A stretch of DNA of 64,000 nt, taken from Patescibacteria group bacterium. GTDB taxonomy: Bacteria > Patescibacteriota > Dojkabacteria > J137. The notes under the pieces are model-generated. The model ran no database searches and was not told where the DNA came from. It saw only the letters and a list, made by a program, of their open reading frames with translations. A program made the position numbers and the translations under genes. The stretch is taken from positions 598,229-662,228 of the forward strand of contig BOLA01000001.1 of the NCBI GenBank assembly GCA_016861265.1, read 5' to 3'. This document shows, piece after piece, positions 1 to 64,000 of this stretch; within the stretch, counting starts at the first letter, position 1; the number at the start of each line of letters is the position of its first letter.

Positions 1-761
1 TACTACTTTCTGACTTAAAAGAAAAATCCCAAAAGTTAGACCTAGTAGAATTTATTAATTACGTACTAGAGAAAACAGGATATGTTGAGATGCTTAAAGA
101 CGGTACCCTAGAAAATGAATCAAGAATAGAGAACATTAAAGAGTTAATTTCGGTTGCAAGTAAATATCAAAATGATCCTGCTCCTGAAGGTTTAGAAAAT
201 TTCCTAAACGAAGTAACCTTACTTGAAGGTTTTACAGAAACAAAGGAATCTTCCAACTATGTAACTCTAATGACCATTCATGCGGCCAAGGGTTTAGAGT
301 TTGACTATGTATTTGTAGTAGGTATGGAGGAAAACCTGTTTCCGCATACAAATTCCATGACTGATATTAAAGAGATGGAAGAAGAACGTAGACTGGCATA
401 TGTGGCAATCACAAGAGCAAAGAAGAAATTATTCCTAACACATGCCTCAAAAAGAAAGTATTTTGGAATTATCCAAATGAATCCTGTCTCCAGATTTGTG
501 AGTGATATAAATACAGATGTAGTTGACTTCGAATCTAACTATTCCGATGGATATTCAAGCGTTAATCTTGATCCATGGGAAGAGAAGGAGGAGTACGTTC
601 CAGAAATAAATTTAAAAATAGGGGATAAAGTTAAACACGAATACTTTGGTAAGGGTGTAGTAAAGTCGGTGTTCGGTACCAACATAGAAATTGATTTTGG
701 GCCAATATATGGCGTTAAGGAGTTAATGTTGGAATATGCAAGGCTAGAGAAATTGAGCTAA
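1..761 (+). CDS. UvrD/PcrA-family superfamily-1 DNA helicase, C-terminal fragment (5' end lies outside the window)
   Basis: Frame of ORF 90..761 is open back to the window start. Translation carries the C-terminal UvrD-type helicase motifs (TIHAAKGLEFDYVFVVGMEEN, LAYVAITRAKKKLFLTHA) and the characteristic C-terminal tail. Confidence 0.8.
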   Translation, partial: LLSDLKEKSQKLDLVEFINYVLEKTGYVEMLKDGTLENESRIENIKELISVASKYQNDPAPEGLENFLNEVTLLEGFTETKESSNYVTLMTIHAAKGLEFDYVFVVGMEENLFPHTNSMTDIKEMEEERRLAYVAITRAKKKLFLTHASKRKYFGIIQMNPVSRFVSDINTDVVDFESNYSDGYSSVNLDPWEEKEEYVPEINLKIGDKVKHEYFGKGVVKSVFGTNIEIDFGPIYGVKELMLEYARLEKLS

Positions 762-1163
762 TTACAGTATTTTCTTTACACAAGCATTGTTCTCACAAAC
801 AGAGTATTGGTTGCTGTCACAACCTATAAGAGTTGCCGAGCATGAATTAGCTTTACAGTAATACTTGTTATGTGTGCCAATATTGCAGTCTTGAAGGTAT
901 TCGGGCCTTTCTCTGCAGTCATCATTTTCAAAACAAAGAGTTTTATTAACTTCCATTTGCCTAATCTCATCATCAGTTGCAGGGTTGCTTTTTCTATATT
1001 CGGCGTCTCCTTGTTGAACTTGAATTTGTTGCTGAGCTCTAATGCTGGTTGAAATACCTTTAGATACCGATTCTACACTAAGACCTTTCGATATTAATAA
1101 AAGCAACAGAATGAAAGCAATAAAAATAAAGGTTGATATAATTAGTAAAAGTCTTTTATTCAT
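762..1163 (-). CDS. hypothetical Cys-rich secreted or membrane-anchored protein
   Basis: 133-aa ORF with an N-terminal hydrophobic segment (LLLIISTFIFIAFILLLLLI) followed by a domain with about 10 Cys. No recognisable family. Confidence 0.4.
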   Translation of the reverse strand: MNKRLLLIISTFIFIAFILLLLLISKGLSVESVSKGISTSIRAQQQIQVQQGDAEYRKSNPATDDEIRQMEVNKTLCFENDDCRERPEYLQDCNIGTHNKYYCKANSCSATLIGCDSNQYSVCENNACVKKIL

Positions 1164-1199
1164 AATCTAATTCTAAAGTTTCCTTTTTTATAATTCAAT

Positions 1200-2099
1200 A
1201 TGAAGTTTGGAAAAGTAGAATCACTAATCGAGTTAGAAAATTTAGATCTGTCTTTGCCTCTTGAACCACATGAGAATGAAGCCTACCCATCTTCAATCGA
1301 TAGAAATGCTCAGATTAAGGTTTTTATAGGTGCCCCTGCGTGGGGTGTTAAAGATTGGAAAGGTAAAATATACCCTGAAAAACTAAAATCCGAAGAATAT
1401 TTAAATTATTACGCTAAGTCATTTAACTCTATAGAACTAAATACAACCCACTACAGGCTGCCCGAACAATCTGATATCTATAACTGGCTTAAGCAAGTGC
1501 CGTCAGATTTTTTATTTTGTCCTAAAGTTACTCAATCAATAAGTCATTTTAGCGGCCTTACAAATAAATTAAAGGTAGAGGAGTACTTTAATAGGATGAA
1601 TTCATTTGGTACGAATCTAGGACTCCATTTTTTGCAGCTGCATGAAAATTTTTCTCCTAAAAGATTTGCAGACCTGTCTAAGTTTATTAACTACATACCA
1701 AAAGGAACTAAGCTTGCAATTGAACTTAGGCACCCAGACTGGTTTAGGGATCAGGGAATATTCAATTACTTAAGATCAAAAGGCATTGGCACTGTAATTT
1801 CGGATACAGCAGGACGAGGAGATGTCTTGCATATGAATATTACCGCACCGTTTACAGTTATTCGATTTGTGGGTAATAATTTGCACCAAACGGATTATCA
1901 AAGAATAGATGATTGGGTAGAAAAAATAAAACAATGGAATGATAAAGGGTTAGAAGAAATATTCTTTTTTGTACACGAGCCACAAGAATTAGCCTGTCCC
2001 GAGATCTCAGATTATTTTATTCAGACCCTCAACAAGAATGAATTAACAACATCGGCAAGTATTAAATTTGTGCAACAACAGGATCTGTCGCTTTTCTAG
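1200..2099 (+). CDS. DUF72 (YecE-like) family protein
   Basis: N-terminal pattern FIGAPAWGVKDWKGKIYP...YAKSFNSIELNTTHYRLP...W....P.DFLFCPKVTQSISH matches the conserved DUF72 core. Confidence 0.75.
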   Translation: MKFGKVESLIELENLDLSLPLEPHENEAYPSSIDRNAQIKVFIGAPAWGVKDWKGKIYPEKLKSEEYLNYYAKSFNSIELNTTHYRLPEQSDIYNWLKQVPSDFLFCPKVTQSISHFSGLTNKLKVEEYFNRMNSFGTNLGLHFLQLHENFSPKRFADLSKFINYIPKGTKLAIELRHPDWFRDQGIFNYLRSKGIGTVISDTAGRGDVLHMNITAPFTVIRFVGNNLHQTDYQRIDDWVEKIKQWNDKGLEEIFFFVHEPQELACPEISDYFIQTLNKNELTTSASIKFVQQQDLSLF

Positions 2100-2100
2100 T

Positions 2101-2121
2101 GGTCACCAGTCAAGGGTGACC
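2101..2121. terminator. perfect 7-bp inverted repeat (GGTCACC-N7-GGTGACC) between convergent genes, with no U-tract
   Basis: Seen directly in the sequence. No T-run on either side, so it is only a weak terminator candidate. Confidence 0.3.
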
Positions 2122-2128
2122 TTCTGGA

Positions 2129-2335
2129 CTAGGAATTGTCATCCCCGGTTTTTTCTTCGGGAAGAAATCTGAATACTTTACTTATTCCTCCCCCGAGATG
2201 GACAGTTACATATTTAGTAACGGAACTAGGATTTTGTTCCTCCTGTTTTTCATCAAAATCTTCTTTAGGTTTGCCTTTTCTAGCTCTCCTTCGAAGTGCT
2301 TCCCTTATCTCTTCGATCTCCTTTGATGTTGGCAT
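2129..2335 (-). CDS. small (68 aa) charged hypothetical protein
   Basis: An internal ATG is preceded by a strong Shine-Dalgarno (GGAGGTG, 5-nt spacer) on the minus strand. The track ORF 2129..2374 starts 13 codons further upstream without an RBS. Confidence 0.45.
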   Translation of the reverse strand: MPTSKEIEEIREALRRRARKGKPKEDFDEKQEEQNPSSVTKYVTVHLGGGISKVFRFLPEEKTGDDNS

Positions 2336-2419
2336 CTTGACACCTCCATTGACTGGCCAAGAATTATGCAACAATAACTATAATTGATCAATAGAATCTA
2401 CAATACTTTAGTAGTATAA

Positions 2420-3112
2420 TTGCCCCATAGTTTTTATATTGTAGGTGTGAAATTTGATATTCTTACAACATTCCCTGAATCTTTTTCAGCAATACAGCAG
2501 AGTATTGTAAAACGAGCTGAGAACAAAGGATTGATTGAGATAAAGATACATAATTTAAGAGACTTTACACTTGATAAGCATAAAACTACCGATGACTCTC
2601 CGTTTAGCGGGGGAGCAGGTATGCTTATGAAAATAGAGCCCATTTACGCAGCCCTAAAATCTCTAGGCGTTTATCCGAATAGGGATTCTAGAACTAAGGT
2701 AATTCTAACAAGTGCAAAAGGTATGCTTTGGAAACAATCAATAGCGCAAGACTGGTCACAAAATTTGGATCGAATTGTAATTATCTGCGGACATTACGAA
2801 GGGGTGGATCACAGAGTGGTGGAGCATTTAATTGATGGAGAAATAAGTATTGGTGGTTATGTACTTTCAGGGGGTGAGATTCCTGCAATGATCGTTGTAG
2901 ATAGTATAACCAGGCTAATCGATGGAGCTTTAGGTAACACCCTGTCTTTATTAGATGAAAGTCATAATGAGCAGATGGATGCTGAGTATCCGCAATATAC
3001 AAGGCCCGCAATTTTTAAAACTGAAGAAGGTCAAGAATGGGGAATTCCTGAGATTTTGCTATCGGGGGATCACAAAAAGATTGAGGATTGGAAAAAACGA
3101 AACTCGAAGTAA
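2420..3112 (+). CDS. trmD: tRNA (guanine37-N1)-methyltransferase TrmD
   Basis: KFDILTTFPESF, ICGHYEGVDHRV, SIGGYVLSGGEIPAMIVVDSITRLI and YPQYTRPAIF are classic TrmD (SPOUT) motifs. Alternative start GTG at 2447 (VKFDIL...). A TATAAT lies at 2415-2420. Confidence 0.9.
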   Translation: MPHSFYIVGVKFDILTTFPESFSAIQQSIVKRAENKGLIEIKIHNLRDFTLDKHKTTDDSPFSGGAGMLMKIEPIYAALKSLGVYPNRDSRTKVILTSAKGMLWKQSIAQDWSQNLDRIVIICGHYEGVDHRVVEHLIDGEISIGGYVLSGGEIPAMIVVDSITRLIDGALGNTLSLLDESHNEQMDAEYPQYTRPAIFKTEEGQEWGIPEILLSGDHKKIEDWKKRNSK

Positions 3113-3256
3113 ACCTAAAGTAGATACTAGCTGTTTTATTGTATGTAGTCCACAAATGAGTCCACTTGTTACACAAACTTGCGTAACACAGAAAGTCTGT
3201 TGTAGTTTATTTTCTTCTTACTGGGTGATAATATTAGTATTATTACCACTTCAAAT

Positions 3257-3763
3257 ATGTATAATTTTGCATCTTTATTGTCTGGAGGTGATTTAAGGTC
3301 TATTGGAGAGTCAGATAAGGTAGTTGCGATAGTTTTGAAGAATCAAAGTCTTTTCGGTGATTTATTTAAGTGTTTATATTCTTCGGATTCTGTAGTCAGA
3401 ATGCGTGCAGCTGACGCGATAGAGAAGGTTACAAGAAGGCATCCCCAATTGCTTCAGCAATACAAAGTTAACCTAGTTGATGATATCTCTAGGATAAATC
3501 AAAAAGAAGTTCAGTGGCATTTTGCAGAGCTAATAACCAGGGTAAATTTAACCGCTTCTGATTTGTCTCATGTAGTAAAGGTTCTGGAAGAAAATATCGA
3601 AGCCTCCAAAAGTAATATTGTAAGAATATTCTCAATACAAGCAATCTATGACCTTTCTTTAAAACATAAATATTTAATTGACACAATTAAGTTAATACTT
3701 GAAAAGTATAAAGATGATGAAAGTCCTGCGGTAAAAGCCAGGGTGAATAAGTTGCGAAAGTAG
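3257..3763 (+). CDS. hypothetical all-helical protein (HEAT/ARM-like?)
   Basis: 168-aa ORF with no TM segment and a helical, repeat-like composition. No confident family assignment. Confidence 0.4.
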   Translation: MYNFASLLSGGDLRSIGESDKVVAIVLKNQSLFGDLFKCLYSSDSVVRMRAADAIEKVTRRHPQLLQQYKVNLVDDISRINQKEVQWHFAELITRVNLTASDLSHVVKVLEENIEASKSNIVRIFSIQAIYDLSLKHKYLIDTIKLILEKYKDDESPAVKARVNKLRK

Positions 3764-3774
3764 GGATTAAAAAA

Positions 3775-3848
3775 TCGGAGTGGCGGGGCTCGAACCCACA
3801 ACCCCACGCTCCCAAAGCGTGTATTCTAGCCAATTGAACTACACTCCG
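3775..3848 (-). tRNA. tRNA-Pro (anticodon TGG)
   Basis: The reverse complement folds as a cloverleaf: acceptor CGGAGTG/CACTCCG, D-stem GTTC/GAAT, anticodon stem CACGC/GCGTG with loop TTTGGGA (anticodon UGG, G37), T-stem GTGGG/CCCGC with loop TTCGAGC, discriminator A. No CCA is encoded. Confidence 0.85.
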
Positions 3849-3905
3849 ATGAATGCAGGAAATTATAACGAATTGTAGGACTTCTGTCTAATGGGAAAAC
3901 ATATT

Positions 3906-3933
3906 AAAAAAGACACCCCCTGGTGTCTTTTTC
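3906..3933. terminator. rho-independent terminator hairpin (AAAAAGACACC-CCCT-GGTGTCTTTTT), bidirectional
   Basis: GC-rich stem flanked by A-run and T-run, 3' of the minus-strand PIN gene. Confidence 0.6.
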
Positions 3934-3949
3934 TTGTTTGCAAGTTGTA

Positions 3950-4324
3950 TTATATTTCAACAAAGTTTAGGCCCTTTATTCCACTAAAGTTTCCTTTATC
4001 TTCGGTTAATACGGAATATCCTTTTTGCATTGCAGTTGCTGCTACGTAGCTAACAGCAAGACTAACTTCAGTATTTCTTATAACCTTTGCAGCCTCATCC
4101 GCTAGGGTTTTATTGACCTCTACAACATTAAAATACTTATCAACGAAGTCCTTTACTTCCTTTTCTAGATTTGCATCCTCAAAGGTTCTGCTGGCAAGTA
4201 ATTCTGTGTATGTCGCAATAGAAATTACCATGTTATATTTTTCATAGGCAATTGGAAGGACTCCCTTTCCTGTCTTTAGATATTGCACTATTACACTTGT
4301 ATCTACAATTATTGTTTCTTTCAT
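3950..4324 (-). CDS. PIN-domain ribonuclease (VapC-like toxin)
   Basis: N-terminus MKETIIVDTSVIVQYL has the typical PIN start with the first catalytic Asp. Size is about 124 aa, with conserved acidic residues downstream. Sits 13 bp downstream of the partner ORF. Confidence 0.75.
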   Translation of the reverse strand: MKETIIVDTSVIVQYLKTGKGVLPIAYEKYNMVISIATYTELLASRTFEDANLEKEVKDFVDKYFNVVEVNKTLADEAAKVIRNTEVSLAVSYVAATAMQKGYSVLTEDKGNFSGIKGLNFVEI

Positions 4325-4337
4325 ATTATTAATATAA

Positions 4338-4802
4338 TTAACTAATTAAAGGTCTAATTGCATTTAAGCTGAACTGTCTTTCTTCCTTTCCATCTCTGTT
4401 CCATTCTTGGATTTCGATTGTTCTTGGGAATAGTTTTACTTCTGCAGGTTCTTCAGGAACTTTTTCGGCTACGGGTTGTACTTCTTCTTGAGGGACTTCC
4501 TGTTCGACAATTTCATCGACGGTCTCTTCTGTAGTTTCTTCGATTGCTTCTACTTCTTCTCGTTCCTCTAATTTTGGTGTGGTGAGCCTCTTTTTCTCAG
4601 TTGTTGCTACTTTAACTTCTGGTCCATCGTTATTAATTTCAACACTGTTTTCAATGTCTACCTTTACAATCTTATATCTTACTTTGTTGTAAGAAGTTAG
4701 TGCTATTTCGCCGAATTCGTCCACTATGGCGAAAATATCACCAGTCTTATTTTTTACTTCTGTAAGGGAAGCGATTACTTTACCGTCTTTATTTTTATAC
4801 AT
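4338..4802 (-). CDS. putative PIN-partner (antitoxin-like) protein with a long acidic low-complexity linker
   Basis: 154-aa ORF immediately upstream of, and co-oriented with, the PIN gene. Small N-terminal domain, a Glu-rich tract (EEREEVEAIEETTEETVDEIVEQEVPQEEVQP) and a short C-terminal domain. No recognisable antitoxin fold, so the role is inferred from position only. Confidence 0.4.
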   Translation of the reverse strand: MYKNKDGKVIASLTEVKNKTGDIFAIVDEFGEIALTSYNKVRYKIVKVDIENSVEINNDGPEVKVATTEKKRLTTPKLEEREEVEAIEETTEETVDEIVEQEVPQEEVQPVAEKVPEEPAEVKLFPRTIEIQEWNRDGKEERQFSLNAIRPLIS

Positions 4803-4832
4803 ATGGAAAAATGTTTAACATTACTTATTAAA

Positions 4833-4860
4833 ATTATAGCTAATTTATATAAGTTGTCAA
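4833..4860 (-). promoter_or_regulatory. near-consensus sigma-70 promoter for the partner-PIN operon (TTGACA-N16-TATAAT on the minus strand)
   Basis: Minus-strand reading gives TTGACAACTTATATAAATTAGCTATAAT about 30 nt upstream of the ATG at 4802. Confidence 0.6.
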
Positions 4861-4864
4861 ACAA

Positions 4865-6583
4865 TTACTCTTGAGATCTTAGCGAGTTTAAAATTTCTTC
4901 AGAATCAGCACCTTCTACGATAATTATATCGCCCGATTTTATAAGGGTTCTGGTAGTAAATAGCAATTCGTTAACATTCCTAGATTTTAGGCTAAGGATA
5001 TCAAGGTAGCTATGTGCAAGCAAAGTGTAAAGTAAGGGATCTGTAGTTACAACTATAGAAACTTTCTGTTTTAATTTTTCAGTTAATCTAGCATAGGATT
5101 TTCTTTTTAATTTCCCCAATTCGCTAACTCCATCGGTTAGCAATATTATTCGTCCATGTTTAAACTTTCTCTTAATATTGTTTGCGTAATCTACAGCAGC
5201 CAGAACTCCTTTTAGGTTGCTGTCTGGGTTACCTGTGGATATTAATAGAGTATGATCATCACCTTCTAGGGTGTATATATTAGTGAATTTATCGGATAAT
5301 TTGCCCACTTTTTCTCTAACTGTTTTTTCGTCAATACCTGTTCGTTTGGCAGCCAGTATTGCCGGTACTAGCTGATGTACTAGGCTTAGTCTGTGTATTG
5401 GTGTTGAGTATTCACTGATCTTGTCTTTGGATTTAAACATGAACTTATAACCTTCAACCGATCTTTTGTAGATCTCTATAAAAAATAGTTCATTAAGTTT
5501 GCTAGATTTTTTATCCAAAAACGAGAAACCAATTTTTTCTCCTGGAAATTTATTCAAATAATGTAGTATATATTTGTTATCAATTGGTGCGATTACGCTT
5601 CCATTGTGATTAGTTCCTTTTATAAGCTCTAATCTTGCTTCTATATATTCCTGTTTATTTTTGAATGAACCATAGTGCTGAACGTCAATGTCTGTGATAA
5701 TTGAAATATCCGGACTAATAATCCTGCAAATGCTTTCTACTTCGCCTTTCTTGAAAGGTTCAATTTCAACTAATAATATTTGGGTGCCAGCTGTAATTTG
5801 GGTAGTTATATCGTAACTTAGTTCTTCTATTGTAGTATAAACATCACCTGTTTTAACAATGGAGTAGTCGTCCTTCAGTAACTTGAATAAGAGTTCCTTA
5901 GTTACTGTTTTCCCTATGCTACCGGTAATGGCAATGACAATAATGTTGTTCCTATATCGAGATAACTTGTCATTCAATTGGTGTACCGCAACTTTATTTC
6001 TAAACCATCCAATAGGGCTGGTAATTAAGATTATTAAAGCTGTGATTATTGGAGAAGCGATATCTAAAAACAAAGCGATTATTGCTGAAAGACCTAGGTA
6101 TACATATACATCGTAGATGGTATACATATTGGCATTGCTTACCCCGGGTAATATCAAGTTTTCTCTTTGTAGAGAAGCAAACGGTAGCGACACAATTATT
6201 ATTAGAAAGCTTACTAGTATACTTAATAATGTTAATACAACTGTATTTCTGGTGTTAATTCTTATGGATTCTGATTTACCGGAAAATACTTTTTCTAGAA
6301 GCATAAAGATTTCCACGGCCCAAATTGTGTATGCAATTAAGACTCCTATACTTGAAGTGTAAACAGAAACAACTAGCGTACAAGTTAAACTGAATACAAT
6401 ATATTTAAGTAGCGTGAGTAGAAAATCCCTGTTGTTAGGAAGATGGTCCCACCTAATAAAATTATAAAAACGCTCAACTCTGTACTGCTTTTGCTGCCAT
6501 AAGTGTAGATTCCAAAGTACATTCTTGAATAGAATCACTACTGGAGGAAGCCAAAATAGGACTACTAAGACTAAAAATTCCAT
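4865..6583 (-). CDS. Mur ligase family protein (MurF-like central and C-terminal domains) fused to an N-terminal polytopic membrane domain
   Basis: About 190 N-terminal residues contain 4-5 hydrophobic helices. They are followed by the Mur ligase P-loop IVIAITGSIGKTVTKELL, a MurF-like ISIITDIDVQH motif and the C-terminal ISTGNPDSNLKGVLAAV region. Confidence 0.65.
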   Translation of the reverse strand: MEFLVLVVLFWLPPVVILFKNVLWNLHLWQQKQYRVERFYNFIRWDHLPNNRDFLLTLLKYIVFSLTCTLVVSVYTSSIGVLIAYTIWAVEIFMLLEKVFSGKSESIRINTRNTVVLTLLSILVSFLIIIVSLPFASLQRENLILPGVSNANMYTIYDVYVYLGLSAIIALFLDIASPIITALIILITSPIGWFRNKVAVHQLNDKLSRYRNNIIVIAITGSIGKTVTKELLFKLLKDDYSIVKTGDVYTTIEELSYDITTQITAGTQILLVEIEPFKKGEVESICRIISPDISIITDIDVQHYGSFKNKQEYIEARLELIKGTNHNGSVIAPIDNKYILHYLNKFPGEKIGFSFLDKKSSKLNELFFIEIYKRSVEGYKFMFKSKDKISEYSTPIHRLSLVHQLVPAILAAKRTGIDEKTVREKVGKLSDKFTNIYTLEGDDHTLLISTGNPDSNLKGVLAAVDYANNIKRKFKHGRIILLTDGVSELGKLKRKSYARLTEKLKQKVSIVVTTDPLLYTLLAHSYLDILSLKSRNVNELLFTTRTLIKSGDIIIVEGADSEEILNSLRSQE

Positions 6584-6699
6584 AAACCTTTTAAGTTAAC
6601 TTAATTTACATTCTTTCAAAAATTTGATCTAATTACAATCTTTTAACATTGAATAGTATTTTTTTAGCATATATACTGTTATCGAATTAGTGAGAATTT

Positions 6700-7026
6700 A
6701 TGAACGTAGATGATTTTACAAAGCTTTTATTGGCTATTGCAGTTTCCTTTGCAATAGTTATATTGGCTTGGGGTTTATTTAGAATCCTAAATAATTTGGC
6801 AGGATCTATACAAGATCTTCGAAAAGCACTTAAAAATACATCGACTCTATCGGATTATGTACTCGAGGACTATTTAAAAGGTAGAGAAGAGGTTTATTCG
6901 CTGCTGCGCAATTTGCACGACTTTAAATCCTCCTTTGTAGATCCAGTAAGGAATATAGCAAAAATTACCAATATGTTAGGTTCCTTAAGGAAGAGGAAGG
7001 GTGGATACGCCGATAGTCAAGAATAG
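6700..7026 (+). CDS. small membrane protein (DUF948-like: N-terminal TM plus helical domain)
   Basis: TM segment LLLAIAVSFAIVILAWGLF followed by a charged helical region. The family call is tentative. Confidence 0.4.
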   Translation: MNVDDFTKLLLAIAVSFAIVILAWGLFRILNNLAGSIQDLRKALKNTSTLSDYVLEDYLKGREEVYSLLRNLHDFKSSFVDPVRNIAKITNMLGSLRKRKGGYADSQE

Positions 7027-7093
7027 GCTTGCTTTAAACGAAAGTATAATATATAATCTATAACGAATAAATATCTATAAATTTTGTAAAAAT

Positions 7094-7387
7094 ATGTCAA
7101 GTAAGAAATCAAGATTCAACAAGGAAAAAACCGACAAAATGAAGGTAATTTCTAAGTTTGGTGCACATGAAAAAGATACTGGATCTCCAGCTGTACAAGT
7201 GGCTCTATTAACAGAAAGAATTAAATACCTAACAAATCATTTAAAATCACATAAAAAGGATAAGCATTCCAGAAGAGGTTTGCTTAAATTAGTAGGCGAA
7301 AGAAGAAAACTAATTTCCTACATGGAAAGATCTTCAGATGATAAAGTATCTGTAACAAAATTTCTAAAACAAGTTGGTTTAGATTGA
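7094..7387 (+). CDS. rpsO: 30S ribosomal protein S15
   Basis: [46 protein letters not shown] is the S15 signature. 97 aa. Confidence 0.9.
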
Positions 7388-7404
7388 TAATTCCTATAAA
7401 TTGT

Positions 7405-7428
7405 AAGCCCTCGAAAGAGGGCTTTTTT
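7405..7428 (+). terminator. rho-independent terminator after rpsO (AAGCCCTC-GAAA-GAGGGCTT-TTTTT)
   Basis: Perfect 8-bp stem, GNRA-like loop, U-tract. Confidence 0.75.
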
Positions 7429-7478
7429 ATTACCTTTGCTTTCTTTAAGTCTTTTTTCTATGTAATAATGTATGAACT

Positions 7479-8585
7479 ATGAAGTTTCCGTTATTCAAAA
7501 AGAAAAAAGAGTCATCAAAGTCTCGTCCGGCTTACGTAAATATGCGTCCTAGAATTGATAATTCTAATATTTTGGCGCAGGCAAAAAAAAGAAAGCAGAA
7601 GCAGTTATTAACTAAAAGGGCTGAATTTATATCACCTCAGATTAAAAGTTTGCCGTTGTCTAAAATTTTATTTACTTTCGTTCTGTTGACCCTATTAATT
7701 GGGGCATTTATTTTTCTAAGGAATACGACTATTTTTGATGTAAAAGTTGTTGAGGTTATTACTGATAAGTCGGAGAGTTATAGTCTTGTTAAGGAAATTG
7801 CTGATAAGTATATTTCTAAAAATATTATCTTTATATCTTCTTCTGAAATTGAAAATTCAATAAAATCAGAATTATCCTCTGTTCATACTGTATTCGTGAA
7901 TAAAACTTTGGATGGTAAATTAAAGGTTGAGATTATTGAGGATGCCCCTGTGTATTACGAAGCTAATAATTCTGGAATTTATTTAATTAATCAGAGTGGG
8001 GGAGTAATGGAAGTAATTGAGCCAGAAACAAAGCTTACTTTCAATGAAACAGAATTATTGTTAAGGGACAACAAGCTTCCTGCCGATTCAGATCAGGTTA
8101 GAATTAAATATTTGGAGGGTTTTAGCGAGGAAGAGCGCTCCAAGATAATATGGAAGGATGTTGAAAGGGAAGAAAAAGAGGCCGTTTTAAATCAAATGAA
8201 GCAGGATTTGGACAACAAGATAAATGATTTTACTAATAAACTTGCACAACAGCTAAAGGAAGATAAGTATAAGAACTTAATTGGAAGTTATATACCAAAT
8301 AACGAAAATTATTCCGTAGGGGATAAAGTTCCTTTGGAAAGATTAAATTTTTTATCCATTGTTTTGGATTTCTTTAAAAGTAAGAATCTGAATTCGACAA
8401 AAGTTGTCTGGGATTCTGATTATTCTCTGGAAGTGTTCTTACAAGACAATCCTAGCGTTTTGTTGTCAGTTAAAAGAAGTTATTCATCACAATTTATAGA
8501 TTTGAACACTCTTATTTACTATGGACAATTTAGTGGAGCAAGGGTGGTTGATGTGAGAAGCAATAACTATTCTGTGGTAAGATAA
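7479..8585 (+). CDS. ftsQ: cell-division protein FtsQ/DivIB-like (POTRA domain), with an extended C-terminal region
   Basis: Basic N-terminus, single TM (ILFTFVLLTLLIGAFIFL), then a POTRA-like segment (IFDVKVVEVITDKSE...KLKVEIIEDAPVYY). Lies immediately upstream of ftsA-ftsZ. Confidence 0.6.
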   Translation: MKFPLFKKKKESSKSRPAYVNMRPRIDNSNILAQAKKRKQKQLLTKRAEFISPQIKSLPLSKILFTFVLLTLLIGAFIFLRNTTIFDVKVVEVITDKSESYSLVKEIADKYISKNIIFISSSEIENSIKSELSSVHTVFVNKTLDGKLKVEIIEDAPVYYEANNSGIYLINQSGGVMEVIEPETKLTFNETELLLRDNKLPADSDQVRIKYLEGFSEEERSKIIWKDVEREEKEAVLNQMKQDLDNKINDFTNKLAQQLKEDKYKNLIGSYIPNNENYSVGDKVPLERLNFLSIVLDFFKSKNLNSTKVVWDSDYSLEVFLQDNPSVLLSVKRSYSSQFIDLNTLIYYGQFSGARVVDVRSNNYSVVR

Positions 8586-8700
8586 GATTAATTGAATTGC
8601 TTGAAATAACAAAATCGAAATTGTAAACTATACTAGCAAATAAAAACCCAAATACAATGGGGTAAAGTGAAATTTTTATTGATATTAAACTACTTAATGT

Positions 8701-9987
8701 ATGGCAAACATAATAACCGCTATTGATATTGGCTCCCATAAAGTCTGTGCAGTAATAGCTATCGTTGACGACGAAGGAAAAGCAAAGGTGATAGGTGAAT
8801 CTTCTTACCCGGCATACGGAATTAAAAAAGGAGAGATTACAGGAATTGATGAAGCTATTAACTCAATTGCTTCTGCATTAACAGGTGCTGAAAGAATGGC
8901 AGGTTTAACTGTTTCTTCTGCGTACGTAACCATTAATGGTAAGCAAATAATATCAAATAATAACAAAGGAGTAGTTGCTATATCAGACAGTGAGATTAGT
9001 GAAGATGATGTATTTAGAGCATTGGAACAAGCAAAGACTGTTGCGATTCCTCCTGCAAGAGAAATTATTCATTTAATACCGAGACAATTTATTGTTGATC
9101 AACAAAGTGGAATTAAGGTCCCAATAGGAATGACTGGTACAAGATTAGAAGTAGACGCACATATAATCTCTGCGCCTACAACTGCAATTCACAATTTACA
9201 AAAATGTATTCAGAGTATAGGGTTGCGAATAGACGGAATCGTATTTAGCGGTTGGGCTGCTGCACAATCCGTGTTAACCCAAACAGAAAAAGAGTTAGGG
9301 GTACTATTACTAGACTTCGGAGGAGGAACCGTCTCAATTACAACGTTCGTAGAGGATTCCATAACTTACTCAACTTCAATTCCCTTTGGTGGAAGTAATA
9401 TTACACGAGACCTTGCTGCAGGTTTAAGGTTATCTTTAGACGATGCAGAGAAAGTCAAAGTTAGAGCAGAGGAAGTTTTTAGATCTGCAGATATGGCAGG
9501 ATCGAAAGATAAAGATGACGATGATAAACCAAAGAAAACCGATATTCTTGATGTTAGTCAACTAGATATAGAAGGTGTTAAGACCATTTCTCGGAAATTA
9601 TTTACAGATATAATTGGAGCTAGGGTTGAAGAAGTCTTTGATCTAATAAAAGCAAATATTGAACAATCGGGTAATGATTTCAAATTGCCTGCGGGAATTG
9701 TTATAACCGGTGGTAGTGCTTTAGTTCCAGAAATTACTGCTCTTGCTAAAAAGAGTTTTGGAGTGCCAGCAAGAATCGGAAATCCAAAGGGTCTAGAAGG
9801 TCTCGTAGATGGAATTTCCTCTCCAGCTTACTCTGCGGCTCAAGGTTTAATACTGTATGCATTAGGTGACGAAGTATACCGAGGCGATAGTAAGTTCTCA
9901 TCTAATAGCGGTTCCAAAAAGAAGGGTGGTTCACAAGGTGGATTATTTGGAAAGTTAGGTGGAATTTTCAAGAATATTCTTCCCTGA
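8701..9987 (+). CDS. ftsA: cell-division protein FtsA
   Basis: MANIITAIDIGSHKVCAVIA..., LLLDFGGGTVSITTF and actin-fold motifs. Sits upstream of ftsZ. Confidence 0.9.
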   Translation: MANIITAIDIGSHKVCAVIAIVDDEGKAKVIGESSYPAYGIKKGEITGIDEAINSIASALTGAERMAGLTVSSAYVTINGKQIISNNNKGVVAISDSEISEDDVFRALEQAKTVAIPPAREIIHLIPRQFIVDQQSGIKVPIGMTGTRLEVDAHIISAPTTAIHNLQKCIQSIGLRIDGIVFSGWAAAQSVLTQTEKELGVLLLDFGGGTVSITTFVEDSITYSTSIPFGGSNITRDLAAGLRLSLDDAEKVKVRAEEVFRSADMAGSKDKDDDDKPKKTDILDVSQLDIEGVKTISRKLFTDIIGARVEEVFDLIKANIEQSGNDFKLPAGIVITGGSALVPEITALAKKSFGVPARIGNPKGLEGLVDGISSPAYSAAQGLILYALGDEVYRGDSKFSSNSGSKKKGGSQGGLFGKLGGIFKNILP

Positions 9988-10166
9988 TTAAAAAACTTGA
10001 ACAATAGCATAATGTTTTAAATACTTATTTTTAATCCGCTTGTTAGTAAATAGAATTGGTGTTTACTTTTTTTGAACGAAGTTTTTTTGTTTTTTACTAT
10101 CTGCTTGAAATATTAGAACTATTATCATAGTATATAAATACGAATTAAATTTTTAGACTTGGTTGT

Positions 10167-11336
10167 ATGTTAGTAAAACCACAGGCTGCACTTTCGGCTA
10201 AGATAAAGGTCGTAGGGGTAGGGGGAGGCGGAAACAATGCGTTAAACACAATGATCAATGAATATAACATCCAAGATGTAGAGTTCATTGCTATAAACAC
10301 AGATGCTCAAGCGTTAATGAATTCTAAGGCAGATATAAAGCTTAGAATAGGAGAGCAGATTACAAGAGGTCTGGGTAGTGGTGGAAATCCAATAATTGGA
10401 AGAAAAGCCGCCGAAGAAAGTGTAGATTTAATTCATGAAAACTTGGCAGGATCAGATATGGTTTTTATTACTGCTGGAATGGGTGGGGGAACAGGAACTG
10501 GTGCCTCTCCAATTGTGGCAGGAATAGCTAAGAACCTAGGAGCATTGACTGTTGGTGTTGTTACTAAGCCTTTCCATTTTGAGATGAAAAGAAGAATGGA
10601 TTCAGCATTAAAGGGGATTGAAGAACTTCGAGAAAAAGTTGATACCTTAATCGTTGTTCCCAATCAAAGGTTGTTGGAAACTATGGATAAGAATGTTCCA
10701 TTTTTGGATGCAATGAAAAAAGCCGACGATATTTTAGCTCAAGCTGTTAAGAGTATTGCTAATCTTATTACCCAAACAGGATTAATTAACGTTGACTTTG
10801 CTGACGTGAGAAGTGTTATGGACAATGGTGGTACTGCACTAATGGGTATTGGAACCGCTAATGGTGAAAACAGAGCAGCAGATGCTTCAAAAATGGCTAT
10901 TGAAAGTCCATTACTAGAAGTTTCTATCGACGGAGCAAAAGGTGTTCTCTTCAATGTGGTTGGAGGTAGAGATCTATCTATGACTGAAATTAGTGAGGCT
11001 GCTGAAATTGTTAAAGAAAAAATTAACCCTGATGCTATATTTATCTTTGGAGCAAGTATTGATCCTGCTTACGAAGACAAATTTGAAGTTACAGTTCTTG
11101 CAACTGGTTTTGAATCAGACTATATAAACTCAGAGCTAATGAATATGGGCATGAATCCCGTAAATTCAATGGGAAATAAACCAGCAAATAGACCACAGGC
11201 TGAACAACCAAAACCTCAAATGTCGAGCGGAATATTAGGTAGTTTAACAAGGCCTAAGCAAAATCAACCTTCCGATGAAGATGATTTAGACTCATTGCCA
11301 TCTTTCTTAAGAAGAAGAAATAACGATAACGAGTAA
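10167..11336 (+). CDS. ftsZ: cell-division GTPase FtsZ
   Basis: IKVVGVGGGGNNALNTMI, the tubulin signature GLGSGGNPIIGRKAAEE, GGGTGTGASPIVA and an acidic C-terminal tail ending in a conserved peptide. Confidence 0.95.
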   Translation: MLVKPQAALSAKIKVVGVGGGGNNALNTMINEYNIQDVEFIAINTDAQALMNSKADIKLRIGEQITRGLGSGGNPIIGRKAAEESVDLIHENLAGSDMVFITAGMGGGTGTGASPIVAGIAKNLGALTVGVVTKPFHFEMKRRMDSALKGIEELREKVDTLIVVPNQRLLETMDKNVPFLDAMKKADDILAQAVKSIANLITQTGLINVDFADVRSVMDNGGTALMGIGTANGENRAADASKMAIESPLLEVSIDGAKGVLFNVVGGRDLSMTEISEAAEIVKEKINPDAIFIFGASIDPAYEDKFEVTVLATGFESDYINSELMNMGMNPVNSMGNKPANRPQAEQPKPQMSSGILGSLTRPKQNQPSDEDDLDSLPSFLRRRNNDNE

Positions 11337-11365
11337 CGATTCTTTGAACTCTATTGTATGCAATT

Positions 11366-11391
11366 AAAAAGCTCCCTTCGGGAGCTTTTTT
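11366..11391. terminator. bidirectional rho-independent terminator (AAAAGCTCCC-TTCG-GGAGCTTTT) between ftsZ and the sortase gene
   Basis: Hairpin with a UUCG loop, flanked by A-run and T-run. Confidence 0.75.
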
Positions 11392-11411
11392 GGAAGCAAT
11401 CAATAAAGTAT

Positions 11412-12275
11412 TTATACAGGCCTTGCTACAGCAACAAACCTATTTTCGTTGCTACCTAATGGAAAGCATGTAACCAGAGTTAAGGTTTTTTTGCCCCTTG
11501 CTCCCGTAATCACCGAGGTATCTGTAGGCTTTACAATCTTGCTACTTGCCATTACATAATTGTAGTCCTTGCCTTCCATTGTAATCGTAATCTCATCACC
11601 TACCTTTAGATTAGGTAGAAAGGAGAAGGCTACTTCTGGATCTTTTGGGTTAGGGTTGTAATTTGGACTAGCGCTGTGTCCATAAATTAGCATATTATTT
11701 TTTATATCAGATATAGGAAGTCCTGTGCTTTTAAAATGCGCCAGTTTTGTAAGTAGAACCTGGTTATAGACACTCTCTGTGGTGCTATCTACATTTGCTT
11801 CTACAGGTAAGTGATCTATTCCAATAGAAGGGATGGTTATATAAAACACACCTGTATAGTCAAAACTTACAGAGTCATCTTCTAACGTGTGTTCATTTAA
11901 GGCTTCGATTGTTAGTTCCTTAAAGCCTTCAGGCTTGGAAATATAGCTGGTAATATCTAAGTACTGGTCTGCGACAGGTGAAACATTGCCCTGGGAAAGG
12001 TATCCACCTGAGGTCTGAAAAGCCGCTTGTATATCAGGGAAGAATTCTTTATAGATAAATACTCCTCCAATTACAATAAAGATTAGTGGTAGAGCAAGAT
12101 TCGCTGTCGAGGACTTTTGCATTACATTGGTTAAATCCTTGTATATTCCCTTGGGGATGTACAGAATATTGTCAATGAAACCCCGCTTTTCGGTATAATC
12201 CTGTATTAAGAATTCGTCCTCAGGGACCGAGAATTTTTTAGGAGTTTTTGTTTTTTGGTATTTATAAAGTGCCAT
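11412..12275 (-). CDS. sortase family transpeptidase
   Basis: N-terminal TM (LALPLIFIVIGGVFIY). Catalytic His in LIYGHS, the TLxTC motif (KTLTLVTCFP) and the C-terminal Arg (RFVAVARPV). Confidence 0.8.
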   Translation of the reverse strand: MALYKYQKTKTPKKFSVPEDEFLIQDYTEKRGFIDNILYIPKGIYKDLTNVMQKSSTANLALPLIFIVIGGVFIYKEFFPDIQAAFQTSGGYLSQGNVSPVADQYLDITSYISKPEGFKELTIEALNEHTLEDDSVSFDYTGVFYITIPSIGIDHLPVEANVDSTTESVYNQVLLTKLAHFKSTGLPISDIKNNMLIYGHSASPNYNPNPKDPEVAFSFLPNLKVGDEITITMEGKDYNYVMASSKIVKPTDTSVITGARGKKTLTLVTCFPLGSNENRFVAVARPV

Positions 12276-12377
12276 TTCTTAAACAAGTAATTGTTCCACT
12301 AATAAAATTTTGAAAAAGGTGTTAAAATAGAGAGCAAAAAATTGCCCCTATACTATGATATTTGTTAGCGCGTACTA

Positions 12378-13655
12378 ATGTCAATAATTTCAGAAGATAA
12401 GCAGAAAGTTCGAAACCTTGTTGATCAAGGTAAAAAGCAGGGTTACTTGACCCACGACGATATTTTGGATGTTTTCCCAGAGGTAGAAGATAATTTAAAT
12501 CTTCTTGAATACATAATAACTAGTCTTCAAGACCAAGATATAGAATTAATCGAGCCTTTAGAGGACTCCGACTTAAAGTTTGCAGCCGGTGCCGCAAGCA
12601 AAATGTCGTTCGAAGAGAAAATTAGAATTCTAAAGCAGATTAAATCCCATGTAAGTACTGACCCAATTAGGGCCTATTTACAGGAAATCGGTAAAATCCC
12701 ATTACTTAGTGCAGAAGAAGAAGTGATTTTAGCTAAAAGAATAGAGGATGCAGAAGCCGAATTCTTAAAGGCTATCCCAGAAATTGCAAAAAAGAATGTA
12801 GACCCAATTTACGAAAAGGCTGCAAAAGTAATTTCTAAGGGTACGAAAAAGAATCCAAGTATTGAAGCAAGTAAAAAAAGAATAGCAGAAAAGGATAAGA
12901 GATTCCTAAATGAGAAAATGAAGTTAGGAATGGAAGCAAAACATTTACTTACAACTGCAAACCTAAGACTTGTAGTTTCTATTGCCAAGAATTACCTAAA
13001 GAGAGGTTTAGATTTACTAGATTTAATTCAAGAAGGTAATTTAGGCTTAATGAGAGCGGTAGATAAGTTCGAATATAGAAAAGGATTTAAATTTTCTACT
13101 TATGCCACATGGTGGATTAGACAGGCTATTACAAGAGCTATTGCTGATCAGGCTAGAACAATTAGAGTTCCAGTTCATATGATTGAAACAATTAATAAGT
13201 TAAGTAAAGTTTCATCTCAGTTGGCAGCCAAATTAGGAAGAAAGCCAACTCCTAAAGAAATTGCAGATGAGATGGGATTATCAATTCAAAAAGTAAACGA
13301 AATTATTAAGATTGCTCAAAAGCCTCAATCATTAGAAGCACCTATAGGAGATGAGTCAGATGCAAGTAGTTTAAGTGATATTATTGCAGATGAATACACA
13401 GCTTCTCCACAGGAATTGGCTACATGGTCATACTTAAAGAAGCAGATTAACGAAATATTAGGCAATTTATCTGATAGAGAAAGAAAAGTTCTTGAACTAA
13501 GGTTTGGCCTAAGAGATGGTGTAGCACGAACATTAGAAGAAGTTGGGCATGAATTTAATGTTACGAGAGAACGAATTCGACAGATAGAAGCCAAGGCTTT
13601 AAGAAGAATTAAGAGTGATGAAATTGCTCAGGCCCTAAGAGATTATTTAAACTAA
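12378..13655 (+). CDS. rpoD: RNA polymerase primary sigma factor (sigma-70/RpoD)
   Basis: Regions 1.2 to 4 are present: [91 protein letters not shown], and C-terminal region 4 ([27 protein letters not shown]). Confidence 0.9.
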
Positions 13656-13706
13656 AAGTATATAGTGGTAGACTGAAAGAGTAATATTTCGTCTACCACT
13701 TTTTTA

Positions 13707-14594
13707 ATGTATACAGATTTAAGTAATAAAGCTTCGAATAAAAATACTTCAGAAAGATACAGAATTTGGTTATTACAATCCCAATACGATTTAAAAGCCG
13801 CAGAAGAATCCCTTAAAGATAGATACTATGAGTGGTCATGCTATCAATCAGTGCAATCGGTAGAGAAAGCTCTTAAGGCAGTTATTATTCATGCTGGTTG
13901 GAGATCTCCAATGACCCATAAACTTGGTGTGCTGCTAAGCATGTGCAACAGAGCAAATGATAGTTTTAGAACAGTAAAATTCAATTTTAGAAAGATTGAG
14001 GCCTACACCTTTATTACAAGATATCCATTTATTTATCCTGATCAAAATATTACACCTCATGACTTAATAACCGAGAATGACGCCAAAACTTGTTTGGATA
14101 TTGCAACTTCTATGATTAACAAGGTAGAGGAATTTCTTCATCAGAAAAAGCCGAATTCACAAGATAAAGGCGATATTGATCTTGAAAATTACTACTTCAC
14201 TCCGGAAGAAGTTGAAGCAAGGCTAGAATCAGTTATAAAAGAACTATCTTCTGATTCACAATTACATGTTTCCAAAATTGTACTATTTGGTTCTTTTTCA
14301 AGAGAAAAATTACACCCAAGATCAAGCACTATGGATATGTTAATAGTTGCCGAAACAGAATTGCCATTCATTGAGAGAATTCAATATGTAAGAGAATTAA
14401 CTAAAGATGAGGAGCCAATTATTGAACCATTGATCTATACATCAAAAGAATTCGACTTTATGCTTAAGGACGAAAGAGAAGGTTATGTTGAAAGTGCAAT
14501 TGATGAGGGAAAAGTTTTGTTTGATAGATCCATTTCTGATACTAATGCAGATCAGGTGGGTGTACAGGAAGCCGCCCCAAGAATCACGACCTAA
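13707..14594 (+). CDS. fused HEPN-domain / minimal-nucleotidyltransferase (MNT-like) protein
   Basis: N-terminal HEPN-like helical domain with an Rx4H motif (RSPMTH). C-terminal NTase-like segment VLFGSFSREKLHPRSSTMDMLIVAE: the GS motif is present but the DxD acidic pair is degenerate. Confidence 0.55.
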   Translation: MYTDLSNKASNKNTSERYRIWLLQSQYDLKAAEESLKDRYYEWSCYQSVQSVEKALKAVIIHAGWRSPMTHKLGVLLSMCNRANDSFRTVKFNFRKIEAYTFITRYPFIYPDQNITPHDLITENDAKTCLDIATSMINKVEEFLHQKKPNSQDKGDIDLENYYFTPEEVEARLESVIKELSSDSQLHVSKIVLFGSFSREKLHPRSSTMDMLIVAETELPFIERIQYVRELTKDEEPIIEPLIYTSKEFDFMLKDEREGYVESAIDEGKVLFDRSISDTNADQVGVQEAAPRITT

Positions 14595-14661
14595 TTTGTA
14601 TTGCCATACAAAGAAAATAATTAATCAAGCTGTAAGAATATTGTAAATATTTCCTAATAAA

Positions 14662-15696
14662 TTGGAAGTATTAATTTTTATAATTCTTTTTATGCGAGTT
14701 CGTAAAAAGCACATTCTTACAGTTCTTCTGTTGGGAACTCTAGGAGTTAATATCCCGATACTGGCTGCCGTAGGGCAGTGGTCTGTTTCGGGAAACAACA
14801 TGTATTATATTGATGGTTTGGTGGGCATCGGTAAAGATGTTCCATCTTCTCCATTGCACATTCAAAAGTCTTCAGTAATTGATACTGCCCAAAGAGTTGA
14901 ATTGGAGGGTAGTCTATCTGGTGCAGATTGGGAGGCAATTAGAATTAATGCCAATGCTAATTTCTCAAACTCAAATTCAATATCTTGGGAGTTTGATAGT
15001 ATAAATGGTGCAACCGGTCCTGCAATATCGGCGTATAGAACCTCCGGTGCAGATACGGATTTAACATTATCTGCGACAAAAAATGATTTGAGAAATGAAA
15101 TCATACGTTTGAAAGGTGCAACTGGAAATGTCGGAATTGGCAATAATGCACCCGGGGCTAAACTTGATGTAAAAGGGAATAATAATTTAGGCAATAGTCC
15201 AAATGTAGTAGCAGCTTTTAGAGCAAATAATCATGCCGGTGTAATTATAGGTAGTTTGAATGGTAATACACCATATATTGGTGATGATCCAGGTGCAAGT
15301 TCCTCTGTTGGGTTATCCTTTTTTACTAATGGACAAGAACGAATGAGGATTAAAAACGATAATGGGAATATTGGAATCGGCACAACAAATCCTAAACACA
15401 AATTATCGGTTAACGGAACTATTCTAGCCAAAGAAGTTATTGTTTCGATTGCTGGTTCAAATTGGCCTGACTATGTTTTTGAGGATGGATATAAACTTAG
15501 TCCTTTATCCGAAGTAGAAAATTATATAAAGGAAAATAATCATTTGCCAAATATACCTAGTGCAAAAGAAGTTGAAGAAAAGGGTATTTCCTTAGGAGAA
15601 ATGCAAAAAATGCAAATGGCAAAAATAGAGGAACTGACTTTGTATATTATTGAGCTTGAAGCAAGGATAAGTAAATTGGAAAATGGAGATAATTAA
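14662..15696 (+). CDS. secreted tail-fibre-like / head-repeat protein with a C-terminal coiled-coil domain
   Basis: Signal/TM at the N-terminus. Gly/Asn-rich repeats (GNVGIGNNAPGAKLDVKG..., NIGIGTTNPKHKLSVNG) of the type seen in phage tail-fibre and Hep_Hag-like proteins. Conserved-looking C-terminus (NWPDYVFEDGYKLSPLSEVENYIKENNHLPNIPSAKEV...EELTLYIIELEARISKLE). Confidence 0.5.
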   Translation: MEVLIFIILFMRVRKKHILTVLLLGTLGVNIPILAAVGQWSVSGNNMYYIDGLVGIGKDVPSSPLHIQKSSVIDTAQRVELEGSLSGADWEAIRINANANFSNSNSISWEFDSINGATGPAISAYRTSGADTDLTLSATKNDLRNEIIRLKGATGNVGIGNNAPGAKLDVKGNNNLGNSPNVVAAFRANNHAGVIIGSLNGNTPYIGDDPGASSSVGLSFFTNGQERMRIKNDNGNIGIGTTNPKHKLSVNGTILAKEVIVSIAGSNWPDYVFEDGYKLSPLSEVENYIKENNHLPNIPSAKEVEEKGISLGEMQKMQMAKIEELTLYIIELEARISKLENGDN

Positions 15697-15718
15697 TTTA
15701 ATTATTGATATTTGATAT

Positions 15719-16393
15719 ATGAGAAAATTTGTGATATTCGCAGGGGCTTTAGTGATATTTGGAATAGGTGCTGCCGTCTTCTTACTCACTAATAACAGCA
15801 GTAGTGATACTGAAAATTTTACCCATCCTTTAAATGAAAGTTGGACTATTAAAGATGGTTATAGTCAGATTGATAATCAAGAATCCAGCTATAGATTTCA
15901 ATATAGATCAAGTTTATTTGTCACCGATACTCCAAGAGATGACTTCGTACATATTTTAGATGGCAATACCATAGCACTAGCATCTAAACCTTCCAGAGGA
16001 TATCAATTACCCCAAGTGAGTATAATATCGTTAGATAGATCTATTATGGGAGGTATGTCTCTTGAGAATTGGGTTAAGTATGCGTCATCAATGAGCTCGG
16101 AAGATATTCAATCAGATCATGAAAGATATAGATACTTAACAAACGGTTACAAAGTAATTTCGGAAGGGAAGATCTTCTTTTTAGTGGATCTAACTGGGTT
16201 CTCCAATACCCCACCAATTTTATTGTTTGATAATGGCAACAAGCTGATAGAAGTAGCAAGCTATTGGGCTGATGATCTATACTTTGAAATTTTACAGGAC
16301 TTTCAAGTCAAGTTCGATGATGGTTATCTACAGTTAACCAATGAGGAAGTAAATATTATTAAGACATACTATGAAGAAAATGACGTTTATTAA
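15719..16393 (+). CDS. hypothetical membrane-anchored protein
   Basis: N-terminal TM (FVIFAGALVIFGIGAAVFLL), no recognisable domain. The 3' end overlaps the next ORF by 23 nt. Confidence 0.4.
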   Translation: MRKFVIFAGALVIFGIGAAVFLLTNNSSSDTENFTHPLNESWTIKDGYSQIDNQESSYRFQYRSSLFVTDTPRDDFVHILDGNTIALASKPSRGYQLPQVSIISLDRSIMGGMSLENWVKYASSMSSEDIQSDHERYRYLTNGYKVISEGKIFFLVDLTGFSNTPPILLFDNGNKLIEVASYWADDLYFEILQDFQVKFDDGYLQLTNEEVNIIKTYYEENDVY

Positions 16394-17759
16394 AGTATTT
16401 GCACTAATCTTAATATCTTTCACACTATTATCAGGTTTCGATATTAGAGCAATTAAAAATGATGATTTACCTACTTCATTTGAAGCAAATAAGCTCACAG
16501 GTGGGATTGTAAGCTATCCTGTTAGTTCGCCAAAACCTCCATCCATAAAATTTGGAGATAGTATAAGTATTGATACAGCTTCGCTAGATGAAGCCAGATT
16601 CTTTGATTCTACCGATAATATTGAATACAGTGGTATTCTTAAAATCAGAGATACTCCATTTGAAGTTACACTTTTTCGTAATAGTCAAAATTTAAAGCTT
16701 CGGGAATGGGTAAATACTTTTTATCCACTTAATACAGTAGATGAAGATGGCTTCCTGAGCGATTTTACCGCTAAGCAATCCAGGGAGTTAAGTGCCAATA
16801 CTATGAGTTTATTGAATAAATATGAAGGTACCTATTATATTAGCTATCTTAAGGAGTACGAAAGAAAAGTACTATCATTGACATTCTCTATTGAGTATTA
16901 CGATGCAAATGATATTGATGAAATACTCAGCATGGTAAAAGTTGCAGGGAAACAATTTGATGATAATATATTCTCAGGAAAACAAGAGTTCAATCGTCTA
17001 AAAGATAGATTGATAGAATACAACAAAGAGAAAAATAATGTAAATCATTATGAGATAAGAACTAGAAAACTTGGAGCGGATACAGTTTACTATTTACCTT
17101 GGACGAAAGACCAAACATATCCAATAACACAGGATTGGGGAATCAATGATAATCCTATTGATTATAATTTGTCTCATTCCACTCAACCGAATGGGTATGC
17201 ATACGATTTTGGACTACCCGAAGGAACTGATGTACTGGCATCTAGTGAGGGCACTGTAACATATGCTCGCTCAGGATCGACAAGTTGTGGTGGGCCAAGT
17301 TATATAAATAGTGCAAATTATGTAGTAATAGCACATGCAGATGGTAAGGCTACTAACTATTATCATCTTCAGTCTATAAATGTTTCGGTAGGAGATAATG
17401 TGCAACAAGGGCAGTTAATCGGGAAGTCAGGAAAAACTGGATTTACTGCTGAATTTGATGGTGGGTCCTGTGCACCTCATTTACATTTTCAAAAACAAAT
17501 TCAGGGAGCAAGTTATACAGACTCAGTTCCAGTTATCTTCGCTGAATATTCAAATCAACCCGGTGACGGAGAAATTCCTTATCCTATGTCCGTTACTTCG
17601 CAAAATGAACTTACTACTGGTGGAGGCTCAAATTGTTTAGTTAAAACCGATTGGATAACTAATGGCCCAAATACAATATCAAATTCGAATTGTATTACGA
17701 TTAGGTCCGAATCTACGATTAGATCAATAAATGGTACAACTCGTTTTTATATACAATAA
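16371..17759 (+). CDS. secreted M23-family (LytM-type) peptidoglycan metalloendopeptidase
   Basis: Signal peptide. GYAYDFGLPEGTDVLASSEGTV ... NYVVIAHADGKATNYYHLQSINVSVGDNVQQGQLIGKSGKTG ... APHLHFQ supplies the HxxxD and HxH zinc ligands of M23. Confidence 0.8.
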   Translation: MKKMTFIKVFALILISFTLLSGFDIRAIKNDDLPTSFEANKLTGGIVSYPVSSPKPPSIKFGDSISIDTASLDEARFFDSTDNIEYSGILKIRDTPFEVTLFRNSQNLKLREWVNTFYPLNTVDEDGFLSDFTAKQSRELSANTMSLLNKYEGTYYISYLKEYERKVLSLTFSIEYYDANDIDEILSMVKVAGKQFDDNIFSGKQEFNRLKDRLIEYNKEKNNVNHYEIRTRKLGADTVYYLPWTKDQTYPITQDWGINDNPIDYNLSHSTQPNGYAYDFGLPEGTDVLASSEGTVTYARSGSTSCGGPSYINSANYVVIAHADGKATNYYHLQSINVSVGDNVQQGQLIGKSGKTGFTAEFDGGSCAPHLHFQKQIQGASYTDSVPVIFAEYSNQPGDGEIPYPMSVTSQNELTTGGGSNCLVKTDWITNGPNTISNSNCITIRSESTIRSINGTTRFYIQ

Positions 17760-17771
17760 GTCAAAACCAAT

Positions 17772-18263
17772 ATGAGAATTAATAATAAATATACATACTT
17801 CATTATTCTTTTTATCTTGCTAGGTATTATCTTCTATCTCTATCAAGCGATGCAATCCAGTGTAACTTCGACTCCGTTAAATGATGATACATCAATAATT
17901 AACTCTAATGAAAGCGATACAAATACTGGAGATTATCAAAGTAATACTGATTCTGGAAATTTATCATCAGACGTGAATAAACCATACACATTCTTGTACT
18001 CCTCTGAATTAGTAAATAAAAAAGAAGATAAAGTTCCTGGCAATATAGATTACGCAGAGTTTGTGACAACAACCGAAGCGTACTCTCACTCACTATACCA
18101 GATGCCGGGAATTTATCTTTACTTCTATCCTTTTCAAAAAGATCTTGGTAGTTGGTTTAATGATAGAAGGGCAATTAATGTAGGTGAACTATCTCAAGAA
18201 AAGCTTTTTATAGCAGATAATCCACAGGGAATTCGATCGTATTTAGTAACAAAACTCCTATGA
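17772..18263 (+). CDS. hypothetical membrane-anchored protein
   Basis: N-terminal TM (YTYFIILFILLGIIFYLY), Ser/Asn/Asp-rich linker. Confidence 0.4.
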   Translation: MRINNKYTYFIILFILLGIIFYLYQAMQSSVTSTPLNDDTSIINSNESDTNTGDYQSNTDSGNLSSDVNKPYTFLYSSELVNKKEDKVPGNIDYAEFVTTTEAYSHSLYQMPGIYLYFYPFQKDLGSWFNDRRAINVGELSQEKLFIADNPQGIRSYLVTKLL

Positions 18264-18449
18264 TTGATTCTATTTCTGTTTTAGTAAAGTTGAACTCGGG
18301 GATACTAATGTTTCACAATCTGAACTACGGTTCAGATGCAATGTTTAATCCAATTCTTCTTAATGTGCTGGAGAGCCTTAAAGAAAATGGAAATTTAGTT
18401 CTATCAGAAAGAGACATAAAACAAATTAATGAATTTTTAAAATAATTAA

Positions 18450-19211
18450 ATGAAGACAATATTAATATATATGTTTATTTTCTCAATACTTGTAGGTAGT
18501 GTAGTTGCTGTAAATGCTGAGAGTAGATTTATCTCTTATCCAATACAAACAAATACAGAACTTCTTCAATACAATGTTTCCGAGAAAATGGAGTTAAATG
18601 AAGTTATGAAAGATCAAAAAGATATAAATCTACAGGATCTAGGTTTAGGGGTTCTTAATAAGAAAAGGGATCTGTACTACTACACCACAAAAGATCATAA
18701 TAGTTGGGGGGCTAATAAATTTATTAATGTATATTCATTAAAAGAGAAACGTATCATTCAAAGGATTCCTTTTGACAACACGGGATACTATAAATACCCT
18801 ATTTCAATTAGCCCAGATAATAAAAAGATTGTCCTAGCTGAAAGAGCGCAGAGCGTGGGCGAAGTTAATATCTTGGTAATAGATTCGGATACAGGTAATA
18901 CCTTAACCATATTTACAAAAGCTTATGCCCCTACCGCGGTATGGCTAGATTCTGATTCTGTAGTAACCATGTTTCCTCGCGTTAGTTGCTCAAGTAATAG
19001 ATACTGCGACCTCGATGGTATTAACTTAAAGCTAAGTAATCTGAAAATAAAAGAAGATAGACAGTTAGAGGTTAGTGGTAATGAAGTTTCACTGCAACTA
19101 GACCATCTAGAGTTAATTTCTGACAAAATAAATATTAGGTCGAAGCTACGAGAAGACAGCGAGCATGAGTCAAGGTTACAATTAAATGTTAAATTATTAA
19201 AGAATGAATAA
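18450..19211 (+). CDS. hypothetical secreted protein
   Basis: Signal peptide (ILIYMFIFSILVGSVVAVNA). No family recognised. Confidence 0.4.
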   Translation: MKTILIYMFIFSILVGSVVAVNAESRFISYPIQTNTELLQYNVSEKMELNEVMKDQKDINLQDLGLGVLNKKRDLYYYTTKDHNSWGANKFINVYSLKEKRIIQRIPFDNTGYYKYPISISPDNKKIVLAERAQSVGEVNILVIDSDTGNTLTIFTKAYAPTAVWLDSDSVVTMFPRVSCSSNRYCDLDGINLKLSNLKIKEDRQLEVSGNEVSLQLDHLELISDKINIRSKLREDSEHESRLQLNVKLLKNE

Positions 19212-19842
19212 ATGTGTTGCCTCCATATTTCTATTGATTATGATAATTTTTCCGTTACAAAAAACATTGGCTTGGGAATACCCTTCTAATGATAGTGGCT
19301 ACCCCTACAGAGATTCAGAGGAAGATTTAGTCGATCAATGGAATACATACACAAGAAATTGTACTTCATACGTAATGTGGAAGATAAATCAAACGGGTAT
19401 GAGTTTTAATAATAATCCCACGGGACCCAACGGTAATTCTACAACTATGGGGAATGCTGGTAACTGGGATGAACATGCTTCTAACATAGGCTATACTGTT
19501 GATAGCAATCCCGGTGCAGGGGATGTGATGAATTGGGAAGCTAATAGTGGTGGTGCAGGAAGTGCAGGTCATGTCGCATGGGTAGAAAAAGTTAACGATA
19601 ATGGAACAGTATTTTTATCGGAATGGAATTGGAATTATGGAGATGGGTTATATTCTGAAAGAAATGGCTATAGTGGAGATCACTACCTACACATTGCAAC
19701 TACTAGTGTCTTAAATTGTACACAAATTCAAAATATAACAATTAATTCAGGACAAAATCTAAACTGTTCAAGTAGTAATGTTAGAGTATTGCCTGAATCT
19801 CTATTTAGTAGTGGTAGTAGTATTAATTTAAAATCTATATAA
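19204..19842 (+). CDS. secreted CHAP-domain peptidoglycan hydrolase (amidase/peptidase)
   Basis: Signal peptide. CHAP catalytic Cys context (RNCTSYVMWKI) and His context (SAGHVAWVEKV), with aromatic Gly/Asn-rich spacing typical of CHAP. Confidence 0.7.
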   Translation: MNKCVASIFLLIMIIFPLQKTLAWEYPSNDSGYPYRDSEEDLVDQWNTYTRNCTSYVMWKINQTGMSFNNNPTGPNGNSTTMGNAGNWDEHASNIGYTVDSNPGAGDVMNWEANSGGAGSAGHVAWVEKVNDNGTVFLSEWNWNYGDGLYSERNGYSGDHYLHIATTSVLNCTQIQNITINSGQNLNCSSSNVRVLPESLFSSGSSINLKSI

Positions 19843-19845
19843 AGA

Positions 19846-20412
19846 ATGAAAAGGAGATTAATAATATTAGCTTTTTTAGTATTTACTATAACCTTGTTGG
19901 TATTGCATTCTGTTAGTCAAATTCAGACCAACAAAAGTGCTAGTAGTGAGAATATTAATAAAAGTAATGAAGTGAAGGAAATTAATCCTAATGTTGAGTA
20001 CACACATCCCAGTGGTAAATTCTCCTACACTTACCCTGCATCTTGGGAGTTTGTACCAAAAAGAGAAGATATAGGACTAAGACCCTTAGAATACAGCGGT
20101 CCGTTGAAAAATGAAATTGTAACCATAATATATTTTGAGGAAAAGGGTAAGGATTTAAAAGCTTGGGCCAAGACATTTGATGGTGGGTACGATGAAGATT
20201 GGATTGAGAAAACCGTTTTCAACAAAAAAGCCCTCTACTATAACTATAATAGTGATAAGTTAGACAACATGATCTACTACTTTAGCAACGGTACAGATGC
20301 GGTAAAAGTTATGTTCAGAAAGTATTATGCTTTAGGGGTAGAGGGGCAACGCGATAATTCAAGATTCTTAGAAGATTTTGAACTAATTCTAAAAAGTTTC
20401 AAATTCAATTGA
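19846..20412 (+). CDS. hypothetical secreted protein
   Basis: Signal/TM at the N-terminus (LIILAFLVFTITLLVL). No family recognised. Confidence 0.4.
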   Translation: MKRRLIILAFLVFTITLLVLHSVSQIQTNKSASSENINKSNEVKEINPNVEYTHPSGKFSYTYPASWEFVPKREDIGLRPLEYSGPLKNEIVTIIYFEEKGKDLKAWAKTFDGGYDEDWIEKTVFNKKALYYNYNSDKLDNMIYYFSNGTDAVKVMFRKYYALGVEGQRDNSRFLEDFELILKSFKFN

Positions 20413-20434
20413 AACGGAGCCTTTCGGCTCCGTT
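20413..20434. terminator. bidirectional terminator hairpin (AACGGAGCC-TTTC-GGCTCCGTT) between convergent genes
   Basis: Perfect 9-bp stem directly after the stop at 20412 and 3' of minus-strand rny. Confidence 0.65.
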
Positions 20435-20456
20435 TATCTTCAATCTAAAGTCATTC

Positions 20457-22034
20457 TTACTTAGCTTCTTCTGTCGCTCTTAATTCTCTAATAACGTTAA
20501 CCTTAATAACACCAGGGTAGTTTTGGGTTTCCTCGATTTCTTTTGCAATTTTAAATGCCATAACTCTAGTATCTTCATCAGTTACATCTTCAGGTTTTAC
20601 AATAACTCTAACTTCTCGGCCAGCATGAATAGCATAAGCTTCTTTAACTCCACCATGCTTTCTTGCAATATCTTCTAAGGCTCTAACCCTCTTAATGTAT
20701 TCTTCGTAAGAATCTCTTCTTGCACCTGGTCTAGCACCAGAAATTGCATCAGCAATTCTTACAATCTCGGCTTCAATAAATTTTGCATCAATGTCGTAGT
20801 GGTGTGCTTCAATTGCGTTATACAATCTGTCGTTATTTTTAAAGTATTTTCTAGCAACTTCCCCAGAAATATGGTGGTGCTGCTTTCCTTCTTCAGGTGC
20901 AACTTTACCAATGTCATGTAATAAGCAAGCTAGTTTTACTGTTTGAACATCAGCTCCCATTTCAAGGGCTAACGATTCTCCAATCTTTACCATTTCTAGA
21001 GTATGCTTTACTAAGTTCTGTCCAAAGCTGAATCTATATTTAAATCTACCTAAAAGCATAATTACTTCTGTAGGAAGATTATTAAAGCCTGTCTCGTAGG
21101 CCATGTCTTCTCCAGTCTTTTTTATTACTTTTAATAAGTCCTTTTTTACTTTTTCAACTGTTTCCTCAATTGCTCCTGGGTGAACTCTTCCATCATCTAA
21201 AAGTTTTTTAAGTGCTAAAGCTCCAACTTCTCTTCTAATTGGATCGAAACAAGATAGTGTGACTTGATTAGGAGCCTCATCTACAATTAAATCTACTCCT
21301 GTTAATTTCTCGAAGGTTCTAATATTCCTACCATCCTTACCGATGATTTTTCCTTTCATTGCTTCGTCATCAATGGTGAATGTAGTTGTAGTTGTTTCCA
21401 CAACATAATCAGTTGCAGCATTAACCATTGTTTCAACTAAGATCTCTCGGGAAATTTCGTCATTTCGTAAGTTTATTTGATCCTGGTTTTCTCTAATTTT
21501 CTTAGCGAACCAGTCTTGAAGATCTCTTTCTACTTGGGCCTTAAGCTGAACCTCAGCTTCTTGCTTGGTGAGTCCGGCAATTTGTTGTAATTTTAATCCT
21601 AGTTCCTCTCTAACTTTTGTAACGTCTTTTTTGGCTTGCTCAAGACTTCTTTCTTTTGCTTCGATTGAATTGGCCCTTTCGTCAATGCTTTTAGCTCTAG
21701 ACAAAAGACCTCTTTCCCTATCGTCAAGAATTCGCTCCTGTTCTTTTAATTTCTCTCGAATGTCTCTTGCAGCTGCTTGAGCTTTACTTTCAAGCTCTAA
21801 TACATTTTTCTCAGCCTCTAATAATTTGTTTTTTGCAATCTGGCTCGCTTTCTCTATGGCTTGCTCTTCAGTCAAATTAGCCATTGATTTGCCTTTTTCA
21901 ATCGCTGCTGCAACTTGTTTTGCAGCTTCTTCCTTAACTTTTTTATTCTGATTGTTAAGATAGAACGCAACTACTCCAAAAAGAGTGGCAAGAACCAGCA
22001 AAACTGCTAAAACAAGCAATAATGCTACGTCCAT
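20457..22034 (-). CDS. rny: ribonuclease Y
   Basis: N-terminal TM, coiled-coil region, KH domain (IIGKDGRNIRTFEKLTGVDLIVD) and HD domain (LLHDIGK). Length 525 aa. Confidence 0.9.
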   Translation of the reverse strand: MDVALLLVLAVLLVLATLFGVVAFYLNNQNKKVKEEAAKQVAAAIEKGKSMANLTEEQAIEKASQIAKNKLLEAEKNVLELESKAQAAARDIREKLKEQERILDDRERGLLSRAKSIDERANSIEAKERSLEQAKKDVTKVREELGLKLQQIAGLTKQEAEVQLKAQVERDLQDWFAKKIRENQDQINLRNDEISREILVETMVNAATDYVVETTTTTFTIDDEAMKGKIIGKDGRNIRTFEKLTGVDLIVDEAPNQVTLSCFDPIRREVGALALKKLLDDGRVHPGAIEETVEKVKKDLLKVIKKTGEDMAYETGFNNLPTEVIMLLGRFKYRFSFGQNLVKHTLEMVKIGESLALEMGADVQTVKLACLLHDIGKVAPEEGKQHHHISGEVARKYFKNNDRLYNAIEAHHYDIDAKFIEAEIVRIADAISGARPGARRDSYEEYIKRVRALEDIARKHGGVKEAYAIHAGREVRVIVKPEDVTDEDTRVMAFKIAKEIEETQNYPGVIKVNVIRELRATEEAK

Positions 22035-22242
22035 ACATTAAATATTAAAAATTTATGCTGTAGAGAATTGCCGAAGTATAGATCAGTACAAAGATATACC
22101 AGTATCTAGGTACGCGAATAGTATTTTTGAATTAATTAATTGTTTAATTTTTTCTATAAGACTAATGTTCATTTAGATCAGTACGTTCAGTAATTTATCT
22201 ACTGATAGCAATTATACCTTAAATCTAGCCAATTTTGGGGAT

Positions 22243-23466
22243 TTACAATTTGAATACATCCATTAAAAAGTCGGTAAATGTTCTCTTTTTCTTCACCTGT
22301 GGCAGCATAGTTTGAGACTGAGTCTGCAACTGTGTCTTCATAGAGTCAATGTGGCCTCCATGAACAATTATATTGTTTTTGGAAAGTTCCTGGTGTAATC
22401 GTGCAATAAGTAAGTTCTTATGTTCTAAAAGCTGGTTCATGCTGTTGTACATAGCCTTATTGTCCTGATTGTTGGCTTTAAGCTGGTCAATTTCTGCATT
22501 TAACCTGTTTACCTTATCGTTTAATTCCTTAAACTCCAGCGCTTCTTTTACTAATTTTGCATGGTCGTCTCCTTCTACAAGTTTCTTTAATAGTTCCATT
22601 TCGGCAACCCCAGTGTTTAAATGATAGTTTAAATCATTTTGACTTGGTTCCTTTCCTAAAACTTTTAGAAATACCTTTTTTATCATTTCTTTTCTTTCCT
22701 CACGATCCATTAGTATAGGTTTATTTGGAGTTGTGGAGTTGAATGGTGAGCTCGGATTGTTAAAAGATGATAATGGGGAGTTCCCAGCAAAACCAGGGGC
22801 TTTAGGAGCTTGGGGAGCGAAAGGGGATGGTGATGTAAAACTAGGCATTGGTGTTCTTCCTCCATTAAAGGCTGGTAAGGCTTTTGCTGTATATTTTAAC
22901 TTTGGCGCTACATTCACAATATACTCATTAACTGAGTCTGCGATTGCTTTTGCCAATTCATCAAGCTTGCTTTCGTCTTTTAGAATTTGAATATCATCCG
23001 AATTATCAATGTAAAGACATTCTATTGCTGTAGAAATAACATTTGATTGGTTCAGAATTATAAGTGAGCCCAATTCATGCTCGTATTCACTTTTTACTCC
23101 TTGATTTTGATACCCTGTAATTTTGCAGATTCCTTCAACTATTGAGTCTGCAAATATTTTGGAGTTATTGTCCGGAGATGCAGCTCCCTCAAACCAGCCT
23201 TCAATTCCTCTTTTTCCACCATCATTAACATGAATTTCAAGGAAAATGTCTCCAAGTTCTCTGGAATACCCTGTTTCTTTTATCCAATCAATTCTTTTTA
23301 ATAGTTGAAGATCTAAGGGTACGGCCTGGTACTCAATTTTGTGAGAATCTAAGTAGGGTAGAGTCTTCTTTAAAATTTTTCTTGTAATATCAGCTTCTCG
23401 TAAATCTCCGAAAACCTCACCGGGATTTTCTAATGTATGAGCAGCAGATATGAGTAACCTTGGCAT
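22243..23466 (-). CDS. N-acetylmuramoyl-L-alanine amidase family (Amidase_3-like) domain fused to a Pro-rich linker and a C-terminal coiled coil
   Basis: N-terminal 180 aa align block-for-block with Amidase_3 (SAAHT for AGHGG, EIHVND for SIHANA, GVKSE..LIILNQSNVISTAIECLYIDN for the C-terminal block). The rest is a P/S/N-rich linker plus heptad-rich helices. Confidence 0.6.
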   Translation of the reverse strand: MPRLLISAAHTLENPGEVFGDLREADITRKILKKTLPYLDSHKIEYQAVPLDLQLLKRIDWIKETGYSRELGDIFLEIHVNDGGKRGIEGWFEGAASPDNNSKIFADSIVEGICKITGYQNQGVKSEYEHELGSLIILNQSNVISTAIECLYIDNSDDIQILKDESKLDELAKAIADSVNEYIVNVAPKLKYTAKALPAFNGGRTPMPSFTSPSPFAPQAPKAPGFAGNSPLSSFNNPSSPFNSTTPNKPILMDREERKEMIKKVFLKVLGKEPSQNDLNYHLNTGVAEMELLKKLVEGDDHAKLVKEALEFKELNDKVNRLNAEIDQLKANNQDNKAMYNSMNQLLEHKNLLIARLHQELSKNNIIVHGGHIDSMKTQLQTQSQTMLPQVKKKRTFTDFLMDVFKL

Positions 23467-23517
23467 TTGAGTCCTTTAATTTCTAAATACACAAAGATTT
23501 TACTATTTTTTTTATAT

Positions 23518-24375
23518 TTACAGAAGCTTATCGACAATCTTATCTAGCTCGTTGTCGTTTTTGAAAGGAATTACGATTTTTCCACCCTTTTGAGATCGGG
23601 CAAGTGTTACAGTGTTCCCGAACTTGGTCCTTAAAGAACTTTCGAGTTCAGTTGTCTTTTCATCCAATATTCTCATGTCTTTTCTTTTTGTAACCTGTTT
23701 ACCTGTGTTTAATCTTCTTACTAATTCTTCAACTGCTCTTACCGAAAGATTGTCTCTAATTGTAATTTTGAATGCAGCAATTAATGTTTCTGGTTTGTGT
23801 AAACCTAGCAGGGCTCTTGCATGTCCTTCGGAAATCTTTTCTTCTAGAAGTGCTCTTTTTATTTCTTCAGGCAGACTTAAAAGTCTTATTTTATTTGCAA
23901 TTGCTGGTCTACTAAGTCCAATCTTCTTTGATATGACTTCGTGGGTCATGTTGAATGTTGTTACCAGTTGCTGAAATGCCAGTGCTTCTTCCAAAGGATT
24001 TAGATCCGCTCTTTGAACATTTTCTACAATAGCAAGTTCAAGCATTTCTTGTGGTGACGATTCCTTTATTACAACAGGAACAGTTTCCATTCCGGCTAGT
24101 TTAGCTGCTCTCCATCTTCTTTCTCCGGCAATTAACTCGTATTTGTTAGAATCTTTTTTTGTTACCAGCAAAGGCTCAATAACACCATGCTCCCTAATGG
24201 AATCTGCTAGTTCCACTAAGTTTTCAGGATTCATTTCAATTCTTGGTTGATAAGGATTTGGAACAATTAAATTTATTGGCAGATTAGGTATATACCCTTG
24301 TGAGATATCAGGTATAGAATTTGCGTTTATTAATGCTGAAAGTCCTTTTCCTAATCCGGATTTTTTCTCTGCCAT
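23518..24375 (-). CDS. parB: chromosome partitioning protein ParB/Spo0J
   Basis: GLGKGLSALI, ParB box (YELIAGERRWRAAKLAG), HTH region. Confidence 0.9.
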   Translation of the reverse strand: MAEKKSGLGKGLSALINANSIPDISQGYIPNLPINLIVPNPYQPRIEMNPENLVELADSIREHGVIEPLLVTKKDSNKYELIAGERRWRAAKLAGMETVPVVIKESSPQEMLELAIVENVQRADLNPLEEALAFQQLVTTFNMTHEVISKKIGLSRPAIANKIRLLSLPEEIKRALLEEKISEGHARALLGLHKPETLIAAFKITIRDNLSVRAVEELVRRLNTGKQVTKRKDMRILDEKTTELESSLRTKFGNTVTLARSQKGGKIVIPFKNDNELDKIVDKLL

Positions 24376-24429
24376 ATAAAAGTATGATTTCTAAGCTATT
24401 AATAATCTTGTCACAAAACACTCACCACT

Positions 24430-25251
24430 TCAAGAATTTTTACTGAAATTAGGCCTTTTCATAACCTTATCAAATCTTTTGATTATTTCATCTGTAAGGT
24501 TTTCGTATGCAAGCCCACCAGCAGATGTTCTAGCGTATTCATAAATTGAAAGTCCGTGAGAGGGAGCTTCGGATAATCTAATATTTCTTGGAATAACAGA
24601 TTTAAAGAGCTTGGTATTAAAGTATTTTTCAATTTCGCTTGCGACATCTTTACTTAAGTTTGTTCTATTGTCGTACATTGTAAGTACAACACCGCCGATT
24701 TCCATTGTAGGGTTCAAAGACCCTTTTATTAATGTGATTGTATTTACAAGTTGTCCTAAGCCTTCTAATGCAAAGTATTCAGACTGAACAGGAATTAAAA
24801 CTTTATCAGCTGCTACAAGGCTATTAATTGTTAATAACCCCAGTGATGGTGGGCAATCAATTAGTACATAGTCGTAATTGTCTTTAATTGGTTCTAGCGC
24901 TTTTTTTAGAATGTTTTCTCTAGATAGAGCACCAACAATTTCTACTTCTGCCCCTGCTAATTCAATCCCCGATGGGATGATGTCCAGATTTTCTATTCTT
25001 GTAGTTTGTACTACTTCGGTTACTGGTGTTTTATTTACCAGTAAATCGTAAACAGTTTTGTATTCTTTATTGTTTAACTCTTCAATATCGTTTGGCTGGT
25101 GTAATATTCCTAATCCTGAAGAGAGGTTAGCCTGTGGATCAATATCTATTAGTAGAACCTTTTTATCCTTTGTGGCTAGGAAAACTCCGAGGTTTAATAC
25201 AGTGGTAGTTTTCCCAACTCCACCTTTTTGATTAGTAACTGCAAATATCAT
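24430..25251 (-). CDS. parA: chromosome partitioning ATPase ParA/Soj
   Basis: Deviant Walker A (IFAVTNQKGGVGKTTT). Upstream of and co-oriented with parB. Confidence 0.9.
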   Translation of the reverse strand: MIFAVTNQKGGVGKTTTVLNLGVFLATKDKKVLLIDIDPQANLSSGLGILHQPNDIEELNNKEYKTVYDLLVNKTPVTEVVQTTRIENLDIIPSGIELAGAEVEIVGALSRENILKKALEPIKDNYDYVLIDCPPSLGLLTINSLVAADKVLIPVQSEYFALEGLGQLVNTITLIKGSLNPTMEIGGVVLTMYDNRTNLSKDVASEIEKYFNTKLFKSVIPRNIRLSEAPSHGLSIYEYARTSAGGLAYENLTDEIIKRFDKVMKRPNFSKNS

Positions 25252-25289
25252 ACTTACAAATTACAGGAATAATCGATTTTAGGCAACTT

Positions 25290-25913
25290 TCAAATATTGT
25301 AATTTGGCTTACTAAATAAAGAGAATCTTGTTATAGGCCAGTACCTGGCAATAACCCTACCTTTTATCCAGTCCTTATTTATAAGTCCAATCTCGGAATA
25401 TCTAGAATCCAGACTATCCATTCTATTATCACCTAGAACAAAATATCGTCCCTCAGGAATTAGGATTTCTTCACCACTATTTAATGCAAAATCCCCTCCC
25501 ACTGTGTAAACATTATTAATATATTCTTCTTCTAGTAGACTTCCATTAACAAAAATATGTCCATTGTGAATTGAAATTCTTTCTCCTGGCATACCTACTA
25601 TTCTTTTTACAAAATCTTTGTGACCTGGTTTTTGAAAAACCACAATATCTCCTCGTGAGTACTGCAGACCCAGCCTATCGCTTATTTGGTTAAGAATCTT
25701 ATCAATTTTATCTGTGATTATTAAATCGCTGTTTATTAGATTAGGAATCATGGAATCTCCTTCTATTTGGTTAGGAGCTGCAACGAAAATATAGAAGAAG
25801 GTACATAAAACTAATACAAATCCAGCAGTCCTAAAGAAGTCGTAAACTTCCAGCGGAAGTTTTAGTCCGTATATATTTACGACTTCTTCTGTTTTGTATT
25901 GTTCATTTTCCAT
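25290..25913 (-). CDS. lepB: signal peptidase I
   Basis: Catalytic Ser box (EGDSMIPNL), Lys box (KRIVGMPGE) and GDNRMDSLDSR. Confidence 0.85.
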   Translation of the reverse strand: MENEQYKTEEVVNIYGLKLPLEVYDFFRTAGFVLVLCTFFYIFVAAPNQIEGDSMIPNLINSDLIITDKIDKILNQISDRLGLQYSRGDIVVFQKPGHKDFVKRIVGMPGERISIHNGHIFVNGSLLEEEYINNVYTVGGDFALNSGEEILIPEGRYFVLGDNRMDSLDSRYSEIGLINKDWIKGRVIARYWPITRFSLFSKPNYNI

Positions 25914-28888
25914 TAACCAGCATTGATTTCCCCTTCGATCTCCCTTGACTCAACTTCCATTACAAAAGGAGTTTCAATTTCCTCTACAAATTCAATTGAT
26001 GTCGCACTTACAGTCTTTTTTATTGATTCTACATTTCTTTCGATTGTCTGTCTTAAGACTTGGTCACTAGGTTTAAGCTTTATACTAATAGTCTGACCCT
26101 GTTGTAATCCCATCTTCTTTCGCTGAGACTGCAGTGCCCTAGTTAGTTCCCGTACAAAACCTTCATCTTTTAGTTCATCAGTTAATTTGGTTTCTAAGCC
26201 GATTAATACTTTTATATTTGTATCTTCGTTAATTTTTAGTGTATCTGTTTCGTGGATTACAGCTTTATCTAATACATCTTTTACATTTAATTCATTTTTA
26301 ATCATTTCACTCATCCATTCAGTGATTACAGGCACAACTTCGTTTGTACTTTGAACCTGAAGTTCACTTAATGGCTGTCTCACTTTCATTTGATTGTTAA
26401 CTCTTAAGGTATGTCCCATTTCGCAAATCTTTCTTACAATCTGCATTTCATCTGCAAGTCTAGAATATTGCTCAATATAGGCTCTATCTACTTCAGGATA
26501 GTCAGTTAAGTGTATTGATTCTTTTGCTCCATCTAATTTACTTACTACCAATTCTCTATACATGTAATCAGTAATAAACGGTGTGAATGGGGCAAGTAGT
26601 TTTAATATCTCGATAAACACATAGTAAAGAGTCTCAATTGAATTCTGATTGCCTTCTGCGAAATTTTCCCTAGAGCTTCTAATAAACCATTTTGAGGTAT
26701 CATCAACCAGTTCTTTAATGGCTTTGGTAGCCTTAGGAATATCGTATGCAGTTAATGCTAACTCAGAATTGTGAATAGTTTCCTGTAGTCTATAGATTAT
26801 CCACGCATTTATCTCGTTTTCAATGTCATCAAATGGAATATGATCCCATGGGTGAGCATCATCAATATTCTTCCTTGAGTTATATGCAAGCTCTTCCCTT
26901 GGTGACCAATTATGAATATTTGCGTAGGTTGTAAGGTAGGCGAATATATTCCACAGCGGAAGAATGTATTCTTGCGTTTGAGTCTTTAATGTTTTACTAC
27001 TTATAGTTGTATCCTCTCCGGCACAAATTGGCGTTGTAAAAAAGTTGCTTCTAATTGCATCTGCACCAAAAGATTCAATCATTGTTTTAGGTTCAGTATA
27101 ATTTCCTTTAGATTTACTTAACTTAACACCATTATCGTCTAGAACAAATCCGCTCATTACAACATTTTCGTAGGCCTCTTTATTAAATAAGCTAGTAGAA
27201 ATTGCCAGAAGAGAGTAGAACCAACCTCTTGTTTGGTCAACACTCTCTGCAATGTATTGTGCAGGAAATTTCTTATCAAATTTTTCTTTATTTTCGAATG
27301 GATAGTGGAATCTAGCAAAAGGCATTGCTCCAGAATCGTACCAAACATCCAGAACGTCAGGAATTCTCTTGTAGGTTTCACCGTCTTTTTCAAATGTAAT
27401 ATCGTCAATGTATGGTCTGTGAGGATCGTTTACCTCAACCCCAGAGAACTCCTTGAGTTCTTGATAGGAACCTATAATTATTGTTTTTCCAGATTCGGAC
27501 TTCCATACAGGTATTGGTGTTCCCCAGTATCTAGTTCTAGAAATTCCCCAATCTTTGATTTCTGCTAACCAGTTACCGAATCTTCCATATTTAACATGTT
27601 TAGGTGTCCAGTTAATTTTTTCGTTGTTATCTACCAATTGCTGTCTTAAATTGCTCATGGCAATGTACCAAGATGTAATTGGCTTATAGATTAAAGGTGT
27701 GTTTGTTCGCCAGCACATTGGCATTTCGTGTTCATAATCTTCGTGCTTAAATAGAACATTTGTTGTTTTTAAATCTTCAATTATCTTTGGATTAGCATCT
27801 CTGTAATTTAATCCGGCATATGGAGCAATTTCAGATTTAAAATCCCCTTGATCATCTAAATAGTCAAAACTTTCAATTCCTACTTTTACAAAGATGTCAT
27901 TGTCTTCGGCACCATACGGAGCAAGATGAACAATTCCTGTACCTGAATCTGTAGTTACGTGATCTCCTGTATAAATTATGTGAGCATTTTTCCTACCCTT
28001 GTAAAATGCAAATGGAGGAATGTATTTCTTACCCAGCAAGTCATCAACTTTAACCTCTGCTAAAACTTCATGTTCAATATTTTTGAACACACTCTCTACC
28101 AAATCTTTGGCTACAATGTAATTTTTATCGCTTCCTACTTTCTTTACTTTTACGTAAATTATTTCTTTTCCTAAGGCTAAACCTAAGTTACCAGGAATTG
28201 TCCAAGGAGTAGTAGTCCAAGCCAATAGTACAGTCATTGGATCCTCTTCCAGCGGAAATTCCACAGTTATTGCTGGGTCTACAAATTTTTTATATCCCCC
28301 CAACGCAACTTCTGCATTAGATAAAGTAGTTCCTGCTCTGGTGGAGTATGGTACGACCTTGAATCCTTCGTAAAGCAAGCCTTTAGTATGTAATTCTTTT
28401 AAAGACCACCAGATAGATTCAATATAGGATTTATCCATTGTCTGATATTCTTCATCGGAGTTAGTTAGCCTTCCCATTAACTCTTCTAATTCAATAATCT
28501 TATCTTTGAACTCTAGTACAGACGCTTTACAAAGCTCATTAAACTTATCTATTCCAAATTTAACAATGTCCTTTTTTTCCTTAAAACCAAGTCTTTTTTC
28601 AATTTCATATTCAACAGGTAGTCCCTGACAATCCCAGCCTAGAGATCTGGCAACTTTATATCCCTTCATGGTCCAGTATCTAGGGTACAAGTCCTTCATG
28701 GCAAAAGTGAGCATGTGCCCATGATGAGGACTTCCATTTGCGGTTATTGGTCCATCGTAGAATGTTTTTGTTTTATCATCTGATCTTTGGTCAATAGATT
28801 TGTCTAGAATATTATTACTTTTCCAAAATTTTAATATCTCTTGTTCTAACTCGAAGAAGTTCTGCTTGGGATTGGGCTTGTTAAACAT
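25913..28888 (-). CDS. ileS: isoleucyl-tRNA synthetase
   Basis: HIGH-type motif (PHHGHMLTF), KMSKS (KLSKSKGN), the IleRS editing/CP1 signature TTPWTIPGNLGLA and about 990 aa. Confidence 0.95.
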   Translation of the reverse strand: MFNKPNPKQNFFELEQEILKFWKSNNILDKSIDQRSDDKTKTFYDGPITANGSPHHGHMLTFAMKDLYPRYWTMKGYKVARSLGWDCQGLPVEYEIEKRLGFKEKKDIVKFGIDKFNELCKASVLEFKDKIIELEELMGRLTNSDEEYQTMDKSYIESIWWSLKELHTKGLLYEGFKVVPYSTRAGTTLSNAEVALGGYKKFVDPAITVEFPLEEDPMTVLLAWTTTPWTIPGNLGLALGKEIIYVKVKKVGSDKNYIVAKDLVESVFKNIEHEVLAEVKVDDLLGKKYIPPFAFYKGRKNAHIIYTGDHVTTDSGTGIVHLAPYGAEDNDIFVKVGIESFDYLDDQGDFKSEIAPYAGLNYRDANPKIIEDLKTTNVLFKHEDYEHEMPMCWRTNTPLIYKPITSWYIAMSNLRQQLVDNNEKINWTPKHVKYGRFGNWLAEIKDWGISRTRYWGTPIPVWKSESGKTIIIGSYQELKEFSGVEVNDPHRPYIDDITFEKDGETYKRIPDVLDVWYDSGAMPFARFHYPFENKEKFDKKFPAQYIAESVDQTRGWFYSLLAISTSLFNKEAYENVVMSGFVLDDNGVKLSKSKGNYTEPKTMIESFGADAIRSNFFTTPICAGEDTTISSKTLKTQTQEYILPLWNIFAYLTTYANIHNWSPREELAYNSRKNIDDAHPWDHIPFDDIENEINAWIIYRLQETIHNSELALTAYDIPKATKAIKELVDDTSKWFIRSSRENFAEGNQNSIETLYYVFIEILKLLAPFTPFITDYMYRELVVSKLDGAKESIHLTDYPEVDRAYIEQYSRLADEMQIVRKICEMGHTLRVNNQMKVRQPLSELQVQSTNEVVPVITEWMSEMIKNELNVKDVLDKAVIHETDTLKINEDTNIKVLIGLETKLTDELKDEGFVRELTRALQSQRKKMGLQQGQTISIKLKPSDQVLRQTIERNVESIKKTVSATSIEFVEEIETPFVMEVESREIEGEINAG

Positions 28889-28986
28889 ATGTTAATTAAT
28901 AAATACTAGTTCCGTTAATTTTAACCTTAAAGCTCAACACAGGCAATAAAGTTCAATGTAGAATAAGAGAATGTTAAAATCAATTT

Positions 28987-29907
28987 ATGAAAATAAAAAC
29001 AATGTTTATGGGAAGTGGGGAATTTGCAGTTCCAATACTTGATTCACTCCTAAAAAATGACTTAATAGATTTAGTTTGTGTTATTACGCAGCCCGACAAG
29101 CCTGTTGGCAGAAAGCAGGTATTTACCCCAACACCAGTTGGCGAATTTTTGCAAAAGAATTCCATAAAAGTAGTCTGCGAAACTCCGGCAAAAATTCGCA
29201 TTGAAGCCGAAGATTTACTAAATAAGTATCAGCCCGAGTTAATAATAGTAGCATCCTATGCTCAAATAATTCCTGAAACCATATTAAATTATCCTAAATA
29301 CAAAGCACTAAATTTACACGGATCTTTGCTTCCTGAATTGCGAGGTGCCGTTCCTGTTCAAATGTCAATTTTAAACGGATTAGAAAGAACTGGAGTAACA
29401 ATTCAGAGAATGGTTTACGAAATGGATGCAGGTCCAATAGTTGGCAAAAAAGAGATTGAACTCGATAAAACCGAGACTACGGATATATTAATGGACAAAT
29501 TGGCACATCTGGGTGCAGCTTTGCTTACTGACATACTTCCGAAATGGATAAATGGCCAGATTCAAGAAATACCGCAAAATGAATCAGATTCTACTTATTG
29601 TTACAAAGACGATATCTCAAAAAACAAAGCCGAAATAACATTTGAAACTGACTTGGATACAGCAGAAAGAATGATTCGAGCATTTTATCCTTGGCCAGTA
29701 GCCTGGATAAAGTATCAAGGTAAAATGGTAAAAATCTTTTCAGGAATAGTAAGCGACCTTAAAGAAAACTCCTCAGAGTTAAAATTTATCAAAAAGGACA
29801 AGAAGTTATTCCTCGTATTGCAAACCGGATGCATAGAAGTTTTAGAGTTACAAATAGAAGGAAAGAACAGAGATAGTTTTAAAAATTATTTATTCTTATC
29901 TGCCTGA
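28987..29907 (+). CDS. fmt: methionyl-tRNA formyltransferase
   Basis: N-terminal formyltransferase fold (VFMGSGEFAVPILDSLL...VCVITQPDKPVGRKQ) and a C-terminal Fmt domain. Divergent from ileS. Confidence 0.9.
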   Translation: MKIKTMFMGSGEFAVPILDSLLKNDLIDLVCVITQPDKPVGRKQVFTPTPVGEFLQKNSIKVVCETPAKIRIEAEDLLNKYQPELIIVASYAQIIPETILNYPKYKALNLHGSLLPELRGAVPVQMSILNGLERTGVTIQRMVYEMDAGPIVGKKEIELDKTETTDILMDKLAHLGAALLTDILPKWINGQIQEIPQNESDSTYCYKDDISKNKAEITFETDLDTAERMIRAFYPWPVAWIKYQGKMVKIFSGIVSDLKENSSELKFIKKDKKLFLVLQTGCIEVLELQIEGKNRDSFKNYLFLSA

Positions 29908-30143
29908 AATTGGGCATATCTTTCTACTATGTAAGGTTCAGGAAAGCTTTCTATTGCTTTCTTATAATATTCATCGGCCTTTGCATATGCTCCTAAGCCC
30001 TCTTGGTCTGTGGCAAGTTTATAGTAACCAGCAGCCCTAGTTTTGGGAATTCCAATTAAAAGCATATAAATAATAAATGCAAAACCTAGTACCACAGAAA
30101 CAATTATTGGTTTTATAAGATTTTTAAGCGGTTGTAATCTCAT
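29886..30143 (-). CDS. small bitopic membrane protein with a TPR-like helical tail
   Basis: TM (IIVSVVLGFAFIIYMLLIGI) then an AGYYKLATDQEGLGAYAKADEYYKKAIESFPEPY helix pair. Overlaps both neighbouring genes by about 20 nt. Confidence 0.35.
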   Translation of the reverse strand: MRLQPLKNLIKPIIVSVVLGFAFIIYMLLIGIPKTRAAGYYKLATDQEGLGAYAKADEYYKKAIESFPEPYIVERYAQFQADKNK

Positions 30144-31230
30144 GGTTTCTATTGTTGCCTAGAAAATTTCTCCTATAAATATCTACCAGTGTTAGGGATA
30201 ATACAAATAACACCGGACCATATAATATTCCAAGGAAGCCAAACATGGCAATACCGCCAAGTACGCTAAACACAGCTGCTAATGGGTGTATATTTACAGC
30301 TCCTTTCATTAGTCTTGGTCTAAAGGTGGTATCGATTACATTAATAATAATTGCGCTGTAAATAATTAATAATGCACCAAGAACTATTTGTGTCGAATTT
30401 CCTGAGGAAATCCCCCCGATAATAATAGCAACTCCTACCGGAGCCCATACCAAACCTGAGCCTATAGGTACAATAGATAGTAAGACCATGATTAACCATA
30501 GTAGTACAGGTGCACCAACGCCCATCAACATTAAAGGAATAAGTACTGCAGTTGCTTGCAATATTGCTACAATAAGTGTTCCTTTTAGCACACCCTTTGT
30601 CGTCTGTCTTAATTTCTCAAATATTAATGTGTCTACTTCATCATCCAGTGGAGAAACTTTCTTGAATATCTGGGGCAATTTATCAAACATTGGGAATAAA
30701 TAGCTTAACGAAAGTACTAAGAGGAATAAATTAAATAAGATTTTTCCGCTTAAAGAAAGTATCTGGGAAGCTATCGGTAGTAATTGATTTCTTAAACTTG
30801 TTGCCAGATCAATTAGAATAACTCTAAGTTCTAATTGAGACAGTTCAAAGCCGGTTGATTTTAGAATATTGTTATTAATATTAATAATGGTATTGTTTAT
30901 TGAGCTTTCTAGGTTGCCCACAATGCTGAATAAATTTCCCGAGTCAGAAAGATTCTTAATTTCGTTAATTGTTAAAAGAAGAATTATTACCAAAGGGATA
31001 ATTACGCAAACAAGGGTAACTATAATCGACAGTAGTGTACTTAAACCCGCACTTTTTGTTTTTCTATAAATAAATCTGTAAAAAGGATGAAATATTTGAA
31101 CAATAATTAAAGAAATAATTATTATATTAAAATATGGCGAAAAAAGATTAAAAGTTATTAGTCCCAGTGCAACCATTAACAAGAGAAAAAATATTGTAGG
31201 GATTTCTAAATTTGAGATTGTTTTCTTCAT
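30124..31230 (-). CDS. AI-2E family transporter (UPF0118/PerM-like permease)
   Basis: Eight predicted TM segments and the characteristic C-terminal core (IVPIGSGLVWAPVGVAIIIGG...). Confidence 0.75.
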   Translation of the reverse strand: MKKTISNLEIPTIFFLLLMVALGLITFNLFSPYFNIIIISLIIVQIFHPFYRFIYRKTKSAGLSTLLSIIVTLVCVIIPLVIILLLTINEIKNLSDSGNLFSIVGNLESSINNTIININNNILKSTGFELSQLELRVILIDLATSLRNQLLPIASQILSLSGKILFNLFLLVLSLSYLFPMFDKLPQIFKKVSPLDDEVDTLIFEKLRQTTKGVLKGTLIVAILQATAVLIPLMLMGVGAPVLLWLIMVLLSIVPIGSGLVWAPVGVAIIIGGISSGNSTQIVLGALLIIYSAIIINVIDTTFRPRLMKGAVNIHPLAAVFSVLGGIAMFGFLGILYGPVLFVLSLTLVDIYRRNFLGNNRNHEITTA

Positions 31231-31335
31231 TTATTTTTTATAACAGAATTAAGCTAATGATAATGTAGAGTAGAGCAATAGTAAATAGCAATACCCTTAT
31301 TAAATGAGTAGCAAACAAGAAATAATTCTTGTATT

Positions 31336-34300
31336 ATGAAAAGTGTATCAATAATAGTTACTATAGTAATGAACTCACCCCTACTAAGTTATAAAAAAAG
31401 AAAAAAACGAAATCGAAATATTATTCTTTCTAGTATAGTAATCACTTTTCTTTCTATAGCTATTTTCTCAAGATTATTCGCGGCCACAAGTATAAGTTGG
31501 AATTTTGATGTCGCAGAAGATTATTTATCCTCAGATAACAACAAGGTTCAAATTAATAACGGAGATGTAACTTTAAAACAAGTCGTTACAAACCTATCTG
31601 AAGATACAGATATCGAATTTAATGATGGAGAACATATTAATACAATGTCTTCAAATAATAAATTGACATTAGGGGGAACTAAATCTCCCGTTCCCTCAAA
31701 TTCGTCTGGACTTGTTGCGCAATATAGGGCTGAGAACAATTGGGATAATGAAAAGGGTACCGGTAGTGTATCTGTTGTGGGATCACCAACCTTTGTGGCA
31801 GGGCAGATAGGTACAGGGGTAAGTTTTGACGGTACTGATGATCAGGCAATCGTTAATTCTAATTTTGGTCTTACCACCACAAATATTTCTGTTGAGTTAT
31901 GGGTTAACCTAGATTCAATCTCAGAAAACGGATCATTTGTGAAAATTGGTGGAACGGGAAATGGTGGAATTGCTGTCGGGGTAGGTTCAACTACATTCTT
32001 AGATGGTGGTAATAATCTGATTCTTTTATATGAGGGAGTTCGATGGATTAATACAAATGTAAGGATTGGAACAGGCTGGCACCATATTGTAATGGTGGTT
32101 AATAGCTCCGGAGTTCCTTCCGCATATATAGATGGACGTCTGATTGGAACCTTTGCCGGTACTAATGCAATTGCCCCTGTAAACAACAATGTTTATATTG
32201 GAGGTTATTTCGCTTCAGGTGCTAGGTTTGCTGATGCAATCATAGACGAAGTATCGATATATAATATTGATTTAAGTGGGTCGCAGATATTTCAAAATTA
32301 CCAGAAAGGAGCCGCACTCATAGGAGAGTATACTTCTAGTGTAATTGATTCCAATGCAACGGATGGAGTGCCGTGGGATTCCTTAAATTGGATACCTAGT
32401 GGCCCCTATGGAGTTGAACTCCCAAATAATATGCAAACTGAAACAACTTACCCAACCGGTAATGTAGATATGAGTGGAAATCTTGCTCTTTGGCATTTCA
32501 ATAATAACGGACAAGATAGTAGTGGTAATAATAGAAATGGGACTTTGGCAGGCAACGCTCAATATGTAACCACTTCTAAATTTGGTAGTCACTCAGCTTC
32601 TTTCGACGGAGCTGGAGATTATGTTTCTTTAGGCAATAATGCATTAGGTAATTTAGGGAATTTTACACTTTCTGCATGGATTAAAACTCCAGACACAAAT
32701 ACCTCCAGATATATTCTCACTGAATTCAGACCAAGCTGCGGTGATGCAATTTGGTATATTGATGCAAATGGTATTCCTACGTATATAGATGGTGCAGTAA
32801 CATTAAATAGTGGAGGTACGAGTGTAGAGGATAATAAATGGCATCATATTGTTTACGTATATGGTGGAACCTATGGGAAGCATTACATCGATGGAGTTCC
32901 TCAGCCAAACTCCACCGGAGCAATTTGGAGAAGCACTTGCAGTGCTGCTGACGTAAGAATAGGAATTGATGCGCAAGGAGCAGGATCATTTTTAGGTAAT
33001 ATTGATGAATTAGCAGTATTCAATAGGGCATTAACCCAAGAGGAAGTATCAGCGATATATAACCGTGGTGGGCAAACAGTTAAATACCAAGTGAGAAGCT
33101 GCAACGATAACCTATGCGATGGGGAAAATTTTATAGGTCCTGACGGATCACCAAATACTTACTACTCAATAGAAAAAAATCAGGTTACTTCAAATCCATC
33201 CATAGAATTCTCTAATTTAAACAACAACAGATATTTTCAATATAAAGTAACATTAGAGGCCCATACACAAAATGCGCTTCCGACTATAGGTTCAATAAAT
33301 TTATCTTACGAAAGTTATGCAACTGATAATCCGTATGTAAACCCTGTTTCCTCCATAGACTTGGGCGGCATTCCAAAAACAATTTCTAAATTTTGTGAAG
33401 GCACTCTTAATGGTTCAAATGAATGTACTACAACAAGTGTAAAGCCATTGGGTACGGAAATTCATTATCAAATTTGTAATGATTTAGTCTCTAACTGCGA
33501 TATAAACAATACATGGAAGTACTGGGACGGTGATAGTTGGGAAAACGCAGATAATACAGAATTCAATACTGCCTCTGACGTTTCAAGTAATATCGAGCAG
33601 TTCATTCCTTCTTCAAGATATTTATCGTTTAAATCATTCTTAAGTTCAGGAGGCAATTCTACACCAACACTAAAAGATGTTTCGGTCTCCGCTACTTTAG
33701 ATGGAATCCCACCAGTAACGAATGCATCAAATATTCATTCAAATGGTTACAACAGTAATGACTGGATAAGAAATAAACCCTTAATAGAATGGAGTGAAGG
33801 AGAAGATGATCAAGAAGGGGTAGGTCTTCTGGGTTACTGTGTGGCACTAGACGAATCTAACCTGGGAAGTAGTCAGAATTTAAACCCTTCAACAAGCGCT
33901 GGAGTTTTACAGAGTCTAGATGATGGAGTTTCTCAACAATATTGTCCATACATTGTTACGGGTACAAGCATTAATTTGAATTCAATTCAGGGGCTGAATC
34001 TAGTTACAAATAAACAATATAATTTTTCAATTAAGGCGGTTGATATTTCCGGCAATATTTGGAATGGAAGCAGCGAGGATTATCAAGACTTATTTACATT
34101 CCGATATGATGGTACTGCACCTAATAATCCTGCTTTTATTTCAATGCCAAGTAATTTTATACAAAGTAAGGATGTAACAATAACCTGGCCAACGGAAGGA
34201 GCAAATGGTGCAAGCGATGTAGGTTCGGGATTGGCCGGATTACAATATAGGATAGGGCAGAATGGTGTATGGTATGGAGATCTTCACAATGGCAATCAAG

Positions 34301-36312
34301 ATTTAACAGATTTACTTGTTAATGATGGTACATATACAACAAACCCGGAAGTAGATTACGAGAATTTAATAGACGGGTCGAACATAATTTACTTTAGAAC
34401 AGTGGATAATGCAGGAAACTATTCGATCTCTAATGTAACTGGTGTGTTAAAGATAAATACAACTGCCCCTAACCAGGTTCAGAATTTGCAAGTGAATCCA
34501 AGCGATAATATTGTTAATTCTTATTCCTTTAATTGGAGTGTTCCCGATACATTCATAGGTGAAGCCAGTGGATTAACCTATTGCTATACCGTAAATACAT
34601 TGCCAAACGGGAATAATTGCACATATACAGCAGCCGGAATAACAACTATTCCAAGCGATGCATTTGCAACTCAGCCTGGAACAAACAACTTTTATGTAGT
34701 GGCAAAAGATGAAGCGGGGAATATAAATTACGATACATATTCAAGCATCCAGTTTACGTATTCAGGGGAAGCTCCTGGAATACCATTGAATGTTGATGTT
34801 GCAGACATATCTACTAAAGAGACCCAAGACTGGAAGTTAGCAGTAACCTGGGCCGTACCTACAAATGCCGGAGCAGGAGTTAGTAGTTATAAAGTTTACA
34901 GATCATCAGTAGAAAATGCGGCTTGTAATTCAAACATGAATAACTTTAGTCAGGTAAGTAGTGTAGCAGGAACATCGTTTATCGATACAGGCTTAGAGCA
35001 GCAAGACTATTACTATTGTGTAAAAGCATGTGACAGTGCGAATAATTGTTCCGCTGTATCAAGTACTAAAGTAAAATATCCAACAGGTAAATATACTTCG
35101 CCGGCGAACCTAGTATCGGGTCCAGAACTGAATGCGGTAACAACAAAGAAGGCAGTAATTAGTTGGGTTACTGATAGAAGAAGTGATTCAAAAATACAGA
35201 TAGGGCTATCTAGTAACGACTACTTTGAGGCAGAAAGTGCAGTTTCAGCACAGGTAACATCACATACGGTGACCCTTGATAATCTAGCTGCAGGAACAAC
35301 ATATTATTATCGAGCTAAGTGGACTGACGAGGATGGCAACACCGGAATAAGTGAAGAGAAATCTTTCACTACAAACCCACCTCCAAGTATTGTTTCCACA
35401 AATGTGACTAATATTGGAATTAATAGCGCTTTACTTCAATTAAGAGTGAGTGGAGCAACAAAAGCAACAATACTATACGGCATTGAAAGTAATTTTAACC
35501 TAGTAAAGGAGGTCTTAACTTCTTTCACAGAGAGTAGTTATACAATTCCACTAGAAGATCTAAATGATAATTCTAGATATACATATAGAATAAGATTGTC
35601 AGATATCGAAGGCGCAGAATACTTAAATCTAGAGACTAATGAATTCACTACCTTACCAAGGCCTACGGTAAGTAATATTGAAATTGAGGAAATTAAAAAT
35701 GTTGCACAGCCTACTGTGAAGGTAAACTGGACCTCAAATACTGAGATTTCCTCCATAGTTACTTTCTATCCATCAAACTCAGAAGATCAGGCTAGAGATT
35801 CAATTAACTTAGATTTAGTAAAAGAGCATCAATTAGAATTATCCGGATTAATGGCAAACACTAGATATGTTTTGATTGTAAAAGGTATTGATAAATTCGG
35901 AAACGAAGCAATTTCTTCACCTCAGTTGTTTAATACTGCTACAGATACAAGACCGCCAAGAATATTTAATGTAAAGGTTGAAGCGGTAAATCCCGACAGC
36001 AGTGAAAATACATCACAAATAATTGTAAGTTGGGAAACTGACGAGTTATCTACCAGTCAAGTAGAGTACGGAGAAGGTACTAACGGAGGCTATTCTCAAT
36101 CCACCCAAATAGACAAAGGTTTAGGTTACAAGCACGTTGTAATAATTACGAATCTAAAGCCTGCAAGCGTGTACCATCTAAAGGCAATTAGTGAGGATAA
36201 TAGTAAGAATACGAGCGAGACGGGGAATATAGTAACAATAACTCCAAAGCAGCAAGAGAAGGCCTTTGACATTGTACTTAAGGGCTTAGGAGATATTTTT
36301 AGTTTCCTGTAA
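31336..36312 (+). CDS. giant (1658 aa) secreted surface protein with two LamG/concanavalin-A-like lectin domains and multiple fibronectin-III / purple-acid-phosphatase-N-like beta-sandwich repeats
   Basis: Signal peptide with a basic n-region (KKRKKRNRN) and an LFA|AT cleavage-like site. LamG_3-like blocks (DGTDDQAIVNS...ISVELWVNLD...GWHHIVMVVN; FDGAGDYVSLGNNALGNLGNFTLSAWIK...KWHHIVYVYGG). FN3/PAP-N-like blocks (WVTDRRSDSKIQIGL...TTYYYRAKWTDEDGN). A possible alternative start lies 11 codons downstream. Confidence 0.7.
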   Translation: MKSVSIIVTIVMNSPLLSYKKRKKRNRNIILSSIVITFLSIAIFSRLFAATSISWNFDVAEDYLSSDNNKVQINNGDVTLKQVVTNLSEDTDIEFNDGEHINTMSSNNKLTLGGTKSPVPSNSSGLVAQYRAENNWDNEKGTGSVSVVGSPTFVAGQIGTGVSFDGTDDQAIVNSNFGLTTTNISVELWVNLDSISENGSFVKIGGTGNGGIAVGVGSTTFLDGGNNLILLYEGVRWINTNVRIGTGWHHIVMVVNSSGVPSAYIDGRLIGTFAGTNAIAPVNNNVYIGGYFASGARFADAIIDEVSIYNIDLSGSQIFQNYQKGAALIGEYTSSVIDSNATDGVPWDSLNWIPSGPYGVELPNNMQTETTYPTGNVDMSGNLALWHFNNNGQDSSGNNRNGTLAGNAQYVTTSKFGSHSASFDGAGDYVSLGNNALGNLGNFTLSAWIKTPDTNTSRYILTEFRPSCGDAIWYIDANGIPTYIDGAVTLNSGGTSVEDNKWHHIVYVYGGTYGKHYIDGVPQPNSTGAIWRSTCSAADVRIGIDAQGAGSFLGNIDELAVFNRALTQEEVSAIYNRGGQTVKYQVRSCNDNLCDGENFIGPDGSPNTYYSIEKNQVTSNPSIEFSNLNNNRYFQYKVTLEAHTQNALPTIGSINLSYESYATDNPYVNPVSSIDLGGIPKTISKFCEGTLNGSNECTTTSVKPLGTEIHYQICNDLVSNCDINNTWKYWDGDSWENADNTEFNTASDVSSNIEQFIPSSRYLSFKSFLSSGGNSTPTLKDVSVSATLDGIPPVTNASNIHSNGYNSNDWIRNKPLIEWSEGEDDQEGVGLLGYCVALDESNLGSSQNLNPSTSAGVLQSLDDGVSQQYCPYIVTGTSINLNSIQGLNLVTNKQYNFSIKAVDISGNIWNGSSEDYQDLFTFRYDGTAPNNPAFISMPSNFIQSKDVTITWPTEGANGASDVGSGLAGLQYRIGQNGVWYGDLHNGNQDLTDLLVNDGTYTTNPEVDYENLIDGSNIIYFRTVDNAGNYSISNVTGVLKINTTAPNQVQNLQVNPSDNIVNSYSFNWSVPDTFIGEASGLTYCYTVNTLPNGNNCTYTAAGITTIPSDAFATQPGTNNFYVVAKDEAGNINYDTYSSIQFTYSGEAPGIPLNVDVADISTKETQDWKLAVTWAVPTNAGAGVSSYKVYRSSVENAACNSNMNNFSQVSSVAGTSFIDTGLEQQDYYYCVKACDSANNCSAVSSTKVKYPTGKYTSPANLVSGPELNAVTTKKAVISWVTDRRSDSKIQIGLSSNDYFEAESAVSAQVTSHTVTLDNLAAGTTYYYRAKWTDEDGNTGISEEKSFTTNPPPSIVSTNVTNIGINSALLQLRVSGATKATILYGIESNFNLVKEVLTSFTESSYTIPLEDLNDNSRYTYRIRLSDIEGAEYLNLETNEFTTLPRPTVSNIEIEEIKNVAQPTVKVNWTSNTEISSIVTFYPSNSEDQARDSINLDLVKEHQLELSGLMANTRYVLIVKGIDKFGNEAISSPQLFNTATDTRPPRIFNVKVEAVNPDSSENTSQIIVSWETDELSTSQVEYGEGTNGGYSQSTQIDKGLGYKHVVIITNLKPASVYHLKAISEDNSKNTSETGNIVTITPKQQEKAFDIVLKGLGDIFSFL

Positions 36313-36354
36313 ATTTTAATGAAATATATTTCTAATTTTATAGAATAGTTGGTA

Positions 36355-38643
36355 ATGAATAATCCAATCATAGAAGTAAAAAATGTTTTTAAAGGATATA
36401 GAGTAACGCCTAGCGATGTTCTAGTTCTAAAGGATGTTAGTTTACAGATTAATAAGGGAGAATTCATTGTAATCTTTGGACCCTCAGGGAGCGGCAAATC
36501 CACCTTATTGAATATAGTAATGGGATTAGAAAAACCTACTAAGGGTAAGATAACTTTTAAAGGTGTCGAAATCTCCACTTCTACCGAAGATGAGCTTGCG
36601 GAATTTAGGAAGAGAAATATTGGTATCGTTTATCAGCAATCCTATTGGGTAAAATCATTAAATGTAGTTGAAAATGTTGCGTTACCGTTAATTCTAAGAG
36701 GAATAGAGAAGCAGACTGCAGAAGCAAGTGCACTTACTTTATTGAATTCACTCGGAATGAAGGAATGGGCTACTTATCACCCACACGAGCTTTCTTCGGG
36801 CCAACAGCAAAAGGTATCCTTGGCCAGAGCTTTAATTACAAATCCTGAAATTATTATTGCGGATGAACCTACAGGAAATCTTGACTATAGAAGCGGACAG
36901 CTTATTACTTCTTATTTAAAAAAACTGGCTGAATCAGGAAAGACTGTTATTATGGTTACTCATAATCTGGATAATTTAGATTATGCAGAAAGAGTAATAA
37001 ATATTTTTGATGGAAGAATCGCAGACGATTTTAAATTAAATACTAGTAATCTAGATGAAGTTAAAAAAGCCCTAATCACTGAAAAAGCTCATGGAAGTGT
37101 CCAAGATGACTATGGAGTTAAAAAAGAGTTGGATGTTCTAATAACAGGGCAAACAAAGCTATACGAGGATATAAATAGGGACAAAGGTTTAGGTAGAGTA
37201 CTTAGAAATTTAAAACATATAATTACTTCTATCTTTTTAGGAGTTTTGCTAGTAATTTATAAATTTATAGATGCCTTCCTTGGTATAAGGTTAATGCCTT
37301 CTTTTATACAGAGTCTAAGATCCCCGATTTCAAATCTTTTTAGAGGGGTTGTTAATTCCATTGATCAAAATAAAGAAAGTATAAGTTACTTTGATATTTT
37401 TAATTTGTCGCTTAAAACTTTATTCTCAAAAAAGAATAGAACGGCTGTTACCATAGGAGGAATTGCATTCGGAATAGGGTTTACTGCGTTCTTAATATCA
37501 ATTGGGTATGGTTTGGAGCAACTTGTGATATCTAGATCGGCCCAACTCGAGCAACTAAGACAGATTGAAGTTTATCCACCCTTAGGTGAAAGTATTACAA
37601 TTAATGATGCCTCTATAGCAACAATTAAATCAATTAACCAAGTTGAGAAGGTCCTTCCAGTTATTAATGCAGCAGGAAAGGTGAATTATCAAAATTCTAA
37701 CATTGATGTTGTTGTTTATGGAGTTCAATCTGATTACCTCCGATTATCAGACTCTGTACTGGTATCGGGAGATTACTTTAAGAGTAATTCGAATACCAAG
37801 TTAGATATTCCAGTATCTGCACCAGTTTCCATGCCCGTAGGCGCGGAATCCAGTTCTTCACTTGAACGCAAGGCCGTTGTTAATATTGCATTCTTAAATT
37901 TAATTGGATTAGACTTTAATTCTGCTGTGGGCAAACAGTTTAAGTTAGGCTATATTCCCGTTAATAATCTAGAAGGATCAAATTCAAATGTATTATTCAA
38001 TTATGATTATGAAATTTCTGGAGTATTATCCACAGATGAATCTCCCGTGATATATACACCAATCGACGAAATTAAAAAGGCGGGCATAAATAACTATTCT
38101 CAAATTAGGATTGTGACTTCTGATCAATCTCAAGTCTTTTCAATAAGACAACAACTGAATGTGCTGGGTTATAGAACAACCTCGGTTCAAGATACTATTG
38201 CACAAATTGAAGGCTTTTTTAGTACAGCCAGAATTATTTTTGCGGCGGTTGGACTTGTGGCTTTATTTGTGGGTTCGTTGGGAATGTTTAACACACTAAC
38301 AGTTTCATTACTGGAACGAACTAGAGAAGTAGGCCTGTTAAAGACAATGGGTATGAAATCAAAAGAAATTAGAGAAGTGTTCTTATCGGAGGCAATAATT
38401 ATGGGAGTTTATGGAGGAATAGTAGGTATTATTATCGGAATTGTGGGAGGGTATGTAATTTCATTTATAATCTCTACAATATCCATATTGAGGGGCTATG
38501 AAGGGTTAGTAATTACCTATCTTCCTTTTACAACGGCAGTAGGAATAATCTTGGTTTCGGCATTCACTGGTATTGCAACAGGATTCTATCCATCAAGAAG
38601 GGCAACAAAGATTTCTGCACTAGATGCATTAAGATATGAATAA
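36355..38643 (+). CDS. MacB-type ABC transporter with fused ATPase and FtsX-family permease
   Basis: Walker A ([16 protein letters not shown]), ABC signature ([15 protein letters not shown]), Walker B ([12 protein letters not shown]). A TM then a large extracytoplasmic domain, and C-terminal FtsX-type helices. A TTG at 36349 is an alternative start. Confidence 0.85.
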
Positions 38644-38704
38644 TAAGTATCGTGAGTTAGTAAACTCAGATGTTATAATCATATAAATATATCTTGGAGG
38701 ACAC

Positions 38705-38815
38705 ATGAGATTCCTTAAGCGTCTGCTGAGATACATTAGTGCTGTGGGGAATTGGGTTTTCATTGAACTCGATGATAACCGTTGGTCAGAAACAAGACCA
38801 TTTCCTAAGTTCTAA
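38705..38815 (+). CDS. candidate small protein (36 aa, MRFLKRLLRYISAVGNWVFIELDDNRWSETRPFPKF)
   Basis: Strong SD (GGAGG, 4-nt spacer) before the ATG, a TATAAT about 25 nt upstream and a terminator hairpin directly after. Below the ORF-track size cutoff. Confidence 0.35.
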   Translation: MRFLKRLLRYISAVGNWVFIELDDNRWSETRPFPKF

Positions 38816-38816
38816 T

Positions 38817-38850
38817 GGAAAAGGCAGCTGCAAAAAACAGCTGCCTTTTT
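38817..38850. terminator. rho-independent terminator (AAGGCAGCTG-CAAAAAA-CAGCTGCCTTTTT)
   Basis: Perfect 10-bp stem plus U-tract. Sits between the small ORF and tRNA-Asn. Confidence 0.7.
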
Positions 38851-38863
38851 AGTATTTAATAAA

Positions 38864-38935
38864 CTCCGATTGCTGGATTCGAACCAGCGACCAATCGCTT
38901 AACAGGCGAGCGCTCTACCGCTGAGCTAAATCGGA
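38864..38935 (-). tRNA. tRNA-Asn (anticodon GTT)
   Basis: The reverse complement folds as a cloverleaf: acceptor TCCGATT/AATCGGA, D-stem GCTC/GAGC, anticodon loop CTGTTAA (GUU), T-stem GCTGG/CCAGC with loop TTCGAAT, discriminator G. No CCA encoded. Confidence 0.85.
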
Positions 38936-39009
38936 ATGTGCTTTAAATTGCGTAGAATTATATCGAATACAAACATTCCTGTCTACGTTAATTGTAAACG
39001 GTGCGAGTA

Positions 39010-39354
39010 TTAATCGATGGACTTTTGTGCAGCTTTTTTGAAAGCCTTTAAAAGTTCAGTGGAGTTTTCTTTTAAAATATCTAATTGTTTAAGTATTTCC
39101 CTACTTGCTTTAGACACATCATCAACACGTTGTTTATATTCTTTCGATTTACTGTATTTATTCAAATTCTCATCAAGTTCTTGATAGTCTTCTTCTAGTT
39201 CACGAACAAATGCGTTTGCCTTTTTTGACAGATCCTCTGCTGTTGATCTTACCTTTTTCCTATTTTGTTCATCGGAAAGCATTGCAGCAATTCCTGCCGA
39301 TGCAGCTGCAAGGGTGCCTAAGATTACTGTCGCTTTTAGAATGTTTTTACTCAT
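39010..39354 (-). CDS. secreted or membrane-anchored coiled-coil protein (YtxH-like?)
   Basis: N-terminal signal/anchor (ILKATVILGTLAAASAGIAAM) then charged helical repeats. Confidence 0.45.
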   Translation of the reverse strand: MSKNILKATVILGTLAAASAGIAAMLSDEQNRKKVRSTAEDLSKKANAFVRELEEDYQELDENLNKYSKSKEYKQRVDDVSKASREILKQLDILKENSTELLKAFKKAAQKSID

Positions 39355-39429
39355 AATAATATTTTACGCAGTAATTTTTGTAAGCACAACAATAATAATG
39401 GGAATTTAATAAAATATTTGACAAGAGTA

Positions 39430-39477
39430 GGTATACCACGTATACCATAATAGTACTATTATTTAACTTGGTATACC
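39430..39477 (+). promoter_or_regulatory. putative LexA operators: a perfect palindrome GGTATAC-CAC-GTATACC (39430-39446) overlapping the lexA promoter, plus a GGTATACC half/second site abutting the start codon (39470-39477)
   Basis: Inverted repeat seen directly. TTGACA at 39417-39422 and a TATACC -10 lie inside the palindrome. This location is typical of autoregulated lexA. Confidence 0.5.
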
Positions 39478-40113
39478 ATGTTAACTCAAAAACAACAAAA
39501 AGTGCTGGAATCAATACAATTCTATATCAGAGAAAATGACCAGCCACCAACATTATCAGAACTAGGTGATATGTTAGGAATAAAGACAAAAAGAGGTGTC
39601 GTAAAACATCTCGATGCTTTAGAAAAGAAAGGCTTCTTATATAGAACCAGCAAGCCAAGAGGGATTGTTCTGACCAGCGGGGATTCAAGTCAAATGGATA
39701 CCTTAAGTATACCTGTTTTGGGGTATGCAAACGCAGGTAGACCTCTGGTATTTGCAGAAGAAGATATTATTGGTTCTATAAAAATAGATAGAGATTTAAT
39801 TAAAGATAGTAGAAAAACCTTTGCATTAGTAGTAAAGGGCGATTCAATGAATTTAAGACAGGTGAACAGAGTTCCAATCTTAGATAGGAATTATGTGGTT
39901 GTGGAAAAAGATAGCTCGTATTCAGATGGTGATGTTGTCCTCGCTGTAGTCGATAATGCTGCAACCATTAAGACTTTCAAAAGAAGTCAGAATTCTGTGA
40001 TCCTTTATCCGGAAAGTAACAATCCGGTACACACACCAATTTATCTAAAGGATAATGTAGCCGGATTTATAAATGGTAAGGTCATCGCAGTGCTAGAGAA
40101 CCCGGTTTTTTAA
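39478..40113 (+). CDS. lexA: LexA repressor (S24 peptidase family)
   Basis: N-terminal winged HTH (PPTLSELGDMLGIKTKRGVVKHLDALEKKGFL), cleavage-site region (VLGYANAG), Ser box (VKGDSMN) and Lys box (ATIKTFKR). Confidence 0.85.
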   Translation: MLTQKQQKVLESIQFYIRENDQPPTLSELGDMLGIKTKRGVVKHLDALEKKGFLYRTSKPRGIVLTSGDSSQMDTLSIPVLGYANAGRPLVFAEEDIIGSIKIDRDLIKDSRKTFALVVKGDSMNLRQVNRVPILDRNYVVVEKDSSYSDGDVVLAVVDNAATIKTFKRSQNSVILYPESNNPVHTPIYLKDNVAGFINGKVIAVLENPVF

Positions 40114-40341
40114 CAAATTATTTACAAACCTGATACGCAACTGTTAAGTTACTTATCTATCATTCAGATAGTAAGAATTAATTAATATTTTAATTTTTAT
40201 TTTAATAAATATGACTAACGTAGATTACAAAAGAGCTGTTGATTTAAGAAAGAAACCCTTAAAAGAGCACTTGGCTTCATTTGCCGCTAGAATATTAGGT
40301 GTTCAGTATGCTTAATTCCCGCTCTTTTAACTGTATTTACT

Positions 40342-40372
40342 AAAGTCCCGTTTTGCCAACGGGACTTTTTTT
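40342..40372. terminator. bidirectional terminator (AGTCCCGTT-TTGCC-AACGGGACT-TTTTTT) shared by lexA and the downstream minus-strand dsbB-like gene
   Basis: 9-bp stem plus T-run, with an A-run on the other side. Confidence 0.7.
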
Positions 40373-40823
40373 ATTTCTTCCAAAATTGCAATCTAGATCT
40401 CTTTGTTGATGCAACAATAATTACAATGATTGTTGTAAAAGCAAGCAGGGATAAAAATGGAATAGTTATAAAACCGAGATAGTTGATGTCTATTACGTCG
40501 CAAGGTTTAGCAGTAGAGGTGCAGGCAGAGAACTCCTTAAATAGCCCAAAAGTTTGCAATAGATAGTGATAAATCGCAAATATAAATCCTGGCACAGCTA
40601 TTGCTAATACATGGAGTTTTTGTAGTCTAGTTTTGAAAACAAGGCTAATTAAAGTTAATGCGAATAGTGGGTACATAAATATTCTTTGCCACCAACACAA
40701 ATAACAAGGCTCTATCAATAGAATATCGCTAAAATATAGACTTCCTAGTACAGCTGAGAAGGAAATTAAAAAGATAAAAACTATATAGTTTTTATCTAGA
40801 AACCTTTGGATTTTACTAATCAT
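40371..40823 (-). CDS. disulfide-bond formation protein B-like (DsbB/BdbC family)
   Basis: Four TM segments. CxxC in the first loop (EPCYLCWWQRI) and a second Cys pair in the second loop (ACTSTAKPCD). Confidence 0.7.
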   Translation of the reverse strand: MISKIQRFLDKNYIVFIFLISFSAVLGSLYFSDILLIEPCYLCWWQRIFMYPLFALTLISLVFKTRLQKLHVLAIAVPGFIFAIYHYLLQTFGLFKEFSACTSTAKPCDVIDINYLGFITIPFLSLLAFTTIIVIIVASTKRSRLQFWKK

Positions 40824-40840
40824 AAAAATAAGGTAATTAA

Positions 40841-41191
40841 TTAAAGTTTTTTCTTCTTAATTGAATCCGCCGTAAGTACGCCTACTATTACAAAACTTAG
40901 TAATATAAGTAGTATTCCAATTATAATTAACATACCGCTTTGCCCTTCTAATTTTACCTGTTGGTTTATTATAGGCAGAGTAATTCTAGCTGTTTCCTGT
41001 TTCTCGGTGCTAACACCCATTACTTGCGGACCCGATACTACCTCCTCAATATTATTACTTTGTTTTGAATTTTCTATTAAGGCTATCGGGATTATAAACG
41101 CGAAGATAGTAATAAGTACAGCTGCAACTAGTGTAGTTAAATTAAGCTCAATCTTTAATTTTGGTAACTGACTGTAGATATTTTCCTCCAT
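40841..41191 (-). CDS. hypothetical bitopic membrane protein
   Basis: Two hydrophobic segments. No domain recognised. Confidence 0.4.
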   Translation of the reverse strand: MEENIYSQLPKLKIELNLTTLVAAVLITIFAFIIPIALIENSKQSNNIEEVVSGPQVMGVSTEKQETARITLPIINQQVKLEGQSGMLIIIGILLILLSFVIVGVLTADSIKKKKL

Positions 41192-41193
41192 TT

Positions 41194-42249
41194 TTATGGA
41201 TATAAATAAATACTTTCTTGATGTTCTGCGTATGTCTCCGAAAAGTATATATTTGCCTGTGCATCGTGCCTAAAATAGTAGTAACTTGACTGCTTAGGGT
41301 AAATTGCTGCAAAAATTGATAATACTCCTGGACTATTTATTGGTGTTGGCATTAGTCCTGCATACATATATGTATTATATGGATTATCAATCTGGGTCTC
41401 TTGTATAGTAGATCTAGGATCGTCTCTTCTAGTAAAGAAATTTATTGTTGCATCTGATTGGAGAGGCATACCATCTGCAATCCTATTATGGAACACACTT
41501 GAAATTAATCTTCTATCATCACTCCCTCCCGATTCTTTTTCGATTACCGAAGCTAGGATTAGTGCGTCATAAAAAGTGGGAGTTTCTGGGGTTGTATCTT
41601 TAGTATTAATTTCGTTTTCTTCTAATCTATTAATTAAGTTTCTAATCTGAGTATTAATAAATATTAGTGCGGTGGTATCGGCATCTAAATTGTATGTATC
41701 TGGAAACAAAAAACCTATCAGAGGTTTGTCAGAGGGTTTATTCAGGCTTAAGAATGTTTGAACGTCTTCATCGAAAGTATAGTTGGCCGGATTTTCGCTA
41801 ATCGCCAAGTACTCATTAGCTGAAAATTTTGAATCATCGCCTAATGCAGCAATTGCAGTATTAATAATGTCTGCGGCTTGATCAGGTCTCAATGCTTCCC
41901 GTAGTGTTACAGTGATTGAGGACTTGAATACTCCCGTTTCTAATTTTTGTATTAGTTCGGAAAATGTAAGATTTTTAGGAACAACGTATGTCCCAACCTT
42001 AATATTAGGGGAAAGATCGTTAACTCTTAGATAAATCTTTAGAGCCAATTCGCTTTTTATAAGACCCTTTTCTTCGAGCTCCTTAGAAATTGTATTTAGG
42101 TTATCACCTTCTTCTACAGTAATTTCTTCCGTTGCGGTGCTATCAGATGCAGGTGTATTTTCCATTCCTTTATACCAGCTATACGCCACAAATATTCCTC
42201 CTCCACAAAGTAGAATTACTATTAATACAACGGCTAAACAATTTTTCAT
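41194..42249 (-). CDS. mltG: endolytic murein transglycosylase MltG (YceG family)
   Basis: N-terminal TM and the YceG core with the catalytic Glu context (ILASVIEKESGG...RLISSVFHNRIADGMPLQSDATINF). Confidence 0.8.
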   Translation of the reverse strand: MKNCLAVVLIVILLCGGGIFVAYSWYKGMENTPASDSTATEEITVEEGDNLNTISKELEEKGLIKSELALKIYLRVNDLSPNIKVGTYVVPKNLTFSELIQKLETGVFKSSITVTLREALRPDQAADIINTAIAALGDDSKFSANEYLAISENPANYTFDEDVQTFLSLNKPSDKPLIGFLFPDTYNLDADTTALIFINTQIRNLINRLEENEINTKDTTPETPTFYDALILASVIEKESGGSDDRRLISSVFHNRIADGMPLQSDATINFFTRRDDPRSTIQETQIDNPYNTYMYAGLMPTPINSPGVLSIFAAIYPKQSSYYYFRHDAQANIYFSETYAEHQESIYLYP

Positions 42250-42641
42250 TATAAATTCTTAAAATCTAAATATTCCTGGAGTATTATTCTAGCAGATTCA
42301 CTGTCTAGTTTCCCCGATTTATCCTTCTTCACAAACTGTGATGCAGCAATGCTTGTCATTACCTCATTCCATAAAACGACTTCCTTGTTAAATTGAGTCT
42401 TTATTGAATTAGCAAACTTCTTAACATTTTCTGACATTTGAGTTGGCTTATCGTCGTACCCCAGTGGAATACCAATTATTATAAAACTGGGATTGTACTT
42501 GTTAAAAAGCGCAGCTATATTCCCGAATAATTCATTCTCTTCTTTGTATACTATGGGGCTTGTAGCAACTGCGATCTTTTCTGTATCGTCGCTTAAGGCT
42601 ACACCTAATCTTTTTGTCCCGTAATCAAAGCCAATTATCAT
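42249..42641 (-). CDS. ruvX: putative pre-16S rRNA nuclease / Holliday-junction-resolvase-like YqgF (RuvX)
   Basis: MIIGFDYGTKRLGVALSD is the RNase H-like YqgF start. 130 aa. Confidence 0.85.
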   Translation of the reverse strand: MIIGFDYGTKRLGVALSDDTEKIAVATSPIVYKEENELFGNIAALFNKYNPSFIIIGIPLGYDDKPTQMSENVKKFANSIKTQFNKEVVLWNEVMTSIAASQFVKKDKSGKLDSESARIILQEYLDFKNL

Positions 42642-42702
42642 GTAATAAATATGTAAGAAAATGGGTCTAATATATTAATAATAATATAACACAAATACTA
42701 TA

Positions 42703-43422
42703 TTGAGCCTTGCTATTTTTGATTTCATAAACACAGCTTTTTTGCCTGAATACTGTATAACTTGCAACAAGTTTGGGAGCTATATTTGCAAAAATTGTCT
42801 TAAGACAAAGTATAGAGTTAATTTTAGAAATGTCTGTCATGTGTGTGGCCGAAATAGCTTTAAACTCCGTTTACACAAAGACTGTATTGACTATTCTAAT
42901 CTCGACAACTTATATTTCTTTTGTGAATATAACTTTGCAGCGAAAGAATTAATTGAGACTATAAAATACAGTGGTAATTATGCTATTTTGAATACTTTAT
43001 CGTGGCATATGGCAAAATATATAAAAATGGTTTGCCCTGAGTACAAAAAGTTCCAGTTTACTTATGTTCCATCGCATTGGACAAAACAGAATATTCGAGG
43101 TTTTAACCAATCGCAGCTATTAGCAAAGGATATAGCTAAGCTATTAGAAGTAGAACTATGTGATGTACTTATAAAAAACAAAGCGACAAGTAAGCAAGCC
43201 GGAACAAACAAAAGTCAAAGAAGTAGAAACCTTAAAGGTAAGTTTGCAATAAAAAAAGATATCGTATCAAGAAATGTTATGATTATAGATGATGTTCATA
43301 CTACAGGGGCAACTCTTAATGAATGTGCGGCAATTCTCAAGTCAAATGGTGCCGAAATTGTTTATGGATATGCGTTTTCTAAGTCTTTGAATTACTCTCA
43401 AAACACCATAGAATACCGTTAA
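42703..43422 (+). CDS. comFC: ComF family phosphoribosyltransferase (ComFC-like)
   Basis: N-terminal Cys4 zinc finger (CITCNKFGSYICKNC...CHVCG) and a C-terminal PRTase motif (VMIIDDVHTTGATL). Confidence 0.8.
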   Translation: MSLAIFDFINTAFLPEYCITCNKFGSYICKNCLKTKYRVNFRNVCHVCGRNSFKLRLHKDCIDYSNLDNLYFFCEYNFAAKELIETIKYSGNYAILNTLSWHMAKYIKMVCPEYKKFQFTYVPSHWTKQNIRGFNQSQLLAKDIAKLLEVELCDVLIKNKATSKQAGTNKSQRSRNLKGKFAIKKDIVSRNVMIIDDVHTTGATLNECAAILKSNGAEIVYGYAFSKSLNYSQNTIEYR

Positions 43423-43425
43423 CTG

Positions 43426-43434
43426 TGGTATAAT
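43426..43434 (+). promoter_or_regulatory. extended -10 element (TGG-TATAAT) about 40 nt upstream of the proposed tmRNA 5' end
   Basis: TGnTATAAT seen directly, overlapping the comFC stop region. Confidence 0.4.
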
Positions 43435-43476
43435 ATTATTAGGCATTCGCTAATAGTACAAAACTTTGTGTTGTAA

Positions 43477-43928
43477 GGGGATGCTTTTTAGACAGTAAAC
43501 CTGCATATTAAAAATCAAGTCGGAATTTAGATTATTTGTTCCGTAAAAATAAGTAATCACCAGTAATGGTAAATGACTATAAACGTCAATCAAATTAAAA
43601 CAGCTGTATCAAACGCAGTTGCTAATGTAAAGGCAGCTTTTGCTCCTCAATACAACCTAGCATTTGCTTAATTTGAGCAGTCGTTAATCGAAAAAAAGAG
43701 TAGATTAACCGTTTTTTAATTTCTCTTCCAGTGGAAATTACTAAACGACACTTAGCTGGAACGCAAAATTTATTCTTAGTTTACGAATAGATTCCAAGTT
43801 TAGGTAGACTAGAGTATTTGGTGTTTTGCTAGTTTTAAGCCTTTTACTCTTAAACAAAAACTTGTCTAAGCTTGTAAGAACTTTTAATGTGAGATTTGTT
43901 GGACAGGGATTATCCCTCATCTCCACCA
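43477..43928 (+). ncRNA. ssrA: transfer-messenger RNA (tmRNA, SsrA), about 450 nt
   Basis: 5' GGGGATG pairs with 3' CATCTCC-A-CCA to give a 7-bp acceptor stem with the G3:U70 alanine identity pair and an encoded CCA. An internal tag-like reading frame (...GCA GTT GCT AAT GTA AAG GCA GCT TTT GCT CCT CAA TAC AAC CTA GCA TTT GCT TAA) would give (AV)ANVKAAFAPQYNLAFA*. A hairpin terminator follows at 43929-43960. No protein-coding signal beyond a spurious antisense ORF. Confidence 0.55.
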
Positions 43929-44002
43929 AAAGGGCATCTTTAATTTTATTAAAGGTGCCCTTTTTTGTTATCATTGATGTGCATCTAAATTTAATACAAC
44001 AT

Positions 44003-44887
44003 ATGGACATAACTATCACCCTTTTATATCAGCCAATTTTCAACTTAATAGTCGTTTTTTATAGATTCTTTGGAGAGAACTTGGGTGTCGCAATTATCCT
44101 AATTGCCTTACTTTCCAGACTAATAACTGTACCAATTCTTGTAAAGCAACGAAAATCAATGGTTAAAAACCGTGAATTTACAGAAAAAAGAAAAGAATTA
44201 GAGAAAAAACACAAAAATAATAAAGAAGTATTAGATAAAGAAATGATGGCTTTGAATTCTGAATATCTGCCCGGACAATTAGCAGGTTGTCTTCCTATTA
44301 TTCTGCAGCTAATCTTCTTTATTAATGTTTACCAGGTTATTACTAACCTAATTATGCATGGAGCAGAGGCATTTAATAGTTTAGCCTATCCTGCAGTCGG
44401 CCAATTTCCAAGCGGATATCAGTTAAATTATTCATTCTTAGGAATCTTCGATTTAGGTAAAGCTCCTGCAAATTTCTCTAGCGATGGATTAGTCTTCTTG
44501 CCTTATTTAATTCTAATGATTCTAGTAGGTATTACACAGTATTACTCAATGAAGATTACAATGAACATGAGTAAAACAAGTACTACAGAGAATAAGACTA
44601 AGTCAAAGGAAGATAAGAAGAAGGACAAAAGTAAATCTAATCCTGCCTCTGAGGACTTTGCTGAGATTTTGCAGCAATCAACACAACAAACAATGCTATT
44701 ATTTCCTGTTCTTTATACATTCCTTTCGTATAACTTCCAAGCTGGGTTGGCAATATACTGGATTGTTCAGAGTGGTTTTGTTATAATCCAACAGTTCTAT
44801 ATTTCGTGGTTAGATAGGCGTGCAAAGGCAAAGGAGCAAGACTTGGTTCAGCCTGAAGCAATAACTGTAAATGTAAGACCAAAGTAA
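44003..44887 (+). CDS. yidC: membrane protein insertase YidC/Oxa1 family (short, monoderm-type core)
   Basis: The core begins LLYQPIFNLIVVFYRFFGENLGVAIILIALLSRLITVPI, followed by a charged loop and C-terminal TM helices with a basic tail. The track ORF begins at a TTG at 43826 but runs through the tmRNA terminator hairpin, so I favour ATG 44003. Confidence 0.75.
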   Translation: MDITITLLYQPIFNLIVVFYRFFGENLGVAIILIALLSRLITVPILVKQRKSMVKNREFTEKRKELEKKHKNNKEVLDKEMMALNSEYLPGQLAGCLPIILQLIFFINVYQVITNLIMHGAEAFNSLAYPAVGQFPSGYQLNYSFLGIFDLGKAPANFSSDGLVFLPYLILMILVGITQYYSMKITMNMSKTSTTENKTKSKEDKKKDKSKSNPASEDFAEILQQSTQQTMLLFPVLYTFLSYNFQAGLAIYWIVQSGFVIIQQFYISWLDRRAKAKEQDLVQPEAITVNVRPK

Positions 44888-44906
44888 TATTTTTATTCAA
44901 TAATTT

Positions 44907-45581
44907 ATGAAGCTACAAGCAAATAAAAGGGAGATAACCGGGAAAAAGGTGAAAAACCTAAGAAGCGAAGGCTTAACCCCAGCATCAGTTTTCGGCCCTA
45001 CAAAAAAATCCGAAAACATACAGATTAACAAAAAAGATTTCATTAAACTTTTCAAGAATGTTGGTTACAACAAATTCTTTGACTTAGTTATTGATGAAGA
45101 AAAACCCGTAAAAGTATTAGTAAAAGAAATTCAAAAACACCCTGTAAACGACAATCTAATTTCAGTTGGTCTATACCAGGTTGATGAAAATAGAAAGATT
45201 ACTGTAGAAGTTCCAGTTACATTTACTGGCGAAGCTCCAGCAGTGAAGTTAAACCTAGGATTCTTAATTACAAACATGGACTCAATTGCAGTTCACTGTT
45301 TCCCAAAAGACTTGCCATCCGGATTCGATGTTGATATTTCTACACTTGAAAATCCAGGTGATGCAATAACTGTGGGTGATATCAAATTACCTGAAGATGT
45401 TGAATTAGACAGCGATATGGATGCAACTTCAGCAGTTGTATACATTGGTACAGCACAAAAAGAAGAAGAAGTTAAACCTGAGGAACCAGCAGAAGGTGAG
45501 CCAGCAGTAACACCAGAAGCAGCAGCAAAGGCAGCAGCAGAAGCTGAAAAAGAAAAAGAGAAAGCAGCTGCAAATAGTTAA
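44907..45581 (+). CDS. rplY: 50S ribosomal protein L25 / general stress protein Ctc, with an Ala/Glu/Lys-rich C-terminal extension
   Basis: MKLQANKREITGKKVKNLRSEGLTPASVFG is the L25 N-terminus. Two-domain Ctc length (224 aa). Confidence 0.85.
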   Translation: MKLQANKREITGKKVKNLRSEGLTPASVFGPTKKSENIQINKKDFIKLFKNVGYNKFFDLVIDEEKPVKVLVKEIQKHPVNDNLISVGLYQVDENRKITVEVPVTFTGEAPAVKLNLGFLITNMDSIAVHCFPKDLPSGFDVDISTLENPGDAITVGDIKLPEDVELDSDMDATSAVVYIGTAQKEEEVKPEEPAEGEPAVTPEAAAKAAAEAEKEKEKAAANS

Positions 45582-45597
45582 TTCTATGTAAAAGTTT

Positions 45598-45628
45598 AAA
45601 AGCCCTCCGTAAGGAGGGCTTTTTCTTT
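45598..45628 (+). terminator. rho-independent terminator (AGCCCTCC-GTAA-GGAGGGCT-TTTT)
   Basis: Perfect 8-bp stem, GNRA loop, U-tract after rplY. Confidence 0.75.
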
Positions 45629-45646
45629 GCAATTTGCTATGCAATA

Positions 45647-47002
45647 ATGCTAAAAGATTATTATGAATTGTTTATGGATCAGAATTTAACTCCTACACAG
45701 CCAAATACTAACCCTGTTAGTGATATACAGCCACATTTGCCGTTGGCATCTGCACCTTCTCCTGTGCAGCCTGCTGCACAAGCTCAACAGTCCGCAGTAA
45801 TACCGAGTACAGAGCCAATAACGGTTTCGAATAAGCCAACACAGAATCAATTAGATGAGGCGGCGCAGGGGGCCGATGCTTACGATATGAATGTATTCGA
45901 TGAAATTACACTTTTAAAGAAAAAAGTGGCAGAGGCAAACTTACCTCAAGCATTAAGAGAGAAGGCACAAGGTATGATTTTAAGATTGGTAAAAATGTCT
46001 CAAAAGGGAAATTTTTCCGCTGAATTTGAACCTGTCTCTGAATACATTAATTGGATAATTAAAATTCCCTTTGGACAATACACCCAAGACAACATTGAGA
46101 TTGATACTGTAAAAGCTACACTTGATAAGTACAATTATGGTCTTGAGCCGGTGAAAAATAGAATACTAGAGTATTTAGCGGTATTAAAGTTACAAAATAA
46201 AACTAATATTCAGGTCGAAACTAGCGAATTAAGTATATCCGATGAAATGAAGAGACTCCAGGGTAATTCTTCTCATGCACCAATTCTTTGTTTTGTGGGA
46301 ATTCAAGGGGTAGGTAAAACGTCTATAGCTAAGGCTATTGCCACAGCATTGGATAGAAAGTTTATGAGATTGGCTTTAGGAGGAATGGGTAATGTAACAG
46401 AAATTAGAGGAATTCCCAGGGGTAGCGAAGGAGCAGAGCCAGGTCAAATAATAAAATCATTAGTGCGAACTGGAGTAATGAATCCTTTGATTCTACTGGA
46501 CGAAATTGACAAAACAAGTTCTCAGAGTGGCGTTAGGACAGATGTCATGGCAGCTTTGCTTGAAATTTTAGATCCGGAGCAGAACTCGACATTCTCTGAT
46601 AAATATTTAGATTACCCAATAGATCTATCTAAATGTATATTTATTTGTACGGCAAATAACTTAGGAGGAATCACGGCTGCTTTGCTAGACCGTCTTGAAG
46701 TTATACGTTTCGGCAGTTATACCGACAGTGATAAAGTTATGATCGCTAAAAATTATCTACTGCCAAAAGTTCGTGAGGCTACAGGGTTGGGAGAAGATCA
46801 GTTAGCCTTTGCAGATGACGTATGGCCTACAGTAATTAGACCTCTGGGCTTTGACGCGGGAGTTAGACAACTGGAAAGAACTTTAACAGAACTAGCAAGA
46901 AAAGTGGCATTGCAAATTGTTAGGGGCACAGCTAAAAGTGTAACAATTACGAAGGAAAATTTTAGAGAGTTTATTCCAGAAGATATTGGAGTTTATTCAT
47001 AA
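45647..47002 (+). CDS. Lon-like AAA+ ATPase lacking both the LON N-terminal substrate domain and the S16 protease domain
   Basis: The AAA+ module is collinear with Lon: the N-terminal helical end, Walker A (ILCFVGIQGVGKTSIAKAIA), MRLALGGMGNVTEIRGIPRGSEGAEPGQIIKSL, Walker B (LILLDEIDK), ALLEILDPEQNSTFSDKYLDYPIDLS, LLDRLEVIRFGSYTD and GVRQLER. The ORF stops exactly where the protease domain would begin and is followed by its own terminator. The N-terminus is a Pro/Gln-rich low-complexity region. Confidence 0.7.
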   Translation: MLKDYYELFMDQNLTPTQPNTNPVSDIQPHLPLASAPSPVQPAAQAQQSAVIPSTEPITVSNKPTQNQLDEAAQGADAYDMNVFDEITLLKKKVAEANLPQALREKAQGMILRLVKMSQKGNFSAEFEPVSEYINWIIKIPFGQYTQDNIEIDTVKATLDKYNYGLEPVKNRILEYLAVLKLQNKTNIQVETSELSISDEMKRLQGNSSHAPILCFVGIQGVGKTSIAKAIATALDRKFMRLALGGMGNVTEIRGIPRGSEGAEPGQIIKSLVRTGVMNPLILLDEIDKTSSQSGVRTDVMAALLEILDPEQNSTFSDKYLDYPIDLSKCIFICTANNLGGITAALLDRLEVIRFGSYTDSDKVMIAKNYLLPKVREATGLGEDQLAFADDVWPTVIRPLGFDAGVRQLERTLTELARKVALQIVRGTAKSVTITKENFREFIPEDIGVYS

Positions 47003-47027
47003 AAAAAGAGCCTTTCGGCTCTTTTTT
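47003..47027. terminator. bidirectional terminator (AAAGAGCC-TTTC-GGCTCTTT-TTT)
   Basis: Hairpin between convergent genes. Confidence 0.7.
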
Positions 47028-47041
47028 ATAGGTCTTGCTTA

Positions 47042-47623
47042 TTAAGCACTTAAATAGTTTTTATAATCCTTGTCCTTTTTCATCATTTGTTCTAATGCAT
47101 TTCTAACAATCTGAGCCTTATGCATTCTCTTTGTTGTAGAAGACCAATCTAGGTATCTATCAATTTCAGGAGAAATGATTAAGATGAATTTAGAGTCTAG
47201 TCTCTTAGCGGCTTCTTTAACAGATTCTTCAATTACTGCAGTTATATTGTCCTTATGATATTTAGTGTGTAACAAGTTCTTAGATTTATTTCCATGAACA
47301 ATAGGGTTTACTTTATCAACTGCATGTTCACTTTCAAGGGCTATAACAAACTTCTTTTCGTTGAATGCTTTTGCAATTTCATAACCAACTTTGCTGTCGG
47401 ATTTTGAAACCTCTGCAATAACTATGTCAGTATCTTTTAAAGATTTGTCTGAATGAGAAAATAATTTTTCTGCATTTTCCTTAGATTTTGCATTATGCCC
47501 AGTTGTATCAACAACATTGTGACCTAGTTTTTTTAGATGGCCTACGCCGTCCATGAATGCCTTCATGTCCTTTTCATCAAAGTCCAATGGCAATGACACA
47601 TATATTTTCATTAAATTCTTCAA
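47042..47623 (-). CDS. nucleoside 2-deoxyribosyltransferase-like family protein
   Basis: KIYVSLPL start and the DIVIAEVSKSDSKVGYEIAKAFNEKKFVIAL block match the Rossmann-like NDT-fold signature (Asp ... Glu-x-Gly). Confidence 0.5.
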   Translation of the reverse strand: MKNLMKIYVSLPLDFDEKDMKAFMDGVGHLKKLGHNVVDTTGHNAKSKENAEKLFSHSDKSLKDTDIVIAEVSKSDSKVGYEIAKAFNEKKFVIALESEHAVDKVNPIVHGNKSKNLLHTKYHKDNITAVIEESVKEAAKRLDSKFILIISPEIDRYLDWSSTTKRMHKAQIVRNALEQMMKKDKDYKNYLSA

Positions 47624-47762
47624 TAAAATTTATATATAGGAATTATATCATCACTTTGTTACATATGTAAACACTTTCCTTATAAAATAAGGCTAGTAGC
47701 CTCTAATGTACAATGTAAGGATTTCTGGTATATTGTTATAGAATTATTCAAAATTATCAAAA

Positions 47763-48986
47763 ATGTTTGGAAATAATAGAAATAAGAAAATAGTGAGCAG
47801 AAGCTCAAACTATCATTTGGCCATCGATATCGGTACTGAATTCGTTAAATCTGCTGTATTTAAAGAAGAGGATAACGAAGTTATTATATTGGGCTACAGT
47901 AGAATAAAACAAAGAGAGTCATCAATGTATGCGGCATTTATAATTAATTTGCAGGCGGTTATTGAGGCATGCGACAGAGGAGTTGGGGAAGCAGTTGCTC
48001 AGGCAATGGAAAAAGAGGGAGATAAATTTGTAATTCCTAACGATGTAATTATAGGTATTGCCGGTGAGTTGGTTCACGGAGTAACAATTATGGTTAATGT
48101 GGAAAGAGACAATCACGAAGCTAAGATTACACAAAAGGAGATCGACAAATTCGTAGAAAAAGTAAAAAAGTATACATTTTCTAGTACAGTGGAAGAAATC
48201 TCGCGAGAAATGGGGTTAAAAGCAAGTCAAGTTATAGAAGTAAATACAACCATTAACAGTGTTTATATTGATGGAATGAAGGTTATAAACCCATTAGGTT
48301 ATTCCGGTAACGAATTAGTTTATAAGGTATTTTCAACATTTGCACCCAAGATTCATTTAGATTCAATTAACCAAGTAGCCGATGCTTTAAATTTAAGATT
48401 AAGCAAGATTGTAGTAGAGCCCTATTCACTAGCGGTAGGCTTAAGAAATATGAAAGATCAAGATGCAAATGCCATAATTATTGATGTCGGAGGTGGTACT
48501 ACCGACGTTGCGTTGGTGAGCAATGGAGATATTATAGGTACAAAAATGTTTGCCATTGGCGGTAAGGTTTTTACAAAGAGAGTGCAGAGGGAGCTTGGCG
48601 TTGATTATGAAGAAGCTGAAAAAATAAAAATAGATTACTCGAATGGTGCTGTTTCCAAAGATGTCGACCTTAAATTAAGTAAAGCTTTTGAGATGGATAT
48701 TTCAACCTGGTTAACCGGAGTTGAAATAGCTTTAGAAAGTTTTAACGATGTAAAAGAGTATCCAAGTCAGATTTATATTTGCGGTGGTGGAGCATTGCTG
48801 CCTGAAATTCAGGAGGGTCTAATGACTTACCCATGGCTACAGACCTTGAATTTTAAAAAGTTTCCAAAAGTGAGCTTTATATTCCCTAATGCGTTGAGTA
48901 GTGTTTTGGATAAAACTAAGAGTGCTACTTTACCTATGGATGTAACTCCGCTAGCATTAGCTAGAATGCATTTAGAAAATTTATAA
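47763..48986 (+). CDS. second actin-fold ATPase of the FtsA/PilM family (not the ftsA at 8701)
   Basis: YHLAIDIGTEFVKSAVF (phosphate-1), IIDVGGGTTDVALVSNGDIIGTKMFAIGGKVFT (phosphate-2/adenosine) and the C-terminal actin-fold blocks. 407 aa. Confidence 0.7.
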   Translation: MFGNNRNKKIVSRSSNYHLAIDIGTEFVKSAVFKEEDNEVIILGYSRIKQRESSMYAAFIINLQAVIEACDRGVGEAVAQAMEKEGDKFVIPNDVIIGIAGELVHGVTIMVNVERDNHEAKITQKEIDKFVEKVKKYTFSSTVEEISREMGLKASQVIEVNTTINSVYIDGMKVINPLGYSGNELVYKVFSTFAPKIHLDSINQVADALNLRLSKIVVEPYSLAVGLRNMKDQDANAIIIDVGGGTTDVALVSNGDIIGTKMFAIGGKVFTKRVQRELGVDYEEAEKIKIDYSNGAVSKDVDLKLSKAFEMDISTWLTGVEIALESFNDVKEYPSQIYICGGGALLPEIQEGLMTYPWLQTLNFKKFPKVSFIFPNALSSVLDKTKSATLPMDVTPLALARMHLENL

Positions 48987-49001
48987 ATTAATTTTAATAA
49001 A

Positions 49002-51146
49002 GTGTCGATTTCGTCATCCGAAAAAATTTTTATTGACCCTAGGGAGGAAATAACCTTTATTGTTGAACGTCTTTTAAAGGCGGAAAAAGACAGGGTTATT
49101 CTTGTCGTTCCTCAAAATTCCTTGCTACTAAGTAGTTTAGTTAGTATAGATATTCTTTTTAGAAAATTAGTTAGAACAAAGAAACTTGCGATTATTGTCA
49201 CAGAAGATGAATATGGTAAGTCTATTGCCTCTAAAGCAGGATTTGTAGTAGTAGATAAAGTAAGTCAGATTACAAATGAGCAGTGGAACCTAGGAAATAA
49301 CCGAAAAATTTCCATAAAAGAAATCTTAGACGAGAGAAAGAAGGCTTTGTTGGCCAATATTAGTGGTGAAAGTCATGACATAGAAGAGCTGCCTGAAATT
49401 CCAGGTACCGAAGATATAGAAGAGTATCAGGTTACGGAGCAGGAAATGGACGAAGTTGTAACGAAAAGTGTGGGATTGCCATACGAAGAGGTTTTAGAGA
49501 AGAAAGAAGAGATTCTTGATGAAGTAGAAGATGCAGTGGAGTTGGTTAATAATCAAACTGATGTAATAGAAGAATCACCTGTGGTACCTGAGGTGCCAAC
49601 TGCGGAAGATTTAGAAAAACAGGAACTAGAATCTTCTCTAAAAAAGTACGCAAAGCCAAGAAGAGAGGTTAAGGAAGTTGAATTAGACGGTATAAAGCTT
49701 GTGTCTGGCGGTGATATAAAGAGTTACATTGATTCTAAAGAAAGTGCTAAAATGGCAGATAGTAACAATTCTTTCACTCAAATGACAGACATAAATATAG
49801 ATAGAAAAATTAAAAAGGTGGGCTCTTCGTCCTTTACAGGAAAAGACTTTACAAAAAAAGTAACAGACAAAGGTGGTCTCGGGGCTCTGTTTTCGAGATT
49901 TAGCTTGAAACGAAGAAACCCGGATTTTAGAGACGAAAATGACTTTATAAAAAAAAAGAATAGAAAAAAAATTCTAATTACTACTTTTGTATTATTTATT
50001 CTATTGTTCGCTGTAGGAGGCTATGTGTTAGCGTTTCAGGTATCAACAGTAGATATTACTTTAACATTAAGAGCGCAAGATGTAAGCACATCTGCAACTG
50101 TATTGTTAAGCACTAGTGCGGAAGAACTCAGTCTGGAGAGTCCAATTACAATTCCTGCAAAGGAATATTCAATACCAGCCGATAATTTAAGTATTTCTAA
50201 GACCGGGACTGCTGATGGCAATAGTAAGAGAGGCGCTAAAGCAAAAGGGGTCGTAACAATTTATAATCTTACAGCTGAAAGTGTTACATTGGGAGCGGGA
50301 ACAAAGTTTAAAAATGTTACAAATGGATTAATTTATGTTTCCACAACTGAAGTTGTATTAGATCCGGCTACTGTCAGTTCAAATATTAAAACTCCAAGCA
50401 CTAAAGATAATGTTGCACTAGAGGCTGAAAATTTTGGACCTCAATTTAACATCGAAGTTTCTGATAAAACAAGATTCAGCATTGAAAGTTATAGTACAGA
50501 GGAAGAAATGAGTGCAACTGCATTCCAATCATTTCAGGGGGGAACTGAAGAGGCATTTACATCTGTCTCGCAAGAGAATTACGATAAATTAAAAGAAACA
50601 ATTGTACCGGATTTAAAGAAACAAGGGTTAGACAGGTTAAAATCCCTAACCGAGAGTGGATACCAGTTAATTGAAGGTACAGTTACATACGATGAAACAA
50701 AAACCCCTGAGTCTTTGCCAAAGGTTGGAGAAGAGGCAAAAGATAAGACTTTTAATTTAACAGTTCAGATAGGTATTAAGGGACTTGCAGTTAAAACGAG
50801 TGATCTAACAGAAGCTGTCAGTGCTGTTTTAAAGAATAATGCTCAGAATACGAATGGTGGAAATCTTCAGATTGATGACATAATGAATCCGCAAATCGAT
50901 AAGGTAGAAAAGAATGGAGATGATTATGTAGTAACTGTTTCTTCTAAAGGTTCGGTTAAAACCCAAATTACTCCTGAGCAAATGAAGAAAGATATATCTG
51001 GATTGACTATTCAACAGGCAAATGATTACTTTAGATTAATCGATTATATTCAGGATTATAGAGTGAATTTTAATCCAGGATTTGTACCTGACAGTATAAA
51101 ACGTGTCCCTTCCGATACATCACGAATTAATATTAAAACAAAATAA
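49002..51146 (+). CDS. bitopic membrane protein (714 aa): cytoplasmic N-terminal domain plus acidic linker, single TM, large extracytoplasmic C-terminal domain
   Basis: GTG start 16 nt after the FtsA/PilM-like gene. TM at about residues 330-352 (ILITTFVLFILLFAVGGYVLAF). No recognisable family. Confidence 0.5.
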   Translation: MSISSSEKIFIDPREEITFIVERLLKAEKDRVILVVPQNSLLLSSLVSIDILFRKLVRTKKLAIIVTEDEYGKSIASKAGFVVVDKVSQITNEQWNLGNNRKISIKEILDERKKALLANISGESHDIEELPEIPGTEDIEEYQVTEQEMDEVVTKSVGLPYEEVLEKKEEILDEVEDAVELVNNQTDVIEESPVVPEVPTAEDLEKQELESSLKKYAKPRREVKEVELDGIKLVSGGDIKSYIDSKESAKMADSNNSFTQMTDINIDRKIKKVGSSSFTGKDFTKKVTDKGGLGALFSRFSLKRRNPDFRDENDFIKKKNRKKILITTFVLFILLFAVGGYVLAFQVSTVDITLTLRAQDVSTSATVLLSTSAEELSLESPITIPAKEYSIPADNLSISKTGTADGNSKRGAKAKGVVTIYNLTAESVTLGAGTKFKNVTNGLIYVSTTEVVLDPATVSSNIKTPSTKDNVALEAENFGPQFNIEVSDKTRFSIESYSTEEEMSATAFQSFQGGTEEAFTSVSQENYDKLKETIVPDLKKQGLDRLKSLTESGYQLIEGTVTYDETKTPESLPKVGEEAKDKTFNLTVQIGIKGLAVKTSDLTEAVSAVLKNNAQNTNGGNLQIDDIMNPQIDKVEKNGDDYVVTVSSKGSVKTQITPEQMKKDISGLTIQQANDYFRLIDYIQDYRVNFNPGFVPDSIKRVPSDTSRINIKTK

Positions 51147-51166
51147 TAGTTCTGAAATCAAAATAC

Positions 51167-51190
51167 AAACCTCCCTTTGGGAGGTTTTCT
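51167..51190 (+). terminator. rho-independent terminator (AAACCTCCC-TTTG-GGAGGTTT)
   Basis: Stem-loop directly after the stop at 51146. Confidence 0.65.
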
Positions 51191-51271
51191 ATTGCTGATT
51201 TTAAATCACCTATTCTAATGGACTTTAAGTCTTGTTGAACGCTAAATATTATATATGGTAGAATTCAAAGG

Positions 51272-51298
51272 TTAGCAATTAAAGCATTAATCTGCTAA
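51272..51298 (+). promoter_or_regulatory. degenerate CIRCE-like inverted repeat (TTAGCAATT-N9-ATCTGCTAA) upstream of groES
   Basis: 9-9-9 architecture. The outer TTAGCA/TGCTAA arms are perfect while the inner arm positions diverge from the consensus TTAGCACTC-N9-GAGTGCTAA. About 35 nt upstream of the groES ATG. Confidence 0.45.
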
Positions 51299-51331
51299 CT
51301 ATTTTTATCATTAATTTTTTAATTATTTATT

Positions 51332-51634
51332 ATGTCCAAAATCACTATAAAGCCTATAGGCGAATATATTTTGGTTGAACCTCTAGAAGAGGAAGAAAAG
51401 ACTGCATCTGGTCTTCTTATTCAAACTTCTTCAAAAGGAGAAAGACCACAGAGAGGAAAAATTAGTGCTTTAGGCACAGGCAAAAGAGATGAAAATGGAA
51501 AACTTATTGAATTTAACGTAGAAGTGGGTCAAGAAGTTTTGTTCAAAAAATATTCACCTGAGGATATCGAAATTGATGGAAAATCTTACCTTCTAATGAA
51601 GGAAGCAGATATTCTAGCAGTTATTACTGAATAA
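51332..51634 (+). CDS. groES: co-chaperonin GroES
   Basis: 100 aa. IKPIGEYILVEP...ASGLLI...GKISALG...EVGQEVLFKKY. Confidence 0.9.
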   Translation: MSKITIKPIGEYILVEPLEEEEKTASGLLIQTSSKGERPQRGKISALGTGKRDENGKLIEFNVEVGQEVLFKKYSPEDIEIDGKSYLLMKEADILAVITE

Positions 51635-51641
51635 TTAATAA

Positions 51642-53282
<1,641 letters not shown>

Positions 53283-53294
53283 TAGACGCTTATT

Positions 53295-53323
53295 AAAGCC
53301 AGCCGTAAGGCTGGCTTTTTTTA
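53295..53323 (+). terminator. rho-independent terminator (AAAGCCAGCC-GTAA-GGCTGGCTTT-TTTTT)
   Basis: Perfect 10-bp stem, GNRA loop, long U-tract after groEL. Confidence 0.8.
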
Positions 53324-53382
53324 GCTCTTAATTTACAGGGATTAATAATATATACTATGAAAAGTTAAAGAACGCATTTTTT

Positions 53383-53709
53383 ATGAGTAACTTACTTTTT
53401 GTCTTTTACTGGTGGTACGTAATACTAGTAAAAGAATTCTGGCGAAGCTATGTATTGGGTAGATTAGTTTATAACTTGAATCTAACAAATACTTTGCCCA
53501 TGGCAAAGCATATATCGGATCCATTGTTCCAGGACGATTCCGGTATCGGCAAATCTTTCGGTTTTATTATTAGATTTATTTGGATAGGAATTGGATCTTC
53601 TATTAGTGTAATCGTAACAGTTCCCTTCTTCATTTTTGGAATATTTTTATTGGTATTGCCCTTATTACCGTTAATACAATTAGTTACATACTTAAATACA
53701 TTATTATGA
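53383..53709 (+). CDS. small polytopic membrane protein, 4-nt overlap with (likely translationally coupled to) the Clp-like ATPase
   Basis: Three hydrophobic helices. ATGA overlap with the next start. Confidence 0.4.
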   Translation: MSNLLFVFYWWYVILVKEFWRSYVLGRLVYNLNLTNTLPMAKHISDPLFQDDSGIGKSFGFIIRFIWIGIGSSISVIVTVPFFIFGIFLLVLPLLPLIQLVTYLNTLL

Positions 53710-56285
53710 ACGGTAAGGTACTACTAGCAAAATACAAAAATTCAAGAATATTCGTAGACTTTGGTTCACTTACATTCTTTAAGGGAGATAAACATGCTCT
53801 TTACAAACTTGAACAGAATACAGGAACCTTATTAGAAATATTTACAGCACTTCTTTTTGGAATACCCATTGTTATTCAAATCTTGAATGGAGAACTTAAT
53901 CTCTTGAATTTTTTGATACCCGATAATCTACTAAACTATTTGCCGTATATAGGTATCTACACATTTATTTTTGCAAGATTTTTAAAGCGAGATAGGAATA
54001 AATTCGATGAGGCGGTGAAAAACTATAATTTGCTTGCTGTAAATAAGAAAATTGAAGCGGGTGCTGACATGGAACTTACTGTAAATCACTACATTGACTT
54101 TGAAACACTTACAATATTAGATAAAGCTTTGGCAGATAAGGAAAGAGCTTTTATAGTTACATTATGTAAACTACTAACAGAAGATACAGAAATTGAACAC
54201 TTCTTAGCAAACAGATTAGGTATTAATAGAGATAAGTTTATAGAAGTTGTAAACCATAATAGTCACAATGCAAATTTCACACTAAATAATGCTTATAGAA
54301 CTTTATTTCTTTACTTGTTCGATGAAGCCCTAAAGCTTGAATCTAATACTATTAATAAGTTCGTATTATTCTTTGTTTTAAATAAATACTTTTTGAAAAA
54401 TATTTATTTTGACCTAGGTGTAGCAGAATTGGAATTAGAGGGTTTGAGAATTTGGTTTAAGAATGAAACAAAACAAAGAGAGTACTATATTAAGTGGGAA
54501 AGACTATCAAAATTCAAACCAAAAGGAGATGTTAATAGGGCATACACATCTAGACCTACACCAGTATTAGATGAGTATGCGGAAGATTTAACAAGTCAGG
54601 CTGCACTTGGTTTATTCATGTTGTCCGTGGGCAAGGATCAAGAATTGAATAGGGTTGTAGAAATTATGGAAAGAGACAAGGCGAGTGCATGTATGATTCT
54701 CGGAGATCCGGGCGTTGGAAAAACCAGATTCTTAAGGCATTTAGCAACAAGAATGGTTGTGGAAGATATTCCAGGTAGACTCTATGATCACAGATTGTTA
54801 TCCATTGATTTAAATAAAATCCTTACTAAAATTGGTACAGTTGATTCGTTTAAGCAGGTTCTTCAGAGAATTTTTGAAGAGGTTCGTTACTCAGGAAATG
54901 TGATTCTAGTACTTGAAGAATTTAGTCAAATACTTAACATAAGAGAAGAATCGAAACTGGAGGTTGTTAATTTGATTGTAAATGCAATAAATAATTTAAA
55001 CCTAAGATTAATTGCTACTTCTAATAATTCAAGTTATTCAAAATATGTTAAACCGTTAAAATCACTTTCCGCGTTGTTCGATGTTGTAGAGCTTAAGGAG
55101 CCATCTTCAAATGTAGCTCTACAAATTCTAATCGATGAGGTTCCAAGAATTGAGAAAAAATACAAAGTGAGTGTAAGGATTAATTCTTTAAAAAGAATTG
55201 TAGAATTTGCACCAAAGTTCGATCAGGACAGAGTAATGCCCGATAAAGGTATAGATCTATTTGAAGAGGCCTGTTTAGCAGCAAAGAATAGAGGGTTAAC
55301 ATTCCTAGATGTGTCAACGGTTGATGAAATTCTTTCTGAAAAAGTAGGTGTAAAAGTAGGTAATTTATCTGAAGGGGAAAGTCATACATTAATGGCTATG
55401 TCGGAACGAATGCATGACAGAGTTATTGGGCAGAATGAGGCTGTAGATGCTGTCGCATCTGCAATTAAAAGATCTCGTTCAGGACTGACAAATACTAAAA
55501 AACCAATTGCGTCATTTTTATTTTATGGACCTACTGGTGTTGGGAAAACAGAAGTGGCTAAAACTTTGGCCGATGTCTACTATGGCAGTGAAAACTTATT
55601 GATCAGACTAGACATGTCGGAATATCAGGAAGATCAAAATCTTAATAGAATTATTGGATATACCGATGACAAAGGCAATTTTATAGGCGGATACTTGACT
55701 GAGTCAGTCAGATCAAGACCTTTCTCGTTGGTGTTGTTGGACGAAATAGAGAAGGCTAATAAAAAGGTCTTAGATCTATTCCTACAAGTTTTAGATGAAG
55801 GTACTTTAACTGATGGTTTAGGTCGAAAGGTAGATTTTACTAATACCATAATAATTATGACTTCAAATGTAGGTTCTGACTTAATTGCGAAAGAAATCTA
55901 CGAAGGTAAAAAATACCACGATGTGGAAAAAGATGTGACAAATAAACTAAGGGAATCTTACAGGATTGAATTTTTAAACAGATTTGATAAATTAATAATG
56001 TTTAGACCGTTATCAAAAATTGAGATTGAGCAGATTGTGATGCTGATGTTGAAAAAAATAGATGATAATTTAATGCAAAAAGGAATTGGTATTTCCTGGA
56101 ATGAGGCAACTTTGGTAGAATTAGCAAACCTTGGTTATAGCGAGATGTTTGGTGCAAGAGAATTAAAAAGAATTGTGCAGGAAAACATAGAGAATAAATT
56201 AGCAGATTTAATAATTCAGGGTAAACTACGAAGCGGTACAGAAGCAGTTTTTAATGGATTAACTGTACAACAAGTGGTAAATTAA
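53706..56285 (+). CDS. Hsp100/Clp-family double AAA+ ATPase (ClpA/ClpC-type, no long M-domain) with an unusual N-terminal region containing hydrophobic segments and Clp_N-like repeats
   Basis: D1: Walker A (MILGDPGVGKTRFLRHLA), EDIPGRLYDHRLLSIDL, NVILVLEEF, PDKGIDLFEEAC. Linker: HDRVIGQNEAVDAVASAIKRSRSGL. D2: FLFYGPTGVGKTEVAKTLA, LIRLDMSEYQED, SLVLLDEIEKANKKVLDLFLQVLDEGTLTDGLGRKVDFTNTIIIMTSNVGS, C-terminal GARELKRIVQ. The N-terminal 280 aa hold two hydrophobic helices and ELTVNHYIDFETLTILDKAL-type Clp_N repeats. No [LIV]G[FL] ClpP-docking tripeptide is visible after the TSNVGS block. Confidence 0.75.
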   Translation: MNGKVLLAKYKNSRIFVDFGSLTFFKGDKHALYKLEQNTGTLLEIFTALLFGIPIVIQILNGELNLLNFLIPDNLLNYLPYIGIYTFIFARFLKRDRNKFDEAVKNYNLLAVNKKIEAGADMELTVNHYIDFETLTILDKALADKERAFIVTLCKLLTEDTEIEHFLANRLGINRDKFIEVVNHNSHNANFTLNNAYRTLFLYLFDEALKLESNTINKFVLFFVLNKYFLKNIYFDLGVAELELEGLRIWFKNETKQREYYIKWERLSKFKPKGDVNRAYTSRPTPVLDEYAEDLTSQAALGLFMLSVGKDQELNRVVEIMERDKASACMILGDPGVGKTRFLRHLATRMVVEDIPGRLYDHRLLSIDLNKILTKIGTVDSFKQVLQRIFEEVRYSGNVILVLEEFSQILNIREESKLEVVNLIVNAINNLNLRLIATSNNSSYSKYVKPLKSLSALFDVVELKEPSSNVALQILIDEVPRIEKKYKVSVRINSLKRIVEFAPKFDQDRVMPDKGIDLFEEACLAAKNRGLTFLDVSTVDEILSEKVGVKVGNLSEGESHTLMAMSERMHDRVIGQNEAVDAVASAIKRSRSGLTNTKKPIASFLFYGPTGVGKTEVAKTLADVYYGSENLLIRLDMSEYQEDQNLNRIIGYTDDKGNFIGGYLTESVRSRPFSLVLLDEIEKANKKVLDLFLQVLDEGTLTDGLGRKVDFTNTIIIMTSNVGSDLIAKEIYEGKKYHDVEKDVTNKLRESYRIEFLNRFDKLIMFRPLSKIEIEQIVMLMLKKIDDNLMQKGIGISWNEATLVELANLGYSEMFGARELKRIVQENIENKLADLIIQGKLRSGTEAVFNGLTVQQVVN

Positions 56286-56304
56286 ATTAAATAATCAAAT
56301 TTAT

Positions 56305-56685
56305 ATGAATAAAAAAAAGTTGATCTCAATAATTGTCTTAGCCCAGAGTGTTTTAATGGCATTGCCAGTAGCAGCTCAAGGACTGACTAATGTTAGTCAG
56401 AATTATGCAATTCCTAACCCTACAAGATACAGTAGTCTGGAAGACATAATTAATGCATTGACTTCGCTAATTAGACCTGTCTTTATTATTACATTTGGTG
56501 CAATGATACTTTATGGAGGATGGGTTAGATTAACATCTCAAGGTAATCCGGATAAAGTTAAGTCAAGCTCGCAAATCATAGTTGCAGCAATTGTAGGTTT
56601 TGCAATTGCAGTGTTTGCACCTACAATTGTTGACTTTGCGGGTAAATTGCTAGGTATTCAAGGTGGATTAATACAGAATCAATAA
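56305..56685 (+). CDS. pilin-like protein paralog 1 (VirB2/TrbC-like topology: signal peptide, two hydrophobic helices joined by a short polar loop)
   Basis: Signal (LISIIVLAQSVLMALPVAAQG). Helix-1 (VFIITFGAMILYGGWVRL), loop (TSQGNPDKVKSSSQ), helix-2 (IIVAAIVGFAIAVFAPTIV). Confidence 0.55.
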   Translation: MNKKKLISIIVLAQSVLMALPVAAQGLTNVSQNYAIPNPTRYSSLEDIINALTSLIRPVFIITFGAMILYGGWVRLTSQGNPDKVKSSSQIIVAAIVGFAIAVFAPTIVDFAGKLLGIQGGLIQNQ

Positions 56686-56686
56686 T

Positions 56687-57298
56687 ATGAAACTAAAAGC
56701 TTTATTATTCATAGTAATTACAATAATCCTTAGTTCGGGTATTAAGTTATCGGCACAGTCTACAGACTGTATAGCCCCATATTTTATCCCTGATGATTGT
56801 AGTGTGCCTTATGTACCTGGTAAATCAGGGGGTTATACTGCAGATTTAAATTGTCAGATCGTTCGAATTACTAAACCTGGAACCGAGGAGGCTAAATGTT
56901 GTCCCAATATTTGTGTAAATGAAAATGGTGATAGGGTAAGTGCCCAGCTTCCGTCCGAAATTACGCAGACCGAGGTATTTGGAACTACTATTAGAATTAA
57001 TCCGGATAATTCAGGGACGATTATAAATATACTGTTTACAACAATATTGGGTCTTGTTTCTGTTTACGCAATTGTGAGAGGTATTTATGTTACTGGAGTA
57101 AAAAGACCAATGGCTATTACACCCGACCAAATCGCGGAAATTAATAAAGAACTTACAAATTTAATAATAGGTGTAGTTATTTGCTGGGGCTTTATAATCT
57201 TAATTCAAGTAGTCGCCAACCTATTAGGAGTAGGTCAGTTAAATAATCTAGATATTTCCGGCGGAGAATCTGGAGGAACAATTATTACTATTAAATAA
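56687..57298 (+). CDS. pilin-like protein paralog 2 with an N-terminal Cys-rich extracytoplasmic module
   Basis: Signal, 7 Cys in the first 80 mature residues, then helix-1 / KRPMAITPDQIAEINKELTN loop / helix-2. Confidence 0.5.
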   Translation: MKLKALLFIVITIILSSGIKLSAQSTDCIAPYFIPDDCSVPYVPGKSGGYTADLNCQIVRITKPGTEEAKCCPNICVNENGDRVSAQLPSEITQTEVFGTTIRINPDNSGTIINILFTTILGLVSVYAIVRGIYVTGVKRPMAITPDQIAEINKELTNLIIGVVICWGFIILIQVVANLLGVGQLNNLDISGGESGGTIITIK

Positions 57299-57858
57299 TG
57301 AAGACTTTATTGCTAACAATAATATTAAGCATATTCTTCTTTGCTCCTGTGTATGCACAAGAAAATTCAGGCGGATTAGCAAATCAGACGGTCACATGCG
57401 TTAACTGTACAATAGATAACAATATTGGGCTAGAGGAAATTAGAGTTCCTGTTTTTGCTAGCTTTATTGATTTCAATACTGAAAATGCGAGCATATTTAG
57501 CTGGGTATCGTTCATCGGAGCTTTAGCTACCGTAGGATTGGTTATTTTCTGGATTTTTCTTCTGGTTAAAGCTGGTGTAAGAGGATTGCAGAGCCAGGGC
57601 AACGCAGATACATTGGCTGAGGCATTTAAACAGGTTCAATCGGTACTTATTGGAGCTGCAATCTCACTGTTCTTCCCCCTAGTACTAAGTATTATAGGTG
57701 TATTCTTTGGAATTGGCACTATCTTTAGTTGGCCTAAAATGTTTCAGTTTTGCGATGAGTCGTCTGGTGTTCAATTTTATTATCAGGCTCTGTTAGCTGA
57801 CGATGTAAAAGGAGATAAGTCAGCCGCAGAGGCTAAATGTAACCCAATAGGAGAATAA
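57298..57858 (+). CDS. pilin-like protein paralog 3 with a Cys-containing C-terminal tail
   Basis: Signal. Helix-1 (VGLVIFWIFLLVKAGVRGL), loop (QSQGNADTLAEAFKQ), helix-2, then a C-terminal tail with 2 Cys. Confidence 0.5.
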   Translation: MKTLLLTIILSIFFFAPVYAQENSGGLANQTVTCVNCTIDNNIGLEEIRVPVFASFIDFNTENASIFSWVSFIGALATVGLVIFWIFLLVKAGVRGLQSQGNADTLAEAFKQVQSVLIGAAISLFFPLVLSIIGVFFGIGTIFSWPKMFQFCDESSGVQFYYQALLADDVKGDKSAAEAKCNPIGE

Positions 57859-57859
57859 T

Positions 57860-58291
57860 ATGAAAAAATTAATATTGCTAACTTTTATAATCGCTTTTTC
57901 GGTATTGCCTTTCAGCATTAAGGCTGCTACTGCTTCAGATGTCTTGCCATGCGATCAGTACGATACATCGGCCTTTGATGCGTGTGGGGATGTTAACGGA
58001 CAAGTTACTGATCTTATAAAGTTCGCTTTGGCAGCAGCTTTCGGAGCAATTATATTATATGGCATTTTCTTGATAATTAAGGCTGCACTTACTATAATTA
58101 GGAGTAATGGTGATCCGGGCCAAGTAGAGGCCGGTACAAATATTATAAGAGGTGTTTATATTGGCATAGGAATCATCTTTATAGGAATAGTAGGGCTTAT
58201 TATTGTTATTGCATTCTTTGGTGCAGGTGGTATATTGAATACAGCAGTAAATACACCAGGTAATACTGTAATACCAATAATTACAAATTAA
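57860..58291 (+). CDS. pilin-like protein paralog 4
   Basis: Signal. Helix-1 (AIILYGIFLIIKAALTIIRS), loop (NGDPGQVEAGTN), helix-2 ending AFFGAGG. Confidence 0.55.
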   Translation: MKKLILLTFIIAFSVLPFSIKAATASDVLPCDQYDTSAFDACGDVNGQVTDLIKFALAAAFGAIILYGIFLIIKAALTIIRSNGDPGQVEAGTNIIRGVYIGIGIIFIGIVGLIIVIAFFGAGGILNTAVNTPGNTVIPIITN

Positions 58292-58317
58292 ATTATTTAT
58301 TTTATTAAAATACTCTT

Positions 58318-58806
58318 ATGTTTAGAAATAAGAAACTTGCAGGAATCATGGTAGGAGCATTTTTATTAGTTGCACCATTGGTTTCTCCATTGTTAACAGT
58401 TCAAGCTCAATCAAGAAACTTGATTTGTACTGTTTTCCCATTTATTAATAGTGTTGGAGCATTTGGAATCAGCTCATTGTGCGGTGATGTTAATGCAACA
58501 AGTACATCTGATACAATCAAAAGTACTTTTAACTTAATTGTGTCTTTAATATTTGTAGCAATAATCATTTTCTCAATCTACGTGATTATTAGAGCTGCAA
58601 TTAAATACATTAGATCAGAAGGAGATCCAGCAAAAATTGAAGAGGCTCAAAAGGCTATCAAGTCGGTGTTTATCGGTATTGCTGCATTATTTGTAGGCTT
58701 AATCGGTATTATCATTATTATTGCATTCTTTGGTGCAGGTGGTGCATTAACTACAAATCAGGTTAATAACCAGGTAAACCCACTATTGAATTCAATCTTG
58801 AATTAA
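58318..58806 (+). CDS. pilin-like protein paralog 5 (closest paralog of no. 4; shares IRSxGDP...AFFGAGG)
   Basis: Signal. Helix-1, loop (IRSEGDPAKIEEAQKAIKS), helix-2 ending AFFGAGGAL. Confidence 0.55.
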   Translation: MFRNKKLAGIMVGAFLLVAPLVSPLLTVQAQSRNLICTVFPFINSVGAFGISSLCGDVNATSTSDTIKSTFNLIVSLIFVAIIIFSIYVIIRAAIKYIRSEGDPAKIEEAQKAIKSVFIGIAALFVGLIGIIIIIAFFGAGGALTTNQVNNQVNPLLNSILN

Positions 58807-58824
58807 GTTAATTAGAATTTTATA

Positions 58825-58851
58825 AAGCCCAGGCCAAGCCTGGGCTTTTCA
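58825..58851 (+). terminator. rho-independent terminator (AAAGCCCAGGC-CAA-GCCTGGGCTTT) closing the five-gene pilin-like operon
   Basis: Perfect 11-bp stem plus a T-rich tail. Confidence 0.7.
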
Positions 58852-58916
58852 TTTCTTCTTGATTAGCCTTAACCTTTAATCTATAGTGTAATAAGTATTA
58901 ATATTAATAATTTCTC

Positions 58917-59810
58917 ATGGGAAAGAATAAAAAACTCCTTTATCTGCTACTCATACTTAATCTGATTTTTGGTCACGTAGCGATTGTTAGTGCACAATTA
59001 CAGTCTTTCGATTTTTCAGGGAATAATGCTGAAAGTTATCAATGTTTTGATAAGGAAACAGGAGAGAACCTAACAGATGAAGATACTGAGCCAAGTGGTG
59101 TTAAATTAAATGTGCAAGGTCCTGATGATTTTGGTAATTTCTATTGTTGTGGGGGCACTAATTCGGGTTATACACCAGTAGGGTTAGATTGCGCTGCGGG
59201 TCAAACAAAGATCATTGCTCAACTAAAACCACCTGCGCTACAGCAAATAGAAGTTTGGTTCGTAAGAATTTTATATGCAATTTGGGGACTTGTAGCATCT
59301 CTATCTTTTCTATTTCTAGTAAAACTTGGTTATGAATATATTATCTCAAGAGGAGATCCTACCAAGATTACTGAAGTTAGAAAGAAGATTGTGAATTACA
59401 TTATTGGTTTTGCACTGGTTTTCCTGGCTGTTCCTATTTTGACTACAGTATTCCGTCTTTTAGGAATAAATACAAATGCGCAATGTTACAACGTAAATAT
59501 GCCAGGGTTTCAATTCTTTTATAGCTCTCTATGTACCGATCCTAAAGGGGTAATTGCAGCAAAATTTGCCTCCAACCCATGTACGGCATTTAATGACGGA
59601 TCAGATCCTGAAGGCATAATCTGTAAAGGAACTGGCTATGAAGGTGTTACGAGAGGTTGTGGAGTTATTAGGGGTATTTATAATATTTCATTAACTTGCG
59701 ATGTTCAAACAGGTGACACTGCAGCAACATGGTGCAAAACCAGAGAACTTACTTTGCCGCTGTTGGGACTCGTTTACTGTGATTCATCCTGTAACCCTAC
59801 AAGGTGTTAA
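58917..59810 (+). CDS. pilin-like protein paralog 6 with Cys-rich N- and C-terminal extracytoplasmic modules
   Basis: Signal. Cys-rich N-module, helix-1 (ILYAIWGLVASLSFLFLVKLGY), loop (ISRGDPTKITEVRKK), helix-2, and a C-terminal domain with about 12 Cys. Confidence 0.5.
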   Translation: MGKNKKLLYLLLILNLIFGHVAIVSAQLQSFDFSGNNAESYQCFDKETGENLTDEDTEPSGVKLNVQGPDDFGNFYCCGGTNSGYTPVGLDCAAGQTKIIAQLKPPALQQIEVWFVRILYAIWGLVASLSFLFLVKLGYEYIISRGDPTKITEVRKKIVNYIIGFALVFLAVPILTTVFRLLGINTNAQCYNVNMPGFQFFYSSLCTDPKGVIAAKFASNPCTAFNDGSDPEGIICKGTGYEGVTRGCGVIRGIYNISLTCDVQTGDTAATWCKTRELTLPLLGLVYCDSSCNPTRC

Positions 59811-59819
59811 AAGTTATAA

Positions 59820-61316
59820 ATGTTTAGATTTAAATCATTTAAAACTAACGGTTCTGTGATTAACTTTAAGGACTCAAGTCTTAGTCTGGAGTCCTTAAAC
59901 TCATTTCTTGCGAATCTAGAAAATCTATCATTAAATTCAGAAATTGAGTTTAATGTTGAAAATTTAGACGGCACAATTGCAAATTATAAGTTGATTAACG
60001 ATGGAACTATAAAGGCGTATAAAGACAATAAAAGTATTGTTGAAAATGATTTTTATAGGTTAGTCAAAAATAATTTTCATCTTGAATTGACTCCCCAAAT
60101 TATGCAGGCACGAATAGTGCAATACAATTCTCAGATAAGGGAAACGATTAGTAAATTATCTATACCAATTTCGCCTGACTTGGTAAATAAAATCGCCGAG
60201 GCAAAAAATACTATTGAATCTGTAAAAAATTCAATCGAATCCAGCCTAAGTGAGGAACAAAAAGATAAATACTCGAGGCTCACAGAGCTAAATTCAAGAT
60301 TGAATTCGATTCAGAATCAGATAGATTCTTTTCAAGGAAGTAAAAAGAGTAAAGAGGATATTACCACTAATATTAAAAAATATAATACCGATAAATCCAC
60401 TATAAAACAGATGATGGAATCTGTGGGTCTACTTATTAAAACAAGAGATGAATTAAAGCAGAAAGTGCTAAGTTATAACCATTTAATACAAGATGCTGAC
60501 AAGGTTAATCAGCTAAAACAGCAAAAAATGCAATTTCAGAATTCTCAACTCTTTACAAAATCACAGTCTGCAATTAATAGTTCCGAAGATGATTCTGCTA
60601 GCTCAAACTCAAAATTCAAACTTAAACTTAGCATAATTCCTATTTTGTTATTCCTAAATATTGCAATTTCTATTGTAGGCTTTCTTTACTCTTACGATTT
60701 TAACGTTCTAGTCGTAGCGGTAGTATCAACTGTTATCTTAATGACAGCTTATATTGTCTCTAAATTCTTTAGCGATTCATTGGAAGACCTGAATGAAGAT
60801 TCAAGTAGAGCAGAGGTAATTGATATTAAGCAAGAATCAAATCCATTGGCTAAAGAAGACCCAAATGCCCAATTATTCATAAATTCTGCCTGGGTTAATG
60901 CATTAAACAACGAACTGAATGCAGTAGAACAGAATATTCAAAAAAACCTTAATGGAAAAGACTACGAGTCAATAAAGAATGAATTACAACAAATTGAAAA
61001 TTTAATAGTGCAGGAAGAAAAGAAATTAACGGATTTATCCGCTAATTCAATTACTTCGGATGAATACTATAAAAAGAGAAGGGAGGCAGATATTCTTAAA
61101 ATAGAGCGAGAAAATCTTGAATTTGGACTTAAGATTGATTCAAGCCTAAACGACCAGAGAATATCTGCCGAAAAAACATTAAAAGAACTCTTGGACAAGC
61201 AAGCATTTGCCAGTAAGTTGTCTATGAGTTTCCCAGTATTTTTAGTAAAAACGAGTGAAATTCAGCACACAAACATTGATTTATTGAATCAGATAGTACT
61301 AGTTCTGTCCAATTAA
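59820..61316 (+). CDS. bitopic coiled-coil membrane protein (498 aa; TM near residue 280)
   Basis: Long heptad-rich N- and C-terminal regions flanking LSIIPILLFLNIAISIVGFLY...VVAVVSTVILMTAYIV. Confidence 0.45.
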   Translation: MFRFKSFKTNGSVINFKDSSLSLESLNSFLANLENLSLNSEIEFNVENLDGTIANYKLINDGTIKAYKDNKSIVENDFYRLVKNNFHLELTPQIMQARIVQYNSQIRETISKLSIPISPDLVNKIAEAKNTIESVKNSIESSLSEEQKDKYSRLTELNSRLNSIQNQIDSFQGSKKSKEDITTNIKKYNTDKSTIKQMMESVGLLIKTRDELKQKVLSYNHLIQDADKVNQLKQQKMQFQNSQLFTKSQSAINSSEDDSASSNSKFKLKLSIIPILLFLNIAISIVGFLYSYDFNVLVVAVVSTVILMTAYIVSKFFSDSLEDLNEDSSRAEVIDIKQESNPLAKEDPNAQLFINSAWVNALNNELNAVEQNIQKNLNGKDYESIKNELQQIENLIVQEEKKLTDLSANSITSDEYYKKRREADILKIERENLEFGLKIDSSLNDQRISAEKTLKELLDKQAFASKLSMSFPVFLVKTSEIQHTNIDLLNQIVLVLSN

Positions 61317-61330
61317 CGTTATAATTAGAT

Positions 61331-62107
61331 ATGTCTAATAACGCCAATGCAAGCAATAATCAGGAAACTTCAAAGAAAGAGGCGGTATTTCCACAGCCAG
61401 TTTATCCAGGAAGTATGTCAAACCCGTTTAATGGTTATTACTACTATCCCACGAACATGCAACCTCCCAAAAACAATAGAGACTATGTTTCGAAGATGAG
61501 GCTGCAGGAAGCTGATAAGATTGTACCTAAACAATCAGGGCTGCCTTGGTCCTCAATAATACTAAAGCCCAATATCGTTTTCGAAACTCAAGATGCAAAT
61601 GAGAAAGTCTATGTATTGGTAAGAGCACATTGGATAACAAATCTAGGATGGTTTCTAAGGAATTTGTTCATGGCACTTTTGCCGTTTATTGTACTATCTC
61701 TGTTAGAAAATTTTGGAATCAGAATCGATATAAGCTTTATAAGTAATAAGGCATTAACCATTGTAGGACTGTTGTATTATTCGTTTATATTTACAAGTAT
61801 TGTAAGTAACTTCATTGATTGGTATTTTGATCCCTTTATAGTTACTGACCAGCGTATAATGGACTACGACTATAAACCATTCGGTAATTACAGTGTTTCT
61901 GAAGTCTCTCTACAAGATATTCAAGATGTAAAGGAAAGATCTGCGGGGTTACTTGGTGACATTTTTAATTATGGCAATGTATACGTGTACAGTGCAAGCG
62001 ACGCATCTGAAATGATTTGCAAACATGTTCCATCTCCAACAAGAGTTAGAGATATTATTACAGATTTATCTAATGTAGCAAAAACTTATAAATATGATAG
62101 TGTCTGA
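61331..62107 (+). CDS. membrane protein with a bacterial PH-like (bPH_2/YdbS-like) domain
   Basis: Pro/Asn/Tyr-rich N-terminus, two TM helices (LFMALLPFIVLSLL; LTIVGLLYYSFIFTSIV) and a C-terminal region (DWYFDPFIVTDQRIMDYDYKPFG...) typical of the YdbS/DUF304 arrangement. Confidence 0.45.
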   Translation: MSNNANASNNQETSKKEAVFPQPVYPGSMSNPFNGYYYYPTNMQPPKNNRDYVSKMRLQEADKIVPKQSGLPWSSIILKPNIVFETQDANEKVYVLVRAHWITNLGWFLRNLFMALLPFIVLSLLENFGIRIDISFISNKALTIVGLLYYSFIFTSIVSNFIDWYFDPFIVTDQRIMDYDYKPFGNYSVSEVSLQDIQDVKERSAGLLGDIFNYGNVYVYSASDASEMICKHVPSPTRVRDIITDLSNVAKTYKYDSV

Positions 62108-62315
62108 ATTTTTTACACCAGAAATAATAGAATTTATAAAAATAATAGTCATTATTATTGGTTTGGTTCATCTTTTAGCAGGCTTTATATTAGTTTTTCA
62201 GACCTTTAGAATGAACCGAATTATTAAGACTTCAGGCTTTCCTGTATTTAACCTTATTGCAATCGCTTATATTGCAGTTCTTCTAGCTACACTTATTTTG
62301 ATAATTACAGCATAA
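62094..62315 (+). CDS. small two-helix membrane protein, 14-nt overlap with the upstream gene
   Basis: 73 aa, two hydrophobic helices. Confidence 0.3.
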   Translation: MIVSEFFTPEIIEFIKIIVIIIGLVHLLAGFILVFQTFRMNRIIKTSGFPVFNLIAIAYIAVLLATLILIITA

Positions 62316-62371
62316 TTTAGATTTTCTTTTTTGATATACTGTTAAAAAGATAGTTAATCTAATATTTTTGT

Positions 62372-64000
62372 ATGCAATTAAGAGCTGATTTTTTGGTAGG
62401 AAAACAAACCCCTAATTCCTGGTCAGGAGTTTATGGCTTTAAGCCCGATGATTCAATTGAACCACTAGAATTGTTCGCAATTATTAAACTTGCATCGCAA
62501 AGTGATGAAACGGGCCTAGAACCACTTGCGAAAATGTTCCTAGACGAACTTCAGAATTACTTATTTTCAGAGGGTAAAGAAGGTGATTACATAATTAGAT
62601 TAGAGAATGCTGTGTGGAAAATGAAGTCCAAAATGGAGGTTCTTCTATCTTCTGATGAAAGATATTCACAAAATGGTTTAGATATTGAAGTTGCGCTAAC
62701 ACTATTTGACCGAAATTTTTTATACGTAGGAGTTGTAGGCGAAAGCAAAATTTATATTCAAAGAGGAGACAGATTTGTAGAGCTATCAAAGGGTCTAACT
62801 GATGGGAATATGATGGGCTTTCTGAAGACAGGTAGCTTAGAGTTAGAACCTGGTGATAGACTAGCCTTATCCACTAGTTCGGCAGCAGTGGCCGGGGAAG
62901 CCAGTATTGAATCTGCAATAGGTAATCTAAATGTAGACAATTTATCGTCCTTATCAAATTCTGAAGGTGTAGGTATTCTTCTACTTGCCGATGAGAAAGA
63001 TACATGGGCCGAAAAAGCCTTACCAACCCAAGAAGAATTCGTAGAAGAAACTACTGCACAGGAAAATGATGGTTCTGCAAAATATATACCAATTCAAGAA
63101 GAAGATTTTGATGATACACTAGAAACACCTACCGAGGTTGTAGATGAAGGATTAGAGCTTGAGCCTCAAGAAGAGCATTTACCTGTTAATCAAGAAGATA
63201 CTCTTGCAGAAATAGAATCTGTACAGGAGCTAAATACAAATTTAGATAACCCAGAGACTCGGTCTGAATTGCCAGTAGGGAGACAATTTATAAATAACTT
63301 CAGAAACAAACTGGTGACAGGCTTTAACACTGGAAAAACACATATGGGAAATCTAAAGGTTAAAGTTCAAGAAAAAAGAAATGCCCAGGAAAATGAAGAT
63401 ACAGATAATGAACAAAATATTGAAGAAGCCTATGCGAATTCCAAATATGAACAACCTGATGCCTCTGAGCAAAATAAAGCAGTTACAATAATTAAAAATT
63501 TTATTGGCAGTATTAGAAATTTCGCTAACAGCAAGCTAATTCCTTTTTTTAAAAAAAGTAATAAGACTTATATAAAATATCTAAGAGACTTTGTTCTATT
63601 AATTGCGGGTCTACTGAAAAAACTGCTGATTTGGTTTAAAAAAGAATTTATTGGAGGTGGAGTAGACGATAGAAGGGATATTTTTGCAAAGGCTAAAAAA
63701 AGAAAAAGAAACAGGCTAATTCTTGTGGCTCTGGTTGTGGTACTGGGAGTATTAATAATTTCTGCAATAAACAATAGAAATGCGCAGCTGGCAGAAGAAG
63801 CAAGAATTGAAGAAATAAGAACTTCCGTAGATAGTTATAAATCTCAGCTTGATAATCTTGTTAAACAAGCAAACGCCAATCTGGATGACGCTAAAAAGAC
63901 AACTTTATTAGATCAGCTGGACAAATTAAATAATTCTTTAGAAGCTCAGAAGAAGGATGGTATGTATTTAGATAGTATTGCTTCGCAGCAGGACCAGATT
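62372..64000 (+). CDS. PP2C/SpoIIE-like (likely degenerate phosphatase-fold) domain protein with a single TM and an extracytoplasmic coiled-coil region; 3' end beyond the window
   Basis: Uninterrupted reading frame from ATG 62372 to the window end (over 540 codons), absent from the ORF track because no stop lies inside the window. The N-terminal domain has PP2C-like blocks (ALTLFDRNFLYVGVVGESKIYIQRGDRFVELS; GDRLALSTSSAA). An acidic linker, a TM (LILVALVVVLGVLIISAI) and then heptad repeats follow. Confidence 0.5.
   Translation, partial: MQLRADFLVGKQTPNSWSGVYGFKPDDSIEPLELFAIIKLASQSDETGLEPLAKMFLDELQNYLFSEGKEGDYIIRLENAVWKMKSKMEVLLSSDERYSQNGLDIEVALTLFDRNFLYVGVVGESKIYIQRGDRFVELSKGLTDGNMMGFLKTGSLELEPGDRLALSTSSAAVAGEASIESAIGNLNVDNLSSLSNSEGVGILLLADEKDTWAEKALPTQEEFVEETTAQENDGSAKYIPIQEEDFDDTLETPTEVVDEGLELEPQEEHLPVNQEDTLAEIESVQELNTNLDNPETRSELPVGRQFINNFRNKLVTGFNTGKTHMGNLKVKVQEKRNAQENEDTDNEQNIEEAYANSKYEQPDASEQNKAVTIIKNFIGSIRNFANSKLIPFFKKSNKTYIKYLRDFVLLIAGLLKKLLIWFKKEFIGGGVDDRRDIFAKAKKRKRNRLILVALVVVLGVLIISAINNRNAQLAEEARIEEIRTSVDSYKSQLDNLVKQANANLDDAKKTTLLDQLDKLNNSLEAQKKDGMYLDSIASQQDQI

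What the first reader, a model, noticed from the sequence alone, without database searches (positions are those of the whole stretch)
4865..6583. Mur ligase (MurF-like) in which the N-terminal substrate-binding domain is replaced by a polytopic membrane domain
The central ATP-binding domain and the C-terminal domain are MurF-like, but the first 190 residues form 4-5 TM helices instead of the soluble UDP-MurNAc-tripeptide-binding domain. A membrane-embedded Mur-type ligase could act on a lipid-linked or membrane-proximal substrate. It could also be a CapB/PgsB-like polymer ligase rather than a true MurF.
Basis: partly seen in the sequence, partly recalled or inferred. Interest (0 to 1): 0.5.

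Follow-up and report, generated by a model that had tools for sequence, protein, structure and literature searches.

The report
Membrane-embedded MurF-like ligase, diverged copy
This gene encodes a cell-wall-type (MurF-like) ATP-dependent ligase whose usual nucleotide-sugar-binding head is replaced by a five-helix membrane domain of no known family; it is a diverged copy from an undescribed family in ultra-small (CPR) bacteria that is probably not the cell's ordinary MurF.

Summary
ORF 4865-6583 (-) encodes 572 aa: five N-terminal transmembrane helices (residues 1-195, N-out/C-in), then a cytoplasmic MurF-type central and C-terminal domain. No canonical MurF N-domain exists in any frame.

The membrane domain has no match in Pfam, PDB sequences or PDB folds. 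In 1.84 billion protein representatives it occurs only at the N-terminus of MurF-like proteins (96 clusters).

In most of the family the gene lies between an alpha/beta-hydrolase gene (27/28 loci) and a FemAB-family gene (17/18 loci). The family has Tyr in place of the MurF-invariant His after ELG, and EG in place of KGS. One locus also carries a canonical short MurF. I therefore read the family as a membrane-bound paralogue, not the housekeeping MurF.

The window copy belongs to a sub-clade without these partner genes. It keeps the P-loop, Glu273 and His303 but has lost the C-domain Arg and the DxYN motif. It scores 116 bits against a murF cutoff of 289. Sister lineages in the same synteny have lost the P-loop.

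CapB/PgsB, FolC and cyanophycin readings are rejected. I could not test the substrate, or whether this 1.11-Mb genome holds a separate MurF.

The parts
4865..6583 (-). Complete gene for the 572-aa membrane-embedded MurF-like protein (stop codon 4865-4867)
   Evidence: ORF list and translation. Full-length homologues at 34-100% identity.
5999..6583 (-). N-terminal five-helix membrane domain (residues 1-195), N-out/C-in. It has no Pfam, PDB-sequence or PDB-fold relative.
6446..6526 (-). Conserved cytoplasmic juxtamembrane motif (residues 20-46, KN.LW.L.LWQ.K.YR..RF....RWD), carrying the family-wide W29, Q30, Y34 and R38
   Evidence: Conservation over 94 and 88 family members.
5945..5998 (-). Basic linker helix (residues 196-213) joining TM5 to the ligase
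   Evidence: AF2 helix 177-213. The linker 191-212 has K+R = 5.
5294..5944 (-). Mur ligase central (ATP-binding) domain, residues 214-430. E273, H303, D335 and N336 are retained.
   Evidence: PF08245 E 4e-19. Residue table.
5903..5923 (-). P-loop GSIGKTV (residues 221-227), intact
4868..5293 (-). Diverged Mur ligase C-terminal domain (residues 431-572)
   Evidence: PF02875 only E 0.09. Within the clade the domain is 71-87% identical, so it is under constraint.
5210..5242 (-). Eroded DxYNANP-equivalent loop (residues 448-458, ISTGNPDSNLK). The canonical Asp, Tyr and Asn are replaced. An Asp remains a few residues downstream.
   Evidence: Alignment with 34%-identical relatives that keep NDSYN. 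Column table. Motif counts.
5093..5122 (-). ELG-x6-Tyr (residues 488-497) where canonical and short MurF have ELG-x6-His
6700..7026 (+). Context only: divergent 108-aa small membrane protein, syntenic with the gene in all Saccharibacteria-type loci
7094..11336 (+). Context only: rpsO, FtsQ-like (POTRA), ftsA, ftsZ, in conserved synteny next to the gene
3950..4802 (-). Context only: 154-aa protein plus PIN-domain protein (toxin-antitoxin-like pair) downstream, with its own consensus promoter at 4833-4860

Best explanation
Shown. The gene encodes an integral-membrane protein with a five-helix N-out/C-in domain of no known family. That domain is fused through a basic helix to a cytoplasmic MurF-type ATP-binding domain and C-terminal domain. 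It belongs to a family restricted to CPR/Patescibacteria-type contigs, in which this membrane domain is never found on any other protein.

Shown for the family. The normal setting is a three-gene cassette: alpha/beta-hydrolase, then TM-MurF, then a FemAB-family aminoacyl-transferase. The ligase keeps the Mur catalytic residues. It carries ELG-x6-Tyr and EG where every canonical and short MurF has ELG-x6-His and KGS. In one locus it lies beside a canonical short MurF.

Inferred. The family is a membrane-bound paralogue of MurF. It works at the cytoplasmic face of the membrane on a membrane-held peptidoglycan precursor, most likely lipid I or II, whose pyrophosphate-lipid end would be held by the basic and aromatic cytoplasmic face of the membrane domain (W29, Y34, R38, K60, R112). 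This parallels MurT/GatD and FemX, which act on lipid II. The altered C-domain positions suggest an incoming amine other than, or bound differently from, D-Ala-D-Ala.

The window copy. It belongs to a sub-clade that has lost both partner genes. It keeps the P-loop, Glu273 and His303 and is under purifying selection along its whole length. It has lost the C-domain Arg and the Asp-x-Tyr-Asn loop. Sister lineages in the same synteny have lost the P-loop altogether. I infer that the window protein is still a nucleotide-binding protein and probably a ligase with altered chemistry. I also infer that its membrane domain carries the function that is conserved across the sub-clade. I do not think it is the housekeeping D-Ala-D-Ala-adding enzyme.
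For: Architecture.

Cassette: hydrolase upstream in 27/28 loci and FemAB within 3.5 kb downstream in 17/18 loci.

Diagnostic residues: ELGx6H in 23/24 canonical, 119/120 short and 0/94 TM-family proteins. KGS in 24/24, 120/120 and 2/94.

Co-occurrence with a canonical short MurF in L119. Short N-domain-less MurF is very common in CPR, with 6581 hits.

NJ tree: canonical and short MurF group together (53/53) apart from the TM family.

Window-copy erosion: murF 115.9 bits against 223-261 bits for intact members. R435, D450, Y452 and N453 are lost.

Partner-less relatives in the same synteny lack the P-loop: P0085, P0067 and P0050.

Purifying selection on the ligase domains: 71-87% identity, at least as high as the membrane domain in 7 of the 9 clade comparisons.

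MurT precedent: a Mur ligase acting on lipid I/II but not on UDP-linked precursors (PMC6085368).
Against: No substrate or activity was tested.

Co-occurrence with a canonical MurF is shown in one distantly related locus only (L119, whose short MurF's nearest named relatives are labelled Dojkabacteria), not in the window's genome.

The relative P0017 lies in a Ddl / hydrolase / MurF row, which fits ordinary D-Ala-D-Ala use.

The NJ tree is crude, and the long branches of diverged members could distort it.

An Asp (NPDSN) remains a few residues from the lost DxYN Asp and might substitute.

The Arg column is R in only part of the intact family, with Tyr or His elsewhere, so its loss is weaker evidence.

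The proposed lipid-pyrophosphate binding site rests on conservation and topology only.
Confidence: 0.45

Rival explanations
1. It is the organism's one genuine MurF (UDP-MurNAc-tripeptide:D-Ala-D-Ala ligase). The membrane domain only tethers it next to MraY and the divisome. CPR MurFs have in any case dispensed with the UDP-binding N-domain.
For: MurF is the best family and the best structural match. NCBI and JGI pipelines name relatives MurF. It is the only Mur ligase in the 64-kb window. It is conserved next to ftsQ-ftsA-ftsZ. The P-loop, Glu and His are intact. P0017 follows Ddl. N-domain-less MurFs are normal in CPR.
Against: It scores 115.9 bits against a cutoff of 288.6. It has lost Arg and DxYN. 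It has Tyr for the His, and EG for the KGS, that are 99-100% conserved in canonical and short MurF. Syntenic orthologues lack a P-loop. A canonical short MurF sits beside a TM-MurF in L119. The five-helix domain has conserved polar residues, which is more than an anchor needs.
Confidence: 0.15
2. The window protein is a catalytically dead pseudo-enzyme. Only the membrane domain and the folded ligase shell matter, for example as a scaffold or receptor in the division or cell-wall machinery.
For: The Mur-invariant C-domain Arg and Asp are lost. An acidic C-domain residue binds the ATP ribose in Mur ligases (PMC6085368). The partner genes are lost. Syntenic relatives have no P-loop and no Pfam hit, yet keep the membrane-domain signature and full length.
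Against: The P-loop GSIGKT, E273, H303, D335, N336 and ELG are invariant across the window clade. The central and C-terminal domains are as conserved as the membrane domain, or more so, in most clade comparisons. A nearby Asp could replace the lost one.
Confidence: 0.22
3. It is a CapB/PgsB-like, FolC-like or cyanophycin-synthetase-like polymer or amide ligase rather than a peptidoglycan enzyme.
For: PgsB/CapB is a membrane-associated Mur-superfamily ligase (background knowledge). The superfamily fold is shared.
Against: No PgsB/CapB, FolC or cyanophycin model appears at E<=1 for the window protein. Intact relatives score 223-261 bits on murF against 59 bits or less on cyanophycin synthetase. 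MurF-type ELG and GNxNT motifs are present. The neighbours are FemAB, Ddl and MurF, not pgsC or pgsA.
Confidence: 0.03
4. The hydrophobic N-terminus is an annotation artefact: a wrong start or frame hides a canonical N-domain.
For: None found.
Against: The same N-terminal domain is conserved in 96 cluster representatives. AF2 pLDDT is 93.4. The upstream gap is 116 nt. No PF01225 hit. No other minus-strand ORF overlaps.
Confidence: 0.01

Closest known systems
MurF, UDP-MurNAc-tripeptide:D-alanyl-D-alanine ligase (TIGR01143; PDB 3zl8, 2am1, 4qf5, 4cvm, 1gg4)
   Same: Central ATP-binding domain with P-loop, Mg-binding Glu and His. C-terminal domain fold with the ELG motif. Best sequence and structure match.
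   Different: No N-terminal UDP-MurNAc-peptide-binding domain; a five-helix membrane domain takes its place. Tyr for the invariant His after ELG, and EG for KGS, across the whole family. The window copy also lacks the C-domain Arg and DxYN, and scores far below the family cutoff.
CPR 'short' MurF without N-domain (e.g. L011 419 aa, L119 446 aa)
   Same: Found in the same group of organisms. Also lacks the N-terminal domain.
   Different: Soluble, with about 25 residues before the P-loop. Keeps DSSYNAS, GDMxELGx6H and KGS. Groups with canonical MurF rather than with the TM family. Co-occurs with a TM-MurF in L119.
MurT of the MurT/GatD lipid II isoglutaminyl synthase
   Same: A Mur-superfamily ligase without the UDP-binding domain. 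It acts on membrane-bound lipid I/II rather than on UDP-linked precursors and depends on a partner enzyme (PMC6085368). This is the working analogy for a lipid-linked substrate.
   Different: MurT is peripheral, not integral. It has a DUF1727 C-domain and a GatD glutaminase partner. The sequence match here is marginal (E 0.0057) and no GatD-like neighbour is present. The partner in this family is an alpha/beta-hydrolase.
Natural Mur chimeras, especially MurD-FtsW (survey in PMC10214165)
   Same: Precedent for a Mur ligase fused to a polytopic membrane protein of the same pathway.
CapB/PgsB poly-gamma-glutamate synthase subunit
   Same: Membrane-associated Mur-superfamily amide ligase (background knowledge).
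   Different: No detectable specific similarity. Different neighbours. PgsB has a single anchor helix, not a conserved five-helix domain (background knowledge).

Membership tests
Mur ligase superfamily (PF08245 central domain) | ATP-binding central domain with P-loop GxxGK[TS], Mg-binding Glu and conserved His | tested here: met
   PF08245 69.8 bits against a cutoff of 24. GSIGKT, E273 and H303 present.
MurF (TIGR01143, EC 6.3.2.10) | Whole-protein score at or above the curated cutoff | tested here: not met
   115.9 bits against a cutoff of 288.6. Intact family members score 223-261 bits, also below the cutoff.
MurF (TIGR01143, EC 6.3.2.10) | N-terminal UDP-MurNAc-peptide-binding domain (PF01225 region; profile positions 1-67) | tested here: not met
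   No PF01225 hit. The match starts at profile position 68. Residues 1-195 are a membrane domain.
MurF (TIGR01143, EC 6.3.2.10) | C-domain Arg and D-x-Y-N-A-N-P loop (Mur-invariant Arg and Asp) | tested here: not met
   R435 is N and DxYN is TGNP in the window clade. These residues are present in intact family members.
MurF (TIGR01143, EC 6.3.2.10) | MurF-specific GDMxELG-x6-His and KGS motifs | tested here: not met
   ELG is present, followed by Tyr497. VEG replaces KGS. Counts: ELGx6H in 23/24 canonical, 119/120 short and 0/94 TM-family proteins.
MurF (TIGR01143, EC 6.3.2.10) | Adds D-Ala-D-Ala to UDP-MurNAc-tripeptide | not testable with these tools
   Needs an enzyme assay or complementation.
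CapB/PgsB, FolC, cyanophycin synthetase ligase domain | Specific profile match at or above that to the MurC-F families | tested here: not met
   None is listed at E<=1 for the window protein. Cyanophycin synthetase scores 59 bits or less against murF 223-227 bits for relatives.
MurT (lipid II isoglutaminyl synthase subunit) | MurT profile match, DUF1727 C-domain and adjacent gatD | tested here: not met
   MurT E 0.0057 at 15.6 bits against a cutoff of 800. No glutaminase neighbour.
Membrane-embedded MurF-like family (defined here) | N-terminal five-helix domain with W29-Q30-x-K-x-Y34-R-x-x-R38, K60, R112-N113, D174 and T188-x-P190, followed by a MurF-type ligase with ELGx6Y | tested here: met
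   The window protein carries all these residues. The profile search retrieves only this architecture.
Membrane-embedded MurF-like family (defined here) | Cassette of alpha/beta-hydrolase upstream and FemAB-family gene downstream | tested here: not met
   Neither gene lies at the locus or anywhere else in the 64-kb window. They are present in 27/28 and 17/18 other loci.

The most novel reading that the evidence does not exclude
The five-helix domain is a new lipid-carrier (undecaprenyl-pyrophosphate) recognition module. That would make this family the first integral-membrane Mur ligases, extending or modifying the stem peptide on lipid I/II together with a FemAB transferase and an alpha/beta-hydrolase. 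Partner-less copies such as the window's would be derivatives evolving into pseudo-enzymes whose membrane domain still binds the lipid-linked precursor or the division machinery.
Probability: 0.25. Interest if true: 0.8.

Novelty: new variant of a known kind. Interest (0 to 1): 0.55.

Why it matters
All characterised MurC-F ligases are soluble enzymes that act on UDP-linked precursors. MurT is the known Mur-type enzyme that acts on lipid II, and it is peripheral.

A conserved family in which the UDP-binding domain has been replaced by a dedicated polytopic membrane domain, locked in a cassette with a FemAB transferase and a hydrolase, would add a membrane step to stem-peptide assembly in CPR bacteria. 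These organisms are poorly understood and mostly uncultured.

The family also offers a natural series from intact enzyme to P-loop-less protein in one synteny. That series is useful for asking what a membrane domain does once catalysis is lost.

On the practical side, annotation pipelines name these proteins MurF. For the window copy that name is probably misleading.

Tried and rejected
1. Wrong start or hidden N-domain. Rejected.

2. CapB/PgsB, FolC or cyanophycin synthetase. No specific matches.

4. Looking for a second MurF in the source genome.
- The window holds no other Mur ligase.
- I tried a contig-length fingerprint (1,114,243 bp) on the list of short MurFs. It found no match in the 120 rows shown.
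- The question stays open.

5. The third homologue search, using a family alignment, returned the same candidate set as the first and added nothing.

6. Literature searches for membrane-anchored or transmembrane MurF, and for CPR or Saccharibacteria MurF, found no description.

7. P0017 as a family member. It shares a short N-terminal motif by eye and the hydrolase neighbour, but the membrane-domain HMM does not match it. I treat it as a related but separate case.

8. Asn-to-Pro at residue 333 and Asn-to-Asp at 298 as signs of inactivation. Dropped, because the S. pneumoniae MurF structure sequence (2am1/3zm5 chains) has APAD and TLVGEAH at these positions.

9. dN/dS was not attempted. At about 70% amino-acid identity, synonymous sites would be saturated.
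Full report
**The observation**

The minus-strand ORF 4865..6583 is real and encodes 572 aa. Pfam finds a Mur ligase central domain at residues 219-395 (E 4e-19) and a weak C-terminal domain at 468-558 (E 0.09). The best NCBIfam family is murF TIGR01143. It scores only 115.9 bits against a cutoff of 288.6, and the match covers profile positions 68-408 of 418, so the N-terminal domain is absent. The seven best PDB sequence matches are all MurF, aligned from about residue 99 to the end of the solved enzymes. The ten best fold matches of the AlphaFold2 model are also MurF; the top hit is 3zl8 at E 1e-18 with TM-score 0.71 on the target. MurE, MurC, MurT and cyanophycin synthetase follow.

Residues 1-195 hold five hydrophobic segments. 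An AlphaFold2 model of this part alone, built with 88 homologues, is confident: pLDDT 93.4, pTM 0.87, helices at 2-31, 36-45, 54-71, 74-101, 111-136, 158-175 and 177-210. Loops 20-53 and 98-113 and the linker 191-212 are rich in Lys and Arg. The 72-75 turn and loop 135-158 are not, and loop 135-158 varies in length across the family. This gives N-out/C-in topology with the ligase in the cytoplasm.

A wrong start is excluded. The upstream gap is 116 nt, no other minus-strand ORF overlaps, and the same N-terminus is conserved in all relatives.

**The membrane domain**

I searched a profile of the domain alone against 1.84 billion cluster representatives. It found 96 proteins. Apart from fragments and one marginal last hit, all are 505-625 aa with the domain at residues about 1-215. 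Most carry a P-loop at about residue 225-250. The domain therefore occurs only as the N-terminus of MurF-like proteins.

It has no recognisable relative:
- Pfam on 23 members gave only scattered single-member hits at E 0.04 or worse.
- A PDB sequence profile gave nothing better than E 0.15.

Residues conserved across the family are P13, W29, Q30, Y34, R38, K60, R112, N113, D174, T188 and P190. With the topology above, most lie on the cytoplasmic face. D174 sits inside TM5.

**Genomic setting of the family**

Loci came from genome and metagenome collections. I scanned them with ad hoc profiles. An alpha/beta-hydrolase gene lies immediately upstream in 27 of 28 non-redundant loci, often overlapping the start. 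A FemAB-family gene lies within 3.5 kb downstream in 17 of 18 loci.

The hydrolase matches no specific family above cutoff; its best hit is EstV-type lipase at 120 bits against a cutoff of 300. The FemAB protein weakly resembles FemX.

In Saccharibacteria-type loci the cassette sits next to a small membrane protein, rpsO, an FtsQ-like gene, ftsA and ftsZ, as in the window.

Record labels for the family are inconsistent: Saccharibacteria, Dojkabacteria, and one obviously misbinned Brocadiaceae. I therefore say only CPR/Patescibacteria.

**Is it MurF?**

Intact family members score 223-261 bits on the murF model. They keep the P-loop, Glu, His, Asp and DxYN. They differ cleanly from canonical MurF at two C-domain motifs:

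| Motif | Canonical MurF | Short CPR MurF | TM family |
|---|---|---|---|
| ELG-x6-His | 23/24 | 119/120 | 0/94 |
| ELG-x6-Tyr | 0/24 | 1/120 | 59/94 |
| K[GA]S near the C-terminus | 24/24 | 120/120 | 2/94 |
| [LIVF]EG near the C-terminus | 0/24 | 17/120 | 64/94 |

Three further points bear on this:
- CPR bacteria commonly have a soluble MurF of 419-450 aa with no N-domain at all, giving 6581 hits at E<=1e-20.
- In locus L119 a TM-MurF and such a short canonical MurF lie in one gene row: hydrolase, TM-MurF, DegT aminotransferase, NUDIX, FemAB, short MurF. Ddl lies nearby.
- A neighbour-joining tree of the ligase parts puts canonical and short MurF in one group (53 of 53), separate from the TM family. 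The tree is crude and long branches may distort it.

Together these favour a membrane-bound paralogue over the housekeeping enzyme.

There is a counter-example. P0017 comes from an organism that reads UGA as Gly. It is a MurF with two N-terminal helices in a Ddl / hydrolase / MurF row. It keeps His after ELG, and the membrane-domain HMM does not match it.

**The window copy**

It belongs to a clade of 69-100% identical proteins. Their loci lack both partner genes, and neither gene is anywhere in the 64-kb window.

The clade keeps GSIGKT, E273, H303, D335, N336 and ELG. It has replaced several MurF-conserved residues:
- NN 250/251 is TT.
- The C-domain Arg is Asn, Ser or Thr.
- DxYN is TGNP. 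The flanking LKG.LAAVD motif anchors this alignment.

An acidic C-domain residue binds the ATP ribose in Mur ligases (PMC6085368). An Asp a few residues downstream (NPDSN) might take over that role, so inactivity is not proven.

Within the clade the central and C-terminal domains are 69-87% identical. In most pairwise comparisons this is at least as high as the membrane domain at 62-84%. The whole protein is therefore under constraint.

Other partner-less relatives sit in the same synteny: P0050, P0059, P0067, P0085 and L095. They show further erosion. P0067 and P0085 have no P-loop and no Pfam hit, yet keep full length and most of the membrane-domain signature.

**Mechanism**

Shown:
- An integral-membrane, cytoplasm-facing MurF-type module.
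- A family cassette with FemAB and a hydrolase.
- Systematic changes at positions that are invariant in MurF's amino-acid-binding domain (general domain roles from PMC10214165).

Inferred:
- The membrane domain replaces the UDP-binding domain in holding the acceptor. The acceptor would then be lipid-linked, by analogy with MurT, which amidates lipid I/II but not UDP-linked precursors.
- The incoming group differs from D-Ala-D-Ala, or is bound differently.
- The window copy is a nucleotide-binding, probably still catalytic, but re-specialised derivative. Its sub-clade is drifting towards non-catalytic use of the membrane domain.

Rivals, scored in the rival-explanations section: the only true MurF with a tether (0.15), a dead pseudo-enzyme (0.22), a CapB/FolC/cyanophycin-like ligase (0.03), an artefact (0.01).

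**Limits**

I could not establish whether the window's own genome has a separate MurF. The window's proteins map to an NCBI contig of 1,114,243 bp, but the tools could not reach the rest of it. No biochemical evidence exists. Literature searches found no description of such a protein. A survey of Mur chimeras lists MurD-FtsW as a ligase-membrane protein fusion but nothing like this one.

**Verdict**

This is a new variant of a known kind: a Mur ligase with a new membrane domain and a conserved cassette. The window's copy is a diverged, partner-less member.

Noticed in passing
window 4833-4860 (-), 3906-3933: A perfect sigma-70 consensus (TTGACA-16-TATAAT) lies in the 62-nt gap right after the ligase stop codon. 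It precedes the 154-aa gene and the PIN gene, which look like a toxin-antitoxin pair. A bidirectional terminator-like hairpin follows the PIN gene.
   Followed up: no
L127 1-6743 versus window 1-3900: Another strain of the same organism carries a resolvase/recombinase, an OLD-like AAA_15/TOPRIM nuclease and a LexA-like repressor next to the PIN pair. The window has tRNA (3775-3848), a HEAT-repeat gene and trmD at that position. This is a likely mobile-element integration site.
   Followed up: no
L119 9152-16014: One gene row holds an alpha/beta-hydrolase, TM-MurF, a DegT-type aminotransferase, NUDIX, FemAB and a short canonical MurF, with Ddl and a second FemAB gene nearby. It looks like a cell-wall precursor island with two MurF-like ligases.
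   Followed up: partly
L011 9935-11194; L119 14674-16014; P0151-P0270: CPR bacteria commonly encode a soluble MurF of 419-450 aa with no N-terminal UDP-binding domain but all canonical C-domain motifs. There are 6581 hits at E<=1e-20.
   Followed up: partly
L085 8083-11386: A Ddl / alpha/beta-hydrolase / MurF row, where the MurF has two N-terminal helices, in an organism that reads UGA as Gly. Trp in the database protein aligns with conserved Gly, and the ORFs are broken under table 11.
   Followed up: partly
window 56305-59810: A row of six small membrane proteins, three of which match T4SS_pilin (PF18895) in the precomputed annotation. It follows a ClpB-like gene.
   Followed up: no
window 43477-43928 (+): tmRNA (Rfam 64 bits). 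Its 3' part overlaps the start of the mechanically listed ORF 43826-44887, so that ORF probably starts further downstream.
   Followed up: no
window 6700-7026 (+): A 108-aa protein with one N-terminal helix and no Pfam match. It is always divergent from the ligase (or from its hydrolase partner) and next to rpsO in Saccharibacteria-type loci.
   Followed up: no
whole window: The window's proteins are recorded on an NCBI contig of 1,114,243 bp, so the source is probably a closed or nearly closed CPR genome that is large for this group. GC content is about 35%.
   Followed up: partly

Follow-up and report, generated by a model that had tools for sequence, protein, structure and literature searches.

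Gene, domain layout and genomic site

The window analysed here is a stretch of 64,000 nucleotides from a chromosome of the class Dojkabacteria. It contains a single copy of a gene whose product carries a HEPN domain followed by a minimal nucleotidyltransferase (MNT). The gene, its domains and the element that precedes it are the following:

13665..13705, + strand: hairpin with a 9-bp stem and a T6 run, located after the rpoD stop and before the ATG (13707)
13707..14594, + strand: whole open reading frame, fused HEPN-T / minimal nucleotidyltransferase (295 amino acids plus stop, ATG start; from the ORF list and the sequence)
13758..14132, + strand: HEPN domain of the HEPN-T / PF05168 type (aa 18-142)
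14133..14225, + strand: variable inter-domain linker (aa 143-173; delimited by alignment, pLDDT profile and split ORFs)
14226..14531, + strand: MNT with Pol-beta fold (aa 174-275)

A search with the Pfam profiles detected PF05168 in residues 18-142 with a score of 83.5 bits (cut-off 22, E=1.6e-23), the match covering positions 1-116 of the 117 of the profile. The C-terminal domain was recognized by the profiles PF18765 (Polbeta; aa 185-275, 29.8 bits for a cut-off of 26.9) and PF01909 (NTP_transf_2; aa 174-250, 27.2 bits for a cut-off of 21). An earlier note, made from the letters alone, had proposed a HEPN domain fused to a nucleotidyltransferase in a single polypeptide and had set a check by HMM searches (HEPN, NTP_transf_2, Polbeta); with all three profiles above their gathering scores, significant matches exist for both domains and the fusion is confirmed. 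In the predicted model the HEPN part is a four-helix up-and-down bundle that is superposable on solved HEPN-T structures, and the C-terminal domain displays the Pol-beta alpha/beta fold. The confidence of the model is lowest within the linker (residue block 151-160, mean pLDDT 57). The database search recovered an identical protein (P0001) and 110 homologues.

The other profiles were less informative. No NCBIfam family was detected above its own cut-off, the MntA equivalog NF047752 reaching 14.6 bits for a cut-off of 60. Neither PF01934 nor PF08780 matched the protein in Pfam, and no match to KNTase_C (PF07827), GlnE or CCA-type profiles was found in Pfam and NCBIfam. The sole match in PADLOC-DB is the candidate system PDC-S09, which aligns weakly (24 bits at most) with the NTase part (aa 168-250) and which we judged to reflect generic MNT similarity.

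The gene occupies a fixed chromosomal site, downstream of rpoD and convergent with rny, which encodes RNase Y. Among 51 Dojkabacteria loci, rpoD is found upstream in 22 and the convergent rny downstream in 37, sometimes at a distance of only 9-77 bp. This proximity of convergent, non-operonic genes may be conserved synteny only. In the window, no other conserved backbone gene stands between this gene and a variable insertion of 5.9 kb that contains M23 and CHAP hydrolases (14662-20412). The position at the edge of a cell-wall-hydrolase accessory region, given in the earlier note, is thus exact as to the border, but the gene belongs to the conserved backbone and not to the accessory region.

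The hairpin that precedes the gene has a folding energy of -21.5 kcal/mol (z=-5.7) and is terminator-like or attenuator-like. It was not picked up by a consensus terminator scan because its loop is long. As a conserved terminator it was rejected, the stem being kept only in L007 and L008, the two closest relatives. No Shine-Dalgarno sequence is visible before the ATG at 13707.

Distribution and split forms

Dojkabacteria are CPR bacteria with genomes of roughly 1 Mb. The gene was found in 51 Dojkabacteria loci with identities of 38-87%, whereas the proteins from other phyla do not exceed 30%. Compared with the window protein, the orthologues have a median identity of 50%, against 60% for RNase Y, 51% for the sortase and 40% for amidase_3; judging by these sequence identities, the gene diverges at roughly the rate of the flanking housekeeping genes. 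In the class Dojkabacteria the gene is chromosomal and vertically inherited.

In seven Dojkabacteria species (L051-L057), the protein is replaced by two overlapping genes, HEPN then MNT, and the overlap of these genes falls where the fused form has its linker. The fused gene is orthologous to this overlapping gene pair. The unfused HEPN-MNT pair is also present in CPR3 and in other CPR contigs, where it is preceded by a gene for a wHTH-MNT-like protein (f197). The NTase-like domain of this partner is degenerate, without GS box and with a single invariant Asp. Concerning the gene order, 48 of 148 cluster representatives have the NT before the HEPN domain versus 7 with the HEPN domain first. Multi-copy HEPN/MNT arrays occur in other phyla (L059, L066, L073, L079), and none was observed for the Dojkabacteria gene.

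Conserved residues of the two domains

The residues discussed below are located as follows:

13902..13919, + strand: RSPMTH, the "Rx4H" of the earlier note (aa 66-71; assessed by census, shuffles, secondary structure and PMC3710099)
14019..14027, + strand: R105-Y106-P107 (51/51 in the census)
14058..14060, + strand: H118, second invariant histidine, in the loop that joins helices 3 and 4 and preceded by P117, also invariant (alignment and census)
14289..14294, + strand: G195-S196, hG[GS] box (LFG195-S196; residue census)
14328..14336, + strand: T208-M209-D210, in place of the canonical DxD (alignment and census)
14424..14426, + strand: E240, third active-site carboxylate, in IIEPLIY (49/52 orthologues)

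The string RSPMTH had been taken for a conserved Rx4H motif that could contribute to a composite RNase site. The string is indeed present, but the census of 51 orthologues reveals that only P68 and H71 are invariant within it and that R66 is retained in 29/51. In the model it is included in the loop 63-72, between the helix 41-62 (helix 2) and the helix 73-83, whereas the canonical Rx4-6H motif lies at the end of helix 3 (PMC3710099). Furthermore, Rx4H occurs by chance in 28% of composition-matched shuffles of the ORF protein. By its variable arginine, its position and its frequency in shuffles, RSPMTH is ruled out as the catalytic Rx4H: it is a chance match, and a composite RNase site built on it is unsupported.

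The canonical HEPN arginine is R105, conserved in 51/51 sequences, which closes the helix 95-105 (helix 3) in the model. No histidine follows at the spacing of Rx4-6H (positions 110-112 are I-P-D); the canonical histidine position is D112 in the window protein and G, D, S or N among the orthologues. The invariant residues of the domain are H71, K72, R105-Y106-P107 and H118. H71 (13917-13919) matches the alternative histidine of the HEPN-T families, as in the AF0298-like HEPN-T subgroup described in PMC3710099. Y106 corresponds to the conserved tyrosine of the class II HEPN/MNT modules (cf. PMC7641770) and is a candidate acceptor of nucleotidylation. Read from the alignment, this invariant set is the HEPN-T ("class II HEPN/MNT") pattern.

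In the nucleotidyltransferase domain, two features reported by the earlier note were found again in the census. The GS box is retained as G195-S196, with an invariant glycine and a variable second position (S in 30 sequences, R in 14, G in 6, T in 1 and A in 1). The DxD pair is reduced to a single Asp: position 208 is T in 49/52 orthologues and E in 3, all of them split forms, and D210 is invariant. The motif [DE]h[DE]h with both carboxylates is therefore absent, with T at its first position. T208-M-D210 aligns with SDIDFL of 9xbd_E and with SDIDIA of MntA (5yep_A). The three orthologues with E208 carry D or N at position 240, so that both positions change together, which suggests that the metal site is maintained. 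H71, K72, R105, Y106, P107, H118, G195 and D210 are invariant and T208 and E240 are conserved in 49/52; for this reason both the HEPN and the NTase sites are, from the pattern of conservation, under purifying selection.

In MntA, both Asp residues of the DxD coordinate both Mg2+ ions and the double mutant D39E/D41E is inactive (PMC7641770). T208 stands in place of the first metal-binding Asp, and therefore the transfer activity of the T-x-D site may be weak or absent. From this point it could be argued that the protein is a dead pseudo-enzyme, with a T-x-D domain binding a nucleotide or nothing, that acts as a sensor, a scaffold or an RNA-binding factor, maybe together with the wHTH-MNT-like protein where the latter is present. 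We regard this as unlikely. It would account for the family-wide loss of one of the three canonical carboxylates, for the S, T or A that also occupies the first Asp position in a wider MNT subfamily (54 of the best 120 clusters), and for the degenerate NTase-like domain of f197; non-catalytic RNA-binding HEPN domains have been proposed as well (PMC3710099). However, G195, T208, D210 and E240 are conserved over 38-87% identity, whereas a site in decay should have drifted further, and the coupled replacement of T/E by E/(D,N) suggests that a metal site is maintained. Should the protein nevertheless be an inactive remnant, the narrower lesson would be that a literal Rx4H string is no evidence of a HEPN active site.

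Relation to known systems and proposed function

The class II HEPN/MNT modules have been defined by a PF05168 domain devoid of RX4HXY, a conserved Tyr and a PF01909 domain, and biochemical data exist for none of them (PMC7641770). The window protein displays PF05168 and PF01909, no RX4HXY, and Y106 in 51/51 sequences. By its sequence it matches the definition, as a single-chain class II module. It has in common with the class II modules (Makarova/Koonin; Yao et al. 2020, PMC7641770) and with the HEPN-T family (Anantharaman et al. 2013, PMC3710099) the two Pfam families, the Tyr beside the conserved Arg (RYP) and, upstream, the alternative His that is conserved. Fusions of HEPN-T and MNT are already listed as a known architecture (PMC3710099), but the domains are then usually the other way round and the DxD is canonical. 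Three characters separate the window family from the class II modules found elsewhere. The HEPN domain precedes the MNT in both the fused and the split CPR forms, whereas the MNT is nearly always first elsewhere; the MNT carries G[S]x11-T-x-D (GSx11TxD in the window protein) instead of GSx10DxD; and the gene is single-copy, syntenic and vertical, not sporadic or expanded. Among the papers searched, none connects HEPN/MNT with CPR or Dojkabacteria, and a paper on the essential genome of Sulfolobus names HEPN-NT only as ordinary TA pairs.

The type VII systems HepT/MntA (SO_3166/SO_3165 of S. oneidensis; HEPN-MNT of L. pneumophila, PMC11586414) share the superfamilies and the folds of the window protein, and its structural matches include 7aer, 5yep, 8xeh and 8xeo. 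HepT/MntA have a composite nucleotide pocket between MNT and HEPN, which for the window protein is proposed by analogy. They differ by their separate genes, with the MNT in 5', and by the motifs RX4HXY and GSX10DXD. The characters of class I type VII systems, namely a DUF86/NTase_sub_bind HEPN domain with RX4HXY, an MntA equivalog and an MNT in 5', are all lacking in the window protein. FhepTA from Shewanella is a fused MNT-HEPN toxin-antitoxin that AMPylates itself (PMC13000451). Like the window protein, it consists of one chain with MNT, HEPN and a short linker, and it is a precedent for a protein that oligoAMPylates its own Tyr next to the HEPN motif (PMC13000451). In contrast, its MNT comes first, its HEPN domain is of class I and of the DUF86 type with R-phi-xxxH, its NTase motif is canonical, and it resides on prophages or mobile islands (PMC13000451), whereas the window gene is at a conserved chromosomal locus.

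These systems raise the question of a single-chain type VII-like toxin-antitoxin or defence protein, in which a HEPN RNase toxin with an alternative site (H71/R105/H118) would be kept AMPylated by its fused MNT until a trigger by phage, stress or proteolysis. The type VII TA has HEPN/MNT pairs as its archetype (PMC7641770), the fused FhepTA works in this manner (PMC13000451) and an alternative-His active site has been proposed for HEPN-T and AbiV (PMC3710099); the weak PDC-S09 matches of the NTase part and the vicinity of a variable region agree with it. Against it stand the fixed position, vertical inheritance and core-gene-like divergence in the 51 Dojkabacteria loci, the missing Rx4-6H motif and first catalytic Asp, the low score with the MntA equivalog and the absence of the multi-copy arrays seen in other phyla. 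The order is moreover the reverse of that of TA dyads, where the MNT is nearly always in 5' (PMC3710099 and the cluster count above). We consider this explanation quite improbable. The "self-contained defence or stress module" put forward earlier fits poorly with a gene that is single-copy in the window, at the same site in 51 loci, divergent at a housekeeping-like rate and only weakly matched in PADLOC. The gene is not a mobile defence module, and its Thr-x-Asp metal site is unusual.

KNTase / ANT(4') also combines in one chain a Pol-beta-fold NTase and a helical domain of the KNTase_C/HEPN clan, but with the opposite domain order. The window protein has neither a PF07827 match nor a resistance-gene context; with a structural match at the domain level only, membership of the KNTase family was ruled out. 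A more general proposal is an enzyme comparable to KNTase or GlnE, a nucleotidyltransferase of two domains with a housekeeping role, in which the HEPN domain would be a substrate-binding lid and the substrate would be external (RNA 3' end, protein or small molecule). MNT-fused HEPN domains are typically without RNase residues and substrate-binding or regulatory in domesticated TA derivatives (PMC3710099), PF05168 is included in the KNTase_C clan, the distribution is that of a core gene, and the NTase G and D are invariant with E in 49/52. Nevertheless we give this proposal a low probability: the metal ligand lost to T208 is essential in the characterised members of the family, no KNTase_C, GlnE or CCA-type profile was matched, the gene neighbourhood yields no candidate substrate, and the invariant tyrosine of RYP and two invariant HEPN histidines suggest more than a passive lid. 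The stand-alone HEPN-T structures (TT1696 1ufb, ST0689 1wol, AF0298 2hsb and TM0613 1o3u) are single-domain proteins without a fused NTase, and the HEPN domain of sacsin (3o10), likewise without NTase, belongs to a giant chaperone of eukaryotes; where a function is assigned to these proteins, it does not go beyond nucleotide binding.

The explanation that we prefer, tentatively and at a little under an even chance, is a class II HEPN/MNT module with a composite pocket, domesticated as a housekeeping regulator and neither addictive nor defensive. Taken together, the fixed locus, the slow evolution, the invariant residues, the [S/T/A]-x-D motif and the reversed order argue, at the level of sequence, for a TA domesticated to a cellular function. 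We infer the function of the window protein as follows. By analogy with HepT-MntA, HI0073/HI0074 and KNTase, both domains would contribute to a single composite pocket for nucleotide binding. On the NTase side, G195-S196, T208, D210 and E240 would hold Mg-NTP in a two-carboxylate-plus-hydroxyl site, and the HEPN side would supply H71/K72, R105-Y106 and H118. As the most likely reaction, a nucleotidyl group would be transferred, slowly or under regulation, to Tyr106 of the same subunit or of a partner subunit; this is proposed because MntA, which tri-AMPylates a Tyr of HepT (PMC7641770), and FhepTA (PMC13000451) offer precedents in trans and in cis. [quoted passage not shown]

A wider reading, to which we attach little probability, is that the window gene represents the fused form of a CPR-wide vertical cassette (ArsR-type wHTH with a degenerate MNT-like domain; HEPN-T; S/T/A-x-D MNT), a class II TA that reduced genomes have domesticated as a housekeeping system. 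Such a cassette may sense nucleotides, either with a one-metal site or without catalysis, and thereby gate the binding or cleavage of RNA by HEPN next to RNase Y, RecA or SecDF loci. Neither an f197-like partner nor recA was found within the 64-kb window, and the best 120 of more than 7,900 matches in the database search with f197 include none from the genome of the window. The cassette logic may be inapplicable to this genome because the wHTH-MNT-like partner is absent from the window. If the cassette reading were true, no class II HEPN/MNT module before it would have had an assignable cellular role, and no functional Pol-beta NTase site before it would have had Thr/Ser for the first Asp. The fused and split natural variants and the wHTH partner constitute a compact and conserved test case for the role that class II HEPN/MNT modules have.

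Domain composition and conserved residues

The following gene (HEPN-NT) was analyzed:

13707-14594, + strand: ORF of 295 aa, ATG to stop

The fusion of a HEPN domain to a nucleotidyltransferase (NTase), proposed in an earlier note, was borne out by the three Pfam profiles which that note had suggested for its verification. All matched above their gathering scores: PF05168 (HEPN) at aa 18-142 over nearly the full profile (83.5 bits vs 22, E=1.6e-23), PF18765 (Polbeta) at aa 185-275 (29.8 bits vs 26.9) and PF01909 (NTP_transf_2) at the overlapping aa 174-250 (27.2 bits vs 21). The two-domain observation is therefore confirmed. No NCBIfam family was above cut-off (the MntA antitoxin equivalog scored 14.6 bits vs 60), and the only PADLOC matches were weak ones between the NTase part and the candidate system PDC-S09. 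A sequence search of the PDB retrieved stand-alone HEPN proteins only (ST0689 1wol, TT1696 1ufb, sacsin HEPN 3o10 and TM0613 1o3u). An AlphaFold2 model was obtained with a pLDDT of 82.6 and a pTM of 0.73 (38 homologues in the alignment); among the structural matches, no solved chain carried HEPN then NTase in one polypeptide. The inter-domain linker (aa 143-173) is variable among the fused proteins and includes the block of lowest model confidence (aa 151-160, mean pLDDT 57).

The residue census was realized on 51 orthologous loci from species-representative genomes. The hexapeptide RSPMTH (aa 66-71), regarded in the earlier note as a conserved Rx4H motif, is rejected as such. P68 and H71 are invariant in the 51 orthologues, but R66 is present in 29 of the 51 HEPN sequences (otherwise N, K, V, S, P, Q, T or H). 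Residues 63-72 make up the loop that connects helix 2 (aa 41-62) with the next helix (aa 73-83) in the model, and 28% of shuffled sequences of the same composition also contain an Rx4H; the literal motif is thus a chance match. The constellation conserved in all 51 sequences is composed of E53, K54, K57, H71, K72, R105-Y106-P107, P111, P117 and H118. R105 is the canonical HEPN arginine because it is the last residue of helix 95-105, and the canonical His position corresponds to D112 (G, D, S or N across the family). In HEPN-T domains (PF05168), an alternative conserved His has been proposed as a possible alternative active site (Anantharaman et al., PMC3710099), and the residue pattern of the window protein matches this description. 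The protein also matches the definition of the class II HEPN/MNT modules, which have a PF05168 HEPN with a conserved tyrosine and without RX4HXY (Yao et al. 2020, PMC7641770); none of these modules is known to have been studied biochemically (PMC7641770).

Alignment of the NTase domain to 9xbd_E and MntA (5yep_A) places G195-S196 before T208-M-D210, where relatives read S-D-I-D; the third carboxylate is E240, in IIEPLIY. G195 and D210 occur in all orthologues, T208 and E240 in 49 of 52 each, and position 196 is occupied by S (30), R (14), G (6), T (1) or A (1). The earlier reading of a GS box kept with loss of the first Asp of DxD is upheld, and T-x-D is a family-wide trait and not the decay of a single sequence. 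The putative sites of both domains are conserved throughout the family. The three orthologues without T208 (split forms L051, L056 and L057) have E-x-D (SEMD or SEID) with D or N at position 240, an apparently coupled change. In MntA, each of the two Asp residues is a ligand of both Mg2+ ions and AMPylation is lost in D39E/D41E (PMC7641770), so that a Thr in the first place truly departs from the mechanism that has been characterised. It is unlikely that the protein is a nucleotide sensor or scaffold devoid of catalysis. Among the nearest stand-alone MNTs (minimal nucleotidyltransferases), S, T or A replaces the first Asp in 54 of the best 120 clusters. In one cluster representative, P0118 (391 aa), a PNPase-like N-terminal part and a T-x-D MNT domain meet at a common 'KPEKII' peptide; this protein is probably an assembly or gene-call chimera, not a genuine fusion.

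Distribution and genomic neighbourhood

A word-indexed protein search recovered 110 clusters of 257-300 aa, save a few truncated entries (169-221 aa), with identity down to 40%. The named members are Candidatus Dojkabacteria (WS6), and the JGI label of some clusters is already 'HEPN domain-containing protein/predicted nucleotidyltransferase'. A scan of the GTDB species representatives detected an orthologue in 51 loci (38-87% identity), all from Dojkabacteria or evidently mislabelled MAGs; in other phyla, identity falls sharply to <=30%. Many third-party-annotated MAGs (L007, L008, L011, L014, L017-L021, L026 and others) are titled 'uncultured Candidatus Saccharibacteria bacterium', yet have the locus of the Dojkabacteria type with its synteny ftsZ-sortase-rpoD-HEPN-NT-rny; these titles look like taxonomic mislabels.

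The flanking genes of the 51 loci were annotated with phmmer. The order ftsZ, sortase (- strand), rpoD, HEPN-NT is found in 22 loci, and in 37 of 51 rny (RNase Y) is convergent and downstream, with amidase_3, parB and parA beyond it. The window protein shares a median 50% identity with its orthologues; compared with RNase Y (60%), ParB (65%), FtsZ (76%), RpoD (77%), sortase (51%) and amidase_3 (40%), this indicates a core-gene-like rate. These data show that the gene is vertically inherited and syntenic. The convergent rny is suggestive of RNA metabolism, but proves only synteny. No second HEPN or MNT was found within the 64-kb window, where the neighbouring features are:

13665-13705, between the rpoD stop (13655) and the ATG at 13707: hairpin + T6, 9-bp stem GTGGTAGAC/GTCTACCAC, 17-nt loop
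14662-15696, + strand: ORF of 344 aa directly 3' of HEPN-NT, no Pfam match
16371-17759, + strand: M23 peptidase
19204-19842, + strand: CHAP domain protein
19846-20412, + strand: PsbP_2-like protein, weak match
20457-22034, - strand: rny, convergent with HEPN-NT

The gap between HEPN-NT and rny (5.9 kb, 14662-20412) contains seven ORFs, all on the + strand, of which the four not matched to M23, CHAP or PsbP_2 gave no Pfam match. In relatives the two genes are separated by as little as 9 bp (L021) or 77 bp (L015) and by up to ~4 kb, which suggests a hot-spot for insertions. HEPN-NT had been placed at the edge of a cell-wall-hydrolase accessory region: it does adjoin the M23/CHAP block, but the fixed synteny assigns the gene itself to the conserved backbone, the accessory region being an adjoining insertion. 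The 344-aa ORF combines a hydrophobic N-terminus with Gly/Asn-rich repeats and a coiled-coil-like C-terminal tail; by eye, it resembles the C-terminal domains of tail-fibre or surface proteins. The strong hairpin (-21.5 kcal/mol over a 66-nt stretch, z=-5.7) and the T6 after it leave no space for a Shine-Dalgarno sequence before the ATG. Its stem is kept only in the two closest relatives, L007 and L008, and the spacing from rpoD to HEPN-NT in other genomes is 6-20 nt.

Domain order and candidate mechanism

Seven Dojkabacteria species (L051-L057) have two ORFs at this locus, a HEPN gene (140-153 aa) then an MNT gene (116-119 aa). The MNT start lies 57-75 nt before the HEPN stop in a different frame, and the MNT N-terminus is conserved, as in this pair:

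L052:5977-6399: HEPN ORF
L052:6342-6695: overlapping MNT ORF

Fused and split forms are shown to be equivalent. When 1.84 billion cluster representatives were searched exhaustively with a profile, the full HEPN->NT architecture was recovered in a handful of clusters only, beyond which scores drop from 239 to 148 bits; the other top representatives comprise 48 NT->HEPN fusions, 46 of them with the canonical DxD, and 7 HEPN->NT. A true single-chain toxin-antitoxin (TA) or defence module, the self-contained module of the earlier note, is quite improbable: the distribution of the gene, the reversed domain order and the missing motifs all speak against it.

In other phyla, the two domains are encoded by separate genes in the usual MNT-first order, often in arrays. 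Class II MNT/HEPN-T pairs form two to three tandem modules per locus in L059, L066, L073 and L079 (non-CPR bacteria and one archaeon). This is the expansion expected of TA systems, unlike the single conserved Dojkabacteria copy.

All characterised relatives build one composite nucleotide pocket from the Pol-beta NTase and a HEPN/KNTase_C-type helical domain, and the same is expected here. In HepT-MntA with AMP-PNP, the nucleotide is contacted by HepT residues (PMC7641770). By analogy, G195-S196, T208, D210 and E240 would hold Mg-NTP against a HEPN face carrying H71/K72, R105-Y106 and H118, and Y106, beside the invariant R105, may be the class II counterpart of the AMPylated HepT tyrosine. The fused FhepTA demonstrates that a single chain can AMPylate itself (PMC13000451). 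An enzyme of the KNTase/GlnE kind with an external substrate has a small probability. The best single mechanism, which we favour tentatively, would be a regulated and probably slow transfer of a nucleotide to Y106, by which the interaction of HEPN with RNA is gated; the module would have been domesticated to serve the cell. HEPN-T/MNT fusions are already listed in Table 1 of PMC3710099, where HEPN domains in fusions are argued to be usually devoid of the RNase residues and to stem from TA systems that were domesticated. FhepTA, a fused MNT-HEPN TA protein characterised in 2026 (PMC13000451), is MNT-first, class I and mobile, whereas the window protein is HEPN-first. Our findings contradict none of the existing frameworks; the gene offers a tractable way into the uncharacterised class II modules.

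The upstream gene f197 and a proposed CPR cassette

Five stand-alone MNTs with [S/T/A]-x-D were looked up, and all have an overlapping HEPN-T gene directly upstream. A gene of ~197 aa, named here f197, precedes the HEPN-T gene in the four loci with enough upstream sequence, one from candidate division CPR3 (L086, GCA_000990575.1) and three from CPR-like contigs (L089, L092 and L093). In Dojkabacteria, f197 is directly upstream of HEPN(-MNT) genes, often with a 1-4 nt overlap, in 27-28 species of more distant clades, where it is preceded by recA; neither f197 nor recA was found within the 64-kb window. The positions of f197 are:

L029:5381-5974 and L036:5399-5992: Dojkabacteria, examples from loci L028-L057
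L086:3076-3654, L089:3042-3638, L092:438-1034 and L093:583-1179: other CPR contigs

It is likely that f197, HEPN and MNT with [S/T/A]xD formed an ancestral CPR cassette, that HEPN and MNT fused within Dojkabacteria and that a later rearrangement put rpoD upstream in the clade of the window. No paper on HEPN/MNT in CPR or Dojkabacteria was found in the literature searched. The following appear to be undescribed until now: the placement of HEPN before MNT, the conserved MNT motif variant [S/T/A]-x-D, the syntenic conservation of the gene across a whole lineage with reduced CPR genomes, and its association with a gene of the wHTH-MNT-like type.

In the AlphaFold2 model of f197 (pLDDT 90.3), a winged helix of the ArsR/SmtB type (matching HlyU, NolR and CzrA) precedes an MntA-like fold (6m6u_F, 7bxo); this NTase-like domain has one invariant Asp and no GS box. 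With >7,900 clusters at E<=1e-5, the f197 family is very large, and most of it is annotated as hypothetical. In three of the f197-HEPN-MNT contigs outside Dojkabacteria, secD/secF adjoin.

Follow-up and report, generated by a model that had tools for sequence, protein, structure and literature searches.

A giant LamG/FN3 surface-protein candidate and its linked MacB-type ABC protein: probably a previously undescribed surface machine of Patescibacteria

The giant gene and its product

The 64,000-nucleotide stretch of a Dojkabacteria contig analysed here (the window) carries on its plus strand a gene for a giant surface-protein candidate (positions 31336 to 36312), which is followed by a gene for a MacB-type ABC protein, a 36-aa ORF and, on the minus strand, a tRNA-Asn gene. 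In the ORF list and translation, the giant protein comprises 1658 aa from the ATG at 31336. The start is more likely the ATG at 31369 (M12), giving 1647 aa; it was called by gene callers in four of the five same-species contigs and places a basic n-region ahead of the hydrophobic core. The N-terminal signal peptide or signal anchor (31369 to 31482; MNSPLLSYKKRKKRNRN-IILSSIVITFLSIAIFSRLFA, with a conserved LFA-A site) is the sole hydrophobic segment of the protein according to hydropathy. The corresponding motif (RLFAA/KLFAS) is kept among orthologues, and 39 of 41 full-length partner proteins from other loci possess an N-terminal hydrophobic segment.

Pfam recognizes in the giant protein two Laminin_G_3 domains (residues 165-318 and 424-572; whole-protein E 6e-43), two Pur_ac_phosph_N domains (3.5e-21) and fn3 (8e-09). 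The first LamG (concanavalin-A-like) domain (31828 to 32289; E 2.7e-19) belongs to the variable head and is 69% identical to its counterpart at locus L006 (which, together with L088, represents the closest other species) and 25-29% identical to those of more distant orthologues. The second (32605 to 33051; E 3.9e-27) varies more than any other part of the head, with just 32% identity to the L006 orthologue, although the giant proteins as a whole are 71% identical. The beta-rich spacer behind them (33052 to 35070) consists of Ig/FN3-like domains, has a weak Pfam match to Big_13, and its identity to relatives climbs from 56% to 85% along its length. It is closed, directly ahead of the stalk described below, by one further FN3-like domain (34786 to 35070), in which the Cys motif YYYCVKACDSANNCSA is conserved (alignment A2 and direct reading). 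Neither the giant protein nor its tail is covered by an NCBIfam model, and only sub-threshold matches to TafC (LamG) and MXAN_2561 (FN3) were obtained; RTX repeats were not found in the protein with Pfam. An S-layer role was considered and rejected, as its single lead is a weak match of LamG to 4qvs (PDB "S-layer domain-containing protein"; E 2e-5), which does not address lattice formation.

The C-terminal part is formed by a stalk of four FN3/Pur_ac_phosph_N-like domains (residues 1246-1634; 35071 to 36237; alignment A2 and AlphaFold2) and the extreme C-terminal tail ITPKQQEKAFDIVLKGLGDIFSFL (36238 to 36309) with an amphipathic helix. The stalk is 43-92% identical across distant partners (alignment A2). 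In the AlphaFold2 model, the last 400 residues fold into four FN3 sandwiches, with a mean pLDDT above 90 in nearly all 10-residue blocks, and the best PDB matches of this model in Foldseek are tandem FN3 arrays (generic eukaryotic ones, offering no functional clue). The tail motif of this stalk-and-tail module is an amphipathic helix of ~18 residues (ITPK..A.D.V...L...F.F; hydrophobic moment 0.56). The consensus of 186 unique sequences, ITPK-ATDNALDLVI-NL-E-F(94%)G(74%)F(82%) followed by 0-10 more residues, is satisfied in 169 of them. The AlphaFold2 monomer places the helix at residues 1644-1655, where pLDDT is low (~50), which would be expected if the segment orders on binding and is equally what a merely flexible tail gives. 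The profile of the module is matched in full by the giant protein (E 8e-254), and the module is located at the extreme C-terminus in ~135 of the best 148 cluster representatives (median protein length 1568 aa). Conservation thus runs from a variable head to a conserved tail: identity to the L006 orthologues is 32% for the second LamG domain, 92% for the stalk, 100% for the tail and 88% for the MacB-type protein.

A previous sequence-only reading of this DNA had described a secreted surface-protein candidate with two jelly-roll lectin-like domains, at least five FN3/PAP-N-like sandwiches and no LPXTG motif, and had placed a sortase elsewhere in the window. All this was borne out: Laminin_G_3 occurs twice, the sandwiches are the four modelled by AlphaFold2 plus the one ahead of them, each of the proposed families (Laminin_G_3, fn3, Pur_ac_phosph_N) is matched by Pfam, the C-terminus reads ITPKQQEKAFDIVLKGLGDIFSFL up to the stop codon, and the sortase gene is found at 11412 to 12275 (minus strand). 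The giant protein is treated here as a candidate secreted surface protein, its location being deduced from sequence. The conserved C-terminal four-FN3 stalk and amphipathic helix, which tie the giant protein to its MacB-type partner, had been missed.

The MacB-type ABC gene and the 36-aa ORF

The ABC gene starts 42 nt past the stop codon of the giant gene, as had been noted earlier (a fused MacB/FtsX-type protein after about 40 nt). As the spacer (36313 to 36354, read directly) contains no terminator-like hairpin in the terminator scan, we infer that the two genes are likely co-transcribed. The product (36355 to 38643, plus strand; 762 aa) is a fused ABC protein in which Pfam matches ABC_tran (2e-35), MacB_PCD (3.2e-14, residues 363-601) and FtsX (5.3e-16, residues 631-754) on a single chain. 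Its AlphaFold2 model (pLDDT 82) has the MacB structures 5GKO, 5LIL and 5NIK_J as best PDB matches in Foldseek (E 3e-44 to 6e-39; 2.9e-44 for 5GKO_A; target-normalised TM-score of 0.82 for 5NIK_J). The motifs of the nucleotide-binding domain (NBD), the FtsX permease with four transmembrane (TM) helices and the full-length structural match assign the protein to the type VII (MacB-fold) ABC proteins.

The NBD (36355 to 37029) possesses Walker A (GPSGSGKST), the signature (LSSGQQQ), Walker B with the catalytic Glu (IIIADEPT) and the H-loop His203, none of which varies in alignments A1 and A4, and is 40-44% identical to the NBD structures of MacB and Spr0694. The linker between NBD and TM1 contains an extra hydrophobic helix of 31 residues (37189 to 37281; hydropathy 2.23; model helix 279-309), which is also found at the N-terminus of most split permeases; in the fused form it is impossible as a simple TM helix. 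TM1 with its extracytoplasmic stalk extension (37432 to 37539; hydropathy, model helix 360-395) is followed by a domain of ~215 aa between TM1 and TM2 (37540 to 38184; MacB_PCD, mixed alpha/beta in the model) and by the TM2 stalk with TM2-TM4 (38185 to 38640; Pfam FtsX, helices 611-654, 669-712 and 725-751). The extracytoplasmic domain is a candidate docking site for the giant partner. Many residues of this domain and of the stalk of the ABC protein are clade-specific, being invariant in 107 sequences of the linked clade yet different in 18 generic MacBs; in the domain they include S448, D451, Y455, P564, P569, R598, G605 and T608. A transmembrane substrate path is missing from the MacB fold, which acts in the extracytoplasmic space (PMC5985334), and the partner proteins have N-terminal signals of their own, so that "exporter", the term used for this protein before, is probably the wrong word.

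The 36-aa ORF (38705 to 38815) has a TATAAT box and GGAGG upstream and a hairpin downstream. These signals, on which the ORF had first been proposed, are indeed present, but promoter-like and terminator-like matches are no commoner in this region than in shuffled sequence, and the hairpin (38818 to 38850; strong, with T-runs on either side; 13 pairs, 6 GC in the terminator scan) is not specific to the ORF, because it is placed between convergent genes, tRNA-Asn (38863 to 38936) being encoded on the minus strand. Judged from its position and sequence, it probably works as a terminator in both directions, for the giant-MacB transcript on one side and the tRNA on the other. Gene callers predict the ORF on same-species contigs, and only there is the ~170-bp indel present in which it is located. 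At L088 the order of MacB and tRNA-Asn is the same and the indel is missing, and at L006 a UDG-like gene takes the place of the ORF. In a tblastn search among 176 loci, the ORF was found on five 100%-identical contigs alone, being absent from L006, L088 and every other cassette locus. No family match, leader or hydrophobic signal was found in it, and its cluster has one member. The ORF is outside the giant-MacB module. Rfam revealed two tRNAs and a tmRNA only, and a megablast comparison of the region with phage records gave no match.

Linkage of the giant and MacB genes in other loci

Orthologous giant-MacB pairs are present beside unrelated genes in loci L007, L091, L092, L094, L093, L175 and L176, and the flanking genes of the pair differ among eight annotated loci. 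In the metagenome loci with at least 700 nt present after the last tail-bearing gene (75 evaluable loci, not phylogenetically independent), a MacB-type NBD is encoded within 600 nt downstream on the same strand in 70 cases. One further locus has MacB 2 kb downstream of the module (71/75 in all), and in the other four MacB was not found within the 1.5-2.1 kb available downstream. The median gap between module and MacB is 40 nt (71 related loci). NBD and permease are fused in nine loci and split, or of unscorable state, in the remaining 62; the pairing persists through fusion or splitting and at MacB identities as low as 42-44%. A single MacB comes after two giants in tandem, both with the tail, in eight loci. 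The heads of the partner proteins at other loci are of different types (DUF2341, Kelch-like or RCC1). The giant protein and the MacB of the window, with the tail present and a gap of 42 nt, fit this proposed FN3x4-tail/MacB family.

For comparison, generic MacB loci of other phyla (80 loci, 1.24 Mb) were collected by a profile search of genome contigs with the MacB alignment. The module was detected in two of them, in both directly upstream of MacB. Note that this profile search responded mainly to generic ABC motifs (DEPTGNLD) and yielded MacB genes of many different phyla, which makes it uninformative on the synteny of orthologues.

Synteny in relatives had been set beforehand as the test of the proposal that the three genes form a unit. 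The giant-MacB pair passed it strongly, being linked in relatives, whereas the 36-aa ORF is missing in L006, L088 and the other loci and drops out of the unit. We propose a two-gene cell-envelope module that appears to occur in diverse lineages of Patescibacteria, this breadth being derived from few named sources. At the level of gene order, such linkage shows a shared function, not which function it is. A published account of the giant-MacB pairing was not found in the literature searched.

Comparison with known systems and rival explanations

FtsEX with EnvC, PcsB, RipC or CwlO, as well as YbbAP-TesA, are likewise built on the MacB fold and carry an extracytoplasmic domain inserted between TM1 and TM2; in FtsEX and YbbAP-TesA the partner likewise takes a separate export route, and its gene and the ABC genes are linked. 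In systems of this type, ATP hydrolysis powers work outside the membrane (PMC5985334; PMC7668044; bioRxiv 10.1101/2025.05.16.654284). In contrast to their partners, the one found here is a multi-domain protein of ~1500 aa with lectin-like heads rather than a hydrolase or hydrolase activator. In comparison with FtsEX, what is conserved in the partner is a four-FN3 stalk with a helix at the C-terminus instead of an N-terminal coiled coil, and with ~215 aa the extracytoplasmic domain has the size found in MacB and not that of FtsX (Porter and X-lobe, no Sabre). The ABC protein scores 197.9 with the FtsE equivalog TIGR02673, below the cut-off of 264.85. The possibility that the MacB-type protein is the FtsEX of this organism was rejected on the size of the extracytoplasmic domain, the sub-threshold FtsE score and the different partner. 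Other Patescibacteria have been reported to possess separate ftsE and ftsX genes (PMC13059738, PMC11809585).

MacAB-TolC provides the best structural matches (5NIK_J, 5GKO, 5LIL) and shares the fused NBD-permease chain. However, the identity of the ABC protein to MacB is 23%, the linker carries the extra hydrophobic helix, and TolC is not expected in a monoderm, which the source organism presumably is. The score with the MacB equivalog NF007826 (NCBIfam) is 282.3 bits, below the cut-off of 966, and no gene for a MacA/HlyD-type adaptor was found beside MacB in the window or in the eight annotated related loci. Furthermore, the conserved adjacent precursor gene by which a peptide or bacteriocin export cassette is recognized was not found, the 36-aa ORF being confined to one species.

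The layout of the giant protein (signal peptide, variable distal binding domain, beta-sandwich spacers and conserved C-terminal element) is that of LPXTG/sortase adhesins of the MSCRAMM type, in which the C-terminal element determines surface retention, a candidate role for the element here as well. Unlike them, the giant protein has no LPXTG, C-terminal TM helix or consistent basic tail, and the linked gene encodes an ABC ATPase and not a transpeptidase. A regex search found no LPXTG-type ORF within the window.

Several explanations for the pair have to be weighed against the one that we prefer, in which the MacB-type protein holds and actuates the giant protein at the surface. LolCDE, a relative with the MacB fold, likewise acts on the membrane-associated end of an exported protein and pulls moieties embedded in the membrane out of its outer leaflet (PMC5985334; 9rld/9rlc, which match the ABC protein structurally). 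In a similar process, the tail helix would be inserted in the outer leaflet and the ABC protein would use ATP to pull the giant protein out, as a processing enzyme and not a permanent anchor, the giant protein being released, handed to the wall or an S-layer, or shed. The same linkage, tail and Sec-signal data fit such an extraction, one MacB for two tandem giants suits an enzyme-substrate relation, and one face of the tail is hydrophobic, its end often being basic (GGLKK). Nevertheless, we consider it possible but rather unlikely: beyond mere hydrophobicity, the tail keeps specific polar residues (D/N, N, E/Q) and the F-G-F end; for a membrane-spanning segment it is too short and too polar; and the 390-residue stalk is conserved like the ABC protein, which suggests a lasting structural role. 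The substrate end would be a C-terminal amphipathic helix and not an N-terminal triacyl group, and the score with the LolD equivalog TIGR02211 is 201.1 (cut-off 307.75). A LolA-like gene was not found in the giant-MacB cassette, i.e., no analogue of the LolA acceptor is conserved, and the genes past MacB differ among the annotated loci.

The two proteins could also be co-transcribed and have separate targets, the MacB-type protein serving in efflux, resistance or wall remodelling (similarly to MacB, BceAB or YknYZ) and the giant protein being an adhesin that binds the wall through its conserved C-terminus. Monoderm MacB-family proteins often handle peptides or antibiotics (PMC5985334), and source annotations call the homologues "antimicrobial peptide transport system permease". 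Yet adjacency in 71 of 75 loci, with unrelated flanks in the annotated ones, is hard to explain without a direct tie, the module is found beside just two of 80 generic MacBs, and the clade-specific conservation of the extracytoplasmic domain argues for a protein partner over varied small substrates; separate targets are unlikely. RTX and Lap adhesin loci (type I secretion) combine a C-terminal signal with an adjacent ABC gene, and LapA/RTX proteins with LapBCE resemble the pair in having a giant repetitive adhesin (here a candidate), a C-terminal signal and an ABC protein alongside. If the tail helix were such a signal, the ABC protein would translocate the whole giant protein without Sec. This is disfavoured and very improbable, since the permease has the FtsX-type, four-TM MacB fold, which lacks a transmembrane channel (PMC5985334), rather than the ABC_membrane (HlyB-type) fold, and the partners bear N-terminal Sec signals; ABC_membrane, HlyD/MFP, RTX and an outer-membrane factor were not found for the pair. 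Finally, we give hardly any credence to a trio in which MacB exports or matures a bacteriocin-like 36-aa peptide together with the surface protein: the TATAAT box, the GGAGG Shine-Dalgarno sequence, the downstream hairpin and the gene calls on same-species contigs speak for it, and are outweighed by the indel missing in L088, the UDG-like gene in L006, the restriction to five identical contigs among 176 loci, and a single-member cluster lacking family match, leader and hydrophobic signal.

Proposed function and its meaning for Patescibacteria

The giant-MacB pair is probably a previously undescribed surface machine. The explanation that we favour, with a probability of roughly 0.45, is that a Sec-exported giant protein is held and actuated at the surface by the MacB-type ABC protein via its C-terminal stalk and helix. 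Sec, and not the ABC protein, would carry the giant protein across the membrane, because the partners have N-terminal signals and a transmembrane channel is lacking in the MacB fold. The ABC protein would then engage the conserved stalk and helix at the outer face of the membrane and retain the giant protein at the cell surface with its variable heads outward, this engagement standing in for an anchor of the LPXTG/sortase type. ATP-driven mechanotransmission may load, reposition or actuate the giant protein, as FtsEX does with EnvC or PcsB and YbbAP with TesA. The pair likely serves the cell in adhering to, or recognising, the surface of a host or substrate.

A more far-reaching form of this proposal is speculative, and we regard it as doubtful: the pair could be a sortase-independent anchor and ATP-powered machine of monoderm ultrasmall bacteria, in which a mechanotransducer of the MacB type takes hold of interchangeable giant adhesins by their C-terminal helix and stalk and turns cytoplasmic ATP hydrolysis into motion or force at the far end of a rod measuring several tens of nm. 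If so, an episymbiont could be pulled onto its host or ratchet along the host surface, or host contact could be signalled inward.

Patescibacteria (CPR) represent a large share of bacterial diversity, and the cultivated ones live attached to other microbes. To our knowledge, the molecules with which they recognise and hold their hosts are largely unknown apart from type IV pili. Genome papers name "large surface proteins" merely as adhesin candidates (PMC13059738, PMC11809585). The module turns this vague class into a defined family with a C-terminal signature, hypervariable ligand-binding heads and a dedicated ATPase partner, and it offers concrete testable targets. If the proposed function is true, the pair would join efflux, the extraction of lipoproteins, the activation of hydrolases and coupling to a lipid hydrolase as the fifth kind among type VII systems, one whose client is a giant structural surface protein, and it would provide wall-bearing monoderm cells with a route to keep surface proteins without sortase.

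The giant gene, the ABC gene and their surroundings

The G+C content of the window is ~35%. The gene of the giant LamG/FN3 surface-protein candidate (31336-36312, + strand, ORF of 1658 aa) is surrounded by core chromosomal genes (IleRS, fmt, AI-2E transporter, LexA, DsbB, YceG, RuvX, tmRNA and YidC), and FtsA/FtsZ, sigma-70, ParAB and signal peptidase are encoded farther off. In four of five same-species contigs, gene callers start the protein at M12 (31369). It contains two Laminin_G_3 domains (residues 165-318 and 424-572), two Pur_ac_phosph_N domains and fn3 (Pfam). After a gap of 42 nt follows the MacB gene (36355-38643, + strand), which encodes ABC_tran, MacB_PCD and FtsX (Pfam) in a single chain. 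Downstream, an ORF of 36 aa (38705-38815) is preceded by a TATAAT box and a GGAGG site and followed by a hairpin, which is placed between it and the convergent tRNA-Asn gene. The giant protein possesses no LPXTG motif, and a regex search of the 64-kb window revealed no LPXTG-type ORF despite the presence of a sortase gene (11412-12275, - strand); the substrates of this sortase must therefore be encoded elsewhere in the genome. All these features (ORFs, domains, gap, small-ORF signals, sortase, missing LPXTG) had been described accurately in the sequence-only reading, and each was recovered from the sequence.

Some other genes in the window deserve mention. HEPN and Pol-beta-type nucleotidyltransferase domains are combined in one ORF (13707-14594, + strand), a fused toxin-antitoxin-like arrangement, and a PIN-domain gene (3950-4324, - strand) adjoins tRNA-Pro. 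With a TTG at position 43826 as its start, the mechanically called YidC ORF (43826-44887) shares sequence with the 3' part of the tmRNA gene (43477-43928). This is an artefact created by the ORF list, as YidC is shorter (294 aa) in the same-species gene calls.

Conservation of the pair in related genomes

Directly upstream of every MacB orthologue inspected, a large protein ending in fn3/Pur_ac_phosph_N is encoded on the same strand. This applies to loci at falling MacB identity (L006, 88%; L088, 78%; L090, 66%; L091, 52%; L092, 51%; L093 and L094, 44%; L094 is named Doudnabacteria by its source), and the flanking genes are unrelated between one locus and another. A 44%-identical homologue of the giant protein (P0003) is found in a different context again, and the ABC protein encoded after it is split into an ATPase and a MacB_PCD/FtsX permease. 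The genes for the giant protein and the ABC protein are a conserved pair. The sequence-only reading had proposed a unit of three genes including the 36-aa ORF; synteny in relatives holds for the first two, from 88% down to 44% MacB identity, and the third member has to be dropped. The ORF is identical in five same-species contigs, and tblastn against all 176 fetched loci gave no further copies; it has no family match either. In L088, with the same gene order, the ~170 bp holding it are missing and tRNA-Asn is kept, whereas in L006 a UDG-like gene takes its place. Among the compared relatives this segment occurs in this species only, and the ORF is not part of any conserved unit. The stretch from the MacB stop to tRNA-Asn (38644-38862), with the predicted ORF inside, is a short variable site adjoining a tRNA gene.

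Scanning metagenome contigs with the C-terminal module of the giant protein yielded 80 loci (44-60% identity), 75 of which were evaluable, i.e., had 700 nt or more of sequence beyond the last gene with a tail. A MacB-type nucleotide-binding domain starts within 600 nt of this gene in 70 of the 75 (median 40 nt), is 2 kb away in one and is absent from the 1.5-2.1 kb of downstream sequence present in four; these loci are non-independent samples, and contig ends cut off many of the partner genes. The ABC protein is fused in nine loci, the remaining 62 being split or not scorable. A second tail variant, ending in ...IFGF/IFGL (some of its proteins are named Saccharibacteria by their sources), is likewise followed by ABC_tran and MacB_PCD/FtsX. 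In 80 MacB-type loci of other phyla (1.24 Mb), which served as a control, the module was found just twice, in each case immediately before the MacB gene. Source names include WWE3, Woesebacteria, Roizmanbacteria, Shapirobacteria, Doudnabacteria and Saccharibacteria.

Two tandem tail-bearing giants whose heads differ (Kelch-like repeats vs DUF2341/LamG) precede one MacB in eight loci, namely L145 (319-11650), L149 (122-9075), L153, L168, L169, L173, L113 and L115. In L091 (7-4947), the intact 1660-aa giant gene is directly preceded by a second copy broken into two pieces, one of 978 aa with LamG and one of 507 aa with the FN3/tail part, whose C-terminus is identical to that of the intact giant. 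Recent tandem duplication and disruption could explain this copy, as could an artefact of assembly. In L092, the relative with the 51%-identical MacB, a heliorhodopsin gene (2398-3165) is located two genes upstream of the cassette. The contig CAYYYW010000001.1, titled 'uncultured Gammaproteobacteria' (38% G+C), carries a full cassette with a 2398-aa tail-bearing giant and a split MacB; it is probably a mis-binned Patescibacteria contig.

Conserved and variable parts of the two proteins

The partners share the C-terminus rather than the LamG head. It comprises ~390 residues forming four FN3 domains (43-92% identity) and a tail that looks invariant, which in the window protein reads ITPKQQEKAFDIVLKGLGDIFSFL up to the stop. 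Across 186 unique sequences the tail consensus reads ITPK-ATDNALDLVI-NL-E-FGF, with 0-10 residues after it. An exhaustive profile search with the module returned 3912 cluster representatives at E <= 1e-30; among the best 148 of these, ~135 (median length 1568 aa) end in the module plus a tail variant. No model for it exists in NCBIfam or Pfam. AlphaFold2 modelled the stalk with high confidence (mean pLDDT 89.6), its PDB matches being generic FN3 arrays, and the tail as a low-confidence helix, as would be expected for a segment requiring a partner; a merely flexible tail would look alike.

The giant protein has a single hydrophobic segment, located at the N-terminus and featuring a basic n-region as well as a conserved ...LFA|A site, and 39 of 41 full-length partners elsewhere have an N-terminal signal peptide or signal anchor. 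Identity to the L006 giant climbs from head to tail (LamG1, 69%; LamG2, 32%; residues 573-800, 56%; residues 801-1245, 82-85%; stalk, 92%; tail, 100%), the corresponding MacBs being 88% identical. Heads in other lineages consist of DUF2341 and LamG, Kelch-like repeats or RCC1/WD40 propellers. Such a gradient is what a surface protein would show if its conserved end lay near the cell and its variable end bound something external. LamG2 (32605-33051) is only 32% identical although the whole proteins are 71% and the C-termini 92-100% identical, which points to replacement of the domain or to strong diversifying selection in the head.

The MacB model (pLDDT 82) matches MacB structures 5GKO, 5LIL and 5NIK_J over its full length (E down to 3e-44, target-normalised TM-score up to 0.82, 23% identity), and the ATPase motifs are all invariant across 60 orthologues. 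The protein scores far under the curated cut-offs for MacB, LolD and FtsE, and no gene for a MacA-type adaptor was found among its neighbours in the window or in related loci. The linker between the nucleotide-binding domain and the elbow helix/TM1 contains an extra, strongly hydrophobic helix of 31 residues (279-309; window 37189-37281); it is also found N-terminally in most split permeases of the clade and is missing from L007. As an ordinary membrane span is impossible in the fused protein, this helix may be re-entrant or interfacial. In the extracytoplasmic domain and the TM2 stalk, many residues are invariant among 107 cassette-linked sequences and specific to this clade when set against 18 generic MacBs, which would fit a conserved protein partner. 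Wall-hydrolase genes are located near ftsA/ftsZ (Peptidase_M23, 16371-17759; CHAP, 19204-19842; Amidase_3, 22243-23466); should a separate FtsEX be encoded in the genome, the product of the M23 gene would make the more natural FtsEX-type client.

Possible function of the pair

The MacB fold has no transmembrane substrate path and turns ATP hydrolysis into extracytoplasmic work (PMC5985334). Known exported partners of such systems include EnvC/PcsB/RipC, LolA, MacA and TesA (PMC7668044; bioRxiv 10.1101/2025.05.16.654284). Combining this knowledge with the Sec signals, the conservation of the C-terminal module and the close linkage of the genes, we infer that the giant protein would be exported by Sec and that the ABC protein would then engage it by the C-terminal stalk and helix at the external membrane surface, in a hypothetical interaction.

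What this engagement would achieve can be read in several ways. The main rival to docking is that the helix would be pulled out of the outer leaflet in a Lol-like manner, ending in release or in insertion into the wall; we regard this as possible if doubtful. That the genes are merely co-transcribed and function independently appears less likely. Export of the whole giant protein in a T1SS-like manner is unlikely, being at odds with a fold that lacks a substrate path through the membrane (PMC5985334), and a peptide system involving the 36-aa ORF is hardly credible, as this ORF occurs in one species only among the loci compared.

Large FN3/concanavalin-type surface proteins of Patescibacteria have already been named as adhesin candidates (PMC13059738, PMC11809585); neither the C-terminal signature nor its link with a MacB-type ABC protein is described in the full-text literature searched. 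Within the limits of this search, the pair would be a type VII ABC system whose client belongs to a new class. Its most likely role (probability roughly 0.45) would be docking and retention of the giant protein with ATP-driven loading or actuation, i.e., a sortase-independent anchor for a variable-headed adhesin.

Follow-up and report, generated by a model that had tools for sequence, protein, structure and literature searches.

What sequence does LexA recognise in the Dojkabacteria, and how would it act at its own promoter? This question is raised by a lexA gene within a 64-kb stretch of DNA (the window, meaning the whole stretch analysed), the promoter of which carries two copies of the hexamer GTATAC separated by three nucleotides. 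The host belongs to the Dojkabacteria (WS6, Patescibacteria); the nearest public lexA loci come from metagenome-assembled Dojkabacteria, some of them mislabelled as Saccharibacteria. The promoter lies between two divergent genes:

39478 to 40113, forward strand: lexA, encoding 211 amino acids, with the Pfam domains LexA_DNA_bind (PF01726, 3.8e-14) and Peptidase_S24 (PF00717, 4e-19)
39010 to 39354, reverse strand: a gene encoding 114 amino acids with no significant Pfam family, sharing a 123-bp intergenic region with lexA

The LexA protein has a winged-helix DNA-binding domain followed by an S24 self-cleaving domain, and retains the cleavage motifs, i.e. the Ala-Gly site (ANAG), the GDSM serine and a conserved lysine. 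A protein search returned >100 Dojkabacteria LexA proteins. In an alignment of 21 of these (A1), the ANAG, GDSM and lysine columns are invariant or nearly so, as is most of the recognition-helix region (TKRGVxxHLxALExKG). The lexA product is thus predicted to be a normal, cleavable LexA, with a DNA-reading surface that appears conserved throughout the group. An identical protein (P0001) is found on nine contigs, the longest of 1.11 Mb, and the promoter is identical in all of them. The divergent pairing of lexA with a gene of the 114-amino acid type recurs in L001, L004, L006, L009, L054 and L057–L060, which makes this gene a possible co-regulated neighbour.

Three RNA genes were located in the window:

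43477 to 43928, forward strand: tmRNA gene
38864 to 38935, reverse strand: tRNA gene
3775 to 3848, reverse strand: tRNA gene

The start listed for a yidC-like open reading frame (TTG at 43826) overlaps the tmRNA gene, and the true start is therefore probably further downstream. The window also contains a run of five genes at 56305 to 59807, four of which encode type IV secretion pilin-like domains (PF18895), and, upstream of this run at 31336 to 36312, a gene for a 1658-amino acid surface protein with lectin and fibronectin domains.

A paired GTATAC element in the lexA promoter

The region from 39417 to 39480 reads aTTGACAagagtaGGTATACcacGTATACCataatagtactattatttaacttGGTATACCATG and contains the following elements:

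39418 to 39423, forward strand: TTGACA, the likely -35 hexamer of lexA, read directly and invariant in all eight aligned promoters of the same clade (clade A)
39430 to 39446, no strand: candidate main operator GGTATAC-CAC-GTATACC (GGTATACCACGTATACC), two GTATAC units 9 bp apart, the proposed site of a LexA dimer
39441 to 39448, forward strand: candidate -10 elements, placed by position, within or overlapping the second operator arm
39447 to 39462, no strand: perfect 16-bp palindrome ATAATAGTACTATTAT with the centre AGTACT, identified by sequence symmetry
39470 to 39477, no strand: GTATACC-type unit GGTATACC, adjoining the lexA ATG (39478)

The first-pass annotation had described the main element as a perfect 17-bp palindrome. 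Its position and its perfectly inverted 7-nt arms were borne out; the word 'perfect' was not, because the CAC spacer is asymmetric and only 14 of the 17 positions are self-complementary. GTATAC reads the same on both strands, so the site can equally be taken as GTATACC repeated directly every 9 bp; with this hexamer as the repeated unit, the direct and inverted readings are indistinguishable.

A further GTATACC arm directly before the start codon, also reported at the first pass, is present as GGTATACC. It is flanked at the same 9-bp period by the weaker sequences TTTAAC (39462–39467) and GTTAAC (39480–39485), and lies within a 22-bp near-palindrome (TTAACTTGGTATACCATGTTAA, 39463–39484) that runs across the start codon. 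We propose that this unit and its weak neighbours may form an auxiliary operator. The window genome seems to start translation essentially without Shine-Dalgarno motifs, a Shine-Dalgarno-like sequence being found ≤20 nt upstream of only 3 of 42 gene starts. Between the main operator and the unit at the ATG, the palindrome ATAATAGTACTATTAT takes the place of a third full unit found in L003 and L056 (AAGTATACT, with the units there 13 bp apart in L003), and it is therefore probably a decayed auxiliary unit.

The core promoter was less clear. The earlier description of a TTGACA promoter stands as far as the -35 hexamer is concerned; the -10 element is uncertain, and a consensus scan called neither a forward-strand sigma-70 promoter nor a canonical -10 at lexA. 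The complement of TTGACA, TTGTCA, was called as the -35 of the divergent gene. The candidates for the -10 of lexA are TATACC at 39441–39446, with a 17-nt spacer and lacking the final T, and TACCAT at 39443–39448, with a 19-nt spacer. In distant relatives, and in the umuD promoters described below, the -10 is a TATACT inside a GTATAC unit. The main element thus sits in the promoter of lexA itself, between TTGACA and the ATG, and it covers the only candidates for a -10.

A chance origin of the lexA-promoter 17-mer is excluded. With up to one mismatch it occurs once in the window and was never found in 100 shuffled sequences. The unit GGTATACC occurs twice in the 64 kb (0.38 expected), both times in the lexA promoter, and the only three intergenic copies of GTATAC in the window are all in this promoter. 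With up to three mismatches there was no excess of the 17-mer in the window (3 observed, 1.6 expected), and the other matches to the paired motif at this threshold were all in coding sequence or in the tmRNA gene. A cluster of three GTATAC copies within 125 bp (6098–6222) lies inside a Mur-ligase gene and was judged to be chance. Within the lexA coding sequence itself there is a copy GGATAC-cttaa-GTATACC (39696–39713, encoding ..MDTLSIPV..) that is kept in L001 and L054, and in more distant lexA genes GGTATACC is also found where G-I-P is encoded; these in-gene copies are probably a coding coincidence, the alternative being an internal operator.

We also considered whether the palindromes might be an RNA hairpin that hides the start codon, a cruciform, a restriction-modification target or an accident. 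The predicted RNA fold of 39425–39500 (-16.4 kcal/mol, z = -2.6) and the near-palindrome across the ATG would suit the first of these, and GTATAC is a known type II restriction site. Nonetheless, the main palindrome is probably not transcribed, since it lies between the -35 and the -10, and in the relatives its arms are conserved as sequence rather than by compensatory change. Nor is GTATAC avoided or in excess in the 64 kb (14 observed, 11.1 expected), as would matter for a restriction target. Neither structure nor restriction fits the recurrence of the motif at promoter-specific positions of umuD and uvrA (below). Taken together, we find explanations of this kind extremely improbable.

Conservation of the element at lexA in relatives

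To follow the element through related genomes, we aligned eight orthologous lexA promoters (alignment A2: the window, L001–L004 and L054–L056; LexA identity 66–100%). Three blocks are invariant: TTGACA, GTATACC and GT.TACCAT, the last of which includes the second -10 candidate, TACCAT. Of 18 Dojkabacteria lexA promoters, eight keep the exact GTATAC-N3-GTATAC pair with varying flanks and spacer; within the alignment, the middle of the spacer (CAC, CTC, CAT or CAA) varies, as does all DNA further upstream. The pattern reads as the classical footprint of a protein-binding site. The pair keeps its place in the promoter in lexA orthologues with as little as 54% protein identity, the value for L008 (51% GC), where it reads GGTATAC-AGG-GTATACT.

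GTATAC units are present in 17 of 18 Dojkabacteria lexA promoters. The exception, L007 (51% LexA identity), has instead a non-palindromic direct repeat, GGTGTAGT-G-GGTGTAGT (L007:2940–2975), which occupies the position of the GTATAC pair and shares its 9-bp period; a GGTACAC unit follows further downstream. By its position and period, this repeat may be a direct-repeat derivative of the GTATAC motif.

More distant lexA promoters carry more units. In L005, L006, L009 and L057–L061 (~50% LexA identity), R-GTATAC-Y units number three to five per promoter and keep a common arrangement: one before TTGCAG, one directly after it, TGGTATACT at the expected -10, and one beside the ATG. This last unit is found in nearly all of the more distant Dojkabacteria lexA promoters. 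In the AT-rich L062–L064 (24% GC), the unit is AT-extended, either TATATAC-A-GTATATA or, in L063 and L064, GTATATAC-TCA-GTATATAT; the latter form favours TATAC-N3-GTATA as the putative contacted core.

The spacing of the units varies across the phylum, which corrects the fixed arrangement assumed at first. It is 9 bp in the clade of the window and 11 bp at uvrA; in lexA promoters of more distant relatives it is 13–14, 15 or 20–25 bp. Such variability would be unusual for a dimer with fixed geometry, and it counts against reading the element as a LexA box.

In other Patescibacteria, the lexA promoters also have palindromes between the -35 and the -10, but these are of unrelated sequence. L043 and L046 (labelled Peribacteria/Gracilibacteria) have GGTGAG-N4-6-CTCACC at this place, apparently another type of LexA box, and the WWE3-like L027 and L031 have a long palindrome, GTCTACCTATAC...GTATAGTAGAC. 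Because the palindromes of these other groups differ, the GTATAC form is specific to Dojkabacteria-like LexA proteins. We also observed a motif, GTCTACCTAT(A/G)C, that is common to the lexA promoters of L027 and L031 and to the region upstream of uvrA in L134 (L134:9860–9900), a locus with no GTATAC there; a neighbouring lineage may use it as its SOS box.

The motif at other DNA-damage promoters

The window has no other DNA-damage gene together with its promoter, so the regulon was examined in relatives. (The first open reading frame of the window, at 90 to 758, belongs to a UvrD/PcrA-type helicase gene of which only the 3' end is included; the promoter, which may be another SOS target, falls just beyond the window.) The 1,114,243-bp contig that carries this LexA yielded no UvrA or UmuC cluster member, and tblastn with E. 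coli RecA detected recA only in non-Dojkabacteria loci. The starting point was L056, where, 8.5 kb from lexA, a unit (GGTATACT) lies directly before the -10 (TGGTATAAT) of a gene for UvrA (product beginning ..IKIRGARTHNLKNINV). This UvrA and the adjoining UmuC were used as queries to obtain further Dojkabacteria loci.

At uvrA, a GTATACC unit lies on the core promoter in 8 of 11 loci, in one of two positions:

L056, L135, L136 and L150: unit just before the -10
L140 to L143: unit ~24 nt upstream of TATAAT, at the -35 position

The uvrA promoters of L134, L138 and L139 have no GTATAC unit. The assemblies that contain L135 and L140 also contain the lexA loci L003 and L004, and L056 has lexA and uvrA on a single contig. 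At umuD-umuC, the exact 17-bp motif GGTATAC-AAG/ATA-GTATACC occurs in three of five loci (L141, L142 and L143), just past a -10, TATACT, that lies within a unit itself; it is degenerate in L140, and L144 has no unit at umuD. There were no units at the radA, ssb and mfd-like promoters in L134–L143. Hits at nrd genes were rejected: that at L005:1914 is coding sequence of the NrdD C-terminus (..CEVYSRVVGY..), and those upstream of nrdD in L058, L059 and L060 encode the end (..FASVYK..) of the preceding gene, giving no evidence of nrd regulation.

When all hexamers were counted upstream of umuD and uvrA and compared with 319 other upstream regions from the same loci, GTATAC was the most enriched, with 11 of the 16 regions containing it and 8 of the 319 others (Fisher p = 2e-12), a value which, like the counts given here, overstates the evidence because orthologous promoters are not independent. 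Several of the eight background cases in fact fall in the coding region of the gene before. Across 412 kb of Dojkabacteria DNA there are 11 exact pairs at 9-bp spacing, always in a lexA or umuD promoter, and 15 of the 150 loci fetched (1.24 Mb) have such a pair, again solely in these two promoters. The three genes lexA, umuD and uvrA lie at distinct loci, and the nearby intergenic DNA is otherwise not conserved. The expectation set out in the first-pass annotation, that the motif should appear upstream of other DNA-damage genes, was borne out in related Dojkabacteria by the 17-mer at umuDC, the units at uvrA and the enrichment; and this recurrence, with the conservation at lexA, supports its reading of a LexA box particular to the lineage.

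Could the units be promoter elements, i.e. variants of the -10 TATAAT or of the extended -10 TGnTATAAT, rather than a repressor site? TATACT is found 16–19 nt from TTGCAG or TTGAAA in distant lexA and umuD promoters, often as TGGTATACT, and the -10 of uvrA (GGTATAAT) is one base from a unit, as such a role would predict. Yet units are also found in the spacer, downstream of the -10 and beside the ATG, with three to five per promoter; the flanking G and C are invariant and have no role in a -10 box; and a general promoter element would be widespread, not confined to 8 of 319 other upstream regions. The two roles are in any case compatible, as an operator may overlap the -10. We consider promoter elements very improbable as the explanation.

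Alternatively, another regulator of the response to DNA damage or stress might control lexA, umuDC and uvrA through these sites. We assigned the site to LexA on sequence grounds, variable spacing of self-complementary units is atypical of LexA boxes, and non-LexA SOS regulators occur in other phyla (PMC8565304). Against this, the genomes encode a canonical, cleavable LexA, which makes a further regulator unnecessary, and no other regulator gene is linked to the sites. Furthermore, all through the group the motif stays with the lexA promoter, its sequence changing as LexA diverges (L007 and L062–L064), and lexA, umuDC and uvrA form the classical core set of LexA targets (PMC8565304). We regard a different regulator as improbable, and LexA as the protein that would read these sites.

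Three observations on the umuD region stand apart from this. In L141 (9024–9404), L142 (8826–9215) and L143 (8899–9279), a conserved gene of 126–129 amino acids with no Pfam family is divergent from umuD; sharing the operator-bearing intergenic region with umuD, it is a candidate additional SOS gene. After the operator, umuD has a leader of ~70–100 nt (L141:9541–9619, L142:9338–9408 and L143:9416–9484) that contains a stem, in L141 GCTTCG...CGAAGC followed by T's; L140 has no such leader, and its ATG is 7 nt after the -10. No Rfam family matched the lexA or umuD leader regions.

A proposed LexA operator and its relation to known boxes

In our judgement, the element is in all likelihood the SOS box (LexA operator) of this Dojkabacteria lineage, acting by promoter occlusion. 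A LexA dimer would bind the GTATAC pair with its 9-bp spacing (GGTATAC-N3-GTATACC, with TATAC-N3-GTATA as the core) and make weaker contacts with the isolated unit at the start codon. As the main site fills the space from TTGACA to the start of transcription and overlaps the only candidates for a -10, bound LexA would exclude RNA polymerase from the lexA promoter, which would amount to negative autoregulation. Upon DNA damage, RecA filaments would trigger self-cleavage of LexA at the conserved Ala-Gly bond, and this would release lexA along with other genes that bear the units (umuDC and uvrA in the relatives). LexA binding, repression, the dependence on RecA and the bases contacted are what we infer from the promoter and protein sequences.

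The single units, and the spacings of 11, 13–15 and 20–25 bp, suggest that the hexamer itself may be the module. In the broadest form of this idea, Dojkabacteria LexA would read a self-complementary GTATAC module singly, in 9-bp pairs or in arrays with spacings of 11–25 bp, rather than a dyad of fixed spacing. We put this forward tentatively and think it unlikely. Were it true, such a module, direct and inverted repeat at once, would naturally link the palindromic to the direct-repeat LexA boxes, and the GGTGTAGT-G-GGTGTAGT of L007 would be a direct-repeat derivative caught in mid-change.

Compared to known LexA boxes, the proposed operator is alike in role and distinct in sequence. Its repeat symmetry, over 17 bp, falls within the roughly 11–20 bp of a LexA operator. 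As noted at the first pass, it differs from the boxes of E. coli and the Firmicutes: neither CTGT-N8-ACAG nor GAAC-N4-GTTC is present in 39355–39477. In E. coli, too, a dyad in the lexA promoter lies over the core promoter, LexA has the same two domains and cleavage motifs, and the targets are of the same kinds (lexA, umuDC and uvrA); however, the E. coli box spans 16 bp against 17 bp for GTATAC-N3-GTATAC, and the isolated extra units are a feature of the Dojkabacteria. The box of Firmicutes and Actinobacteria (CGAAC-N4-GTTCG) is similar in role and promoter position and unrelated in sequence. The closest likeness, by inspection only, is to the box of Bdellovibrio bacteriovorus, TTAC-N3-GTAA (PMC8565304), a short dyad whose TAC/GTA arms likewise stand 3 nt apart; in its inner part, ATAC-N3-GTAT, the Dojkabacteria site differs from this box by one base per arm. 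Unlike the Bdellovibrio box, the Dojkabacteria arms are longer (GGTATAC) and self-complementary and the units also occur singly or at other spacings; the two lineages are unrelated. The direct-repeat boxes of Alphaproteobacteria (GTTC-N7-GTTC), Acidobacteria and Balneolaeota resemble the 9-bp direct-repeat reading of the site and the repeat of L007, and differ in sequence.

None of the LexA motifs named in PMC8565304 and PMC7739468 matches the GTATAC site, and full-text searches that paired LexA with Patescibacteria, Dojkabacteria or GTATAC turned up no statement of the motif, the 2017 study of the Patescibacteria SOS response aside. A passage of PMC7739468 attributes a direct-repeat LexA motif to Patescibacteria, citing Sanchez-Osuna et al. 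2017. As far as that passage goes, the motif could be the GTATAC element or a relative of it; if the 2017 study describes this element, the finding would be already known. The advance made here is incremental, elements of this kind being well known, and the 2017 study may already contain part of the result.

LexA is a textbook case of a conserved repressor with a binding motif that has changed many times, 17 motifs having been counted (PMC8565304). With each new motif, sequence by itself is enough to read out the DNA-damage regulon of a lineage. How LexA boxes pass between palindromes and direct repeats is a question on which the self-complementary, variably spaced unit also has a bearing. The Dojkabacteria are uncultured, have small genomes and lack experimental genetics; for them, a defined SOS box would allow damage-inducible repair and mutagenesis genes to be predicted, here lexA, umuDC and uvrA.
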